Positions 1 through 44,399 of a stretch of 44,399 bases of DNA are shown here, one piece after another. The notes below the pieces were generated by a model. The model was not told the DNA's origin. It saw only the letters and a program-made list of their open reading frames with translations, and did no database searches. The stretch lies in the NCBI GenBank assembly GCA_002731795.1, contig PCCQ01000045.1, forward strand, positions 1 through 44,399. The letters run 5' to 3'. This DNA comes from Fidelibacterota bacterium. Its GTDB lineage: Bacteria > Fidelibacterota > Marinisomatia > SCGC-AAA003-L08 > D37C17. Within the stretch, counting starts at the first letter, position 1. The number at the start of each line of letters is the position of its first letter. A program made the translations under genes and the position numbers.

Positions 1-1727
1 AATGTTTCATATACATTATCATCATCAACATACAAAACAATTCGTGCATCATGCACATCATTTCCTTGATCATCTATTACATAAAACTCCAACAAATCGG
101 ACCCCATACTTATGCTATTATTATAATCTACATTAAATGTGGAAGGTGTATCAGTCCATAGGTTAAGAGTAGGATCTCCCATTAAATTATTCCAATGTGT
201 AAACTTATAAGTCATACTATATGGATCTTGAGGATATGTACTATGCAGCGCCATTTTACCACTAACAAGTGCTCCACCAGCTGTTGATACGCCTTTAGCA
301 AAAATTCCATCATAAATACCCATATCCACTATATTGTTTGGTACAGTATGGGTTGATGATGTAGCAGTTCCAACGGCTGCAACTGCTCCTTTTGGATTTG
401 CTAATGAACCAGCCTTTATAAATGATTCTGCAATGGAAGTCCCATTAAAGTCTCCAGTTGCGCATGTAATAAATGTGGCAAAGGGAGTCATGTAACCATT
501 ATTTGCATTATTAATATTGTTTGATCCAAACCCACTAGTTCCAATATATCCCCTATAATTAAAATAAAGAATTCCTTCTTGTAAACGATTTTGCATCCAA
601 CTACTATAGCTACCACAAGAATAGCATGTACCCACATCTTCAAAATTATATACATTCAAAATATTTTCAATATATTCATTAGTTATAATTGCTGAATTTC
701 CAGTTGACGATGGATCACCTACCAATGCAGAACTTTCATACCAATCAGTTCCAGTAAAATCAATATATGTAGCTTTTTCATAAGCAATTGTTTTATTTAT
801 AATATTGCTAAGTTCTGATGAGCTACTAGCTGAAATTCTACCAATAATGACCTCTGGCAATAAATCTCCTCCTTGTATAAGACTATAAGGATAATCGCTA
901 GAGCCTCCGCTTGCAGATGAATAAGGTACTTGGTATGATCCACTTGTATCGCCAACTAGAACTACATACTCGGGAGGGAAATCCCAATTAAAATAAGCAT
1001 CTGAAATGTAATCTGAGATAGCGTTAAAACTAGTACCTATCTCAGATGTACTTACAGAATAAACTTTATACCCCTGCTCTTTTCTCCACTGGATTAAATC
1101 TTGAAGATAACTATTTGAAATAGATGCTCCTCCACATATATATAATATTGACGGTTGAGTTTCTATCAATCTATCACTTAGATCTAGATTAATCACCATA
1201 CTTGAAAGAAGTTTTTCAAACTCTAATGAAAGTGGAACAGTATAATTTTGATTATAATCATTTAAAGAATCGAATTCATCAATTATAATATCAAAAGCTT
1301 TAATCATGGTTAAGGTTTGTTCTTCTTGACTGTAAAAAAATGGATAAACGTTAATTTCAAGAAGATCAACTCCTCTCATATTTAATGTGTTTGATAAAAT
1401 ATTAGAGTTTAAAAGCTCATCATCTAACTCAATGTTAATATTTTCAATAACATAAGATTCAATTATTTCTATATTAGCGGAATACTCCCTGCCTTCTTGA
1501 ATCATATAGTAAGTTGTATATGGTGCAATTCCATTTTCAATTAGGAAATCTGGTGTTATCGTGTATTGCTGATTGAGTTTTTCAGATAATCCGGTATGTA
1601 CAATATTACTTGATACATTAATCAGTTTCTCAGAATCATTATAATTAGATGTATATCTAGCATTATTTTGTTGAGCACAAAATATTACAGAAATGCTTAT
1701 TAATAGTGTAACTAAATTGATATACAT
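1..1727 (-). CDS. Secreted peptidase C25 (gingipain-like) family protein, N-terminal ~575 codons; gene continues past the left window edge
   Basis: Not in the ORF track because it is open at the window edge. My own minus-strand translation starts at ATG 1727-1725, preceded by GGGAGGAG (plus strand 1729-1736). It opens with a signal-like MYINLVTLLISISVIFCAQQ, and the frame stays open to position 1. C25-like blocks present: VLVGDTSGSYQVPY, VIIGRISASSSSELSNIINKTIAYEK, LYFNYRGYIGTSGFG and FATFITCATGDFNG. Confidence 0.6.
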   Translation of the reverse strand, partial: MYINLVTLLISISVIFCAQQNNARYTSNYNDSEKLINVSSNIVHTGLSEKLNQQYTITPDFLIENGIAPYTTYYMIQEGREYSANIEIIESYVIENINIELDDELLNSNILSNTLNMRGVDLLEINVYPFFYSQEEQTLTMIKAFDIIIDEFDSLNDYNQNYTVPLSLEFEKLLSSMVINLDLSDRLIETQPSILYICGGASISNSYLQDLIQWRKEQGYKVYSVSTSEIGTSFNAISDYISDAYFNWDFPPEYVVLVGDTSGSYQVPYSSASGGSSDYPYSLIQGGDLLPEVIIGRISASSSSELSNIINKTIAYEKATYIDFTGTDWYESSALVGDPSSTGNSAIITNEYIENILNVYNFEDVGTCYSCGSYSSWMQNRLQEGILYFNYRGYIGTSGFGSNNINNANNGYMTPFATFITCATGDFNGTSIAESFIKAGSLANPKGAVAAVGTATSSTHTVPNNIVDMGIYDGIFAKGVSTAGGALVSGKMALHSTYPQDPYSMTYKFTHWNNLMGDPTLNLWTDTPSTFNVDYNNSISMGSDLLEFYVIDDQGNDVHDARIVLYVDDDNVYET

Positions 1728-1871
1728 TCTCCTCCCTTTGAATGAACTAACAAACAAGTTTACTTTAAAAAATATAAATTTTATTTGCTAAACAGCAACG
1801 TAATTCATCTATGTTTATGATAAATTCCAATTAATTTAAGAATTATGAGACAACAATATAAGATAACTTTG

Positions 1872-1884
1872 TTACAAGTTGTAA
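1872..1884. promoter_or_regulatory. Perfect 13-bp palindrome TTACAAgTTGTAA in the divergent intergenic region; candidate dimeric regulator operator
   Basis: Read directly. TTACAA and TTGTAA are reverse complements around a central G, flanked by a partial CTTTG/CAAAG inverted repeat. It lies about 145 bp upstream of the pilin start and about 145 bp upstream of the C25 start. Confidence 0.2.
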
Positions 1885-2016
1885 TACAAAGAAAAAGCCG
1901 TAAGTATTAATTTGTTCATGGTCAATTGTTAAATAAATAAAATTATATTTAGTGATTACATTAGATTTTTATAAATTTCAAACATAAATCAAAAACAAAC
2001 TACTTTCATAAATGCT

Positions 2017-2023
2017 AAGGAGG
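2017..2023 (+). promoter_or_regulatory. Shine-Dalgarno AAGGAGG for the pilin gene
   Basis: AAGGAGG lies 5 nt upstream of the TTG start at 2029. Confidence 0.6.
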
Positions 2024-2028
2024 CTATT

Positions 2029-2460
2029 TTGAAAAAGTCAATTAAAAAATATTTTAACGGTTTTACTCTTGTTGAAATTCTTATCGTTGTAGTAATTGTA
2101 GGAATTTTGGCTGCAATCGCAATACCAACCTATTATAGTTATGTCCGAAAAGGCTATGCCACAGAAGCGAAAACTCAAATGAAAAATATTGTACAAGCTT
2201 CAGAAATATATAAAATGGAAAATGATAGTTACCCACCTGATTGCTGGGAGACTCTCAAAGAAGAAGATTACCTCGAAATAAAAAAATCAATTACAAAAAA
2301 ATGGGAATTTGAATGCTCATTCGATGAGGATGGAGAGGGTGGAACCCTATCTGCTACAAGTACCGAAGAAATGGGCGGTGGCGGAGGAAAGAAAATTGAA
2401 TATAATAAAGAAACCGGAAAGTATACAGGTTACGGTCAATCTAATTCAGGTGGAGAGTAA
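2029..2460 (+). CDS. pilA: Type IV major pilin (prepilin with class III signal peptide)
   Basis: TTG start after a strong SD. The leader MKKSIKKYFNG is followed by FTLVEILIVVVIVGILAAIAIP, the G|FTLxE N-methylation motif with Glu5. The globular part has two Cys, and the C-terminal tail is Gly-rich (GGGGGKK...SNSGGE). Confidence 0.85.
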   Translation: MKKSIKKYFNGFTLVEILIVVVIVGILAAIAIPTYYSYVRKGYATEAKTQMKNIVQASEIYKMENDSYPPDCWETLKEEDYLEIKKSITKKWEFECSFDEDGEGGTLSATSTEEMGGGGGKKIEYNKETGKYTGYGQSNSGGE

Positions 2461-2469
2461 ATACTTACA

Positions 2470-3528
2470 ATGTCATTTTCAATAAAAGAATTACTTAAAT
2501 ATGCTTTGGATAGTGGCGCATCTGATTTGCACCTCAGCGTAGGAAATATCCCCATGCTGAGGATTCATGGTGAAATGAAAAAAATCAAATCACCTGAACT
2601 TGATTTAAAATCTATGGAAAGTATTAGAGATGAGATATTAAATTCAAACCAAAAGCAAATTTTCAAAGAAGGTTTAGAAATTGACTTTTCAGCTGAACTT
2701 AAAGACAAAGGTAGATTTAGAGTTAATTTTTTTAATCAAATAAACGGACTATCTGCTGTTTTCAGAACTATTTCCAATGATATCAAAAGTTCAGAGGAAC
2801 TAGGTATCCCTCCTTTAGTAAATAGTTTAGCCATGAAGGATAGAGGGCTTATTCTTCTCACCGGACCTACTGGAAGTGGAAAGTCAACTACACTAGCTGC
2901 AATGATTGACCATATCAATGAAAATAGAAATTGCCATATTATAACTATTGAAGATCCTGTTGAATACTACCATACTTCTAAAAATTGTCTTATAAATCAA
3001 AGAGAAGTAGGCCATTCTACTCACTCGTTTGCGAATGCACTAAGGTCAGCTTTAAGAGAAGATCCAGATGTAATCCTGGTTGGTGAAATGCGAGATTTAG
3101 AAACCATACAATTAGCATTAACAGCTGCTGAAACTGGACATTTAGTATTGTCAACTCTCCATACATCAAGTGCTGTCAAAACAGTAGATAGAGTAATAGA
3201 TGTGTTCCCATCTGGCCAAAAGTCTCAAATAAGGTCAATGCTTTCAGAGAGTTTAGTTGCGATAATTGCTCAAAAATTACTACAAAATAAAGAAGGAAAC
3301 GGAAGAATTCCAGCTAGTGAAATGATGATTGCAAACTCTGCTATAAGAAATTTAATAAGAGAAGATAAGATCTACCAAATACCTTCACTAATTCAAGCTG
3401 GCAGTCAAGAAGGAATGCATACACTTGACCAAGATTTACAGCGACTGCTATCCCAGGGTGTAATCAATAGAGAAGATGCACTTCAAATCGCAGAAGATCC
3501 TGACAACTTTCAAAAAGGTATTTTCTAA
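2470..3528 (+). CDS. pilT: Twitching-motility retraction ATPase PilT
   Basis: 352 aa. Walker A GPTGSGKST, Walker B/Asp box DPDVILVGEMRD, His box TGHLVLSTLHT, and the PilT-specific AIRNLIRE motif (AIRNLIREDKIYQI). Confidence 0.9.
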   Translation: MSFSIKELLKYALDSGASDLHLSVGNIPMLRIHGEMKKIKSPELDLKSMESIRDEILNSNQKQIFKEGLEIDFSAELKDKGRFRVNFFNQINGLSAVFRTISNDIKSSEELGIPPLVNSLAMKDRGLILLTGPTGSGKSTTLAAMIDHINENRNCHIITIEDPVEYYHTSKNCLINQREVGHSTHSFANALRSALREDPDVILVGEMRDLETIQLALTAAETGHLVLSTLHTSSAVKTVDRVIDVFPSGQKSQIRSMLSESLVAIIAQKLLQNKEGNGRIPASEMMIANSAIRNLIREDKIYQIPSLIQAGSQEGMHTLDQDLQRLLSQGVINREDALQIAEDPDNFQKGIF

Positions 3529-3533
3529 TTTAA

Positions 3534-3959
3534 ATGTCAAAATTTAAATTATTTCAAGGCTTTACTTTGACAGAGCTTCTTGTAGGAATTTTATTCTCAA
3601 CCATTACAGCTTCTGCTGTAATAAGTGGCTCAATTTATGTAAAAAAAACACTTAATAATATCCAATATAAAGAGTTGGCTTTTGAAAAATTAAAAGGACA
3701 TACAGAATTTTGGAAAGGGCGTATAGCTGCTAAGGATATACCTACCAACCTTTCAGATTGTGAAGAAAATGTATGTTTAAAAGAGAATGAAGATGAGGAT
3801 TGTATATTCAAAGCTACCGAATTGTGTTATGAAATGAATAGTGTAAACACTGAAGATTCAAATGCTAAGAGATGGGAGTTAACCACTACAATCAATTGGG
3901 AAAATAGTAATCAAGGAGAGAGGGATTTAAGTTTTTATGTTATTCAAATGGAATTTTAA
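3534..3959 (+). CDS. Minor pilin / pseudopilin (GspI/PilV-like size class)
   Basis: N-terminus MSKFKLFQG|FTLTELLVGILF is a prepilin cleavage/methylation motif with Glu5. 141 aa with four Cys. Confidence 0.7.
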   Translation: MSKFKLFQGFTLTELLVGILFSTITASAVISGSIYVKKTLNNIQYKELAFEKLKGHTEFWKGRIAAKDIPTNLSDCEENVCLKENEDEDCIFKATELCYEMNSVNTEDSNAKRWELTTTINWENSNQGERDLSFYVIQMEF

Positions 3960-4575
3960 ATCTAAGAAATACAAAATAAGTACTAATCAAGGTTTCACTT
4001 TGGTTGAAGTAATGGCTGCTATAATTATTTCTTTGTCTGTTTTTTGGGGAATAATGAACTTGTATGTTGATATTGTAAAAAATCAGGTTAAAGATCAAAC
4101 AATGGCTGATATTAGATTTAATTTATCCTCAGCTATGGATATGATTTCTCGTGATGTGAGGAATGCTGATTCAATTAGTATTAGTACAACTACATACTCA
4201 AAAAAAATTGACCTATATAATTTTGATAGAAATGGCGACATTGAAGAACTACATTCATATAGTGCAAAAAATGATTTAGGGATTTTATACAATGATGAAC
4301 CGATAATCATACCGGGTCGACATTTATTTAATAATGAAGGTTCATATGAAATAACAATTGAAGATTTTGACTGTAAATTAGCTCTAAATGTGTACAATAC
4401 TTCAAAAAGGAATTTAAGAGATAATTTTTTTGACCTGACTGTTGAGTTTAAAGTTAAATCAAACAGCGATAATGACTTTGAGAAAATTTATACATTTGAG
4501 CAACAAATATTTGCATTGAATCAATTTTCTATAACTAAATCTGATGATGATGATGATGAATCGCAAGATATATAG
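3937..4575 (+). CDS. Minor pilin / pseudopilin (GspJ/PilW-like)
   Basis: Leader ...STNQG|FTLVEVMAAIIISL has Glu5. ISRDVRNADSISI resembles the PilW/GspJ block. It overlaps the upstream gene by 23 nt, and GAGAGGGA lies upstream of the ATG. Confidence 0.65.
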   Translation: MLFKWNFKSKKYKISTNQGFTLVEVMAAIIISLSVFWGIMNLYVDIVKNQVKDQTMADIRFNLSSAMDMISRDVRNADSISISTTTYSKKIDLYNFDRNGDIEELHSYSAKNDLGILYNDEPIIIPGRHLFNNEGSYEITIEDFDCKLALNVYNTSKRNLRDNFFDLTVEFKVKSNSDNDFEKIYTFEQQIFALNQFSITKSDDDDDESQDI

Positions 4576-6846
4576 ATGATTAAGAACACAAAAATAGAAC
4601 AACATTCTAAAAAATTTTATAGTGGTTTTATACTACCTACTTCATTATTTTTTATGTTTGCAAGCGCTTCAGTAATTATGGTTTATTATAATTGGCTAAG
4701 CAACCAACTTAATGAACTAGATTATAGAATTGCTGTAACCAAAGCTACTTATAATGCAGAAAGTGGAATTGCTGAAAAGGCATTCCCCTACTTATTGCAA
4801 AGCAACTATGTCACTGGCACAGTTTTAGAAGGACGCTCTCTTGATGTTGAGGAAATTGGTTTAAAGATGGGTAGTTATAGAGAAGTAACGATGACTAAAA
4901 ATAATTTATATAATGAACGAATTGGATCCGCAATTGGCTTAGCTACTTGGGGACCTAATAATTCAGATACCATATTTAGAAAATCTGAAATTGTTGGTAG
5001 TCCTGAGGGTTTAGGAAAGTATATGTATTTTACAAATACTGAAAGAGCTGGAGGTGCACCCATGACTTTTGGACCTCCTGGATTTGTAAATGGAGAAAGA
5101 AGAGGTGTAAAGTTTTATGGATCAGATGTCATTGATGGAATAGTTCAAACCAATGATGAAATTTATTTTTCTGATACAGGTTGTCCAGATTTTAGTGAAG
5201 CTGAGTGGTATTTAACACCCGGAAATAATGGTCCGGCAAATGGTAATTGGGGTGGGTGCTCCGGCAATGGTTGGAATGCACTTTTCTCTCCCCAAGAGGT
5301 TGACACAAGTACAAGATGTGAATTAAAATGGCCTCCACCTGGATATGAGAATATGAAACAAGGTAATGCTGACTCTCAATTAAGAATTATCCCTGCAGGA
5401 ATAATAAACAGAGGTGGAAATGGAGCAAAAGACACATTAACCATGACAGAAATTGAGTTTTTTAATACTGGAGAATATATGGTTACTCAGTGGTGGTTTT
5501 TACCTCCTCCCCATTTGAAATCTGGATTAAGCTCAACTCAAGTTATAAACCCTTATCCACAGCATTTAGATGGTTTTAATGAACTATGTAATTCTATTGC
5601 TGGATGTAACCCAGCAACTTTTAACTATAATGATGATAAAGCTGCAGGTTTTCCAATTCTTGATCAAATTTGTGTATCCCCTACCGAAACTGGAGACCCT
5701 ACAGTGCAAGATATTTCAATTTATGGATGCAAGCCATATCTTGATTCTCTTATGTCATATCATGGTAAATACATGATACCAAATAATATTTATGATAATC
5801 CTCAAATTGAATCATTAATGGATCCGTTTTCAGGTAATGGGCCGTATTTTGATGATCCAGAATGTCCTCCAGGTGAGAACTGCTATCCTTTTGGACCTCA
5901 TGGTATAGCAGGTCAACACTTTGATTTTGAGCATAACATTGATAATCCAAATAATCCTAATTTACCAATAAATACTCTTCCTTATCCAGGAGCTCCTCCA
6001 TATATTTATAATTCACAAGGAGTAATTTATGTTGAAGATGGTCCTGTAAGGGTCAAAGGAAATTATAAAGGTAGATATTCAATTGTTACCGATCCTTATA
6101 CACTTTACAGAAGACATGCATGCAATGATAGTATTTTAAATTGCAACACAGAGCTTGATACAATGTGGAATAATATTTGGATTATAGATGATTTAGTAAA
6201 TGCTGACACAGATGGTAGTGGAAATATGGCTCTTCATCAACCAAACTTAGAGACTTGTAGGGGTGGTAGCAATAATGTATTAGGGCTAGTTTCTGGAGCA
6301 AACATTGTAGTCGCAAATACTCCCGAAAATGGGGCAAACAATGGTTGCCCTAGTGGTAATTGCCCCTACCCTACTTCTTCACATGGAGTTAGAATTAATG
6401 CACACATGATTGCACTAAATGAATCTTTTGTAGCTCATTATTGGCAGAATTCTTCAAATTCTATACCAACTAACCCAGGATGGGTAGGTAATATTTATGA
6501 TCCATATTTTACCCCTAACGATGAATTTGATAGGGATACTGGATTTCCTCCGTGGGCAGATGGAAGAGGAAGAAATACAGCAAATGGAACTGGTGGCAGC
6601 GATAGAAGAGGCACCATTTTACTTTGGGGTGGTGTATGTCAAAGATATAGAGGATATGTTCAAAGAAATCCTACAAGTCAATATGGAAATCAATTATGGG
6701 TAGGTTATCAAATTAAAGATTATAACTATGATGATAACTTATTGTGCGGAGGGCCTCCTGCATACCCTGTTGTAGAATGTAAAGGTGGAAATGGAGAAAT
6801 TTCAATTAATATAGTTTCAGCAAAAACATCAAAAGGACTAGAATAA
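4576..6846 (+). CDS. Giant pseudopilin-like protein (GspK/PilX-like N-terminus lacking Glu5) with ~700-aa Cys/Gly/Pro/Asn/Trp-rich domain of unknown family
   Basis: N-terminus ...KKFYSG|FILPTSLFFMFASASVIMVYYNW is a pilin-like hydrophobic helix with Thr at +5. It sits third in the pseudopilin series. I recognise no catalytic motif. Confidence 0.5.
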   Translation: MIKNTKIEQHSKKFYSGFILPTSLFFMFASASVIMVYYNWLSNQLNELDYRIAVTKATYNAESGIAEKAFPYLLQSNYVTGTVLEGRSLDVEEIGLKMGSYREVTMTKNNLYNERIGSAIGLATWGPNNSDTIFRKSEIVGSPEGLGKYMYFTNTERAGGAPMTFGPPGFVNGERRGVKFYGSDVIDGIVQTNDEIYFSDTGCPDFSEAEWYLTPGNNGPANGNWGGCSGNGWNALFSPQEVDTSTRCELKWPPPGYENMKQGNADSQLRIIPAGIINRGGNGAKDTLTMTEIEFFNTGEYMVTQWWFLPPPHLKSGLSSTQVINPYPQHLDGFNELCNSIAGCNPATFNYNDDKAAGFPILDQICVSPTETGDPTVQDISIYGCKPYLDSLMSYHGKYMIPNNIYDNPQIESLMDPFSGNGPYFDDPECPPGENCYPFGPHGIAGQHFDFEHNIDNPNNPNLPINTLPYPGAPPYIYNSQGVIYVEDGPVRVKGNYKGRYSIVTDPYTLYRRHACNDSILNCNTELDTMWNNIWIIDDLVNADTDGSGNMALHQPNLETCRGGSNNVLGLVSGANIVVANTPENGANNGCPSGNCPYPTSSHGVRINAHMIALNESFVAHYWQNSSNSIPTNPGWVGNIYDPYFTPNDEFDRDTGFPPWADGRGRNTANGTGGSDRRGTILLWGGVCQRYRGYVQRNPTSQYGNQLWVGYQIKDYNYDDNLLCGGPPAYPVVECKGGNGEISINIVSAKTSKGLE

Positions 6847-7898
6847 TGTCAATTAGTATTGATATAGGAACAAGTGAAGTTAAACTAGTAGAATTAAACA
6901 CAGTAAATGATGATGCTGTCGTATCAAAAGTGCACTCCAAATCAACATGGAGTGACTTAAATTCTTTTGATCCTGAAAAATTAGAAAAATCTAATTGGGT
7001 GGCATGTATTAATGATATCTGTATAGATACTAAAACTAATACTAAGAAAATTAAATCTTTGACAACTGCAATATCTGGTAAAAATTTATCTGTAAAAGAA
7101 ATTACCACTCTCGAAATGAATGAAGATGAATTATATCAATCATTAGAGTTTGAAGCAAAAAAACATATTCCCTTAGATGGAACTGAGGCTGTAATGGATT
7201 ATTCTATTATTGGTAAAAATAATAACGAAATAGATAAAATTGATGTTTTACTAGTTGCTACTACAAAAAATATAATCAAACAATTTGATTCTATAGTAAG
7301 AGATTCTGGATTTAAAAATTCAATTTTTGATGCAGAACCTATTGCTATGGCTAATTGCTTGACTCATAATTATGGTATCCAAGAAGATGGAATAGATGTC
7401 ATTTTAGATATAGGAACTAGCACTTCTACTCTTGTTGTTTTTGGTAAATCACAGACATTTTTTACAAGAGAAATAGAAACTTCAGGTTTTACTATTATAA
7501 AAGATATAATGAAAAAATATGACACTGATTATTCTGATGCAAAGGATATACTTGAAAGAGATGGGGTTAAATCTTTAGATAGCAATTCAATCGGAAGTGA
7601 TAGTAATGCATTTAGTCTAGAATCTGCTGAAAAAACTATTTTTAGCAACCTAGTTGACGAAATAAGAAAGTCTCTACGATATTATGTTAAATCAAATAAT
7701 GGAAATTCAAATTTTAAACGATTATTTATTTCGGGGGGCTTTGCTGAAATAAATGGTCTTAAAGATTTAATAGCTGATGAACTTCGAATAGAAACTGAGA
7801 TACTAAACCCATTCAATAAAATAGTAAGTGATGTGAAGATTGAAAACCCATCAAAATTTACTGTTGCTGTTGGATTAGCGTTAAGGGGAATGATGTAA
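6846..7898 (+). CDS. pilM: Type IV pilus assembly protein PilM (actin-like ATPase fold)
   Basis: MSISIDIGTSEVKLVEL phosphate-1-like start, a second DIGTSTSTLVVF block, 350 aa, and position upstream of pilN. TAATG stop/start overlap with the upstream gene. Confidence 0.8.
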   Translation: MSISIDIGTSEVKLVELNTVNDDAVVSKVHSKSTWSDLNSFDPEKLEKSNWVACINDICIDTKTNTKKIKSLTTAISGKNLSVKEITTLEMNEDELYQSLEFEAKKHIPLDGTEAVMDYSIIGKNNNEIDKIDVLLVATTKNIIKQFDSIVRDSGFKNSIFDAEPIAMANCLTHNYGIQEDGIDVILDIGTSTSTLVVFGKSQTFFTREIETSGFTIIKDIMKKYDTDYSDAKDILERDGVKSLDSNSIGSDSNAFSLESAEKTIFSNLVDEIRKSLRYYVKSNNGNSNFKRLFISGGFAEINGLKDLIADELRIETEILNPFNKIVSDVKIENPSKFTVAVGLALRGMM

Positions 7899-9146
7899 TT
7901 GAAGAATGATAATTTCATATTAATAAATCTAAATCAAAATATTAGTAAAGCTAGGCAGGCTGCCTATAAAGGTAACAGAGATAAATGGATTATATTTGGA
8001 TTACTATGTTTTATATATATTGGTCTTATTGCTTGGTTTGTGAATATAAATTCAAACTACAATGAGCTTATTAGTCTTCGAGAAGACACAATAAGTAAAA
8101 TTAAAAAAGATACAAGAGATTTAAAGAAAGAAATTAAAAGGCAGCTCGAAAATAGAAATAAAAATCTAAATGAAGATAATAATGATAAAGTCAACCTATT
8201 AAACCTATCTAAAAAAGATATAGAATTAGCATATAAAATTGGTGAAAAAACTATTCCTTGGTCAGAAAAACTAATGCAATTATCTGAAATTACTCCTGAG
8301 GATATGTGTATAACAAAGTTAGAATACGCTAATAATAGTTTAAATATTTCTGCTATATCTAAAATAAAAGACAAGACGCAAAAAGACCAAAAAATACTCA
8401 ATGATTTTATAACTCTGCTCGAAGGTCATGAAGATTTTGGTAAAGAATTTATAGAATACGAACTTAGAAATAGTAAAAGAGTATCAAGGGGTAGTAATCC
8501 GTACTATCAATTCCAAATTTCTGCTCCACTAAAGAAGAAAATCAAAAATAGACTTAATGATATTGTTATTGAAGAAGAAATTCCTAAAAATATAGAGCCT
8601 ATTATTGAAGAAAAGGTTGAAGCTAAGGTTACGGAAAAGGTTGAAGTGAAGGTTGAAGAAGAGCTTGAGGAAAAGGTTGAACCTAAAGTCGAAGAAAATA
8701 AATATTCAGATGATATAATTCAATTAGCTAAAGATATTGATATAAAAGATCCTTTAACCGACAACGTGAAAAAATTTCAAACAGTTCTTAAACTTTTTTC
8801 AGAAAATGATATTGAGTTTGGTTTCCTAGAGTCTGTGACAATTATAAAAAGAGATGAAATTCTAGGTAAAAAGCCAACATCAAGATTTCAAAAAGAGTTG
8901 ATGAAAAAAAATAAGGAAATTGCTTCTGAACAATCATCAATTAAGGTACGTAAATATTCAAAAAATATAATTGCTGCTGCCAAACGCTTAAAAAAGAACC
9001 AAAACAAATCTAATCTTGTTGCAGTTAAACGATTCCAAGAAGCGACAGGCATAGCAAATGAAAGCAGCGCTAATTATGGACTTTGGGATGACTTAACACG
9101 CATTAAATATGAAGATGTTTTACAATCAATAGCGGAAAAACAATGA
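7899..9146 (+). CDS. pilN: PilN-like inner-membrane pilus alignment protein with ~200-aa C-terminal extension
   Basis: TTG start directly after the pilM TAA. N-terminal ILINLNQ resembles the INLLP PilM-binding motif. A single TM helix (WIIFGLLCFIYIGLIAWFV) is followed by a coiled coil and a PilN-like core. The extension carries (E/x)KVE repeats and two related ~55-aa modules. Confidence 0.6.
   Translation: MKNDNFILINLNQNISKARQAAYKGNRDKWIIFGLLCFIYIGLIAWFVNINSNYNELISLREDTISKIKKDTRDLKKEIKRQLENRNKNLNEDNNDKVNLLNLSKKDIELAYKIGEKTIPWSEKLMQLSEITPEDMCITKLEYANNSLNISAISKIKDKTQKDQKILNDFITLLEGHEDFGKEFIEYELRNSKRVSRGSNPYYQFQISAPLKKKIKNRLNDIVIEEEIPKNIEPIIEEKVEAKVTEKVEVKVEEELEEKVEPKVEENKYSDDIIQLAKDIDIKDPLTDNVKKFQTVLKLFSENDIEFGFLESVTIIKRDEILGKKPTSRFQKELMKKNKEIASEQSSIKVRKYSKNIIAAAKRLKKNQNKSNLVAVKRFQEATGIANESSANYGLWDDLTRIKYEDVLQSIAEKQ
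8607..8696 (+). repeat. In-frame tandem 12-nt repeat (GAAAAGGTTGAA-like, ~7.5 copies) encoding EEKVEAKVTEKVEVKVEEELEEKVEPKVEE
   Basis: Read directly from the sequence. Units are gaaaaggttgaa / gctaaggttacg / gaaaaggttgaa / gtgaaggttgaa / gaagagcttgag / gaaaaggttgaa / cctaaagtcgaa. Confidence 0.8.
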
Positions 9147-9694
9147 AAAGAAATATTATTTTATTTAGTATCACAATTTTATTCATTCTAATAATGACAA
9201 CACTTTGGTCTTTTGTGTTAACTGATAAGTATGATCAAATTATTGATCTTGAAGATAGTCAAAAAGAGGCAAATGAAAAATTTATTACAACCCAGATTTT
9301 ATCTGATAGTTTGTACTATGTGTATAATATGTTTGAAAAGAATCTTGCTCAAAGTAAAAATGATCCATTAAACAAGCAAGCATCTCGTACCTTTATTAAT
9401 GATTTAACAGATATTTTTAGTAAAATTAATATTAATGGAGTTGGAGTCAGCCCAGCTAAAAAGTATAAAAAGGGTAAATATACATATATACCTTATGAGC
9501 TTGAATTTACATGTGATTATCCCAGGTTTGGTAGATTATTAGCAGAACTATCTGCTAGCGAGCGAATTATAAAGATAGATGAATTTAAATTTATTAATAC
9601 TCCAGATCAAGTTAGGAGGTCTACAGGTGATAATAAACAATTACCTGGAGCAAAAATAACCATGACAATTTCAACTGTAACATTAAATAAATAA
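9143..9694 (+). CDS. pilO: PilO-like pilus assembly protein
   Basis: ATGA overlap with pilN, an N-terminal TM helix and a coiled coil. The C-terminal block YELEFTCDYPRFGRLLAELSASERIIKIDEFKF is typical of PilO. Confidence 0.65.
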   Translation: MKRNIILFSITILFILIMTTLWSFVLTDKYDQIIDLEDSQKEANEKFITTQILSDSLYYVYNMFEKNLAQSKNDPLNKQASRTFINDLTDIFSKININGVGVSPAKKYKKGKYTYIPYELEFTCDYPRFGRLLAELSASERIIKIDEFKFINTPDQVRRSTGDNKQLPGAKITMTISTVTLNK

Positions 9695-9698
9695 TTTT

Positions 9699-10220
9699 AT
9701 GGATAAACGAGAAAACCTACTTTGGCAAATGATACTTACAATAGCTTTTATTGCTATTGCATATGTTGGCTATTCATTATACTACGATAACGATGGATAT
9801 CTTCAGTTACTAGATGATTTTGAATCTGAAGAAATTGGTACTGATAGGCAACTAAAAGATAAAGTGCAAAAACTTGAAATTAGCTTAAAAGAAAAACAGG
9901 ACTTTATTACAGATGGTAGTGAAACAAAATACTACATCGGTCCAGAAGATAATCCTTCTAACTTATTATCAGTGATAAAACTTGAAGGATTTGAATCTAT
10001 GGCTAATCAGCACTTAAAAATAGATAATATTAGATATAGCAAAAGATACAAAGGATATAAAGCAACCTTAATTAACTCCTATGGTGATATAGTGTTTAAT
10101 TTATCTCTAAATGATACTATATCAGGTGGAAAGATTGTTGATATAGGTTCAGACTTTGTAGTTTTTGAAAAAGATAATGAAAGATTTACATACGATATGT
10201 ATAATGAGGAAGGTCAATAA
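9699..10220 (+). CDS. pilP: PilP-like pilus assembly protein (TM-anchored rather than lipoprotein)
   Basis: Position between pilO and the secretin, and an N-terminal TM helix (LWQMILTIAFIAIAYVGYSLYY). The C-terminal beta-rich block KATLINSYGDIVFNLSLNDTISGGKIVDIGSDFVVFE resembles PilP/GspC HR domains. Confidence 0.55.
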   Translation: MDKRENLLWQMILTIAFIAIAYVGYSLYYDNDGYLQLLDDFESEEIGTDRQLKDKVQKLEISLKEKQDFITDGSETKYYIGPEDNPSNLLSVIKLEGFESMANQHLKIDNIRYSKRYKGYKATLINSYGDIVFNLSLNDTISGGKIVDIGSDFVVFEKDNERFTYDMYNEEGQ

Positions 10221-11716
10221 TGAAAATAACTTATTTAGAAAAAAATAACATTTTAAAAACCATCATCCTAAATCAAATGAAAAGGACATTAATATGTTTA
10301 TTTGCTTTTTCAGGTATATTTGCTAACCCACAACTTGATGATATGGGAGAGATAACCATTAAAGCTGTAGACTCCAGTTTATCTGGAATTTTATCTATTT
10401 TAGCTGATGAGAGTGGATATAACATTGTTACTGGTCCAAATGTTAATTCATCAGAGAGAATAACTATTAATCTTGTTGATACTCCAATTGATCAAGCTAT
10501 TGATATGATAGTTCGTGCAGCTGGATTAAGCTATGAAATTCAAGGCAATTCTATTCTAATTGCAAATGCAGATCGATTAAACAGTGATGTTGGAATAAGT
10601 TCTCATGTGATTCCACTAAAATATGCAAACGCTGAGGATGTTGTTGGCTTACTAGCAAATATTACCGAAAAGATTACAGTTGATAAAGCAGGTAATAATT
10701 TATTAGTTACAGTAAGTCCAAAGAAATTAGCTGAAATTCAAACTATAATAGAAGAAGTAGATAAACCTGCAATTCAAATAATGCTTGAGGCTAAGCTTAT
10801 TGAAGTTGCTTTATCTAATGAAGATAAGGAAGGTATTGATTGGGCTAAACTATCTGAGTTAACAACTATTATTGCTGAAAGTGGTGTTCCTCTTCAACTT
10901 GATACCGGAGGTGAAACTGCTTCTTTACTTCCAGGGAGCTCATTTTCTACTTCAACTGAGGGCTTAGTTACTGAAACTCTTACTCCACAAGCATTTCAGC
11001 AACTTCCGTCTGAAATGTATTTTCAAAGAATAACTGGCAAGAATGCTGGATTCAGTAGACAGTTAACCGCATTTGAAGTTACTTTAGACTTCTTGATGAA
11101 AAATAATAGAGCAGATATATTGACAAATTCTCAAGTCGTAACATTGAATGGTCATGAGGCCACAATTTCTATGGTTGATGTAGTACCTTACATTTTATCT
11201 AGTGGAGGACTTGGTGGGCAAGTTCAAGTTCAAAGAGAAGAGATAGGTATAAAATTACATATCCTACCTACTGTAAATACAGATGGATACATAACAACAT
11301 CAGTTAGACCTGAAGTAAGTTCTATATTTGAGTTTATTGGTCCAGATAGAAACATTCCATGGGTTAAAAAAAGGCAATCTACGACAACAATTAGGGTAAT
11401 GGATAATGAATCAATAATAATAGGTGGTCTTCTATCTCTTGACAAAAAAAAGGTTGAGCATCGCGTCCCTTTCTTTTCAAGTATTCCGTTTATTGGCGAA
11501 CGTTTTTTTAGACATAGTTCTGAAATTGAATCAAAAACTGACCTTGTAATACAAATTACTCCCAAAATCATTTATGATAATTACAGCGGCATTAACAAAA
11601 ATCCTTTTCACATTGAGACTGAAAATAAATCTATAACTTATGGCTTAGATGTGGATGATAATAAAAGTGCTAAAAAGAAAACTAAAAAGTCCGACAAAAA
11701 GAAAAAGGAAAAGTAA
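10220..11716 (+). CDS. pilQ: Secretin (PilQ/GspD family) outer-membrane channel
   Basis: Secretin C-domain blocks ILTNSQVVTLNGHEATISMVDVVPY, IGIKLHILPTVNTDGYIT and VPFFSSIPFIGERFFRHSSEIESKTDLVIQITPKII, with an N0/N1-like N-terminus. The true start may be Met20 (10277, MKRTLICLFAFSGIFA signal). No AMIN domain is evident, and the tail is Lys-rich. Confidence 0.88.
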   Translation: MKITYLEKNNILKTIILNQMKRTLICLFAFSGIFANPQLDDMGEITIKAVDSSLSGILSILADESGYNIVTGPNVNSSERITINLVDTPIDQAIDMIVRAAGLSYEIQGNSILIANADRLNSDVGISSHVIPLKYANAEDVVGLLANITEKITVDKAGNNLLVTVSPKKLAEIQTIIEEVDKPAIQIMLEAKLIEVALSNEDKEGIDWAKLSELTTIIAESGVPLQLDTGGETASLLPGSSFSTSTEGLVTETLTPQAFQQLPSEMYFQRITGKNAGFSRQLTAFEVTLDFLMKNNRADILTNSQVVTLNGHEATISMVDVVPYILSSGGLGGQVQVQREEIGIKLHILPTVNTDGYITTSVRPEVSSIFEFIGPDRNIPWVKKRQSTTTIRVMDNESIIIGGLLSLDKKKVEHRVPFFSSIPFIGERFFRHSSEIESKTDLVIQITPKIIYDNYSGINKNPFHIETENKSITYGLDVDDNKSAKKKTKKSDKKKKEK

Positions 11717-11719
11717 TCT

Positions 11720-14700
11720 ATGAAAAGCATAAACTATTCAAACTATAAAGTGCTATTAATATATATTTTCTTACTAATATTTTCACTTTCCTGCGATAAT
11801 TCAGAGCCAGTTTCGGCTGAAAATCCAAATTTAATATATACTATTTCAGTGCAAACAGAAGTAAGAAATTGCCATCTATTAAATTGTGTCGAAAATACAA
11901 CCTATGCATATGATGTTGATAATCCTCTTACAACAGACTATCATTTATATTTTCAAATAGAAATACTTGATTCAGATGATGAACCTGTTGAAGGAGCTGA
12001 AATTAATGTACAAGAATGCATCCTGACTGGTGGCGACTCTTCAAGCTGTGAATCAACTACGTCCAGTTTTGCATACTTTGATGGTGGAAGCTCCACCACA
12101 AATAGCGAAGGTATTTTAGAAGGATACTGGAAAGATAATGGAGAAAGTGGCTTATTTAATGTTACTTTTTCATATACAGATCAATATGAAACTATTAATC
12201 AAACAACTGAGCAAATTACTGTTAACTCTCTTTCAGATTTCATTAATTTAAGTGTTACAACATCTACTAGCGAAGTTTTTAGTGACAATACAAATGTAAC
12301 TTATCAAACTACTATATCAGCTAGAGTACTAAATGAGTATAATTCTTCTATGCCAAACATTCCAATCTTATTCAATCTTCTTACAGATGGTGTGGGATCG
12401 TTGGATAATTCATTAGCTTACACATCTGATACCGGTGAGCCTGCATCTGCAGTTTACACAATAGAACCAGCATCAATTCCAGGCCTAAGTAGTAATAATG
12501 TTGATGTTGTTTTTAGTATATCTGTATTCAATGAAGACATTGCTGAAACTCTTGAAGCAACATATCCTGTATCTGGTGGACAAGAACCAGAATATGATAT
12601 AGCAGAATTCTATTTCTATCCAAACTATGAGTCTATTCCTCATGATCAATATGATAATACAGAGATATCAGTAATTGCAAAAAATCAAGCTGGAGTTGGT
12701 ATATCTAATGTTCTTGTCAGATTTGCTCTAGATGCTGAGCAAAGAGGATCAAATGGTGAAATTAGTCATGAATTTGAATATACCTGTTGCGAAAACTCAG
12801 ACTCAGATTCTACTATAGTTGAAGGTCAGAATGGTGTAGCAAGTGTTACATACACAAATATACAAGGTGGAAATGATATTTTAACTGCTTATGTTCTTGA
12901 CCCCTTTACTTCGGAAATCTTAACGGATTCAGAAGGAAATCAAATAGGAACAGATAATATTACAATAGTAAATAATGAGGCATGCCCTAATTGTGATGAA
13001 GATTTGAGATTGGTTGCTTCTAATTATTTACTTCCTGACAGTAATGGCCTAGAATCAACTGATGTATATGCTTTTTATACAGATTCATTAGGAAATCCTC
13101 CAGCCTTAAATTCATTCATGACATTCTCTGCAATCCAAACTGATCCAGATAATGACGGTGAATGGCTTGAAGCTGGATCTCTAAATCCTGAAAATGGATT
13201 ATTTGTTTCTGCTCAAGCAGGTGAACTCGATGACCCTATATTTAATAGCTTTCCAGATGACACTACAATTGTATATGCAAAAACAACATTTAATGCAGAA
13301 ACTGCATCAGGACTAGTTAAAGTAGTTGGTCTTTATGAAGGCTTAACAGATACTCTTGGTGTTCAAATCTCATCATCATATGCGCACTCAGTTTCTATAA
13401 CCCCTCCATTCCCAAGTGTTATATCTGTACAAGGAAGTCCAACAGATGAGTCTACTGTACTTGAAGCAGTTATAACTGATGCCTTTGGAAATAATGTTAC
13501 AGAACCTTATATAACTAGATGGAAGTTAACTAATGAAACAGTCCTTGGGGGCGTACATCTTGATGGAAATGAAAATTTAAGTGACGCATATTCAATTTCA
13601 ACATTAGGTGTATCAAATATAACAGTGAACTCAGGCCAGGTACCAGCATCAGTAGCAATGAATTTAGAAGTTCATCCTTATTCCGTTTTAGAAACCATAG
13701 AAAATGCTGATGAACTAGATGCCTTAGATGTAGATGATTTAGATGGTGATGGTTCAACCAGTGATAGATTATATGAGCCTATTTGTTCTGCATATTCAGT
13801 ACCATTAACAGTTGCATCTGGTCCAGCGACTTCAGGTATTATTGGATACTCTTTTTTGGAAGCTGAGAATATTGGTGGTGGATTAACAGAAATGCCAGTC
13901 TCAATAATGCTTTGGGATACATGGGCAAACCCCGTTGTGGATTCAACATCTGTTTATTTTACATTAAATCCTGAAAATTTAGCAGAAATAGGAGCTGAAG
14001 CAAAAACTAATAATGTAAAACCTGGAGGTGATCCTGATTCAGATCACTGGCCCGGAGTTGCTTGGACAACAATTACATATAATTCAGCACAACTCCATGA
14101 AGTTCCTGAAATTTTAGGTTATACAACTGGAAGCTTTTGCGCTGATAGTCTATCTTCATACGAAGAGTGTGCAGAATTAGAGCTTGAATGGCTCACAAGT
14201 CAACAAATTGTTGTTTCAAGTTTTGCTAATCCTGTAGACTATGAAAATGTTTGTGTTGATTGCTCATTGTCATTACTTCCATTGTCTGATACTCAAGTAG
14301 ATTGGGCTTGCCCTGCAAACCCTAACCCTAATAATGATATTTTTGAAGTGATACTAAGAGCCCAGCTTCTTGACTTCTATGGTGTACCTGTCCAGGGCTC
14401 TAATGTTGAACTTATATATACAGGTTCGCAAGGTGCTCCTACAGTAGAAGCAATTTTAAACTTATGTTATTTTGATATAAATGGTAATGGTGAATATGAT
14501 GATGGTGAGGAACAAGTAGATAGTGAAACAGGTGAACCACTTACTCAAGAACAATGTGATGCAACAACAGTACTTACTTGGGGGCAAGCATTTATTTTGG
14601 AACCACCTAGCAATCAAGTTTTAACAGATGAAGATGGAAATAAATATTTTAGAATTACATTTAATCATAATGAATGTACACTAACGGCGTCTGATCCTGA

Positions 14701-14806
14701 ACAGTATACATGTACTAGCCCAACTATTTTTGCAAATCTTGTAAATCCAAATGGTGCTCAAAGTGATGAAGTAAGTGTAACACTGCTAAGTACTTGTACA
14801 GATTAA
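11720..14806 (+). CDS. Large acidic lipoprotein with ~7 Ig-like (Big_1-like) modules and two EF-hand/dockerin-like Ca-binding loops; function unknown
   Basis: Lipobox LIFSLS|C. Recurring ~100-aa modules have the pattern xDxxGNPVxxxxVxF ... G.A.VTYT...G...LTAYV. Loops are DVDDLDGDGSTSD (13727-13765) and DINGNGEYDDGEE (14474-14512). There are many paired Cys. Confidence 0.55.
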   Translation: MKSINYSNYKVLLIYIFLLIFSLSCDNSEPVSAENPNLIYTISVQTEVRNCHLLNCVENTTYAYDVDNPLTTDYHLYFQIEILDSDDEPVEGAEINVQECILTGGDSSSCESTTSSFAYFDGGSSTTNSEGILEGYWKDNGESGLFNVTFSYTDQYETINQTTEQITVNSLSDFINLSVTTSTSEVFSDNTNVTYQTTISARVLNEYNSSMPNIPILFNLLTDGVGSLDNSLAYTSDTGEPASAVYTIEPASIPGLSSNNVDVVFSISVFNEDIAETLEATYPVSGGQEPEYDIAEFYFYPNYESIPHDQYDNTEISVIAKNQAGVGISNVLVRFALDAEQRGSNGEISHEFEYTCCENSDSDSTIVEGQNGVASVTYTNIQGGNDILTAYVLDPFTSEILTDSEGNQIGTDNITIVNNEACPNCDEDLRLVASNYLLPDSNGLESTDVYAFYTDSLGNPPALNSFMTFSAIQTDPDNDGEWLEAGSLNPENGLFVSAQAGELDDPIFNSFPDDTTIVYAKTTFNAETASGLVKVVGLYEGLTDTLGVQISSSYAHSVSITPPFPSVISVQGSPTDESTVLEAVITDAFGNNVTEPYITRWKLTNETVLGGVHLDGNENLSDAYSISTLGVSNITVNSGQVPASVAMNLEVHPYSVLETIENADELDALDVDDLDGDGSTSDRLYEPICSAYSVPLTVASGPATSGIIGYSFLEAENIGGGLTEMPVSIMLWDTWANPVVDSTSVYFTLNPENLAEIGAEAKTNNVKPGGDPDSDHWPGVAWTTITYNSAQLHEVPEILGYTTGSFCADSLSSYEECAELELEWLTSQQIVVSSFANPVDYENVCVDCSLSLLPLSDTQVDWACPANPNPNNDIFEVILRAQLLDFYGVPVQGSNVELIYTGSQGAPTVEAILNLCYFDINGNGEYDDGEEQVDSETGEPLTQEQCDATTVLTWGQAFILEPPSNQVLTDEDGNKYFRITFNHNECTLTASDPEQYTCTSPTIFANLVNPNGAQSDEVSVTLLSTCTD

Positions 14807-14824
14807 AATTGAAAGGATAATTTA

Positions 14825-16543
14825 ATGAGTTATAATCCACAATTTGCAAAACTTGGTGAGATTTTAGTTAATGAAAACATGATAACTGAAGAACAGTTAA
14901 ATCAAGCTTTAGCAGAACAAAAAAATAAAAAAGGTAAACTTGGAAATATTCTTATTGCAAGTGGAACAATCACAGAAGATGATTTGGTAAAAGCATTTTC
15001 TCTTCAGCTTGGAAGTAAGTCTATTAGTGAAGATGAACTTTTAAAAGCTCCTGAAGAAACTGTAAAGCTTTTAGCTGAAGATTTTGCAAAAGAAAATAAT
15101 GTAATCACACTAAAGCAAACAGATAACTCGATATATGTTGCAATGGAAGACCCTGAGGATGTTGCAACAATAGATGCAATAAAAAAGCTCACTAATTTAA
15201 ATCCTGAAATTCTAGTTGCAGGAAAAACTGCTATAAGCAATGCTATTGAAACTTTATATGAAAGAGTTAAAAAATCTGGAGAAGTTGAAAGTGCTATTTC
15301 CAATATAAAGGTAATACCTGGAAGTGAGGACGATGGTGATGAACTTGATTTAGTTGAAGAAAAAGTTTCTGCTAAAGATGCTCCATTTGTAAAATTAGTT
15401 AACCTAATTTTAACAGAAGCAATTAAAGAAGATTCATCTGATATACATATAGAACCTGGTAGGGATGAAGTGAATGTCAGAATAAGAGTTGATGGAGTTT
15501 TAATTAGAATAATGACCCCCCCTGCTTCCTCTCTTAATGGTATAGTAACAAGGATTAAAATTCTTTCAAAACTTAACATTGCTGAACATAGATTGCCACA
15601 AGACGGTAGAATGAAAATCAAAACATCCTCTAGAGACATCGATGTAAGGGTTTCTATACTACCTACAGTTCATGGTGAAAAAGTTGTTCTTAGATTACTT
15701 GGAAGTGGAAAGTTATCTCTTAATCTTAGCAATCTTGGTTTTGAAGAAAAAAAATTAACTACATTTAAAAAATGGATAAATCAACCATACGGAATGATAA
15801 TTATATCTGGACCAACTGGTAGTGGTAAATCGACAACATTGTATGCAGCCCTTCAAGAAATACATTCAGAAGGAATTAATATAACAACAGTTGAAGATCC
15901 AGTGGAATACCAATTACCAGGAATAAATCAAGTGCAAATGCATGATGAGATTGGGTTGAACTTTGCTGCATCATTAAGATCTATTCTTAGACAAGACCCA
16001 GATGTGTTATTAATTGGTGAGATAAGAGATGAAGAAACTGCAAACATAGCTGTTAAATTTTCTATGACTGGTCACTTAGTATTCAGTACTGTTCATGCTA
16101 ATGATGCTACATCAACAATCGCTAGGCTTCTTGATTTAGGAATTCCTCCTTTCTTGCTCGGTTCTTCATTAAATCTTGTAATGGCACAAAGACTTGTAAG
16201 AACAATTGATAAAGATAATAAAGAAAACTATACGCCTACAAAAGATGAGTTAGATCTAATATCTTTCCCAAAAGATAAACAAAAATCTACAAAGTTTTTT
16301 AGAGGAACTCCTAGTAGAGACAATCATAATACTGGATATAAAGGTCGAACTGCGATTCATGAAATTCTAGAAGTTGATAATCCTATGAAAAAATTAATTT
16401 TTGATGGTGCGAATCAAAATGAAATTAAAAAAGAAGCTATTAAAAATGGAATGACGCCTCTAAGAGATGCTGGAATCTCAAAAATCGTTAGTGGCGATAC
16501 AACTATTGATGAAGTCCTAAGAGCAACTGTAGAAGATATTTAA
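14825..16543 (+). CDS. pilB: Type IV pilus extension ATPase PilB (GspE family)
   Basis: 572 aa with a T2SSE_N-like N-terminus. Walker A GPTGSGKST, Asp box, Walker B DPDVLLIGEIRD, His box TGHLVFSTVHAND, and the TGYKGRTAIHEIL block. The ORF contains no cysteine. Confidence 0.9.
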   Translation: MSYNPQFAKLGEILVNENMITEEQLNQALAEQKNKKGKLGNILIASGTITEDDLVKAFSLQLGSKSISEDELLKAPEETVKLLAEDFAKENNVITLKQTDNSIYVAMEDPEDVATIDAIKKLTNLNPEILVAGKTAISNAIETLYERVKKSGEVESAISNIKVIPGSEDDGDELDLVEEKVSAKDAPFVKLVNLILTEAIKEDSSDIHIEPGRDEVNVRIRVDGVLIRIMTPPASSLNGIVTRIKILSKLNIAEHRLPQDGRMKIKTSSRDIDVRVSILPTVHGEKVVLRLLGSGKLSLNLSNLGFEEKKLTTFKKWINQPYGMIIISGPTGSGKSTTLYAALQEIHSEGINITTVEDPVEYQLPGINQVQMHDEIGLNFAASLRSILRQDPDVLLIGEIRDEETANIAVKFSMTGHLVFSTVHANDATSTIARLLDLGIPPFLLGSSLNLVMAQRLVRTIDKDNKENYTPTKDELDLISFPKDKQKSTKFFRGTPSRDNHNTGYKGRTAIHEILEVDNPMKKLIFDGANQNEIKKEAIKNGMTPLRDAGISKIVSGDTTIDEVLRATVEDI

Positions 16544-17787
16544 TGCCTTCATACGAATATATTGTAAGAACTCAAGATGGTAAGCGGCTTGAAGGAAAAA
16601 TAGAAGCTGAGAACTTAAATCGTGCAAACGAAAAACTTGAAGAAAAAAAATTTACAATTGTAAAGTTAAAAGAGAATGAAGTAGCATTTGACTTTCTGGG
16701 ACCATTTCTAGATAGATTAAATCTAGAAATGGAAAAATTTAAAAATCGAATTCCATTATCAACTCTTGTTTTCTTTACTCGTCAATTATCAACAATGTTT
16801 TCAGCTGGACTTACACTAGAAAAATCTATTTTTTTTCTATCACAAGAAGAAAAAAATAAAAAATTCAAGAAGATACTTGGTGATTTAGATCAAAATATAA
16901 AAAGAGGAATGCTTTTATCAGATACACTTGAACGACATCCAGGTGTTTTTTCAAATCTTTTTATATCAATGGTAAGAGCAGGAGAAGTAAGCGGTAAATT
17001 ATCAGAAACCCTTGAAGAATTAGCTGAATATCTTGAGACTGTAGAAGAAACACAAAGAAAAGTTAAGTCAGCAATGTATTACCCCGTCTTTATAATTGGA
17101 TTTCTTGTGGTTACTTTATTTTTAACATTCACATATCTAATCCCTAGTTTTTCGGATGTTTATGACCAATTAGGATCAGAGCTTCCATATTATACTGTAC
17201 TTATGGTAAATATAGGAGAATGGCTTCAAGCGAATGTATTTTTTGTTTTATTATCAAGTTTTACATCTTTGGCTACAATATGGATGGCAACACTTACTGA
17301 TTCAGGTAAATTATTAAAAGATAGAATGCTACTTAGGATTCCAATATTTGGTAAGATAATAAAAGATAATATCCTAAGTAAATTCTCAAAGACTTTTGGT
17401 ATACTTGTTAATGCAGGAGTACCAATTATAGATACTCTAAATTTAGTTAAAAAGGTGGTTGATAATAGAGTTTATGAACTTGCCACAATTGAAGCATCAA
17501 CAAATATTGAAAATGGTGCAAATATATCTCAAGCACTTAAAAATACTGGAGAATTCCCGTCCGTAATGATACAATTGTTATCTACTGGAGAAGAAACTGG
17601 AGAAATTGACACTCTATCACTCAAGGCTTCAGAATTCTATACTAAGCAAGTAAATGCCAGTGTTGATAGACTTACTTCAATAATTGAGCCATTATTAATT
17701 ATTTTAGTAGGAGGAGTTATTGGAATAATTGTTGTTGCCACATATTTGCCAATTTTCCACTTTGGTACTGCTTTATCAGACTATTAA
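16543..17787 (+). CDS. pilC: Type IV pilus inner-membrane platform protein PilC (GspF family)
   Basis: 414 aa with duplicated GspF-type domains (FTRQLSTMFSAGLTLEKSI and FSKTFGILVNAGVPIIDTL) and three TM segments. TAATG overlap with pilB. Confidence 0.88.
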   Translation: MPSYEYIVRTQDGKRLEGKIEAENLNRANEKLEEKKFTIVKLKENEVAFDFLGPFLDRLNLEMEKFKNRIPLSTLVFFTRQLSTMFSAGLTLEKSIFFLSQEEKNKKFKKILGDLDQNIKRGMLLSDTLERHPGVFSNLFISMVRAGEVSGKLSETLEELAEYLETVEETQRKVKSAMYYPVFIIGFLVVTLFLTFTYLIPSFSDVYDQLGSELPYYTVLMVNIGEWLQANVFFVLLSSFTSLATIWMATLTDSGKLLKDRMLLRIPIFGKIIKDNILSKFSKTFGILVNAGVPIIDTLNLVKKVVDNRVYELATIEASTNIENGANISQALKNTGEFPSVMIQLLSTGEETGEIDTLSLKASEFYTKQVNASVDRLTSIIEPLLIILVGGVIGIIVVATYLPIFHFGTALSDY

Positions 17788-18524
17788 TGATTTTATCTTT
17801 TATTGCTGGATCAATAATTGGTAGTTTCCTTAATGTTGTAATTTTTAGAACACCTCAAAACCTATCAATAATATCCCCTCGGTCACACTGTCCGAAATGT
17901 AAAAGTTTTATCCCGTTTTATTATAATATACCAATAGTTAGTTTCATATTTTTAGGTGGAAAATGTAAACAATGCAATGAAAAAATTTCTTGGCAATATA
18001 TAAGCGTAGAAATTATTACTGGTATACTATTTGTTTTTTCTTTTTCTAAATTCTCACTAAGTGAAGCAATTTTACTTAACGTAGTTTTTTGCTGCTTAAT
18101 CATTATAAGCTATATTGATTTTCATTACTTATTAATTCCATCAATATATTTATACTTATTAATTTTTCTTCTAATTCCTTATACGTATATAACAACTCAG
18201 AGTCCGTATCAAACTATTTTAGGTGCTGTGGCAATTACAACTTATTTAGCTATATGCACACTGATTGTTGGAATAATTAAAAGAGATATAAATATTTTAG
18301 GGTTTGGCGATATTCTGCTTATTATTTTTATTGGTGGATGGCTTGGAATTATCCACTCATTTATTAGTTTGTTTCTTGCAGCGATTATAGGGATTTTATA
18401 TATAATAATAAATAATCATTTAATTAAGAATGAAACAATTAAGATTCCGTTTGGAACATGCTTATCTATTTCATTTACTATAATTACAATTTTAAAAGAG
18501 TATACAAAGCTACTTACTTTTTAA
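17787..18524 (+). CDS. pilD: Prepilin peptidase / N-methyltransferase PilD (peptidase A24)
   Basis: CPKC...CKQC cysteine pairs in the first cytoplasmic loop. Catalytic Asp contexts ISYIDFHYLLIP and GFGDILLIIFIGGWLG. Polytopic membrane protein. TAATG overlap with pilC. Confidence 0.88.
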   Translation: MILSFIAGSIIGSFLNVVIFRTPQNLSIISPRSHCPKCKSFIPFYYNIPIVSFIFLGGKCKQCNEKISWQYISVEIITGILFVFSFSKFSLSEAILLNVVFCCLIIISYIDFHYLLIPSIYLYLLIFLLIPYTYITTQSPYQTILGAVAITTYLAICTLIVGIIKRDINILGFGDILLIIFIGGWLGIIHSFISLFLAAIIGILYIIINNHLIKNETIKIPFGTCLSISFTIITILKEYTKLLTF

Positions 18525-19274
18525 GATTTGTCTATTTCTTTCAAATAGCATTGCGCTTACAGTTGCTGAGATATTGAGCGAGTTTATCTTACCATTCATA
18601 GGAATAGTGAGCATTAAATCACAATATTTTTGTATGACCGGTCTTATCCCTTCTCCTTCACTCCCAAATACAAATCCAACTTTTCCTTTTAAATTAAAAT
18701 CATACCATAATTTTGAATCTATTGAATTTTCAATTCCAACTATCCAATAGCCATTCTGCTTTAGTTCTTTAATTGTATACTTAATATTTTTTGATTTAAT
18801 AATATTGATATTACAAAAACTTCCCTGACTAACTTGAAGTACTGAACTTGTAATTGATACACTTCTTCTCTCTGGGAGTATGATTCCATCTATGCCTGCG
18901 CATTCAGATGTTCTAATTATTTGACCTAAATTCTGCGGGTCTTTAATTGAATCTAAAATAACATGACATTCATTATCATTTTGATTTACTGAATCTGGGA
19001 CATGGCTTAAAACTGTATAATCAAAAAAAACGATAATTCCCTGTGTTCTATATTCTTGATATTTATTTTGAAATTCATTCTTGTTTAATATAATTACTTT
19101 ATGTTTAAATTTTTTTGTAATTAAAGCACTATCAGCCATTTTATGTTGATTAAAAGTGTCACTTACTATTATTCGACTAATTTTACATTTATTTGAATTA
19201 AGTATAGACTCAACTCCATTGATTCCGTAAACAAAATATTTATCATAGTTATTTGAATTGTTTTTAAATTTCAT
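18510..19274 (-). CDS. rlmB: SpoU/TrmH-family rRNA 2'-O-methyltransferase (RlmB-like)
   Basis: SpoU motifs LDSIKDPQNLGQIIRTSECAGIDGII, FVFGSEGEGIRP and IPMNGKINSLNISATVSAMLFE, with an N-terminal SpoU_sub_bind-like region. Confidence 0.75.
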   Translation of the reverse strand: MKFKNNSNNYDKYFVYGINGVESILNSNKCKISRIIVSDTFNQHKMADSALITKKFKHKVIILNKNEFQNKYQEYRTQGIIVFFDYTVLSHVPDSVNQNDNECHVILDSIKDPQNLGQIIRTSECAGIDGIILPERRSVSITSSVLQVSQGSFCNINIIKSKNIKYTIKELKQNGYWIVGIENSIDSKLWYDFNLKGKVGFVFGSEGEGIRPVIQKYCDLMLTIPMNGKINSLNISATVSAMLFERNRQILKSK

Positions 19275-19306
19275 ATATCAATATATTAACAATATTTTAA
19301 TAATGA

Positions 19307-19708
19307 ATGGTTATTTTTATGGAAGATAAAGTTAGAATTGATAAATTTTTATGGTGTGTAAGGCTATTCAAAACTCGTCGCCTAGCAAATGAGGCATGCG
19401 TTAAATCAAAAGTTAAAATAAATGATAAAACACTAAAGTCATCATATCATGTAAAGATAAATGATAAAATAACTATAAAAAAAAAACATATAAACATCAC
19501 TATTGAAGTTAAAAATATAATCTCTAAAAGAGTCTCAGCTAAATTTGTGAAACAATATATAAATGATATTACTCCTGAATCTGAAAAAACTAGATTTGAA
19601 GCATCGCACAAAATACCTCACATATATAGAGAAAAAGGATTAGGTCGTCCTACTAAAAAAGAGAGAAGACAGCTTATGAGAAGCTTAGAAAATTATTTTG
19701 AATCTTGA
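19307..19708 (+). CDS. S4-domain RNA-binding protein, Hsp15 (HslR)-like
   Basis: VRIDKFLWCVRLFKTRRLANEACVKSKVKINDKTLKSSYHVKINDKITI matches the Hsp15/S4 pattern. The real start may be the second ATG at 19319. Confidence 0.65.
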   Translation: MVIFMEDKVRIDKFLWCVRLFKTRRLANEACVKSKVKINDKTLKSSYHVKINDKITIKKKHINITIEVKNIISKRVSAKFVKQYINDITPESEKTRFEASHKIPHIYREKGLGRPTKKERRQLMRSLENYFES

Positions 19709-20274
19709 TTAATTTTATTTAATTCAGAAACAATAGTTTGCTCAAGTCTACTGTAGGTAACAGGATCATATTGCTTTAAAATTGCACCTGGGAATGTATC
19801 TATTATTTCTCCATTAACTCCAACTAAAAAAGACCATGGAACTGCAGGAACACCGCCATAAAGATTAGTAATTTCATTTATCTGCTTATTATTACCATAC
19901 AATAATGGATAATTTACTTTATATACATTACCAAAATTTGTTAATGCATCCTTAGAGTCAGACAAACTTATACCAAGAATTTCAAAACCTTTATCATTAT
20001 ACTTATCATGTAATTCAATAAAGTCAGGAATTTCCATTCGACATGGTCCACACCAAGTCGCCCAAAAGTTAATTAGCACAACCTTACCCTTTAGATTAGA
20101 AAGAACATGTAAACTATCATTACTGTCATTTAATTTGAAGTCTGGCGCATAGTTCTTACTCTTTTCAATTAAGGATTTAATTTTACTTATTCTATCTTCT
20201 GATAATTCTGACTCCGAAAAAATAAAACTTACAAATACAAATATAGGGAATATATAAAAAAATAATTTATTCAT
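19693..20274 (-). CDS. Periplasmic TlpA/ResA-like thiol:disulfide oxidoreductase (thioredoxin fold)
   Basis: Signal peptide and the WATWCGPCRMEIP CxxC active site, in an AhpC/TSA-like context. Immediately downstream of dsbD. Confidence 0.8.
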   Translation of the reverse strand: MNKLFFYIFPIFVFVSFIFSESELSEDRISKIKSLIEKSKNYAPDFKLNDSNDSLHVLSNLKGKVVLINFWATWCGPCRMEIPDFIELHDKYNDKGFEILGISLSDSKDALTNFGNVYKVNYPLLYGNNKQINEITNLYGGVPAVPWSFLVGVNGEIIDTFPGAILKQYDPVTYSRLEQTIVSELNKINQDSK

Positions 20275-22143
20275 TTAACCTCTAAACTCCTCTAAAGATA
20301 ATTTCAAAAACTTAATAAATTTACTTATATCTGGATCCATTCCATGAAATCTCTTAACCTCATTTTCATCAGTGTCCAGTACAACATAGAATGGAAGCGC
20401 TGATGTATTATATCTATCAATCTCCATCTGTCTGTACTCTTTATGATTGGGTCCTGCATCTGTATATAACTTAATTAATACAAAGTTTTCAAAAAGCTCT
20501 TCAACTTCTTTGTCTACAAAAACATTTACTTCCATCCATCTACAATTTGTACATGTGTATCCAGTGAAATCAACAAAGATAGGCTTTCCTGTTACTTGTG
20601 CTTTCTGGACACCTTCTTCATAATTTTCAATCCAGTTTTGTTTATACTCATCTCTCTGAATATTATTGTTTTGGCTGATTTCTTTCGGAGGTAAATAAGA
20701 ATCTATTAAACCATAAACACTTCCACCCCATAATCCTGAAGTCAAATAAAGACCAAAAGTTAAAAAGATTATACTAAACATTAACCTGCCAACTCCAATG
20801 AATTCTAAATCACTATCGTGAGGTAATTTTATTTTACCAAGCAAATAAACCCCTGTCATTATAGCTATAACTGCCCATGAAGCTAACACGAAATCATACG
20901 TGAAAAATCCAATATCCCAAACTAAGTCTACATTGCTAAAAAATTTCATAGCTGCACCTAATTCAAGAAAACCCATTGTAACTTTTATTGAATTCATCCA
21001 TTGACCACTCTTAGGTAATCTAGATAAGTATTGTGGAAATAGAGCAAGGAAGAAAAAAGGTAATGCGAATGCAAGTGAGAAAATTAACATCCCTATAATT
21101 GGCCATAAATAACTACCTTGACTAGCAGCTACAAGAAGTAAACCAACAAATTGAACAGTACATGTAAATGATGTCAACGTGAAAGTCAAAGCCATAAAAA
21201 GGATACCTATAGTTCCACCCGCCTGTTCATTATCTAAGCTATACTGTCTCATTAATGATGGTGCTTGAATTTCATACATGCCAAATAAACTTAGAGCAAA
21301 AAACACAAAAAGTAGTGCAATAAACAAATTAACCCAAGCATTAGATGCAATTTGATTAGCTCCAGAAGCGCCCAAAGTAACAGCTAGAATTAAACCCAAT
21401 GAGGTAAAAATTATAATTATTCCTAGAGCATAAGTTATTGCAGATTTCAAAGGTCTATTACCTTCTTGCTCTCCTTGTTTTGTAAAAAATGAAACTGTTA
21501 TTGGAATCATAGGAAAAACACAAGGTGTCAATAAAGCCAATAAACCCATACCAAATGAAAGAGCAATGAAAGACAAGATACCTGAATCAATAGCATCTTG
21601 CAATACACCATTTGATTTAGTACTTAAATTTTCAGAACTAGGAATTGTTTTATATTCTTGACGTATTTCTCCGCTAGTAAGATTTATAGGTATTGAAAAA
21701 TCATCATACTTTCTTATACATACGCTTTCATCGCATACTTGATAAAATAATTTACCATTCAATTCATTTAAATCTTTGTCTAGATCCTTAGAAGTTAGAA
21801 AATATTGGTAGAGCTCTATTGAATTTTCATGAGTAGATACCTCCATGTCAAAGTTTTCATCGAACTTTACTTTTGGATCTGGCTCAAAGAAAGAGCTTGA
21901 ATCTGAGAATATAGTAGAATCGGGCCAAATTATTCTAGTTGGGCTTAGAGATAAATTTTCATTAGTGGAATATATATAGTAGCCTTTTTTAATATCAATA
22001 TTGAAAGTTAATTTTACAGCTTCACCTTTATATACATCTAGCCTATCAATATCCACTTTAAAATCAACATTTGTTGAAAATAAAAATGAAATGAAAAATA
22101 AAAATATAAATTTTTTCATTATATGAAATTTTCTAATTGCCAT
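20275..22143 (-). CDS. dsbD: Thiol:disulfide interchange protein DsbD
   Basis: N-terminal domain YQVCDESVC, TM core with LTPCVFPMIP and SFTCTVQF cysteines, and a C-terminal thioredoxin-like YTCTNCRWME. The likely true start is Met9 at 22119 (MKKFIFLFFISFLFS). Confidence 0.85.
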   Translation of the reverse strand: MAIRKFHIMKKFIFLFFISFLFSTNVDFKVDIDRLDVYKGEAVKLTFNIDIKKGYYIYSTNENLSLSPTRIIWPDSTIFSDSSSFFEPDPKVKFDENFDMEVSTHENSIELYQYFLTSKDLDKDLNELNGKLFYQVCDESVCIRKYDDFSIPINLTSGEIRQEYKTIPSSENLSTKSNGVLQDAIDSGILSFIALSFGMGLLALLTPCVFPMIPITVSFFTKQGEQEGNRPLKSAITYALGIIIIFTSLGLILAVTLGASGANQIASNAWVNLFIALLFVFFALSLFGMYEIQAPSLMRQYSLDNEQAGGTIGILFMALTFTLTSFTCTVQFVGLLLVAASQGSYLWPIIGMLIFSLAFALPFFFLALFPQYLSRLPKSGQWMNSIKVTMGFLELGAAMKFFSNVDLVWDIGFFTYDFVLASWAVIAIMTGVYLLGKIKLPHDSDLEFIGVGRLMFSIIFLTFGLYLTSGLWGGSVYGLIDSYLPPKEISQNNNIQRDEYKQNWIENYEEGVQKAQVTGKPIFVDFTGYTCTNCRWMEVNVFVDKEVEELFENFVLIKLYTDAGPNHKEYRQMEIDRYNTSALPFYVVLDTDENEVKRFHGMDPDISKFIKFLKLSLEEFRG

Positions 22144-23020
22144 CTTTGACCCTAATTTTCTTTATTGTAACAGGAGCGGATGGATTATCACTTCGTAATA
22201 ATTTCATCATTTCACTATAATATTCATTTTTATTTTTATCATCAGGTATTTTAGCAAATAATTTTTTTCTTGATTTAGGGTCAATTAGCTCAATCCATTC
22301 TTCAGACTTCTGATTCGGAGGCATCGTATTATGACATTGTGTTTTTGCAACAATATAATCAGTTGGGGTATCAGCTATAAAATCAATTACATGAATGTTT
22401 TCAATTACTCTACCAAATGCTGTGTAATTACCATCTAGCCAATGTGCATCCTTTAAACATATAAAAAATTGACTACCTGCTGAATTAGGTGAAGGCCCTC
22501 TAGCCATAGATAATATACCTCTATCATGCTGTATACTGTTAAATTCTTGGTCTATTTTCCATCCTGGACCACCAGTTCCATCATTATCTCTTTTTGAATC
22601 TCTTGATAATATATCTCCACCTTGAATCATGAAATCTTTAATAACTCTATGGAAGGTTGTATTATCATAAAAACCACTATTCGCTAATTTTTTAAAGTTA
22701 TAACAATGTTTGGGAGCGATATCAGTAAAATATTGGAGTTTAATTGTTCCTTTTGTAGTCTCAATAAATATAGTATCATTATTTGATATTGGTGAAGGCT
22801 CATACAAGTATGCATTATTAACTATTGAATCAATTTTACTCTGTGTAATGTAGTTATAATCTCCAGCAAATTGCTTTAATGGCTGTAATGTCAGAATATC
22901 TTTAGCTTCTATATTAAGTTTCCCTAGATTGAAATCCTTAAAATAGTCAGTTTTGAGCTTTAATGTATCTAAAGCAAAAGTAATATTTAAAAGTATAAAT
23001 ATAATTTTTATATGTATCAT
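22133..23020 (-). CDS. Periplasmic cyclophilin-type peptidyl-prolyl cis-trans isomerase with N- and C-terminal extensions
   Basis: Signal peptide and cyclophilin blocks FHRVIKDFMIQGGD, GILSMARGPSPNSAGSQFFI and YTAFGRV. Confidence 0.85.
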   Translation of the reverse strand: MIHIKIIFILLNITFALDTLKLKTDYFKDFNLGKLNIEAKDILTLQPLKQFAGDYNYITQSKIDSIVNNAYLYEPSPISNNDTIFIETTKGTIKLQYFTDIAPKHCYNFKKLANSGFYDNTTFHRVIKDFMIQGGDILSRDSKRDNDGTGGPGWKIDQEFNSIQHDRGILSMARGPSPNSAGSQFFICLKDAHWLDGNYTAFGRVIENIHVIDFIADTPTDYIVAKTQCHNTMPPNQKSEEWIELIDPKSRKKLFAKIPDDKNKNEYYSEMMKLLRSDNPSAPVTIKKIRVKDGN

Positions 23021-23021
23021 T

Positions 23022-23582
23022 CTATTTTCCTGTACTACCTGGTTTAGTAATATTAATTTTTTTTAACCACTCAGGGATTTCATCCTTATTCCATGTATCT
23101 ATTTCTATATTAACTAGAGGAACATATTTGTATCCAAAGTCTATACTATCACCTCGGTGAGCTAGACTACAAATACCTTTAATATTTATTTTTTTATCAT
23201 TTAAAATTTGTATTATTTCTTTTATGGATCCTCCTGTTGTAACAATATCTTCAACAATTAAAACATTAGAATTTTCAGGTATGACAAATCCTCTTTTAAA
23301 GACCATTTTACCATTAACCCTTTCGCAAAAAATACCCTTTACTCCAAACTCTCTTGCGACTCCAGAGCTTAATAATATTCCCCCAATTGCTGCGCTTACG
23401 ACTAAATCTATTCCTTTAAATTTACTCGCCATTTCTTTACAAATTATTTCTAATGCTTTAGGATCTTCTAAAACTCTAAACTTTTCTATATATCTATTAC
23501 TATGCAAACCAGATGTTAGGACAAAATGGCCTTCCATAATTGCTCCTTTTTGAAGCAATAAATCATATATTATATTTTTCAT
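23022..23582 (-). CDS. pyrE: Orotate phosphoribosyltransferase
   Basis: PRPP-binding motif VLIVEDIVTTGGS, FVLTSGLHSNRYIE near the N-terminus, and a 4-nt overlap with pyrF. Confidence 0.85.
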   Translation of the reverse strand: MKNIIYDLLLQKGAIMEGHFVLTSGLHSNRYIEKFRVLEDPKALEIICKEMASKFKGIDLVVSAAIGGILLSSGVAREFGVKGIFCERVNGKMVFKRGFVIPENSNVLIVEDIVTTGGSIKEIIQILNDKKINIKGICSLAHRGDSIDFGYKYVPLVNIEIDTWNKDEIPEWLKKINITKPGSTGK

Positions 23583-24382
23583 TTAAAAAATCCATTTATT
23601 TTATCATTATAATTCTCAGTTGCTTTGACAACATCATGTATTGAACAGTCTCCAGCAAATAAAATTCCTCTTGATACGTTAATTAAACCAATGGAATTTT
23701 TTTTATTAGAAATTGTAACAGATTGTTCTAAATCACCACCCTGAGCACCTATGCCTGGGATAAGCCATGGAAGTGAGTTTAATGATCTGATTTGTTCCAT
23801 ATTTTCTGGATTTGTTGCACCTACAACTAATCCAATATTATCATTTATATTTAATTTATTGCATAATTTGGAAATATATTCATACATAGTATCATTATTA
23901 TTTTTGAATTCCTGTATATCTTTACCGCTTTTATTTGAAGTTAAGCATAAAACAAAAGTGCCTTTGGCTCTATTACTAATAAATGGAATGATTGAATCAG
24001 CTCCCATGTAAGCTGAAACAGTAATAGAATCAAAACCAATAGTATCAAAAATTGCAATGGCATATTTTTTAGTTGTATTTCCTATATCACCTCTTTTACC
24101 ATCAGCAACAGTGATATTTCTACCATCAATATAGGATACAATTTTTTCCATCAATTCATATCCCTTAAATCCAAATTGCTCGTAAAATGCCATATTTAAC
24201 TTATAAGCAAGACATATTTCAGTAGTTGAATCAATGATATCTTTTAAATGTGATTCTATCCCTTGTAAGCTTTTATCCATATAGTCAGGCATTCTATCAG
24301 GATCGATGTCGAGCCCAATACATAGCTTACTATTTTTTTGCATACTATCTTTTTTTAGTCTTTGATTAAAAGTATCAATCAT
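23579..24382 (-). CDS. pyrF: Orotidine 5'-phosphate decarboxylase (long, type 2 form)
   Basis: LCIGLDIDP, ADGKRGDIGNT and PGIGAQGG blocks; 267 aa. Confidence 0.85.
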   Translation of the reverse strand: MIDTFNQRLKKDSMQKNSKLCIGLDIDPDRMPDYMDKSLQGIESHLKDIIDSTTEICLAYKLNMAFYEQFGFKGYELMEKIVSYIDGRNITVADGKRGDIGNTTKKYAIAIFDTIGFDSITVSAYMGADSIIPFISNRAKGTFVLCLTSNKSGKDIQEFKNNNDTMYEYISKLCNKLNINDNIGLVVGATNPENMEQIRSLNSLPWLIPGIGAQGGDLEQSVTISNKKNSIGLINVSRGILFAGDCSIHDVVKATENYNDKINGFFK

Positions 24383-24454
24383 ATTCTGTAAATTTAAAAA
24401 ATAAAAAAGTTATTAAATATTAATAATTAAAGTTTAAATAGAAATAAATTAAAT

Positions 24455-25018
24455 ATGGATAAAAACAATAATAATCAATCAGACTCAAAAATAGAGCTTT
24501 TAGCTGAATCATCCAATGGTCTAAGATTTGAATTGATTGAGCAAATAGGTCTATCAGATTCAATACAAATCATCAATTTATGTAAAGAACTTCATGCATT
24601 ATATGGAAAAAATGCGCTGATTAATAATAATAATATTAAAAAATATTTTAATCATAAAACTTTTCCTTTTGTAGCAAGGCTAAACAATGAAATTATTGGA
24701 TTTATAATTGGTGTCCCTCTTGAAATATTTTCTAATGAGTCATGGTCCCACTATGATACTAATCTTGGTAAAAAAAATACTATCTATACCTATATGTTTC
24801 TGGTTAGATCGAAATACCGTAAGAAGTTTGGATATTCTAAACTGTTAAAAATGATTTATATTAATTGGTGTAAAAAACAGAATTTCAAATTTGTAACAGG
24901 GCATGTTAAATCTGGAATCTCAAAAAAATTTTCTAAAGATACTATCGTCATAAAAATTTTTTCAAAATGGTATGATTCAAAATCTCCTTTCGAATACTAT
25001 CGTAGACCATTGAAATAA
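24455..25018 (+). CDS. Hypothetical protein, possible GNAT-family N-acetyltransferase
   Basis: Weak GNAT-like pattern only: IIGFIIGVP (beta4) and YTYMFLVRSKYRKKFGYSKLLKMIYINWCKKQNFKFV (motif A-like). No strong motif. Confidence 0.4.
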   Translation: MDKNNNNQSDSKIELLAESSNGLRFELIEQIGLSDSIQIINLCKELHALYGKNALINNNNIKKYFNHKTFPFVARLNNEIIGFIIGVPLEIFSNESWSHYDTNLGKKNTIYTYMFLVRSKYRKKFGYSKLLKMIYINWCKKQNFKFVTGHVKSGISKKFSKDTIVIKIFSKWYDSKSPFEYYRRPLK

Positions 25019-25069
25019 TCTGTTACTTTATATTTTTTTTATTGATTCAAAAAATGTTTAAATTAGTTT

Positions 25070-25585
25070 GTGATTTATTTATTTATTATTATAAGTGTAC
25101 TATTCCCAATATCATTGCAAGAAGTTTACGATAATGCTGAACCTATTGGTGAGTATGATAAGTATTTAATTTTAGATTCAAATACTACTTACTATGGTGG
25201 CATTGGGCTTTATGAAGGAAATGTAATGATTGAAGGAAATGGAGCAATAATAGATCTACAAAATTATGCAGGTATTTGGGTGTATGGCTCAGAAGACTAC
25301 CCTTGTAATTTAGATATTAAATACTGTTCAATTGTTAATGGAGAATATGATGGACTGAATTTTTCTGGAACATCAACTGGAAATATCGAAAATTGTAATT
25401 TCATTGATAATAATATTGGTCTTAAACTTATGGACCAAGTTACAGTTAACGTAGATAACTCAAATTTTATCAATAACTCGACCTATGGCTTAGCTATAAT
25501 CACAGAAGACCCTACATGTAATATTAATTATTCAAATTCATGGAATAATGGCGAGTATGATTTCATGGAAAACTGTCCTGGCTGA
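25070..25585 (+). CDS. Secreted parallel beta-helix (PbH1) repeat protein, N-terminal segment ending at an in-frame TGA
   Basis: GTG start and signal-like MIYLFIIISVLFPISL. PbH1-type repeats NIENCNFIDNNIGLKLMDQVTVNVDNSNFINNSTYGLAI. The ORF ends at TGA 25583-25585. Confidence 0.65.
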   Translation: MIYLFIIISVLFPISLQEVYDNAEPIGEYDKYLILDSNTTYYGGIGLYEGNVMIEGNGAIIDLQNYAGIWVYGSEDYPCNLDIKYCSIVNGEYDGLNFSGTSTGNIENCNFIDNNIGLKLMDQVTVNVDNSNFINNSTYGLAIITEDPTCNINYSNSWNNGEYDFMENCPG

Positions 25586-25951
25586 GGAAGTATTTGGACT
25601 CCGTGGGAGCCAGAAGGAATAAACTTAATTTATCAAGATCCCTTATTTACTGATATCGAAAATAGGGACTACAGCTATTCAATAGATTCACCATGTATAG
25701 ATTCTGGAAATCCAAATCAAACTGACCCTGATGGGACTACTAGAGATATAGGAGCCGTTGTTTATGATACCTCACTTGCAGGGGACTGTAATAATGATAA
25801 TCAACAAGATGTTCTAGATCTCATTTTTAATATGAATAACTGTATTCTTGAATTGATATTAGTTGATTGTGAATGTTCTGACTTGAACCAAGATACTGAA
25901 TATAATGTGTTAGATATTGTAGTTTTAATTAATCTCATTTTGGAAAACTAA
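25586..25951 (+). other. Untracked in-frame continuation of the beta-helix gene (121 codons + TAA): conserved beta-helix C-terminal block plus dockerin-like duplicated module
   Basis: My own translation in the same frame directly after the TGA gives GSIWTPWEPEGINLIYQDPLFTDIENRDYSYSIDSPCIDSGNPNQTDPDGTTRDIGAVVYD. This fits the usual DPLF..DY.L..SPCID.G.P...DPDGT.RDIGA ending of beta-helix proteins. It is followed by GDCNNDNQQDVLDLIF... and DLNQDTEYNVLDIVVLINLIL, which are dockerin-type repeats. Confidence 0.6.
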
Positions 25952-27142
25952 TTTTCCATTCTTAATTACAGAAGTTATTCTATCAGCATTAAACCAATAT
26001 GGTATTTCGCTTATGCTATTAATATCCCAAAAAAGTATATCAGCAATATAATCCTTTTTAATCATACCAAGAACATGAGAACGATTTAAGGCTTTTGCCG
26101 CATTAAAGGTAACGGCTTTAAATACTTCATTAATTGTTAAGCCACAATACAATGTTGCCAATGCCATTACTGATGGGATTGAATAAATTGTATTAGAACC
26201 TGGGTTGTAATCAGATGCAACTGCAACATCACACCCTAAGTCTATCATTTTACGAGCATTAGCATATGTTCTCATACCTAGAAATAATGTCGTTCCAGGA
26301 AGTATCGTTGCAATGACATTATTTTTAGACATATTCCTAAGTCCAGATTCATTTGCTTGCATTAAATGATCAGCTGATACAGCTTTTATCTCACCGGCAA
26401 TAAAAGCAGCACCTGAATCATTAAACTCATCAGCATGTAATTTCATTTTTAAATTATAATCATGGGCACATTGAGAAATTTTAAGAGTCTGCTCTATATC
26501 AAAATATCCTTGTTCGCAAAATACATCACAAAATTCTGCAAGATTTTTGGAACTCACCTCAGGAATCATTTCGTTACAAATTAAATCAACATAAGAATTC
26601 TTATCTTTAATTTCTGGCGGAAAATCATGCGCCCCCATAAATGTAGAAACCAGGTCTACATCAAATTTCTCATTTAGTTCTTTTATAATATTTAAACTTT
26701 TCAATTCATCTTCCAAAGATAAACCATAACCCGACTTTACTTCAATTGTTGTAGTTCCATTTTTAAGGAAAAAAGGTATTTTCTTTTCACAATCTTTGAG
26801 AATTTCTTCTTTTGATGTTTTTCTAAATGAATTAATAGAAGATTTTATTCCACCTCCTGAATTGGCAATATCAATATAGGATTGACCGGAAATTCTTTTT
26901 GAAAAATCATCTGCTCTATTCGATGCAAATATTAGATGTGTATGCGAATCAATAAACCCAGGAGATAATAAGGCATTATTTGCATTGATTTCATAATCAG
27001 CTTCATAATCTATGTCTTTAAAATTTACACTATCTATTTTGTCATCTTTTATTATAATATTTTTTGGTGTTTGAATTACAACATCATTTCTATCGTCATC
27101 ATATGTTACTAAATATTTTATGTTGTAGATTTTTGTTAGCAT
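25925..27142 (-). CDS. hutI: Imidazolonepropionase
   Basis: Amidohydrolase metal site GFIDSHTHLIFA, the HADEF and ASDYNPGS blocks, 405 aa, and position directly downstream of hutU. Confidence 0.88.
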   Translation of the reverse strand: MLTKIYNIKYLVTYDDDRNDVVIQTPKNIIIKDDKIDSVNFKDIDYEADYEINANNALLSPGFIDSHTHLIFASNRADDFSKRISGQSYIDIANSGGGIKSSINSFRKTSKEEILKDCEKKIPFFLKNGTTTIEVKSGYGLSLEDELKSLNIIKELNEKFDVDLVSTFMGAHDFPPEIKDKNSYVDLICNEMIPEVSSKNLAEFCDVFCEQGYFDIEQTLKISQCAHDYNLKMKLHADEFNDSGAAFIAGEIKAVSADHLMQANESGLRNMSKNNVIATILPGTTLFLGMRTYANARKMIDLGCDVAVASDYNPGSNTIYSIPSVMALATLYCGLTINEVFKAVTFNAAKALNRSHVLGMIKKDYIADILFWDINSISEIPYWFNADRITSVIKNGKLVFQNEIN

Positions 27143-27143
27143 A

Positions 27144-28796
27144 TTATTTTGGAATTTTTAGATTTCTTTCCTTTGATATTTTCAATGCTTTTTCATAACC
27201 AGCATCTAAATGACGAGCCACCCCAATCCCAGGATCATTTGTCAAAACTCTATTTAACCTTTGCCTCATATGTTCAGTGCCATCTGCAACGATAACCAAG
27301 CCTGAATGAATAGAGTATCCAATGCCTACTCCACCACCATTATGAACAGATACCCAAGATGCGCCTCCAGAAGTACTTAATAGTGCATTTAAAATAGGCC
27401 AATCTGCAACTGCATCTGAGCCATCTTTCATTGATTCGGTTTCTCTGTTTGGAGATGCAACAGAGCCAGAATCTAGATGATCTCTACCAATTACAATTGG
27501 TGCTTCTAACTCACCATTTGCTACCATATCATTTATTGCCTCTCCAAAGATATTTCTTTCTCTATATCCCAACCAACATATTCGAGCAGGTAGTCCTTGA
27601 AATTTAACTTTTTCTTGTGCCATTCTAATCCATCTTTCTAAAGCCTTATCATTTGGGAATAGTTCTAAAACTTTTGCATCAGTTTTATATATATCATCAG
27701 GGTTTCCAGAAAGAGCTACCCATCTAAATGGCCCCTTACCTTCACAAAATAGTGGCCTTATATATTCGGGGACAAATCCAGGGAAATCAAAAGCATCACG
27801 AACTCCAGCATTTTCCTTAGCCTGGCCTCTTAGATTATTTCCATAATCAAATGTAATGGCTCCTCTACTTTGTAATTCTAGCATTGACTTACAATGTTCA
27901 CCCATCGTTCTATATGATTCTTTTATATATCTATCTGGATTTTCAATTCTTAATTGGTCTGCTTCTTTCAGTGACATATTATTAGGCACATATCCATTTA
28001 ATTCATCATGAGATGATGTTTGATCTGTTAGTATATCTGGAATTATATTATCATTTAAAAGTTTTGGTAGAATATCTGCTGCGTTTGCCAATAAGCCTAT
28101 TGATATAGCCTCACCTTTATTTTTACATGTGATGGCTTTATCTACAGCTTCAGAATAATTATCTGTCCAGCAGTCTAAATATTTTGTATCTAAACGCTTT
28201 TGTATTCGATTCTTGCATATCTCAATACTAATATTTACACCTTCATTCATTGTAACCGCTAATGGCTGTGCTCCTCCCATACCACCTAATCCAGCAGTTA
28301 CTGTTAAAGTATTTTTAAGTGATCCATTAAAATGTCTTCTTGCTACCTCAGCGAGAGTTTCATATGTACCCTGAAGAATACCTTGTGTACCTATGTATAT
28401 CCAACTTCCAGCAGTCATTTGACCATACATCATTAATCCTTTTTTATCTAAATCTCTGAAATTTTCCCAATTAGACCATTTAGGAACAATCATTGAATTA
28501 GATATTAAAACTCTTGGAGAATATTCATGAGTTTTAAATACTGCAATAGGTTTTCCTGATTGAATTAATAATGTTTCATCATTTTCTAATTCCTTTAGTG
28601 CAGATACTATTTTATCATATGATTCCCAATCTCTAGCTGCTTTTCCATAACCACCATAAACAATTAAATCTTTTGGAGATTCTGCAACATCTGGATCAAG
28701 GTTATTTTGTAACATCCTTAGAGCCGCTTCTTGCTGCCAACCCTTACAGGATAATTTAGTGCCTATATTTGCTGAAATATTTCTTTCTTTATTCAA
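27144..28796 (-). CDS. hutU: Urocanate hydratase
   Basis: 550 aa. Diagnostic blocks [28 protein letters not shown] and [13 protein letters not shown]. Confidence 0.92.
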
Positions 28797-28799
28797 AGT

Positions 28800-29942
28800 C
28801 TAATCCTCTATTAAATATTTATTATTTAAGTATTCATATTTTAAAGATGCTAAGTCAAAATCATCATTTATAATTGTGCTGTAAGAAAACAAACATATCT
28901 TACTATATCCACTATATTTTGACAAAATAATTTTTCTTGAAATCATGGGTATAGATTGATTGTAAATAGCGATACCCATTAAAACTTTATCCTTATTATT
29001 TATCTGTGTACTTATTTTTTTAATATTATCAATAAATATCTTTTCATCTATTGTATAATTCATTGGTATTATAAAATCAAGAATTCCATCATTAATCCAT
29101 TTTACCCAATCCTGTGACCATCTATTTTTTGCCTCTAAGGGATTTGGTTTTACCGCAGCACTTAATAAAATTTTGGAATTTGTTGAATTTATAAAATTTT
29201 TAATATCTTTTAGTAATGTGGTTATATTTTCTTGATTAAAAGTACTCCATAAATTGATAAGAGAATCAGTTTCAACCTTGCTTAATCCTAATTCAGTATA
29301 ATTTTGAATTACAAGTTTAGGATTAAAAAAATATTCCTTTTGAAATTGACTTATTGCTTCATCATTAAATCCATGATTTTTATCATTATGTCTTATATAG
29401 TCAAAATGTATTCCTGCTAGATTTGGATATTCTTTTATTAATTCTTCAATGATATCAAATAAATATACATTAACCTCAGGATGACTTGGTGATAAGTAAA
29501 TACTATTATCTAATTTATTATTTTGAGATGTATTATCTATCCATTCAGGATATTTAAATAAAATATGTTCTTTATCAAATGGCGGTTTTGGTGAAGTCCA
29601 TACTAAATAGGTGTTAATCCAAGCATGAATTTCTATGTTTAACAGGTCACCAAGTATTAAAGCATATTCTAAAGGATCTAAATTTTCATCAACATTTTGA
29701 TTAAAAGTTACTAATTTTGATTTATATAACGCATCATCTCTGGAGCGTACCTGTAAGAAAATATCTTTTATATTATTTTCAAATGCATAGAATATTAATG
29801 ACTCAATTGAGGATTTAGAATATAGATGATGACGTTCGACCCATATTGATGTATTAAAATCTCGATCAAATGAGAAAACAAAATTAGATATTATAATTAA
29901 AAAAAAATATTTGCTATTCAGAAACTGAACTACTGTCTTCAT
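28800..29942 (-). CDS. Glycoside-hydrolase-like family 10 (GHL10/DUF187, YngK/YddW-like) secreted protein
   Basis: Signal peptide. IFLQVRSRDDALYKS, IEIHAWINTYLVW, YLSPSHPEVNVYLFDIIEELIKEYPNLAGIHFDYIRH are typical of the GHL10 TIM-barrel family. Its start overlaps the rplQ 3' end by 29 nt. Confidence 0.6.
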   Translation of the reverse strand: MKTVVQFLNSKYFFLIIISNFVFSFDRDFNTSIWVERHHLYSKSSIESLIFYAFENNIKDIFLQVRSRDDALYKSKLVTFNQNVDENLDPLEYALILGDLLNIEIHAWINTYLVWTSPKPPFDKEHILFKYPEWIDNTSQNNKLDNSIYLSPSHPEVNVYLFDIIEELIKEYPNLAGIHFDYIRHNDKNHGFNDEAISQFQKEYFFNPKLVIQNYTELGLSKVETDSLINLWSTFNQENITTLLKDIKNFINSTNSKILLSAAVKPNPLEAKNRWSQDWVKWINDGILDFIIPMNYTIDEKIFIDNIKKISTQINNKDKVLMGIAIYNQSIPMISRKIILSKYSGYSKICLFSYSTIINDDFDLASLKYEYLNNKYLIED

Positions 29943-30324
29943 CTACTTTTGTATCCGAATCAAGAGAAACAAATTCAATAATAGACATTGTTGCATTATC
30001 ATTTTTTCTGTTATCTAATTTAATTATTCTAGTATATCCACCAGAACGATCTGAATAGTTAGGAGCAATATCATGAATTAAGATATTAGCCATCTTTTTT
30101 CCTAATTTTCCTGGTAGTTTTTGAGTAATTAATCTATGGCTAGATAAATTTCCCTTTTTAGCATATGTAACTAATCTTTCAACAAAACTTTGAAGTTCTT
30201 TGGCTTTTGGAAGAGTAGTCTTAATACTTTTATGCTCTATTAATGACATTGCAAGATTTCTTTTTAATGCAATTCTATGACTTGCAGTTCTATTTAATTT
30301 TCTACCTTTTACTAAATGTCTCAT
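29914..30324 (-). CDS. rplQ: 50S ribosomal protein L17
   Basis: MRHLVKGRKLNRTASHR hallmark N-terminus; last gene of the alpha operon. Confidence 0.95.
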   Translation of the reverse strand: MRHLVKGRKLNRTASHRIALKRNLAMSLIEHKSIKTTLPKAKELQSFVERLVTYAKKGNLSSHRLITQKLPGKLGKKMANILIHDIAPNYSDRSGGYTRIIKLDNRKNDNATMSIIEFVSLDSDTKVDEDSSSVSE

Positions 30325-30328
30325 ATTA

Positions 30329-31300
30329 TTACTCTATATTCATATATTGTGAAATATCCATGCCAAACTCAAGTCCCAATTCACTAAGTTTTGCAACTAA
30401 TTCCGTTAATGATTTACGACCAAAGTTTTTAAATTTGAGCATCTCGCTCTCATCTTTAGAAACTAATTCTCCAATAGTTTTTATTCCTGCAGCTTGTAGG
30501 CAATTATGGCTTCTAACTGATAATTCCATCTCATCTATTGTTTTTAATAATAGATTCTTAGTTTCAAGAGCTTCTGATAACTCCTTATCATCAACAGCCT
30601 TAATTGCTTCTGAATCATCAAAAAGGAAAAAACCATAATGATCTCTGGCAATTGTAGCTGCATGATTCATCGCATCTTTAGGATTAGTTGAACCATCTGA
30701 TTCAACTGTTAAAGATAATTTTTCATGTCCTTCAGAAGAAGTAGCTATAGGATCAACATTCCAAGAAACATTTAATATCGGATTAAAAAGAGCATCAATA
30801 GCTATTGTTCCAATTGTATCATCAGATCTTTTATTAGAATTTGCTAATGAATATCCTCTACCTCTTTGAACTCTCATTTCTATATCAAATTTTTTATCTG
30901 ATGTTATTTCTGCAATATGGTGGTCAGTATTTAAAACTTCAAAATCATTCAAATGCTTGTTTAGTTCTTTACCTTTAATCACAGAAGGGCCTTGAATTGA
31001 AAAATTAATTGTTTCAGGACCTTCATCCTTCATGCCAAAACGTAATTCCTTGAGATTTAGAACTATTTCAGTCAAGTCCTCTTTTACTCCATCAATAGCT
31101 GTAAACTCATGCTGTACACCGTCAATTTTAATAGATGTAATGGCAGCACCAGGGATTGAGGTTAATAGAATCCTTCTTAGGCTATTTCCAACAGTAACAC
31201 CATAACCTCTTTCAAATGGTTCGGCCTCTAGAGAAAGAGAAGTTTCGTTTTCATTAAGTATTTTAACATTAATATCAGAAAAATGTTTATTCTTAGACAT
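30329..31300 (-). CDS. rpoA: DNA-directed RNA polymerase subunit alpha
   Basis: NTD GNSLRRILLTSIPGAAITSIKIDGVQHEF and CTD ELSVRSHNCLQAAGIKTIGELV; 323 aa. Confidence 0.95.
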   Translation of the reverse strand: MSKNKHFSDINVKILNENETSLSLEAEPFERGYGVTVGNSLRRILLTSIPGAAITSIKIDGVQHEFTAIDGVKEDLTEIVLNLKELRFGMKDEGPETINFSIQGPSVIKGKELNKHLNDFEVLNTDHHIAEITSDKKFDIEMRVQRGRGYSLANSNKRSDDTIGTIAIDALFNPILNVSWNVDPIATSSEGHEKLSLTVESDGSTNPKDAMNHAATIARDHYGFFLFDDSEAIKAVDDKELSEALETKNLLLKTIDEMELSVRSHNCLQAAGIKTIGELVSKDESEMLKFKNFGRKSLTELVAKLSELGLEFGMDISQYMNIE

Positions 31301-31318
31301 ATTTATTTACCCTTATAA

Positions 31319-31930
31319 TTATTTTGAATACAATTCAACCACTAACTGTTCATTAATAGGTTCAACTATTTCATCTCTTTGAGGAGATGATAAAAAACTA
31401 CCTTGAAGTTTCGCTTTATCTATCCCTAACCATGGCATAGGATTATCACCTTGAATTTTTCTAAGTGATTCTTGAAAAATCTCCATTTTTTTACTTTTAT
31501 CCCTCACTGTTACAAAATCACCTTCTTTCAATTGAAATGATGGTATGTTAACAACTCTATTATTTACTAAAAAATGTTTATGAGAAACTAACTGCCTTGC
31601 TGATCTTCTTGTTGGGGCAAAACCCAATCTAAAAATAGTATTATCAAGTCTTGACTCAAGCATAATTAATAAATTTTCACCAGTAGGACCGTCTTTTTTT
31701 TGAGATTTTTTAAAATAATTTCTAAATTGTTTTTCAAGTAAACCGTACAAATATTTGATTCTTTGCTTCTCTCTCAACTGAATTCCATAATTTGAAAGTT
31801 TTCTTCTTCTTGAATTACCGTGTTGTCCTGGCGGATAATTTTTTCTCGGATTTCCAAATTTAGGTGACTCAAAGACTGGAAATTCTAATCTTCTACAAAC
31901 TCTTGCTCTTGGTCCTGTATATCTAGCCAT
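31319..31930 (-). CDS. rpsD: 30S ribosomal protein S4
   Basis: Canonical start MARYTGPRARVCRRLEF at ATG 31930. The track ORF begins 14 codons earlier inside rpsK, which is unlikely to be real. Confidence 0.93.
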   Translation of the reverse strand: MARYTGPRARVCRRLEFPVFESPKFGNPRKNYPPGQHGNSRRRKLSNYGIQLREKQRIKYLYGLLEKQFRNYFKKSQKKDGPTGENLLIMLESRLDNTIFRLGFAPTRRSARQLVSHKHFLVNNRVVNIPSFQLKEGDFVTVRDKSKKMEIFQESLRKIQGDNPMPWLGIDKAKLQGSFLSSPQRDEIVEPINEQLVVELYSK

Positions 31931-31937
31931 ATTTAAA

Positions 31938-32312
31938 TTATACCCTTCTTCTTTTAGGTGGCCTACATCCATTATGTGGAATAGGAGTCATATCTGTAAT
32001 ACTAGTTATATTTAATCCTGCTGCACGCAAAGATCTTATTGAAGATTCTCTACCTCCTCCAGGTCCTTTAACCCGAACTTCTACTGTAGTTAAACCTCTA
32101 TCAATTACTTCTTTTGCTAATTCTTCAGCTGCTTGCGAAGCCGCGAATGGAGTACTTTTCCTTGAACCTTTAAAGCCAAGAGATCCTGCACTTTTCCAGC
32201 CGATTGCATTACCATTTTTATCAGTTATTGTTATAATAGTATTATTAAAAGTTGCTTTTATAAAAGCAATGCCATCACTTGCTACTCTACTTTTTTTCTT
32301 TACTCTAGCCAA
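31938..32312 (-). CDS. rpsK: 30S ribosomal protein S11
   Basis: [18 protein letters not shown] and the C-terminal [13 protein letters not shown]. Confidence 0.95.
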
Positions 32313-32323
32313 ATTTAACTCCT

Positions 32324-32698
32324 TTATACAGCTTTCTTCTTACCAGCAACAGTTTTTTTCTTACCTTTTCTTGTTCTGGAATTATTTTTTGTGTTTTGTC
32401 CTCTCGCTGGAAGTCCTTTTTTATGTCTTGTACCCCTATAGGTTCCAATATCCATTAATCTCTTAATATTTCTAGTTATTTCACCTCTAAGTTCACCTTC
32501 AACATTATAGTTTTCAGAAATTTCATTTCTTATTGCAATTATCTGCTCTTCAGTGAGTTTATTTACTCTGATATTTGGATCTACGGAGGAAGCGCTTAAT
32601 ATTGCTTTTGCTTTAAATGCTCCAATACCATAAATATATTGTATTGCAAACTCTACTTTTTTATTTCTTGGTAAATCTACACCTGCAATTCTTGCCAT
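32324..32698 (-). CDS. rpsM: 30S ribosomal protein S13
   Basis: [26 protein letters not shown]. Confidence 0.95.
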
Positions 32699-32704
32699 TG
32701 ATTG

Positions 32705-32818
32705 TTATCCTTGTCTTTGCTTATGTTTTGGATTTATGCAAATAACTCTGAGAACACCTCTTCTCTTAATTATTTGACAATCTTTACACATTTTTTTTAT
32801 TGAAGCTCTTACTTTCAT
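32705..32818 (-). CDS. rpmJ: 50S ribosomal protein L36
   Basis: Not in the ORF track because it is too short. My own translation of the minus strand between infA and rpsM gives [37 protein letters not shown] plus TAA. Confidence 0.9.
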
Positions 32819-32823
32819 TGCAT

Positions 32824-33045
32824 TTAGTCCTTATATCGATAGGTTATTCTACCTCTAGATAAATCATAAGGAGATAATTCTAACTTTACCTTATCATTGG
32901 TTAATATCTTAATATAATTCATTCTCATTTTTCCTGAGATATGAGCTAAAATTTCATGACCATTCTCTAACTTTACTCTAAACATAGCGTTAGGCAGAGT
33001 TTCTAGAATAGTACCATCAACTTCTATATTTTCTTCTTTTGCCAT
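32824..33045 (-). CDS. infA: Translation initiation factor IF-1
   Basis: [48 protein letters not shown] (S1-like fold). Confidence 0.95.
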
Positions 33046-33788
33046 TATACTGTCAAAATCCTTGGTCCATCTTTATCAACTGTTATTGTATGCTCAAAAT
33101 GGGCTGATGGAGTGCCATCTTTTGTACATATAGTCCAATTATCTGTTTTGGTGAATATTTCATCAGTCCCAAAATTAATCATTGGTTCTATAGCAAAACA
33201 CATTCCTTCTTTTATTAAATCTCCAGTATTTTGCTCTCCATAATTTGGTATTTGAGGCTCTTCGTGTAATTCTTGACCAATACCATGACCTACTAAATCT
33301 TTAACTACACCAAACCCAAATGATTCAGCATAGGATTGAATAGCATGACCTATATCACCAATTCTATTGCCTGGCTTTGCTTGATTAATACCTTTCATGA
33401 GACATTCTTTTGTTACATCAATTAGTTTTTCTTTATCAGAATCAATATCTCCTACTGGAAATGTCTTTGCATGGTCTCCGTAAAAACCTTCATGTATTGA
33501 TCCAACATCAATTCCGATTATATCACCCTCGATTAATTTTCTATTGCTTGGTACTCCATGGACAACTTCATCATTAATTGAAACACACAATGTGCCAGGA
33601 AAACCATACAATCCTTTAAACGCAGGTTTAGCCCCTTGATTTAGAATAAAATTTTCTGCGAATGCATCTAATTCTAATGTTGTTACACCAGGTTTAACCA
33701 AATTTTCAAGTTCAAAAAGTAAATCTCTTACTATTTCAGCAGCACGACTCATTTTTTCAATTTCAGTTCTAGATTTAATCTTAATCAT
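33045..33788 (-). CDS. map: Methionine aminopeptidase type I
   Basis: [24 protein letters not shown], the metal ligands D..D, LVGHGIG, and EPMI. The start is placed at ATG 33788 ([13 protein letters not shown]), 4 nt after the secY stop. The track ORF extends 20 codons into secY. Confidence 0.9.
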
Positions 33789-33792
33789 GATA

Positions 33793-35136
33793 TTAATATT
33801 TTCTTTTACTTCTTCCTTGAATTTTACCTGACTTGAGAAAGCCATCATAATGCCTGGTAATTAAATGTGACTCTATTTGCTGAAGAGTATCTAATGCTAC
33901 TCCAACTAAAATTAATATACTAGTTCCACCATAAAACATAGCTAAGGAAGGATCCATTCCATACTTCATCAAACCAGTTGGAATAATTGCTACAAAAGCT
34001 AGGAAGAATGAAGCTGGTAAAGTTACTCTTGTTAAAATGTTATCAATATAATCTGCTGTTGATTTTCCAGGTCTAACGCCAGGTATAAAACCACCATTCT
34101 TTTTCATATTATCTGCAACATCAACAGGGTTGAATGCTATTGCAGTGTAAAAATATGTAAAAATAATTATTAAAATTGCTAAGAAAATAGCATAAATCCA
34201 GCTATCTGGACTAAAATTTGTAATAAACCATTGACCTAATGATCCAGAAAACATTGAACCAATGGTGTTTGGTAGAAACATTAAAGCCTGTGCAAAAATA
34301 ATCGGCATCACACCAGCAGTTAAAATTTTCAATGGCAAATGTGTAGCTTGGCCACCATACACTTTTCTGCCCACAACTCTTTTTGCGTATTGGACTGGAA
34401 TTTTTCTTACACCAGTAGTAATCATAACAACAAATAAAGTTATTACTACCATCAATAAAATAGCTGGAATTACAGAAGTGAGTATATAGGCTGAGGGTTG
34501 TTCAGCTATTTGTGCCATTTGTATATTAAAAACATGAGGAGCTTGAGCTAAAATACCAACCATAATTATAAGTGAAATTCCATTACCCAATCCATGATCA
34601 GAAATTTTTTCTCCTAACCACATCACAAAAACTGTTCCTGTAACTAAAGTAACAATAGTAACAAAATAAAACATAAAGTTTGCATTAGGTACAACAGGCT
34701 GAGCTCCACCAGCCATTTGAAATTCTTGACTTGCGAGAAACACAGATACACCCACAGATTGCAATAAAGAAATTAATACTGTTCCATATCTGGTAAGTTG
34801 GATAATTTTCCTTCTACCTTCTTCACCTTCTTTATTAAGACGTTGGAAGTATGGCACTACTGAACCCAAAAGCTGAATTATAATAGAAGCAGATATATAG
34901 GGCATAATTCCAAGTGCAAAAATTGAAGCTTGAGAGAAAAATCCACCTGCAAACATATCATATAGACCTAATATTGTAGATTTGTAAGTTTCCATAACTC
35001 TTTGAAGAACTACCCTATCAAGCCCAGGTAAAGGTACGTGCCCCCCAAGTCTATAAACAAGAAGCAAAGCAGATGTAAAAGCTACTTTTTTTCGAAGTTC
35101 AGGTATGTAAAAAATATTTATGAAACTTTTGATCAT
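33793..35136 (-). CDS. secY: Preprotein translocase subunit SecY
   Basis: 447 aa, 10-TM pattern, GIMPYISASIIIQLL block, and position after rplO. Confidence 0.95.
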   Translation of the reverse strand: MIKSFINIFYIPELRKKVAFTSALLLVYRLGGHVPLPGLDRVVLQRVMETYKSTILGLYDMFAGGFFSQASIFALGIMPYISASIIIQLLGSVVPYFQRLNKEGEEGRRKIIQLTRYGTVLISLLQSVGVSVFLASQEFQMAGGAQPVVPNANFMFYFVTIVTLVTGTVFVMWLGEKISDHGLGNGISLIIMVGILAQAPHVFNIQMAQIAEQPSAYILTSVIPAILLMVVITLFVVMITTGVRKIPVQYAKRVVGRKVYGGQATHLPLKILTAGVMPIIFAQALMFLPNTIGSMFSGSLGQWFITNFSPDSWIYAIFLAILIIIFTYFYTAIAFNPVDVADNMKKNGGFIPGVRPGKSTADYIDNILTRVTLPASFFLAFVAIIPTGLMKYGMDPSLAMFYGGTSILILVGVALDTLQQIESHLITRHYDGFLKSGKIQGRSKRKY

Positions 35137-35591
35137 ATAATATCAGCCTTTCCTCCAGCTTTTTCAATTTTACTTTTAGCGGAATCACTATAAAAATCTA
35201 CTTTAATGTTGATTGATGAATTAACCTCTCCATCACCGAGTACTTTAACCTGAGAATTGACATTTTTTATTAAACCATTTTCTTTTAATATATTTTTATC
35301 AATATCTTTTAAATTTAATTTTACTAAATCACCCAAATTAAGAATTTGAATATTTTTTTTATTTTTTCTAAGGTGATTAAATTTACCATTACCCATACCA
35401 CGTTTAGGTAATCTTCTGGCTAGAGGTGTTTGTCCACCTTCAAAATGCAATTTAGCTTTTGTTCCTGACCTAGATTTATAGCCATTGTGGCCCTTGCCTG
35501 CAGTTCTTCCCTGTCCAGTAGCATTACCTCGTCCAATTCTTTTTCTATTAGAGGTAGCCCCTTTAGCTGGTTTCAAATTATTCAAACCCAT
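35133..35591 (-). CDS. rplO: 50S ribosomal protein L15
   Basis: GRGNATGQGRTAGKGHNGYKSRSG. Confidence 0.95.
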   Translation of the reverse strand: MGLNNLKPAKGATSNRKRIGRGNATGQGRTAGKGHNGYKSRSGTKAKLHFEGGQTPLARRLPKRGMGNGKFNHLRKNKKNIQILNLGDLVKLNLKDIDKNILKENGLIKNVNSQVKVLGDGEVNSSINIKVDFYSDSAKSKIEKAGGKADII

Positions 35592-35776
35592 TATATTTCC
35601 TTTGTTTTAATCAAAAATTCAATAGTTTTTATCATACCTTGAATCTGAGGATTAATATTTTTGACTACAGTTTTATTCATTTTAGTTAAGCCTAAAGCCT
35701 CAAGAGTTTTCTTAACATTAGGTTTGTAGCCAATTGGGCTTTTAACTAGTTTTATCTCAATTTTTTTACTTGCCAT
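35591..35776 (-). CDS. rpmD: 50S ribosomal protein L30
   Basis: IKLVKSPIGYKPNVKKTLEALGL; 61 aa. Confidence 0.92.
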   Translation of the reverse strand: MASKKIEIKLVKSPIGYKPNVKKTLEALGLTKMNKTVVKNINPQIQGMIKTIEFLIKTKEI

Positions 35777-35788
35777 CGATGCTAACCC

Positions 35789-36295
35789 CTAGCTAAAAAG
35801 TTGTTTTAAGTTAATTCCTCGATCTCTAGCCACCATAAGAGGATCCCTAAGTTCCATTAATCCTTTTTGTACTGCTTTGACAACATTTACAGGATTCGAA
35901 GAACCAGTTACTTTTGATAAAATATTTGTAATACCTACCAACTCTAGAACCTGTCTTACCGCACCACCTGCAATAATACCAGTTCCAGGCGATGCTGGCT
36001 TAAGAATTAGTCTCACAGATCCATATTTAATTTTTAACTCATGAGGTATAGTTGAATTAATTATTGGTGCTTTAAAAATATTTTTCTTTGCATCCTCTTT
36101 TGCTTTGTTCACAGCAGATGCTACATCAATAGCCTTTCCAAAACCTAAACCTACATGGCCATTTCCATCACCAACAGCAACTACACTATTAAATCTCATA
36201 GCTCTTCCACCTGTAGTTGCTTTTGATATTCTTTTTATTGAGATTACATTCTCATCTTTCAAATCAAGCTCTGCAGGATTAATAAATGTTCTCAT
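35789..36295 (-). CDS. rpsE: 30S ribosomal protein S5
   Basis: ISIKRISKATTGGRAMRFNSVVAVGDGNGHVGLGFGKA. Confidence 0.95.
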   Translation of the reverse strand: MRTFINPAELDLKDENVISIKRISKATTGGRAMRFNSVVAVGDGNGHVGLGFGKAIDVASAVNKAKEDAKKNIFKAPIINSTIPHELKIKYGSVRLILKPASPGTGIIAGGAVRQVLELVGITNILSKVTGSSNPVNVVKAVQKGLMELRDPLMVARDRGINLKQLFS

Positions 36296-36307
36296 TATGC
36301 TCCTTTT

Positions 36308-36676
36308 CTAAATTTTTATTCCGTTATCTCTAAGCGTATCTGCTATAGCTTTAACTCTTCCATGGAATCTATATCCACTTCTATCAAAAACAACCTGATC
36401 AATTTTTTTAGTTTTTAATTTCTTTGAAAGATCATTAGCCACAATATTGCTTACGTCAATTTTATTTTTACTTTTAGCTATTTCTTTAGCTATACTTTTA
36501 TCGAGACTTGAGGAAGAACAGATAGTAGAATTAGTTTTATTATCAATTAATTGAACGGAAATATTTTTATTAGATCTAAAAATAATAATTTTTGGACATT
36601 TCAATTTTTTATTAATTTTATAAGCAATTCTACTTTGCTTGTTTTTCCAATGATTTCTTTTAGTTATAACTGACAT
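36308..36676 (-). CDS. rplR: 50S ribosomal protein L18
   Basis: RSNKNISVQLID and FDRSGYRFHGRVKAIADTLRDNG. Confidence 0.93.
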   Translation of the reverse strand: MSVITKRNHWKNKQSRIAYKINKKLKCPKIIIFRSNKNISVQLIDNKTNSTICSSSSLDKSIAKEIAKSKNKIDVSNIVANDLSKKLKTKKIDQVVFDRSGYRFHGRVKAIADTLRDNGIKI

Positions 36677-37219
36677 CTATGCTCCGACTGTTTTTCCTGC
36701 TTTTCTTCTAATGTGCTCATCAGAATATTTAACTCCTTTGCCTTTAAATGGCTCAGGCTTTCTTAAACTTCTTATTTTTGCTGAAACTTCTCCTACTTCT
36801 TGTTTATCAATACCTTTAACAATAATCGTAGTATTATTTGGAGTTTCAAAGGTTATAGTATCTGGTTTTTCAAAATAAATAGGATGAGAATACCCCAGAT
36901 TAAGAAGTAAAAATTTATTACTACTTGCATCTGCAGTATATCCAACACCCACTAGTTGTAATTCTTTTTTATATCCTTCAGAAACACCTTCAATCATATT
37001 AGAAACTAGAGCTCTTGTTAGTCCATGCAGCTCTTTGTTTATTTTAGAATCGTCTTTTCTAGCTACAATCAAACTATCATCTTTAATTGTTATGTTAATA
37101 CCATCTTTAAAATTTAATGATAACTCACCCAAAGGTCCTTTAGCAGTAATAGAATTACTTTCAATATTTACTGACACCTTTTCAGGAATTACAATTTCTT
37201 TTCTTCCGATTTGAGACAT
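36677..37219 (-). CDS. rplF: 50S ribosomal protein L6
   Basis: MSQIGRKEIVIPEKVSV, the LVGVGY block, and the C-terminal KGKGVKY. Confidence 0.95.
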   Translation of the reverse strand: MSQIGRKEIVIPEKVSVNIESNSITAKGPLGELSLNFKDGINITIKDDSLIVARKDDSKINKELHGLTRALVSNMIEGVSEGYKKELQLVGVGYTADASSNKFLLLNLGYSHPIYFEKPDTITFETPNNTTIIVKGIDKQEVGEVSAKIRSLRKPEPFKGKGVKYSDEHIRRKAGKTVGA

Positions 37220-37240
37220 TATAAAATATTTTCCTTAGTT

Positions 37241-37639
37241 TTACCAAACATGGCAGAGGACTTCTCCACCTACGTTTAATGTTTTAGCTTTTTTATCCGA
37301 AACAACACCCTTGGAAGTGGATAAAATTGCTATACCCATACCATTTAATACTCGTGGTAATTTATCTGAACTAACATAATTTCTACATCCTGGCTTACTT
37401 ATTCTTTCAATACCATGGATGACTGGATTATTATTCTGATCATAATTCAAGAAAATTCTTAAACTATCCTGCGTTTCATCTTTAATCAATATATAATCTC
37501 TTATAAAATTTTCTTCCTTAAGAACATAAGAGAGTCTAATCTTTAATTTTGATACAGGTATATCTGTCCAAGGTTTTAATGCCATTTGAGCATTTCTTAT
37601 TCTTGTTAAAAAATCTGCTACTGGATCTGTCATCGTCAT
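37241..37639 (-). CDS. rpsH: 30S ribosomal protein S8
   Basis: MTDPVADFLTRIRNA and the C-terminal GGEVLCHVW. Confidence 0.95.
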   Translation of the reverse strand: MTMTDPVADFLTRIRNAQMALKPWTDIPVSKLKIRLSYVLKEENFIRDYILIKDETQDSLRIFLNYDQNNNPVIHGIERISKPGCRNYVSSDKLPRVLNGMGIAILSTSKGVVSDKKAKTLNVGGEVLCHVW

Positions 37640-37660
37640 AAGTAATAATTTCCTTTTATT

Positions 37661-37966
37661 TTACCAACTAGCCTTTGATACTCCAGGAATCATTCCTTTA
37701 GAAGCTAATTCTCTAAAAGTTATTCTGGATAAGCCAAACTTTCTATATACTCCTCTGGGTCTACCTGTAACATTGCACCTATTACGAACTCGTATTCTAC
37801 TAGAATTTTTAGGCAATTTTTCCAATTTCAATCTAAAAGCCTGTCTCTCTTCAAAAGAGAGTTCAGGATTATAAATTTGCTCTAATAGTTTTTTTCTTTT
37901 TTCAAAATATCTATTTGATAACTTGATTTTATGATGATTATTGACAACTTTAGATTTTTTAGCCAT
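37661..37966 (-). CDS. rpsN: 30S ribosomal protein S14 (long, non-zinc form)
   Basis: [41 protein letters not shown]; 101 aa with no CxxC pairs. Confidence 0.93.
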
Positions 37967-38542
37967 TTATATACTCTCCTCAGTCGCTTTTTTAGATACC
38001 TCTCTAAAAGGAAATCCAAATAATTTAATTAATTTTAATGCTGATTTGTCATCTTTAGCAGAAGTTACAAATGTTAAATTCATACCTCTTATGCCATTAA
38101 TTTTATCGTAATTAATTTCAGGAAATATTACCTGCTCATTTATTCCAAAGTTATAATTTCCACTTCCATCAAAACCTTTAGGAGAAAATCCTCTAAAGTC
38201 CCTAATTCGAGGAGATACAATAGCAATAAATCTTTCAAGAAATTCGTACATATTTCTTCTTCTAAGAGTAACAGATACTCCAACAGGATCCTTCTCCCGA
38301 GTTTTAAAGTTAGAAATAGCTTTCTTTGATCTAGTTATAACAGGTTTTTGTCCAGAAATAGCTGCCATTTCTTCAACGGCTTGCTTTAAGCCATTTTTAT
38401 TATCCTTAGCATCACCTAAACCCATGTTTAGAACTATTTTTTCTAATCGTGGGACTTGCATTACATTGTCGCAATTCAAGTCTTTATGTAATTCTTGTAT
38501 AATATTTTGCTTATAAAAATTTTCTAAGTTTGCTTTTTCCAT
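37967..38542 (-). CDS. rplE: 50S ribosomal protein L5
   Basis: NVMQVPRLEKIVLNMGLGDA and RGMNLTFVT. Confidence 0.95.
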   Translation of the reverse strand: MEKANLENFYKQNIIQELHKDLNCDNVMQVPRLEKIVLNMGLGDAKDNKNGLKQAVEEMAAISGQKPVITRSKKAISNFKTREKDPVGVSVTLRRRNMYEFLERFIAIVSPRIRDFRGFSPKGFDGSGNYNFGINEQVIFPEINYDKINGIRGMNLTFVTSAKDDKSALKLIKLFGFPFREVSKKATEESI

Positions 38543-38551
38543 AATCTATAT

Positions 38552-38857
38552 TTAATCTAAAATGTTATTTGTTTTTTTTGAATATCTAACTTTTGAACCA
38601 TTATCAAGAAATTTATATCCAATCTTTACAGGTGAATCATTTTCAACATACAATACATTAGATGAATGTATTGATGTTTCTTTTTTCATAATTCCACCCT
38701 GAGGATTTTCCTGAGTTGGTCTTTCATGCTTATTAATAATATTAACACCTTCTACAATCACTCTATCTTTTTCAGGATATACCTTAATTATTCTTCCTTG
38801 TTGACCTTTGTATTTCCCTGTTATTACTTGAACAATATCATTTTTTTTAAATTTCAT
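38552..38857 (-). CDS. rplX: 50S ribosomal protein L24
   Basis: MKFKKNDIVQVITGKYKGQQGRIIKV (KOW motif). Confidence 0.93.
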   Translation of the reverse strand: MKFKKNDIVQVITGKYKGQQGRIIKVYPEKDRVIVEGVNIINKHERPTQENPQGGIMKKETSIHSSNVLYVENDSPVKIGYKFLDNGSKVRYSKKTNNILD

Positions 38858-38859
38858 AT

Positions 38860-39228
38860 TTATATCACTTCCGGAGCTAAAGAAAGAATTTTCATAAATT
38901 TTTTCTCTCTTAATTCTCTTCCAACAGGACCAAAAACCCTAGTACCTGTAGGCTCCATTTGATTATTTATTAAAACAGCAGCATTGTCATCAAATCTTAT
39001 ATAGGAACCATCTTTTCTGCGAATTTCTTTCCTAGTTCTAACAATAACAGCTTTAGAAATAGTTCCTTTTTTTAAATTTCCACCAGGGATTGCTTTTTTT
39101 ACGGTAACTACTATCACATCACCAAGTCTTGCATATTTACGCTTTGTACCACCTAAAACTCTAATACACAAAACTTCTTTTGCTCCAGTGTTATCCGCTA
39201 CATTTAATCTAGTCTCTTGTTGAATCAC
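38860..39228 (-). CDS. rplN: 50S ribosomal protein L14
   Basis: [27 protein letters not shown]. Confidence 0.96.
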
Positions 39229-39240
39229 AAATCTTAACCT

Positions 39241-39510
39241 TTATTTAACTGCTTTCTTTTCGATGTCCATAACGACCCATCTCTTACTTTTGCTAATTGG
39301 CTTGGACTCCAAAATTCTAACAATATCTCCAGTATTACATATATTTTCAGGGTCATGTGCATAATACTTTTTTGATTTACTTATAAATTTTTTATAGATT
39401 GGATGAGGAAATCTTCTTTCAACCTTAATTACAGCTGTTTTTTCCATAGGAGACTCAATAACTTCACCAACAAGCTGCTTCTTATTTTCTATATTATTTT
39501 TCTGTTCCAT
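39241..39510 (-). CDS. rpsQ: 30S ribosomal protein S17
   Basis: LVGEVIESPMEKTAVIKVERRFPHPIYKK. Confidence 0.93.
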   Translation of the reverse strand: MEQKNNIENKKQLVGEVIESPMEKTAVIKVERRFPHPIYKKFISKSKKYYAHDPENICNTGDIVRILESKPISKSKRWVVMDIEKKAVK

Positions 39511-39716
39511 TATATTTCTCTTTTATTATTCATTGCACTAATTCTTGTTTTAATTCTTGCAATATCTTTTTTTGCATTTCTAATCGCCATTGGATGATCT
39601 AGTTGCTGCAAAGATTTTTGAAATCTCATATTAAACAGGATTTCTTTTTTTTCTTGTAATGCTTTATGTAATTCTTCAATAGAAAGGTCAACATATGTAT
39701 TTATTTTTTTTGCCAT
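39510..39716 (-). CDS. rpmC: 50S ribosomal protein L29
   Basis: [19 protein letters not shown]; 68 aa. Confidence 0.9.
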
Positions 39717-39718
39717 AT

Positions 39719-40132
39719 TTACAGCTCTCTCCTACTAACAATTTTTGCTTTTATTGGTAGCTTATTTGAACATTTTCTAAATGCTTCTTGCGCCTGCTCG
39801 AAATCTATCCCATCAATTTCAAATAAAATTCTACCTGGCTTTACGACTGCAACCCAATACTCAGGAGAACCTTTTCCTTTACCCATTCTTGTCTCAGCTG
39901 GTTTTTTTGTAATAGCTTTATGAGGGAATATCCTAATCCATACTTTCCCTACTTTTTTAATACTTCTAGATAAAACGATACGAGCAGCCTCAATTTGACG
40001 ACTAGTAATCCAACCTGGCTCAAGTGCTTTTAAGCCAAATGTACCAAACGCGACATGGCTACCCCTTACAGACATGCCCTTCATTCTACCTTTTTGTGGT
40101 TTTCTATATTTTACTTTTCTAGGAGCTAACAT
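39719..40132 (-). CDS. rplP: 50S ribosomal protein L16
   Basis: [19 protein letters not shown] and [24 protein letters not shown]. Confidence 0.96.
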
Positions 40133-40136
40133 ATGG

Positions 40137-40760
40137 CTACCTTATTTCTCCTTTATAAATCCATGTTTTTATTCCAATAATTCCATAGGTAGTTAAAGCT
40201 TCTACATGAGCATAGTCAATATCAGCTCTTAATGTATGAAGAGGAACTCTTCCCTCCATAAAAGTTTCTGATCTTGCAATATCAGCTCCATTTAATCTAC
40301 CGGCAATACAAATTTTTATACCTTCAGCGCCCATACTCATGGTACTCTGAATTGTTTTCTTTGCAACCCTTCTATAATTAACTTTTTTCTCTAATTGTTG
40401 AGCTATGTTTTGTCCAACAAGAACTGCTTGGAGTTGAGGATTCTTAACTTCATTAACATTTATCTGAACTTCAAGGCCTATCATTTTTGTAATCATCTTC
40501 TTTAAGCTCTCTACTTCAGACCCACCCTTACCAATAACAAGGCCTGGTCTGGCGGTGTAAATATTTATTGAAATTTTCTTTGTTGTCCTTTCAACTTCAA
40601 TTTTTGCTAAACTTGCATCAGAAAGTTTTTTATTTAAAAATTCTCTTATTAGAATATCTTCATGAAGCTTGCTTGCATAATTCTTTTCATCGAACCATGT
40701 AGAATCCCAAGTTTTGTTAATTCCTATTCTAATGCCAATTGGATTTGTCTTCTGTCCCAT
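40137..40760 (-). CDS. rpsC: 30S ribosomal protein S3
   Basis: [23 protein letters not shown] and a KH domain. Confidence 0.96.
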
Positions 40761-40768
40761 TATACCTC

Positions 40769-41110
40769 TTATTTATTCTCTATTGTGATTGTGATATGAC
40801 TCATCCTTTTTCTTATGGGAGTAGCTCTTCCCATAGCCGCAGGCCTAAATCTTTTTAACATTGGACCACCATCAACAAATATTGTTTTAACATATAAGTC
40901 AGATGGATCAAAATTTGAATTATCATCAATATAATTAATATTGGCAACTGCAGAATCAAGCAGTTTTAAAAGAAATTTTGATGCTTTTTTATTTGTTGCA
41001 GATAATATATTCATCGCATCGGCAACATTTTTACCTCTTATCATATCAGCAACAAACCTCACTTTAAACGGAGATTGTCTAACATATTTTAATTTCGATG
41101 AAGCTTCCAT
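40769..41110 (-). CDS. rplV: 50S ribosomal protein L22
   Basis: KYVRQSPFKVRFVADMIRGKNV. Confidence 0.94.
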   Translation of the reverse strand: MEASSKLKYVRQSPFKVRFVADMIRGKNVADAMNILSATNKKASKFLLKLLDSAVANINYIDDNSNFDPSDLYVKTIFVDGGPMLKRFRPAAMGRATPIRKRMSHITITIENK

Positions 41111-41112
41111 TT

Positions 41113-41382
41113 TTATCCTTTTCTATCTCCTGAGTGTGATCTAAACAATCTTGTTGGAGAAAATTCACCTAATTTATGACCTACCATATTTTCTGAAACA
41201 TATACAGGAATGAATTTATGTCCATTGTGAACCGCGAATGTCAATCCTACAAAAGAAGGAGAAATAGTAGTCTTTCTTGACCATGTTTTGATAACCTGCT
41301 TTTTATCAGATGATGATAAATTATCAACTTTCTTTTGAAGCTTAGGGTCAATATATGGACCTTTCTTTAGTGATCTAGCCAT
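41113..41382 (-). CDS. rpsS: 30S ribosomal protein S19
   Basis: [15 protein letters not shown] and [11 protein letters not shown]. Confidence 0.96.
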
Positions 41383-41388
41383 TTTTTA

Positions 41389-42219
41389 TTACTTCCTTCT
41401 TTTTACAATAAATTTGTTAGATGGTTTATTTTTCTTTCTAGTTTTGTATCCCTTAGCTGGAGTTCCCCAAGGACTAACTGGATGTCTTCCTCCAGATGTT
41501 CTTCCTTCACCTCCACCGTGAGGATGGTCTACAGGATTCATCGCGACCCCTCTAACTTTAGGTCTTTTTCCAAGCCATCTTGATCTACCAGCTTTTCCTA
41601 TCTTAATATTCTCATGACTTTTATTACCAACAGTCCCAATAGTAGCTAAGCAATTTTCATTTACCATTCTCACTTCGCCAGATGGTAGTCTCAATGTAAC
41701 ATTTCCATCTTCTTTTGCCATAATTCTTGCATACGCACCAGCACTTCTAGATAATTGCCCACCCTTACCAATTTTCAATTCTACATTATGGACAAGCATA
41801 CCATCTGGAATTCTTGATAGAGGCATTGCATTCCCTATATTAAAAGGAATTGACTCTAACTTAGAAGACATAATACTATGACCAACTTTAATTCCATCTG
41901 GAGCAATAATATATCTCTTTTCATTATCAGCATAATTAATTAGTGCGATTCTAGAAGAACGATTTGGATCATATTCAATTGTTAATACTTCACCTGAAAC
42001 ATCAAATTTATTTCTCTTAAAATCAATAATTCTATATCTTCTTTTATGTCCACCGCCTCTTCTTCTAGATGTAATTCTACCTGAATTATTTCTTCCTCCT
42101 GTTTTCTTGATAGGAGTAGTTAATTTTCTGTAAGGTTTATTTGTAGTCAATTCATCAAATGATGAAACAGACATATACCTTTGGCTTGGTGTATCTGGTT
42201 TTAATTTTTTTACAGCCAT
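41389..42219 (-). CDS. rplB: 50S ribosomal protein L2
   Basis: [16 protein letters not shown] and [26 protein letters not shown]. Confidence 0.96.
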
Positions 42220-42222
42220 AGC

Positions 42223-42543
42223 TTATGAAAAGTCTCCATTAATTAAATCAATTTTATCATCACCAGACAATGTTATTATTGCCTTTTTCCAGTCTGTTCT
42301 ATTCCCATTCGTTCTAATTACTCTACCATTACTCCGAACAGACATGTTTTTATTTTTACCTTTGCAGTTAATTGTAGATACTTTCTTCACTTTAACTTCA
42401 AATCGATTCTCAATTGATCTTTTTATATCAATTTTATTTGCATTTTTAAAGACTTGAAAAACATATTTGTTTTGCAACTCACTTAAAACATTGCTTTTTT
42501 CTGTTAATAAAGGTCTAATAATAACTTCAGTAAAATTTTTCAT
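42223..42543 (-). CDS. rplW: 50S ribosomal protein L23
   Basis: IIRPLLTEKS and position between rplD and rplB. Confidence 0.92.
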   Translation of the reverse strand: MKNFTEVIIRPLLTEKSNVLSELQNKYVFQVFKNANKIDIKRSIENRFEVKVKKVSTINCKGKNKNMSVRSNGRVIRTNGNRTDWKKAIITLSGDDKIDLINGDFS

Positions 42544-42544
42544 A

Positions 42545-43177
42545 TCAACTCTTTTTTAAATCCTCATTATAATATTCAGCAGCTCGCTTATCTAAGATCA
42601 ATGTATCACAATCTAACAAATCTGCTGTAGATGCACTTCCAGCATCAGATAAATAAACATTTCTAATATTTCTAGAACCTAAAATCATCTTATCTTCAAC
42701 TTCATTCAATAAGACAGTTGTTTTTTTATCATCTAAATTGAAATCTTTTATTATTTTCATAAAATCTTTTGTCTTTCCAGACTCAAAACTAAAGTCGTCA
42801 ATTATTATTAATTTTTTATCAATAAGTTTTTTTGATAAAACACTTTTTTTGGCAACTTTTTTAACTTTCTTATTAACTTTAAGATTATATTTTCTTGGTT
42901 TTGGACCAAAAGCTGCACCACCATGTACTCTTGATGGGTTTCTGGTTGATCCAACCCTAGCCCTACCAGTACCTTTTTGTCTCCATGGCTTGGCTCCCCC
43001 TCCTCTAACTTCAGCTCTAGTTTTTGATGAACTAGTACCTTGTCTGAGGGAAGCTAATTCAGCTTTGACAGCTAAATAAATACAATGCTCATTTGGTTCA
43101 ACGCCAAATACATCTTTGTTTAACTTAAGTTTCTTACTACTCTCGGAACCTTTAATACTATATAATTTATAATCCAT
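42545..43177 (-). CDS. rplD: 50S ribosomal protein L4
   Basis: RQGTSSSKTRAEVRGGGAKPWRQKGTGRAR. Confidence 0.95.
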   Translation of the reverse strand: MDYKLYSIKGSESSKKLKLNKDVFGVEPNEHCIYLAVKAELASLRQGTSSSKTRAEVRGGGAKPWRQKGTGRARVGSTRNPSRVHGGAAFGPKPRKYNLKVNKKVKKVAKKSVLSKKLIDKKLIIIDDFSFESGKTKDFMKIIKDFNLDDKKTTVLLNEVEDKMILGSRNIRNVYLSDAGSASTADLLDCDTLILDKRAAEYYNEDLKKS

Positions 43178-43183
43178 AAATAT

Positions 43184-43993
43184 TTATTTCTCTATATATA
43201 CAATTGATTTTGAAGGCCCTGGTATAGCGCCTTTAACAAAAAGTAAATTTTTATTATTATCTACCTTGACAACCTTTAAGTTTTCTACAGTTACTTTATC
43301 GCCACCCATTCTTCCTGCCATTCTTGTTCCAGGCCAAACTCTACCTGGCCACGTTCCCGCACCAACAGAACCAGCTTTTCTCATAACACTATTTTTACCA
43401 TGAGAGGCTCTCCCTCCTCCAAAATTATGTCTTTTCATATGGCCAGCAAAGCCCTTACCTTTAGATTTTCCAGTAACGGTTACATACTCACCTTCACTAA
43501 AGGAATTAACTAAAATTTCACTACCTAGCAAATCTTGACTATTTTCTTCAGTTTTGAATTCCTTTAATACTTTCAATGAATCTTTAAGGTTTGCCTTACT
43601 AAAATGACCTTGATCAGATTTTGTAGGATTTTTCTTTAAGCCAAAACCTACTTGAAGAGCTGAGTAGCCATCCTTATCTGAGGTTTTAACCTGAGTAATC
43701 TTACATGGTCCAGCCTCGATAATTGTACATGGAACACTTGTACCATTTTCAAGAAAGATACTAGTCATACCTAATTTTTTACCAATAATAAAATCAAACA
43801 ATTGGGGATCAATTTCTTTTTCTTCCAATGGAGCTTCTGCCGCAACTTCTTCTTCTGGAGCTTCCTCTACTGGGACTTCTGCAGCAACTTCTTGTGGAAC
43901 TTCTGCTGCCGCAATTTCTTCCACTGAAGCTTCTTCAATAGATTCTTCGTTTGAACTATTTTCTATGTTGTTATCTTTGTCTTCTGAAAACAC
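43184..43993 (-). CDS. rplC: 50S ribosomal protein L3, apparently with a ~64-aa acidic N-terminal extension
   Basis: Core blocks GKKLGMTSIF, GKSKGKGFAGHMKRHNFGGG and W.G.RMAGRMG. The frame is open from GTG 43993, 7 nt after the rpsJ stop. An alternative TTG start at 43801 would give a canonical-length L3. Confidence 0.9.
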   Translation of the reverse strand: MFSEDKDNNIENSSNEESIEEASVEEIAAAEVPQEVAAEVPVEEAPEEEVAAEAPLEEKEIDPQLFDFIIGKKLGMTSIFLENGTSVPCTIIEAGPCKITQVKTSDKDGYSALQVGFGLKKNPTKSDQGHFSKANLKDSLKVLKEFKTEENSQDLLGSEILVNSFSEGEYVTVTGKSKGKGFAGHMKRHNFGGGRASHGKNSVMRKAGSVGAGTWPGRVWPGTRMAGRMGGDKVTVENLKVVKVDNNKNLLFVKGAIPGPSKSIVYIEK

Positions 43994-44000
43994 TTTATTC

Positions 44001-44303
44001 TTATGTCCTTATTTCTATATCTACGCCAGCAGGCATATCAAGTTTCATTAAAGCATCAACTGTCTTGGTTGATGAATTCATTAAGTCCATTATTCTTTTA
44101 TGAACTTTAATCTGATACTGGTCTCTAGATTTTTTATCAACAAATACAGATTTATTGACCGTAATAATTGTCTTCTTAGTCGGTAGTGGGATAGGGCCTA
44201 AAACTAATGCGCCAGTAGTCTTAGCTGTTTTGACAATTTTTTCTGTTGACTTATCTAGCAAGACATGATCATAGGCTTTTAATTTTATTCTAATCCTATT
44301 CAT
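44001..44303 (-). CDS. rpsJ: 30S ribosomal protein S10
   Basis: [17 protein letters not shown]; 100 aa; first gene of the S10 operon. Confidence 0.96.
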
Positions 44304-44304
44304 C

Positions 44305-44399
44305 TTATTCTATAATCTCCGTTACAACACCAGCACCTACAGTATGACCACCTTCTCTAATCGCAAATCGTAATTCTTTTTCCATCGCAATTGGAGTGA
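44305..44399 (-). CDS. tuf: Elongation factor Tu, C-terminal 30 codons (partial, runs off the right window edge)
   Basis: Not in the ORF track. My own minus-strand translation gives [30 protein letters not shown] plus TAA (stop at 44305-44307), 1 nt before the rpsJ ATG. Confidence 0.9.

Follow-up and report, generated by a model that had tools for sequence, protein, structure and literature searches.

The tip adhesin PilY1 is exported by the Sec pathway, carries a C-terminal beta-propeller (Neisseria_PilC) and donates its strand in trans, and for GspK it is established that the Glu5-less subunit is the topmost one. GspK/XcpX, a member of the I-J-K tip complex of the type II secretion system (T2SS), provides its terminal strand in cis and bears an alpha-helical insert of ~180 aa in the middle of the sheet (Korotkov & Hol 2008, as cited in PMC7248040 and PMC13533445), and the PilI-J-K gene order is almost invariably syntenic (PMC13533445). 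For ComZ of Thermus thermophilus, a protein of 554 aa with a crystal structure, it has been argued that the tip is the only place in the pilus where it fits (PMC6561018). In cyanobacterial PilX of the HpsA-related PilX-EPS subfamily, a bulky module precedes the C-terminal strand, and a function as a tip 'plug' or adhesin has been proposed (bioRxiv 10.64898/2026.02.12.705559). CpaL/TadG of the Tad (type IVc) pilus, ~600 aa in length, joins a pilin domain, a large middle adhesin and a C-terminal strand that adds to the pilin sheet, and in Caulobacter this strand of CpaL is needed for piliation (PMC13533445; PMC11870444). Here we analysed a DNA stretch of 44,399 nucleotides from a Fidelibacterota bacterium, hereafter the window, in which a 756-aa protein probably acts as the tip or initiator pilin, functionally of the PilK/GspK class, and has an inserted module of adhesin-like character ahead of its last beta-strand. 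Related loci belong to Marinisomatota (SAR406), an abundant and essentially uncultured group of the dark ocean, and we know of no mechanism for the attachment of SAR406 to particles.

The pilus operon and its third minor-pilin slot

The pilus genes of the window are as follows.

2029..2460, forward strand: candidate major pilin of 143 aa, G↓FTLVE (N_methyl, 32.9 bits; GspG/PilA-type matches)
2470..3528, forward strand: PilT retraction ATPase (TIGR01420, 485.7 bits, cutoff 319.1)
3534..3959, forward strand: minor pilin of 141 aa, G↓FTLTE, tentatively in the I slot (hhalign to E. coli GspI, prob 91, mainly over the N-terminal helix)
3937..4575, forward strand: minor pilin of 212 aa, G↓FTLVE, tentatively in the J slot (N_methyl; HpsC at 3.8e-9, sub-threshold)
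4576..6846, forward strand: Glu5-less pilin-like protein of 756 aa with a large inserted module (ORF list, homologues, conserved K slot of the pilus operon)
6846..11716, forward strand: pilM, a pilN-like gene, pilO, a 173-aa gene and the pilQ secretin (Pfam, NCBIfam)
14825..18524, forward strand: pilB with an MshEN c-di-GMP domain, pilC and the pilD prepilin peptidase/methylase (family matches)

Judged by these matches, the locus is a complete type IVa pilus (T4aP) operon encoding a retractable machine, with PilT and PilMNO(P)Q, and not a T2SS; PilM scored above its family cutoff, and the 173-aa gene lies in the PilP position without a family match. The prepilins of the window comprise only three canonical ones with G↓F-T-L-x-E, plus the 756-aa protein. 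Tentatively, the 141-aa and 212-aa pilins could be placed in the I and J slots, an assignment based on size, gene order and matches mostly over the generic N-terminal helix; for the 212-aa pilin, ComGF and GspJ matches were sub-threshold, and the hhalign match to GspJ (prob 87) covered the N-terminal helix only.

The 756-aa ORF starts with ATG, spans exactly 4576..6846 on the forward strand and fills the third slot after these two canonical G↓FTLxE minor pilins, the genes overlapping or abutting; it is translationally coupled on both sides, the junction being TAGATG towards the preceding gene and TAATG towards pilM. A gene order running from the pilin and PilT through two minor pilins and the large gene to PilM was found in related Marinisomatota loci with readable flanks, being the same in L001-L004 and in the distant DUF4900-type relatives L074 and L075, and the third slot is kept in ~60 species-level Marinisomatota genomes. 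The neighbourhood with two smaller pseudopilins, to which the initial annotation had drawn attention, is thus kept in related and in more distant loci. The ORF is a real gene and not a chance reading frame, since one database protein is 99 % identical, 17 more homologues reach down to 33 % identity, a profile search retrieved 959 relatives, and 69 loci with the family were found in species-representative genomes. A second, word-indexed homologue search with a 60-sequence profile gained one fragment and nothing else, and Rfam and tRNA scans of the window returned no matches. None of the 18 close homologues has a meaningful public label, and a cluster look-up of 10 distant superfamily representatives gave 'hypothetical protein' or no name, except for one 'pseudopilin PulG'.

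Compared with the 12 other ORFs of the window, residues 76-756 are rich in Gly (11.9 vs 6.0 %), Pro (8.2 vs 3.6 %), Asn (10.3 vs 6.6 %), Trp (2.1 vs 0.9 %) and Cys (2.5 vs 0.8 %), in agreement with the composition first described, and the strings quoted with it (GGCSGNGW, CPSGNCPYP, IYVEDGPVRVKGNYKGRYSIVTD, LGLVSGANIVVANT and VRINAHMIALNESF) are all found in the protein. Of its 17 Cys, alignment columns showed two, C203 and C228, to be invariant and seven others to be largely conserved; the pI is 4.4-5.3 throughout the family, and aromatic residues amount to ~12 %.

N-terminus and family searches

Along the 756-aa protein, the following parts were delimited.

4576..4626, forward strand: basic leader, aa 1-17, ending in KKFYSG, with a putative prepilin-peptidase cut after Gly17 (Gly in 57/58 aligned relatives)
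4627..4794, forward strand: alpha-1 helix, aa 18-73, with the hydrophobic N-terminal half FILPTSLFFMFASASVIMVYYNW and Thr at +5 (AF2 helix 19-73, column counts)
4795..5010, forward strand: predicted pilin-like beta-sheet, aa 74-145, with strands 100-109, 114-125 and 131-143 (AF2, pLDDT ~90)
5011..6780, forward strand: core module, aa 146-735, pI 4.6, 17 Cys (HMM domain boundaries in classes A and B)
5020..5220, forward strand: start of the core, YMYFTNTE...F..D...G.VQTND, which matches Pfam DUF4900 in distant relatives (sub-threshold DUF4900 matches)
6001..6726, forward strand: beta-rich C-terminal half of the core, aa 476-717 (AF2 strand pattern, invariant columns)
6187..6225, forward strand: DDLxNxD, aa 538-544, followed by a variable loop with DTDGSGN, aa 544-550 (column-by-column conservation)
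6805..6831, forward strand: C-terminal amphipathic beta-strand, aa 744-752 (EISINIVSA), candidate cis 'C-beta' (AF2 strand, pLDDT ~92)

The protein begins with MIKNTKIEQHSKKFYSG↓FILPTSLFFMFASASVIMVYYNW, in which Thr occupies +5 and ~22 hydrophobic residues follow Gly17, and its leader resembles the KKYFNG↓F of the major pilin. In the aligned class-A relatives, which share the pilin-like head, Gly occupies position -1 in 57 of 58, positions -2 to -5 are K/R-rich, and the +5 residue is T, I, L, A, N, V or F and never E or D by column counts. The conserved Gly and the constant absence of an acidic +5 residue therefore support, at the level of sequence, a Glu5-less prepilin-type signal, kept throughout 60 diverse relatives, and not a chance resemblance. 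Further along the helix, which AF2 predicted as one continuous element from 19 to 73 (pLDDT >90), the class-A relatives conserve A53-x3-A57-x-Y59-x-A61-E62-x-G64, a motif-level likeness (A..A.Y.AE.G) to PilX.

The same region could also be read as the signal peptide of an ordinary Sec-secreted soluble protein that signal peptidase I would cut at ASA↓S (aa 29-32), since the window sequence has a positively charged n-region, a run of 11 hydrophobic residues and A-S-A. However, the A-x-A is not kept in the homologues (FMISSLT, FTIMSFW, FIGVSTG and others), on which ground this site was rejected, the hydrophobic stretch runs past ASA within the unbroken AF2 helix, and the true Sec-type relatives (class B, below) have no such 145-aa head; this reading is extremely improbable.

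Searches against Pfam and NCBIfam with the 756-aa protein, with its 17 close homologues and with a set of 60 diverse relatives returned nothing above chance; chance-level NCBIfam matches (E >= 0.036) occurred in four of the 60 relatives and none in the window protein, and weak matches to Glyco_hydro_53 and Peptidase_M57 (E 0.05-0.09) were taken as noise. A PDB sequence search with the family profile gave zero matches at E<=10. E. coli GspK itself reads G↓VALLI, has no Glu5 and possesses a C-terminal strand, and hhalign detected no relation to it (prob 0.3). PilX_N (PF14341) did not match the window protein or the 17 close homologues, the best score in the family being that of one distant member (E 0.099, 13.1 bits vs the cutoff of 25.5), and no PilY1/PilC family match was obtained on the 756-aa protein or the scanned operon proteins of the 44-kb window. 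These results bear out the initial view that the protein fits no family. The GspK/PilX-class N-terminus proposed at the same time was upheld in its Gly at -1 and its non-acidic +5 residue and not in any detectable homology to GspK or PilX_N, and the suggested link of the large domain to PilY1 found no family match and no significant structural neighbour.

Since pilin-family homology does not extend beyond the motif level, the N-terminus might instead be an uncleaved signal-anchor, and the protein an inner-membrane-tethered periplasmic assembly or alignment factor outside the pilus; the location of the gene directly upstream of pilMNO(P)Q, in translational coupling to pilM, would suit such a factor, and bringing a module of ~65 kDa through the secretin is not trivial. 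Against this, a signal-anchor would have no need for a near-invariant Gly between the basic and hydrophobic stretches, nor for a PilX/GspK-like helix motif, and the head co-occurs with the C-terminal strand. The core is an extracellular cargo module of type IX secretion (T9SS) in paralogues and hence works outside the cell, and ComZ, of comparable bulk, has been argued to be tip-located (PMC6561018). We consider the signal-anchor distinctly unlikely and favour the tip pilin.

The core module and its predicted structure

The family falls into two architectures. In class A, a pilin-like head precedes the core, and a short C-terminal tail with an amphipathic terminal strand follows it; in class B, the same core is combined with a Sec signal and type IX secretion sorting domains. 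Class-B proteins are without the entire 145-aa head, begin at the core (HMM ~132-148) and leave off at HMM ~659-666, where other domains take the place of the terminal strand, and from these boundaries it follows that head and tail co-occur and that the core is a self-contained insert. The class-B domains include Por_Secre_tail (44 and 32 bits, above cutoff), cohesin/dockerin, LRR, Chlam_PMP, PEGA and Fib_succ_major.

By profile comparison, the core is transitively related to proteins with Pfam DUF4900 (PF16241, uncharacterised), which is carried by distant superfamily members in the same operon slot. These members scored 16-27 bits, with sub-threshold matches in 12/42 and a best score of 27.1 bits vs the cutoff of 29.4, and L074 has three tandem genes with precomputed DUF4900 matches. 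The window protein gave no DUF4900 match in Pfam at the gathering threshold of 29.4 bits, and its relation is transitive because it goes through the 959-relative profile only. The DUF4900 stretch corresponds to aa ~149-215 of the window protein; unlike the distant members, this protein and its Marinisomatota relatives reach no Pfam score, and in them the DUF4900-like start is separated from the conserved C-terminal half by ~350 additional residues. A literature search on DUF4900 yielded nothing relevant.

A confident AF2 model built with 60 sequences (pLDDT 81.4, pTM 0.85) has a long helix with a sheet of three strands, followed by a core rich in beta-structure and, at the end of the chain, one more strand. 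The head sheet (aa 74-145) is confined to class-A, that is pilus-operon, family members. In the C-terminal half of the core, which has most of the invariant residues (G495, G679, G685, R692 and G693), aa 476-717 were predicted as ~five groups of ~three short strands that may possibly form a solenoid. Foldseek searches against the PDB with a first model (pLDDT 68) and with the improved one (pLDDT 81), and against BFVD with the improved one, gave no match at E<=0.001, the best PDB match of the improved model having E 2.1. The core thus proved unrecognisable by both HMM and fold search, and the description 'beta-helix-like' is compatible with the modelled strand pattern and gains no significant structural match. 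The same pattern would suit a triangular solenoid like that of ice-binding proteins, for which Foldseek against the PDB offered nothing below E 2.1. A capsule-depolymerase tailspike, the top Foldseek match of the first, poorer model (E 0.29), fell to E 4.2 with the improved model and was rejected.

T9SS cargo often consists of hydrolases, which would favour an enzyme, such as a beta-helix glycan depolymerase or lyase, as the module on the same tip-pilin scaffold and, in the paralogues, at the cell surface. Moreover, E156, D184, N585, D676, R678, R692, R697 and D719 are invariant or nearly so in both architectures, the strand pattern would allow a solenoid, a fold that has frequently been associated with enzymes cleaving glycans (PMC6561018), and the tailspike match pointed the same way. 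That match was not significant with either model, however, no catalytic family HMM matches the core, Gly, Pro and Phe make up the majority of the invariant positions, which suggests structural roles, and the class-B partner domains are mostly binding modules. An enzymatic module on the tip pilin therefore seems quite unlikely, and a binding module is preferred.

A Ca-binding loop had been proposed at DTDGSGN (aa 544-550, nt 6205-6225). Four of its 7 positions vary even among 15 aligned relatives, with positions 545-548 varying freely, and only DDLxNxD (538-544) and G549 are conserved around it; the loop was rejected, as its sequence is not conserved among the aligned relatives.

The terminal strand is a candidate for completing the pilin sheet in cis. 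Mean-field DCA was performed on 56 full-length class-A sequences (Neff 29), a depth too shallow for contact prediction; the top pairs were phylogenetic cliques, and the sole signal, weak but consistent, came from a targeted register test. In this test, the best of 954 registers for aa 742-750 was antiparallel with 135-143, at a z of 3.6 that is barely above the chance maximum for 954 trials, and in the reciprocal test the tail 736-742 was among the two segments best coupled to 131-146 (Neff 29).

Comparison with described tip subunits and a proposed mechanism

In common with GspK, the 756-aa protein carries a Gly at -1, lacks Glu5, is the largest product in an I-J-K gene order and has a predicted terminal strand that would be supplied in cis; in contrast to GspK, its machine is a T4aP and not a T2SS, and hhalign found no relation. 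With CpaL it shares a layout of pilin-like N-terminal domain, large middle region and extreme C-terminal strand, which here too may return to the sheet, but neither machine (Tad vs T4aP) nor sequence, the middle regions being unrelated. Like cyanobacterial PilX, it is probably a minor pilin of the PilX slot with a bulky module ahead of the C-terminal strand, in a phylum apparently without PilY1, and HpsC is the best curated match of the neighbouring 212-aa pilin (3.8e-9, sub-threshold), whereas the window protein and 59 aligned relatives match no curated family above chance. With PilY1/PilC it would have in common the proposed role of a large disulfide-containing tip adhesin by which pilus assembly is also licensed, via a C-terminal beta-strand; it differs in its prepilin-type head, the missing PilY1/PilC match and the non-conserved Ca loop, and it has its own terminal strand in the AF2 model, with no PilY1/PilC match within the 44-kb window. 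The statement that it exceeds the known members two- to threefold in size overlooked ComZ (554 aa), CpaL (~600 aa) and cyanobacterial proteins of the PilX/HpsA type. The idea of cap and adhesin in one polypeptide agrees with the proposals made for ComZ, cyanobacterial PilX and CpaL.

ComZ is likewise a T4aP-associated pilin-like protein, of a system that lacks PilY1 as the present one apparently does, and this shared architecture class (PMC6561018) raises the reading of a DNA receptor on the tip of a competence pilus, with minimal pilins and PilT serving DNA uptake. The minor-pilin set of I, J and K only resembles competence pili (PMC13533445), and the major pilin came close to ComP_DUS (26.1 bits vs the cutoff of 27.3). 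But the 756-aa protein has no similarity to ComZ by sequence (profile vs PDB, E<=10) or among the Foldseek matches listed, and no ComEA or ComEC is present in the window. ComZ binds DNA, whereas the module of ~590 aa, for which nothing points to DNA binding, is strongly acidic (family pI 4.4-5.3), Cys-rich and common to T9SS cargo; its presence on surface proteins of the T9SS that also bear cohesin, LRR and PMP domains fits adhesion better. A DNA receptor is accordingly very improbable.

For the favoured tip pilin, anatomy, synteny and family architecture are shown directly, and the remaining steps of the mechanism are inferred. The preprotein would enter the inner membrane via its hydrophobic alpha-1 helix and be cut after Gly17 by the PilD of the operon. 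Without Glu5, the subunit would need none above it and could thus be the first and topmost one. The acidic, disulfide-rich and beta-rich module of ~590 residues (aa 146-735) would lie between the sheet (100-143) and the last strand (744-752), which would fold back in cis and complete the pilin sheet. Together with the 141-aa and 212-aa minor pilins, this K subunit would form a priming complex on PilMNO(P)/PilC, beneath which PilB would polymerise the 143-aa major pilin. The module would then ride on the pilus tip in place of the seemingly missing PilY1-type adhesin or plug and bind a putative ligand, likeliest a glycan or particle surface because paralogues exported by type IX secretion present this module at the cell surface, and PilT retraction would pull on this contact.

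Other bacteria are already known to use the design of this probable tip pilin, and the inserted module of ~590 residues is new. A further-reaching view, which we hold to be possible but rather unlikely, is that the core is a new fold used by Marinisomatota and their relatives both on the tip of a retractile pilus, as a 'grappling hook' or even a tip enzyme for the capture of marine particles or polysaccharides, and on the cell surface through T9SS, and forms a major, previously unseen attachment device of an uncultured deep-ocean phylum that ranks among the most abundant. If the tip-subunit reading is true, it provides a concrete pilus adhesin candidate for SAR406 and extends the recently proposed rule of a PilK-type fused adhesin with a cis strand in PilY1-free systems to another phylum with a different module. 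The module common to pilus tips and T9SS cargo would offer a handle for ligand finding, and DUF4900 gains a function hypothesis.

Two observations concern the secretin and its surroundings. A module of ~65 kDa would have to pass the secretin, which counts against the tip pilin. Located after the secretin gene, a conserved protein of 1028 aa likewise has a conserved beta-strand at its C-terminal end and might act in trans as a partner of the 756-aa protein.

The pilus cluster and its conserved K slot

The 756-aa protein is encoded within a complete type IVa pilus (T4aP) cluster, in which every gene lies on the + strand. At its 5′ end, TAGATG joins the stop of the upstream pilin gene directly to its ATG, and at its 3′ end its own stop overlaps the start of pilM (TAATG). 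The genes are as follows, in order.

2029-2460 (+), major pilin
2470-3528 (+), PilT (TIGR01420, 485.7 bits vs. a cutoff of 319.1)
between PilT and the 756-aa gene (+), two minor pilins of 141 aa and 212 aa, each with a canonical G|FTLxE
4576..6846 (+), the 756-aa protein (from the ORF list)
next (+), PilM, matched above cutoff
7899-9146 (+), PilN-like protein
next (+), PilO
9699-10220 (+), 173-aa gene
next (+), PilQ-type secretin
11720-14806 (+), 1028-aa protein without assignment
14825-16543 (+), PilB extension ATPase with an MshEN c-di-GMP domain
next (+), PilC and PilD

A motif scan of the 44 kb found no canonical prepilins other than the major pilin and the two minor pilins. By order, the 141-aa, 212-aa and 756-aa genes occupy the I, J and K slots, with the support for the I/J identity of the two small pilins limited to size, order and sub-threshold matches: the 141-aa pilin matched gspI (E 0.079) and the 212-aa pilin matched HpsC (3.8e-9) and gspJ, with ComGF matched in 14 of 36 orthologues of the 212-aa pilin, all below threshold. 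These matches were mostly confined to the N-terminal helix.

The window comes from a Marinisomatota bacterium, for which the best genome match was the MAG TMED161, at 94 % identity. Species-representative genomes yielded 69 related loci; those with a named phylum were all Marinisomatota (SAR406, 'Neomarinimicrobiota', Fidelibacterota) and the rest 'bacterium' MAGs; one metagenomic contig was labelled Marinisomatota_UBA8477. In the Marinisomatota loci with readable flanks, the gene order was pilin, PilT, ~150-aa pilin, ~200-aa pilin, large protein, PilM and PilN, each of the three pilins carrying the G-x-x-x-x-E prepilin motif; the exceptions were a few upstream ORFs missing the strict motif and one locus with a single minor pilin. 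The same order was observed in the related loci L001-L004 and in two distant relatives, among them L074 (metagenome contig Ga0675941_000121), where three tandem paralogues (531, 532 and 538 aa; 8001-13146) of the DUF4900-type tip-pilin candidate fill the K slot between the two minor pilins and pilM, which suggests interchangeable pilus tips. For type IV filaments, synteny of the I-J-K order has been described as almost invariable (PMC13533445).

Family, N-terminus and predicted fold

Checking the translation confirmed the N-terminus, the motifs and the DTDGSGN coordinates described in the initial annotation, and the skewed composition it had reported was also borne out: in residues 76-756, Gly, Pro and Trp are about twice as frequent as in the other window proteins, while Asn is enriched ~1.6-fold and Cys about threefold. 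Two of the 17 Cys are invariant and seven are largely conserved among the aligned relatives, and the protein is acidic (pI 4.7; family range 4.4-5.3). No family could be assigned, as had been claimed, since neither the single sequence nor the family profile found a match in Pfam, NCBIfam or PDB sequences; membership of the GspK, PilX_N, PilY1/PilC and HpsA families was not detectable by family searches and hhalign against E. coli GspK. Two other claims fared less well. The proposed Ca-binding loop DTDGSGN is not kept in relatives, in which only DDLxNxD and G549 of this region are conserved, and the supposedly unprecedented size was overstated in view of the cyanobacterial PilX/HpsA-type proteins, ComZ (554 aa) and CpaL (~600 aa). 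The gene family to which the 756-aa protein belongs is real and conserved, and lacks annotation.

The conservation of the N-terminus was read from 60 diverse relatives, aligned over their full length. Position -1 was Gly in 57 of the 58 aligned, and position +5 was never E or D but one of T, I, L, A, N, V and F, in agreement with the prepilin-like N-terminus without Glu5 noted initially. Positions -2 to -5 are K/R-rich and +2 to +12 hydrophobic, followed by a helix motif of A53 (55/60), A57 (60/60), Y59 (46), A61 (56), E62 (33, with Q in 14) and G64 (49). The leader KKFYSG|F resembles KKYFNG|F of the major pilin of the same operon, and E. coli GspK, whose sequence was read for comparison, likewise has a Glu5-less start (QRG|VALLI) and a terminal β-strand. 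Sec cleavage at A-S-A (aa 29-31) was considered and rejected, as this site is not conserved in relatives. Judged from the alignment, the N-terminus is a conserved prepilin-type signal lacking Glu5.

An AF2 model built with 18 sequences was mediocre (pLDDT 68), and that built with 60 sequences was confident (pLDDT 81.4, pTM 0.85). The model predicted a pilin-type 'lollipop' made of a helix at 19-73 and three long strands (100-109, 114-125 and 131-143), then a mixed region (149-410), a lineage-specific loop of low confidence (~410-475), a series of short strands in about five sets of about three each (476-717) and a last strand at 744-752 (pLDDT ~92). Foldseek with this model returned no neighbour in PDB (best E 2.1) or BFVD (best E 1.2). 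The recurring sets of three strands could fit the β-helix suggested initially, and also a solenoid like those of cyanobacterial PilX and ComZ.

Whether the last strand returns to the pilin sheet was assessed by mean-field DCA on 56 full-length sequences with a pilin head (class A below), a set in which noise precludes contact prediction in general (Neff 29). When all 954 registers open to aa 742-750, parallel or antiparallel, were compared at this depth, antiparallel pairing with 135-143 scored best (z 3.6), and 10 of the top 15 fell in the head (aa 1-145). Reciprocally, the tail segment 736-742 was among the two segments best coupled to 131-146 in the same shallow alignment. The covariation lends weak, if consistent, support to such a return and is not proof of it.

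One core in two protein classes and its proposed role

A profile search of 1.8 billion representatives gave 959 matches at E<=1e-3, of which 332 reached E<=1e-10, and domain boundaries divided the full-length members into two classes. Class A has the prepilin-like head (HMM 1-~135) followed by the core (aa 146-735 of the 756-aa protein) and ends at most 44 residues further, in nearly all members with an alternating-hydrophobic strand C-terminal to a conserved PPPxYP. Class B has a Sec signal peptide, enters the core at 'YxYFTDxE..GGGP' (HMM 132-148, query aa ~145), leaves it at HMM 659-666 (query aa ~731-736) and continues for 60-1400 residues, with added type IX secretion (T9SS) sorting domains, including Por_Secre_tail (44 and 32 bits, above cutoff), CHU_C and FlgD_ig, and with cohesin/dockerin, PEGA, LRR, Chlam_PMP or Fib_succ_major domains. 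Both classes occur in one MAG (bin.70), which holds a pilus-operon copy (L017) and two Sec/T9SS-type core paralogues of 828-831 aa without a pilin head (L031 and L032; JABMOW010000079.1 / 038.1). Given these two architectures, the core is a self-contained extracellular module; the head and the terminal strand occur together. Pfam DUF4900 was matched at the extreme start of the core in distant class-A members and one class-B member, with sub-threshold scores of 16-27 bits vs. a cutoff of 29.4 for the distant members and precomputed matches in L074. The 756-aa protein is ~350 residues longer than the ~500-aa DUF4900 proteins, and its link to them is transitive only. The analysis established the anatomy, conservation, synteny and modularity of the 756-aa protein.

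Two recent papers and the ComZ structure describe how, where PilC/PilY1 is absent, the system's PilK homologue has a large insertion separating the β-sheet from the C-terminal donor strand (PMC13533445; 10.64898/2026.02.12.705559; PMC6561018). In ComZ, a ~380-aa solenoid separates the last strand from the one before it (PMC6561018); for cyanobacterial PilX, it was proposed that the insert stands in for PilY1 as the 'tip plug' (10.64898/2026.02.12.705559); CpaL and further proteins share this layout, with the strand necessary for piliation (PMC13533445). The 756-aa protein fits this insertion-bearing PilK class by anatomy, synteny and family architecture, and most likely serves the T4aP of Marinisomatota as a modular pilin, either at the tip or as initiator. 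By analogy with PilK, GspK, ComZ and CpaL, it would be cut by PilD after Gly17, the sheet would be completed in cis by its own C-terminal strand, and together with the 141-aa and 212-aa pilins it may prime assembly as an I-J-K complex. Because it lacks Glu5, it would be the top subunit, carrying the core at the pilus tip, where PilT retraction would pull on any partner the core binds. The core might alternatively be enzymatic or DNA-binding; an adhesin role is favoured over both, because the paralogous module is displayed by T9SS alongside binding domains and because the core is acidic and aromatic-rich. The design principle, a large insert in a PilK-type pilin, is already known; new is the inserted module, which has no recognisable fold neighbour and would be used on both pilus tips and T9SS cargo.

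Other genes of the cluster

The major pilin candidate has a TTG start and a Gly-rich C-terminus, and its match to the ComP_DUS DNA-receptor pilin domain fell just under threshold (26.1 vs. 27.3 bits). The PilN-like protein, at 415 aa, is about twice the ~200 aa of most related loci, with EEKVE-type repeats in a low-complexity stretch rich in Lys and Glu, plus an additional C-terminal region. The 173-aa gene, in the PilP position, had zero Pfam or NCBIfam matches, and related loci keep a gene of 160-193 aa in this slot. The MshEN-type cyclic-di-GMP-binding domain of PilB is N-terminal (NF053729, 68 bits vs. a cutoff of 38) and makes control of pilus extension by c-di-GMP probable.

The sole family signal in the 1028-aa protein, directly 3′ of the secretin, was a sub-threshold Big_1. 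Its slot is kept in 24 related loci (650-1443 aa), and its relatives usually begin with a lipoprotein-like signal ('...LSC|D') and finish in a conserved strand at the very C-terminus (for example SDEVSVTLLST or SDPLEILLVRT). The 1028-aa protein may act as another adhesin on the surface or as an MshQ/PilY1-type trans β-strand donor. At the left end, a long ORF with a signal-peptide-like start (1-~1750, -) runs past the window.

Follow-up and report, generated by a model that had tools for sequence, protein, structure and literature searches.

Background

Few bacterial machines have been studied as thoroughly as type IV pili, and the list of their components is considered all but complete. SslE, a surface lipoprotein, is encoded next to or inside the operon of the secretin machine by which it is displayed.

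Lipoproteins that reach the surface by way of a secretin require, right after the acylated cysteine, a motif rich in Asp/Asn or in Gly: PulA needs an Asp at P2', and the Acinetobacter motif reads ND(N/D) or GGG (PMC12802150). InvL of Acinetobacter baumannii is an invasin-like lipoprotein exported by a type II secretion system (PMC9245377), and InvL and PulA need a GspN/AsmA-like helper (PMC12802150). Lipoproteins may also be attached to the secretin itself, as in Deinococcus radiodurans, where the belt protein DR_1364 (GspP) and the cap protein DR_0940 (GspT) take the place of classical pilotins; GspP, whose fold is Ig-like (IPT/TIG), sits on the barrel of the secretin as a ring of 15 copies (PMC10828601). 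The periplasmic proteins SlkA and SlkB are soluble plugs (PMC13392014).

Here we describe a gene for a large Ig-repeat lipoprotein, the Ig lipoprotein, in a type IVa pilus operon of a Fidelibacterota bacterium. The gene lies in a stretch of 44,399 nucleotides, referred to as the window, whose features are collected in Table 1. Literature searches returned no description of such a pilus component and no curated family, and NCBIfam holds no family-level model. The description of Fidelibacter multiformis does not mention pili, and the source annotations read only "Ig-like domain-containing protein" or "hypothetical".

Table 1. Coordinates of the pilus operon, the Ig lipoprotein gene and the segments of its product
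Feature	Position	Strand	Details
Type IVa pilus operon containing the Ig lipoprotein gene	2029..18524	+	Pfam matches; order recurs in related loci
pilQ (secretin)	10220..11716	+	498 aa; STN, Secretin_N and Secretin
Ig lipoprotein gene	11720..14806	+	1028 aa; ATG start, TAA stop at 14804-14806
pilB (assembly ATPase)	14825..16543	+	MshEN and T2SSE; ATG at 14825
Lipoprotein signal peptide, lipobox F-S-L-S-C	11720..11794	+	Lipoprotein rule; Cys25 is the predicted acylated residue
Post-cysteine tether	11795..11812	+	D-N-S-E-P-V in the window; family consensus C-D-[D/E]-R-x-P
N-terminal stalk, three beta-sandwich (Big_1-like) domains	11840..12973	+	AlphaFold2; aa ~41-169, 175-283, 296-418
C-terminal core, five beta-sandwich domains	12977..14803	+	AlphaFold2; aa ~428-561, 578-653, 689-807, 824-918, 952-1025
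Third loop match, D-x-D-x-D-G, DPDNDGEWLEAGS	13142..13180	+	At aa 475; missed in the preliminary description
Loop 1, D-x-D-x-D-G type, DVDDLDGDGSTSD	13727..13765	+	aa 670-682; lineage-specific insertion in a low-confidence linker
Loop 2, D-x-N-x-N-G, DINGNGEYDDGEE	14474..14512	+	aa 919-931; between core domains 7 and 8

Results and discussion

Position of the gene in the pilus operon

The operon begins with genes for a pilin, a PilT-like ATPase, two small pilin-like proteins and an unassigned 756-aa protein, followed by pilM, pilN and pilO; its second half consists of a 173-aa gene in the PilP position, pilQ, the Ig lipoprotein gene, pilB, pilC and pilD. The presence of PilT, PilM, PilN and PilO makes the system a type IVa pilus rather than a type II secretion system.

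The TAA stop codon of pilQ (11714-11716) is separated from the ATG of the Ig lipoprotein gene only by the spacer TCT, and the two genes share one reading frame; 18 nt lie between the Ig lipoprotein gene and pilB. The distances of the open reading frame from pilQ (3 nt) and pilB (18 nt) given in the preliminary description were correct. In some relatives the gene overlaps with pilQ, by 14 nt in locus L001 and by 4 nt in L038. From gene spacing alone we infer co-transcription with pilQ. Scans of the operon for promoters (89 promoter-like sites, 92.5 expected) and terminators (9 terminator-like sites, 7.0 expected) gave none above chance.

Two readings of this arrangement have to be weighed against the evidence that follows. 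The one that we favour, while granting it somewhat less than an even chance, is by analogy with PulA, SslE and InvL that the protein is a surface-displayed Ig rod, exported with or through PilQ. The other, about which we are rather more doubtful, is that it acts within the envelope as a structural partner of the secretin, one which could also aid the outer-membrane targeting and assembly of PilQ and would replace the pilotins (PilF/Tgl), TsaP or extra secretin N-domains used elsewhere. Both readings gain from the way in which the gene nearly abuts or overlaps pilQ, although translational coupling as tight as this is more usual for stoichiometric partners than for cargo. The structural reading also agrees with the Pfam analysis of the operon, in which no pilotin or TsaP-like gene is recognisable; surface display, on the other hand, is weakened by the lack of a Pfam match to a GspN/AsmA-like gene among the operon genes, given that InvL and PulA need one.

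Conservation and selection

Loci were sampled in two ways, via the Ig lipoprotein and independently via PilQ, with the same outcome. A family member lies between the secretin gene and pilB in all 42 of the loci with readable flanks, which come from Fidelibacterota (Marinimicrobia/SAR406) and Cloacimonadota and in which identity falls to ~25%. Two remoter loci, one of them from Latescibacterota, have another operon layout in which pilB is not adjacent and the gene still directly follows that of the secretin. Thus, the gene is found directly 3' of the secretin gene in 44 of 44 examined loci from at least three phyla. A link to the pilus machine had been proposed in the preliminary description, with conservation of synteny as its test, and the 42 secretin-pilB loci and two further secretin-linked loci support it. 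The deep profile search for the family used a trimmed alignment as query; since the profile built from the most remote members also matched unrelated intimin/invasin-type Big_1 adhesins (from Yersinia, Pseudomonas and others), only full-coverage matches were counted.

The gene is under strong purifying selection, with a dN/dS of 0.036 as against 0.037 for pilQ and 0.028 for pilB. We give hardly any credence to the idea that it is an adhesin gene which came to lie in a pilus operon by chance. Adhesins with Big_1 repeats are common and mobile, and the remote-member profile does pick up unrelated ones; however, a position directly after the secretin gene in every locus, across the phyla and by both sampling routes, together with the purifying selection, argues against a chance passenger, and the synteny data refute it. 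A selection strength close to that of machine parts is consistent both with a surface rod that belongs to the machine and with a structural partner. The linkage to the secretin and pilB, and to the secretin in the remoter loci, supports the former, and the fact that it is specific to the secretin gene, being kept where pilB is not adjacent, supports the latter. In all likelihood, the Ig lipoprotein is a hitherto undescribed standard part, or a dedicated passenger, of the pilus machine.

Domain architecture and fold

AlphaFold2 predicts eight beta-sandwich domains in the window protein, close to the seven or so Ig modules of the preliminary description but one more. The core model has a mean pLDDT of 86.6 and a pTM of 0.62. 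This C-terminal core is the region common to distant members and carries the motifs VQG..ES, D..GN.V, NSG..P..V, GP, GGG, LWD.W.NPV.DST.VYF, AEAKT and PGVAWT; dN is 0.007-0.010 within it as against 0.034-0.065 in the N-terminal stalk. Family members are 842-2556 aa long, with stalk modules added in the longer homologues and the core remaining C-terminal. What the family has in common is thus the lipid anchor, the C-D-x-R-x-P motif, a Big_1 stalk of variable length and the C-terminal Ig core. Such a range of lengths fits outside the cell more easily than in a periplasm of fixed width, which favours surface display; for a secretin partner, a variable stalk with a distal core would be odd in a fixed periplasmic geometry, and the pilotins and belts described elsewhere have only about 120-250 aa.

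The preliminary description had likened the protein to a Big_1/invasin-like lipoprotein. In the window protein itself Big_1 matches aa 177-240 with 22.9 bits, below the Pfam cut-off of 34.9, but within the family all 25 diverse members compared give Big_1 matches (E <= 0.01, best 2.4e-46) and 17 of them also match Invasin_D3, while the family profile, run against PDB sequences, found intimin Big_1 domains (E = 6e-7) and nothing else. Judged by these profile matches, Big_1 membership appears to hold for the family, of which the window copy would be a divergent one, and the proposed likeness is supported at that level. Profile searches matched no canonical component family of type IV pili or type II secretion systems, as had been anticipated, and revealed no enzyme, lectin, TPR or propeller domain in the protein. 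Nor was a receptor-binding head detectable, which counts against surface display as an adhesin.

A fold search had been suggested as a check on the structure, and with the whole-protein model it returned only generic strings of Ig/MG domains with TM-scores of 0.1-0.3; the core model gave the same picture, and neither search yielded a specific structural homologue. That both models match only Ig/MG strings, the adhesins FdeC (TM-score 0.41, core-model search) and PrgB among them, is in keeping with a surface rod. Since the lists are led by MG strings of complement, alpha-2-macroglobulin and CD109, including Salmonella A2M, and since faint Pfam matches to MG4 (9/25 members) and bMG3 (2/25) occur, the protein might instead be an alpha-2-macroglobulin-related guard, anchored in the inner membrane and shielding the periplasm while the secretin pore is open; the +2 Asp described below would fit inner-membrane retention as in enterobacterial lipoproteins. 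We consider this very unlikely, as the CxEQ thioester motif is absent from the window protein, both models are all-beta with no alpha-helical thioester domain, and TM-scores in the above range indicate a common domain type only. On the first two of these grounds, membership of the alpha-2-macroglobulin family, whose bacterial representatives combine MG domains with a CxEQ thioester, such a helical domain and a bait region, was rejected.

The mature window protein contains 157 Asp and Glu but only 17 Lys and Arg residues (1.8%), with a pI of 4.05 and 20 Cys, which bears out its earlier description as strongly acidic. By comparison, Lys and Arg make up 10-14% of three other proteins encoded in this operon, namely PilO, PilQ and the one in the PilP position. 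A composition so unlike that of the periplasmic parts of the machine speaks for a location on the surface and against a partner of the secretin within the periplasm. Acidity is a family-wide property; two remote members are not acidic, a point against the surface reading. The Lys-rich tail of PilQ (KSAKKKTKKSDKKKKEK in the window) was considered as an electrostatic partner for this protein of net charge -140 and rejected: it is basic only in the window and in L009, L007 and L015, and acidic in most orthologues. The sole candidate contact examined for a secretin partner is therefore not conserved.

Aspartate-rich loops and cysteines

The window protein contains three D-x-[DN]-x-[DN]-G matches, as against 0.12 expected from its composition (P = 0.0002). 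The preliminary description had reported loops 1 and 2, which lie ~250 residues apart, at the correct coordinates; the EF-hand/dockerin label attached to them is a matter of motif resemblance, and the loops are not features of the family. Loop 1 is confined to the window protein and the closest subclade (P0001-P0005), with pLDDT below 50 at aa 671-674; loop 2 is missing from about one third of the close homologues (P0010-P0015); conservation of the third loop is limited to its G-E-W part; and many distant members have no such loop motif at all. An EF-hand is a helix-loop-helix with a loop of 12 residues, and a dockerin comprises two neighbouring repeats of 22 residues. At E <= 0.01 no EF-hand or Dockerin_1 profile matches the window protein, and among 25 members there is one weak match to EF-hand_5.

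The loops had also led to the proposal of a calcium-sensing element similar to the PilY1 calcium site, which would steer pilus extension and retraction. The excess of loop motifs over expectation is real, and a protein of such extreme acidity probably binds divalent cations non-specifically; nevertheless, because the loops are lineage-specific insertions absent from most distant members, the proposal loses its basis. It is further contradicted by the absence from the window protein of EF-hand and dockerin profile matches and of any beta-propeller or PilY1 domain, and by the PilY1-like slot of the operon, behind the minor pilins, being filled by another gene (4576-6846). We regard calcium sensing as most improbable here and, judging from the sequences compared, as largely refuted as a function of the family.

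The paired cysteines noted in the preliminary description are likewise not conserved, with 2-59 Cys per family member. Calcium loops, cysteine pairs and CPxC were all rejected as core features, since all vary by lineage. In L001 and L008, neighbouring Peptidase_C25 and GSDH proteins with dockerins had suggested a dockerin/cohesin scaffold, an idea that was also rejected; the family members and models searched gave no match to a Cohesin or Dockerin profile or to a cohesin fold.

Lipid anchor and proposed role

The lipoprotein rule that we applied (PROSITE-type) asks for a basic n-region, a hydrophobic h-region, the lipobox [LIVMFWSTAG]2-[LIVMFYSTAGCQ]-[AGS]-C and a Cys at residue 15-35. The window protein satisfies it, with K2 in the n-region and Cys25 as the predicted acylated residue, so the lipobox recognised earlier conforms to the rule. 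Cys25 is invariant in an alignment of 20 sequences and present in the 77 family members that have N-termini. Among these 77, residue +2 is Asp in 65 and Glu in 5 (Asp/Glu in 70), +3 is Asp/Glu in 40, +4 is Arg in 37 and +6 is Pro in 54, whereas in the few other predicted lipoproteins of these loci residue +2 is G or S and the C-D-x-R-x-P motif is missing. The meaning of an Asp at +2 is established in enterobacteria only, where it is inner-membrane retention, and it could equally denote retention and a periplasmic role here.

The conserved cysteine and the acidic residue that follows it nonetheless support surface display, for which there is a precedent in secretin-dependent surface lipoproteins with a post-cysteine motif (PMC12802150; InvL, PMC9245377). 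From the Cys onwards the window protein reads C-D-N-S, and thus shows at P2'-P4' the Asp/Asn-rich variant of the motif known from the PulA/InvL class. Against this stands the machine itself, which belongs with the type IVa pili and not with the type II secretion systems. We know of no precedent for lipoprotein export by type IVa pili.

Our tentative proposal is that the gene product is a conserved lipoprotein that serves as an accessory to a kind of type IVa pilus machine typical of FCB-group bacteria. The mature protein consists, in order, of the lipid anchor, the C-D-x-R-x-P tether, the variable Big_1 stalk and, at the far end, the conserved five-domain Ig core. It would be lipidated at the inner membrane, diverted from default sorting by the acidic +2 residue, and transferred to the cell surface through or along with the PilQ secretin. 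There, the very acidic rod, nearly devoid of Lys and Arg, would carry the conserved distal core clear of the membrane and might act as an adhesin or spacer beside the retractile pilus, for example by retaining what the pilus has pulled in.

The Ig lipoprotein could represent a new obligate class of type IV pilus component in FCB-group phyla (Fidelibacterota/SAR406, Cloacimonadota and probably Latescibacterota), arranged around the exit of the pilus; we think this unlikely. Assembly coupled to the secretin would then yield an extracellular tower or collar, or else a periplasmic cage, in which the five-domain core touches PilQ or the pilus fibre and the variable stalk sets the height, and the pilus machine itself would recognise C-D-x-R-x-P as a signal dedicated to sorting or docking.

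One extra gene, large and conserved, thus directly follows that of the secretin in the core operon of all members examined from several FCB-group phyla. SAR406/Marinimicrobia are among the most abundant bacterial groups of the dark ocean. If the Ig lipoprotein is displayed on the surface through the pilus secretin, type IVa pili join type II secretion systems as exporters of lipoproteins, and the protein becomes a candidate for particle or cell attachment by these uncultured heterotrophs. If it is a structural ring, it represents a new solution to secretin assembly or support in bacteria without AMIN domains and TPR pilotins. On either reading, the conserved C-D-x-R-x-P offers a lipoprotein-sorting signal open to testing in bacteria that have received little study.

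Comparison with known systems

Several described systems share individual traits with the Ig lipoprotein. PilY1/PilC are, like it, large non-pilin proteins, needed for pilus function, and PilY1 has a calcium site; however, PilY1 is no lipoprotein, has a C-terminal beta-propeller, accompanied in some cases by vWA, and is encoded with minor pilins, whereas the Ig lipoprotein has only beta-sandwiches, no Neisseria_PilC match, calcium-like loops that are not conserved and a gene between pilQ and pilB. PilF/PilW/Tgl, TsaP and SlkA/SlkB are accessories that act on PilQ, and the pilotins among them, on which PilQ depends to reach the outer membrane and multimerise, are also lipoproteins. Yet the pilotins are small alpha-helical TPR proteins, unlike an all-beta protein of 1028 aa with no TPR match; TsaP has a LysM domain, which the Ig lipoprotein lacks; and none of these accessories is an Ig-repeat rod or is encoded between pilQ and pilB.

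Intimin, invasin and FdeC are built from the same type of domain (Big_1, Invasin_D3) as the rod described here and have a similar plan of anchor, variable-length stalk and distal part. They are autotransported proteins with an N-terminal beta-barrel as anchor and a lectin-like head at the other end, and have no linkage to pilus genes; the Ig lipoprotein is lipid-anchored, and Pfam finds neither IAT_beta nor LysM in the window protein, in which the lipoprotein signal is followed directly by Ig domains.

A lipoprotein belt with an Ig-like fold is known on the Deinococcus secretin (DR_1364/GspP, PMC10828601), and this is a point in favour of the structural reading. GspP and GspT, however, each consist of one small domain (155 and 208 aa) without sequence relation to the Ig lipoprotein family, whose members have 8 to more than 20 domains; the window protein, with eight domains in 1028 aa, has no Pfam match to TIG. 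DR_0774 and DR_0940 lie in separate operons, unlike the pilQ-Ig lipoprotein pair, and the secretin association of GspP and GspT was shown by cryo-EM, whereas that of the Ig lipoprotein is deduced from gene linkage.

The surface lipoproteins PulA of Klebsiella, SslE/YghJ of E. coli and InvL are likewise marked by a special motif that immediately follows the acylated Cys. PulA, too, is encoded beside or within the operon of its secretin machine (PMC12802150, PMC9245377), and InvL shares the invasin-like Ig domains. They differ in that their machines are type II secretion systems and not a type IVa pilus with PilT and PilMNO, that PulA and SslE are enzymes whereas the Ig lipoprotein has no catalytic domain, and that InvL is encoded outside the machine operon. 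No GspN-like gene is seen in the operon described here, and for the Ig lipoprotein, encoded inside that operon, dependence on the secretin is a prediction from the genes.

The lipoprotein gene lies in a type IVa pilus operon

The gene between pilQ and pilB, hereafter the lipoprotein gene, is part of a type IVa pilus operon (window mean G+C about 31%), the features of which are collected in the table below together with those of related loci. From Pfam matches, the genes upstream of pilQ comprise a pilin, a PilT-like ATPase, pilin-like genes, the gene of a 756-aa protein, PilM, PilN, PilO and a 173-aa gene occupying the PilP position. A nucleotide check bore out the tight spacing claimed in the preliminary description: the pilQ TAA is followed by TCT and then by the ATG of the lipoprotein gene, with both genes in one reading frame, while 18 nt separate the TAA of the lipoprotein gene from the pilB ATG. 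In two related loci the gene overlaps the 3' end of pilQ, by 14 nt in L001 and by 4 nt in L038. As a promoter and terminator scan of the operon gave no excess over chance, we infer co-transcription with pilQ from the gene spacing.

Features of the window and of related loci
Feature	Locus	Coordinates	Strand	Remarks
Peptidase_C25 (gingipain-like) gene	Window	3-1727	-	Off the left edge; divergent from the pilin gene
756-aa protein gene	Window	4576-6846		After small pilin-like genes; 17 Cys; degenerate pilin-like N-terminus (..SGFILPTSL..)
pilN	Window	7899-9146		415 aa
pilQ	Window	10220-11716	+	STN, Secretin_N, Secretin (Pfam)
Lys-rich PilQ tail	Window	11642-11713		Residues 475-498, KSAKKKTKKSDKKKKEK
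Lipoprotein gene	Window	11720-14806	+	1028 aa
Loop 1	Window	13727-13765		D-x-D-x-D-G type
Loop 2	Window	14474-14512		D-x-N-x-N-G
Third loop	Window			D-x-D-x-D-G-like, at aa 475
pilB	Window			MshEN, T2SSE (Pfam); downstream of the lipoprotein gene
pilC, then prepilin peptidase gene	Window			PilC: T2SSF (Pfam); downstream of pilB
TlpA/AhpC-like thioredoxin, DsbD and cyclophilin genes	Window	19693-23020	-	Just downstream of the operon
Histidine-utilisation genes (urocanase, amidohydrolase), GHL10 glycosidase-like gene; run of small ORFs, putative ribosomal-protein operon	Window	25925-28796, about 30300-44300	-	
PilP-position gene before pilQ	L004/L012	6881-8284		467 aa
Wza-like polysaccharide-export gene	L034	8281-9906		Poly_export, SLBB
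Secretin operon before a 2614-aa protein	L044	1-7324		MglB-like (Robl_LC7), small Arf/MglA-like GTPase, T2SSE ATPase, PilN, AMIN-domain protein

Poly-Lys PilQ tails similar to or longer than that of the window occur in L009, L007 and L015, and strongly acidic tails in most orthologues; a short conserved stretch, D-N/T-Y-S/T-G-I-x-K, immediately precedes the tail. PilN has about 200 aa in most related operons and 415 aa, about twice that length, in the window and in L007, L009, L010 and L015, and the PilP-position gene, exceptionally long in the L004/L012 subclade, encodes 160-185 aa elsewhere. The 756-aa protein, without a match in Pfam or NCBIfam, is kept in all related operons and may be a tip protein or a large minor pilin resembling GspK/PilX. 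The Peptidase_C25 neighbour recurs in L001 and L008, where its product also matches NIDO and Dockerin_1.

The family gene is locked to the pilus secretin

A word-indexed search retrieved only 19 homologues (97-30% identical, none of them named), whose contigs all read secretin, family gene, pilB-pilC-pilD. GTDB genomes under the label Candidatus Neomarinimicrobiota (the present Fidelibacterota, earlier known as Marinimicrobia/SAR406) supplied eight loci, which keep this order too. We then searched 1.84 billion representatives exhaustively with a profile and obtained 512 relatives, with E <= 1e-10 for 211; many of the relatives are full-length proteins (842-2556 aa) and have the C-terminal core in common. 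A metagenome scan based on a distant subgroup, whose identity to the window protein is about 25%, gave 17 loci; wherever the flanks could be read, the gene is preceded by pilQ and followed by pilB, and the long loci carry the entire operon in unchanged order. The gene occupies the same slot in the still more remote L034 and L035 and in L042 (Cloacimonadota, Ca. Stygibacter frigidus); in L034 the Wza-like gene intervenes between secretin and lipoprotein gene.

To counter the sampling bias of a protein-based search, loci were also collected by way of PilQ. The six contigs obtained in this way represent three independent secretin lineages, and on each a Big_1 protein of 1141-1737 aa is encoded between pilQ and pilB. 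In all, a family member lies between secretin and pilB in 42 of 42 loci with readable flanks. Two remoter loci retain only the first of these neighbours: a 2517-aa Latescibacterota lipoprotein gene directly follows the secretin gene and precedes an unrelated 259-aa ORF, not pilB, and the 2614-aa Big_1 protein of L044, from a differently organised operon, directly follows the secretin gene and precedes a small Big_1 ORF, again not pilB. What is conserved is thus the linkage to the secretin, to which the family gene is genetically locked, and association of the family with the pilus machine is strongly supported. That the gene might be a passenger, with homologues scattered through genomes devoid of pilus genes, had been considered in the preliminary description; the opposite was found, and this synteny excludes it.

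Two sets of public labels among these sequences look like binning errors. L009, sharing 94% identity with the window over the length of the operon, is titled 'Gammaproteobacteria bacterium', and the P0061 protein cluster has one 959-aa member labelled Lentisphaeria and another labelled Marinimicrobia.

Anchor, stalk and conserved core

The lipoprotein gene is a real gene under selection. Its dN/dS against a 94%-identical orthologue is 0.036, comparable to pilQ (0.037) and pilB (0.028), with non-synonymous change in the N-terminal half 4-6 times above that in the core; in more distant comparisons its product has diverged much faster than PilB, identity being 30-50% for the former and 70-83% for PilB. 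The encoded lipoprotein consists of an anchor and a tether, then an Ig stalk that varies and an Ig core that is conserved. The N-terminus, MKSINYSNYKVLLIYIFLLIFSLSC, conforms to a PROSITE-type rule for lipoproteins, the Cys being residue 25, and the mature protein has a pI of 4.05, 157 D+E against 17 K+R, and 20 Cys. Two AlphaFold2 models, taken together, predict an all-beta protein with eight beta-sandwich domains (mean pLDDT 68 and pTM 0.30 for the whole protein; pLDDT 86.6 and pTM 0.62 for the C-terminal 609 residues, from a 52-sequence alignment). ORF, lipobox, acidity, loops and models agree in upholding the earlier account of the protein, including the positions of its two loops.

Throughout the family the lipobox Cys is invariant. 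Of the 77 members for which the N-terminus is available, 65 have Asp and 5 have Glu at position +2, 37 have Arg at +4 and 54 have Pro at +6, which defines a C-D-[D/E]-R-x-P signature; C-D-x-R is kept in Cloacimonadota members, and those of Latescibacterota read C-E. The few other predicted lipoproteins of the same loci, a small sample, begin C-G, C-S-A, C-S-D or C-S-N, and the signature is therefore not simply a local default. After it come a Big_1 stalk of greatly varying module number and then the core, always C-terminal. Acidity and scarce K/R (pI about 4.05, K+R 2-5%) extend to nearly the whole family, two remote members excepted. Cysteines are unconserved (2-59 per protein), and CPxC is limited to those members, half of the family, that stand closest to the window protein. 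The thioredoxin, DsbD and cyclophilin set recurs in L004 and L007, and these genes may be linked to the many predicted disulfides of the window subclade's protein.

In 25 diverse members, Big_1 matched all 25, Invasin_D3 17 and MG4 9; the window protein alone scores 22.9 bits against Big_1, under the 34.9-bit cut-off. The family profile matches intimin domains in the PDB. Pfam and NCBIfam hold no model spanning the protein as a family, and source names are "Ig-like domain-containing protein", "invasin domain 3-containing protein" and "hypothetical protein". Fold searches with both models returned only Ig/MG strings (complement C5, CD109, alpha-2-macroglobulins, integrin legs, S-layer SbsB/SbsC, FdeC and PrgB), and the low TM-scores indicate, for the predicted structures, a common domain type and no specific homologue. 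Domain searches and fold searches with both models revealed no enzyme, lectin, TPR, propeller or helical domain. Despite the macroglobulin matches, an alpha-2-macroglobulin-like guard is unlikely, as both the thioester motif and the helical domain are absent.

The D-x-D-x-D-G-like loops number three in the window protein, against 0.12 expected from composition. The "EF-hand/dockerin" label once attached to them has no profile support, a profile search of the protein giving no match to either module. Such motifs are missing from many family members: loop 1 is an insertion confined to the window's subclade and loop 2 is absent in the homologues P0010-P0015. With the loops unconserved, there is no support for the proposed reading in terms of calcium, and a sensor like that of PilY1 is unlikely.

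Possible roles: surface display or a partner of the secretin

For location and role, we infer, tentatively and as a possibility somewhat short of probable, that the family lipoprotein would be displayed on the cell surface. This reading is favoured because stalk length varies threefold with the core kept distal, and an anchor, variable stalk and distal core amount to the design of anchored adhesins (intimin, invasin), hard to fit within a periplasm of fixed width. It is also favoured because the composition, which resembles that of large acidic surface adhesins, is unlike that of the periplasmic parts of the same machine, and because PulA and SslE genes likewise sit with the machines that display them. 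Finally, an acidic residue directly follows the lipidated Cys, as in PulA, in which it leads to avoidance of default sorting and to secretin export (PMC12802150). In Acinetobacter, InvL, an invasin-like lipoprotein (PMC9245377), and further lipoproteins need Asp/Asn-rich or Gly-rich motifs for export by the type II secretion system (PMC12802150).

Several points speak against surface display: the machine is a pilus rather than a type II secretion system, the operon shows no GspN-like helper, the +2 rule does not hold universally, and the tight coupling to pilQ suits a stoichiometric partner. For these reasons the main rival, in our judgement somewhat less likely than surface display, is a structural or assembly protein that would associate with the secretin within the envelope. 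A precedent is the Ig-like lipoprotein belt, DR_1364, around the Deinococcus secretin (PMC10828601), and the short, AMIN-less PilQ and the lack of a recognisable pilotin in the operon make such a partner plausible.

Comparison with known systems

At the domain level the protein is of an already known kind, a Big_1 Ig-repeat protein. It differs from inverse autotransporters in having no barrel, from pilotins, which are small TPR proteins, in being far larger and without TPR, from PilY1 in its operon position and lack of a propeller, and from alpha-2-macroglobulins in lacking the thioester; nor does it have the defining features of EF-hand and dockerin modules. With secretin-dependent surface lipoproteins it has in common the lipobox and an acidic post-Cys motif; the functional hallmark of that class, surface display through a secretin, is a candidate property here. 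We found no account, in the literature searched or in the curated family libraries, of a large lipoprotein of Ig repeats with a fixed place between pilQ and pilB. The new aspect is that a type IVa pilus system includes one more conserved component, linked to the secretin. This linkage is robust, extends across several phyla, one of them a very abundant marine group, and lends itself to clear experiments; Fidelibacterota now have a cultured strain, Fidelibacter multiformis IA91 (PMC11652737).
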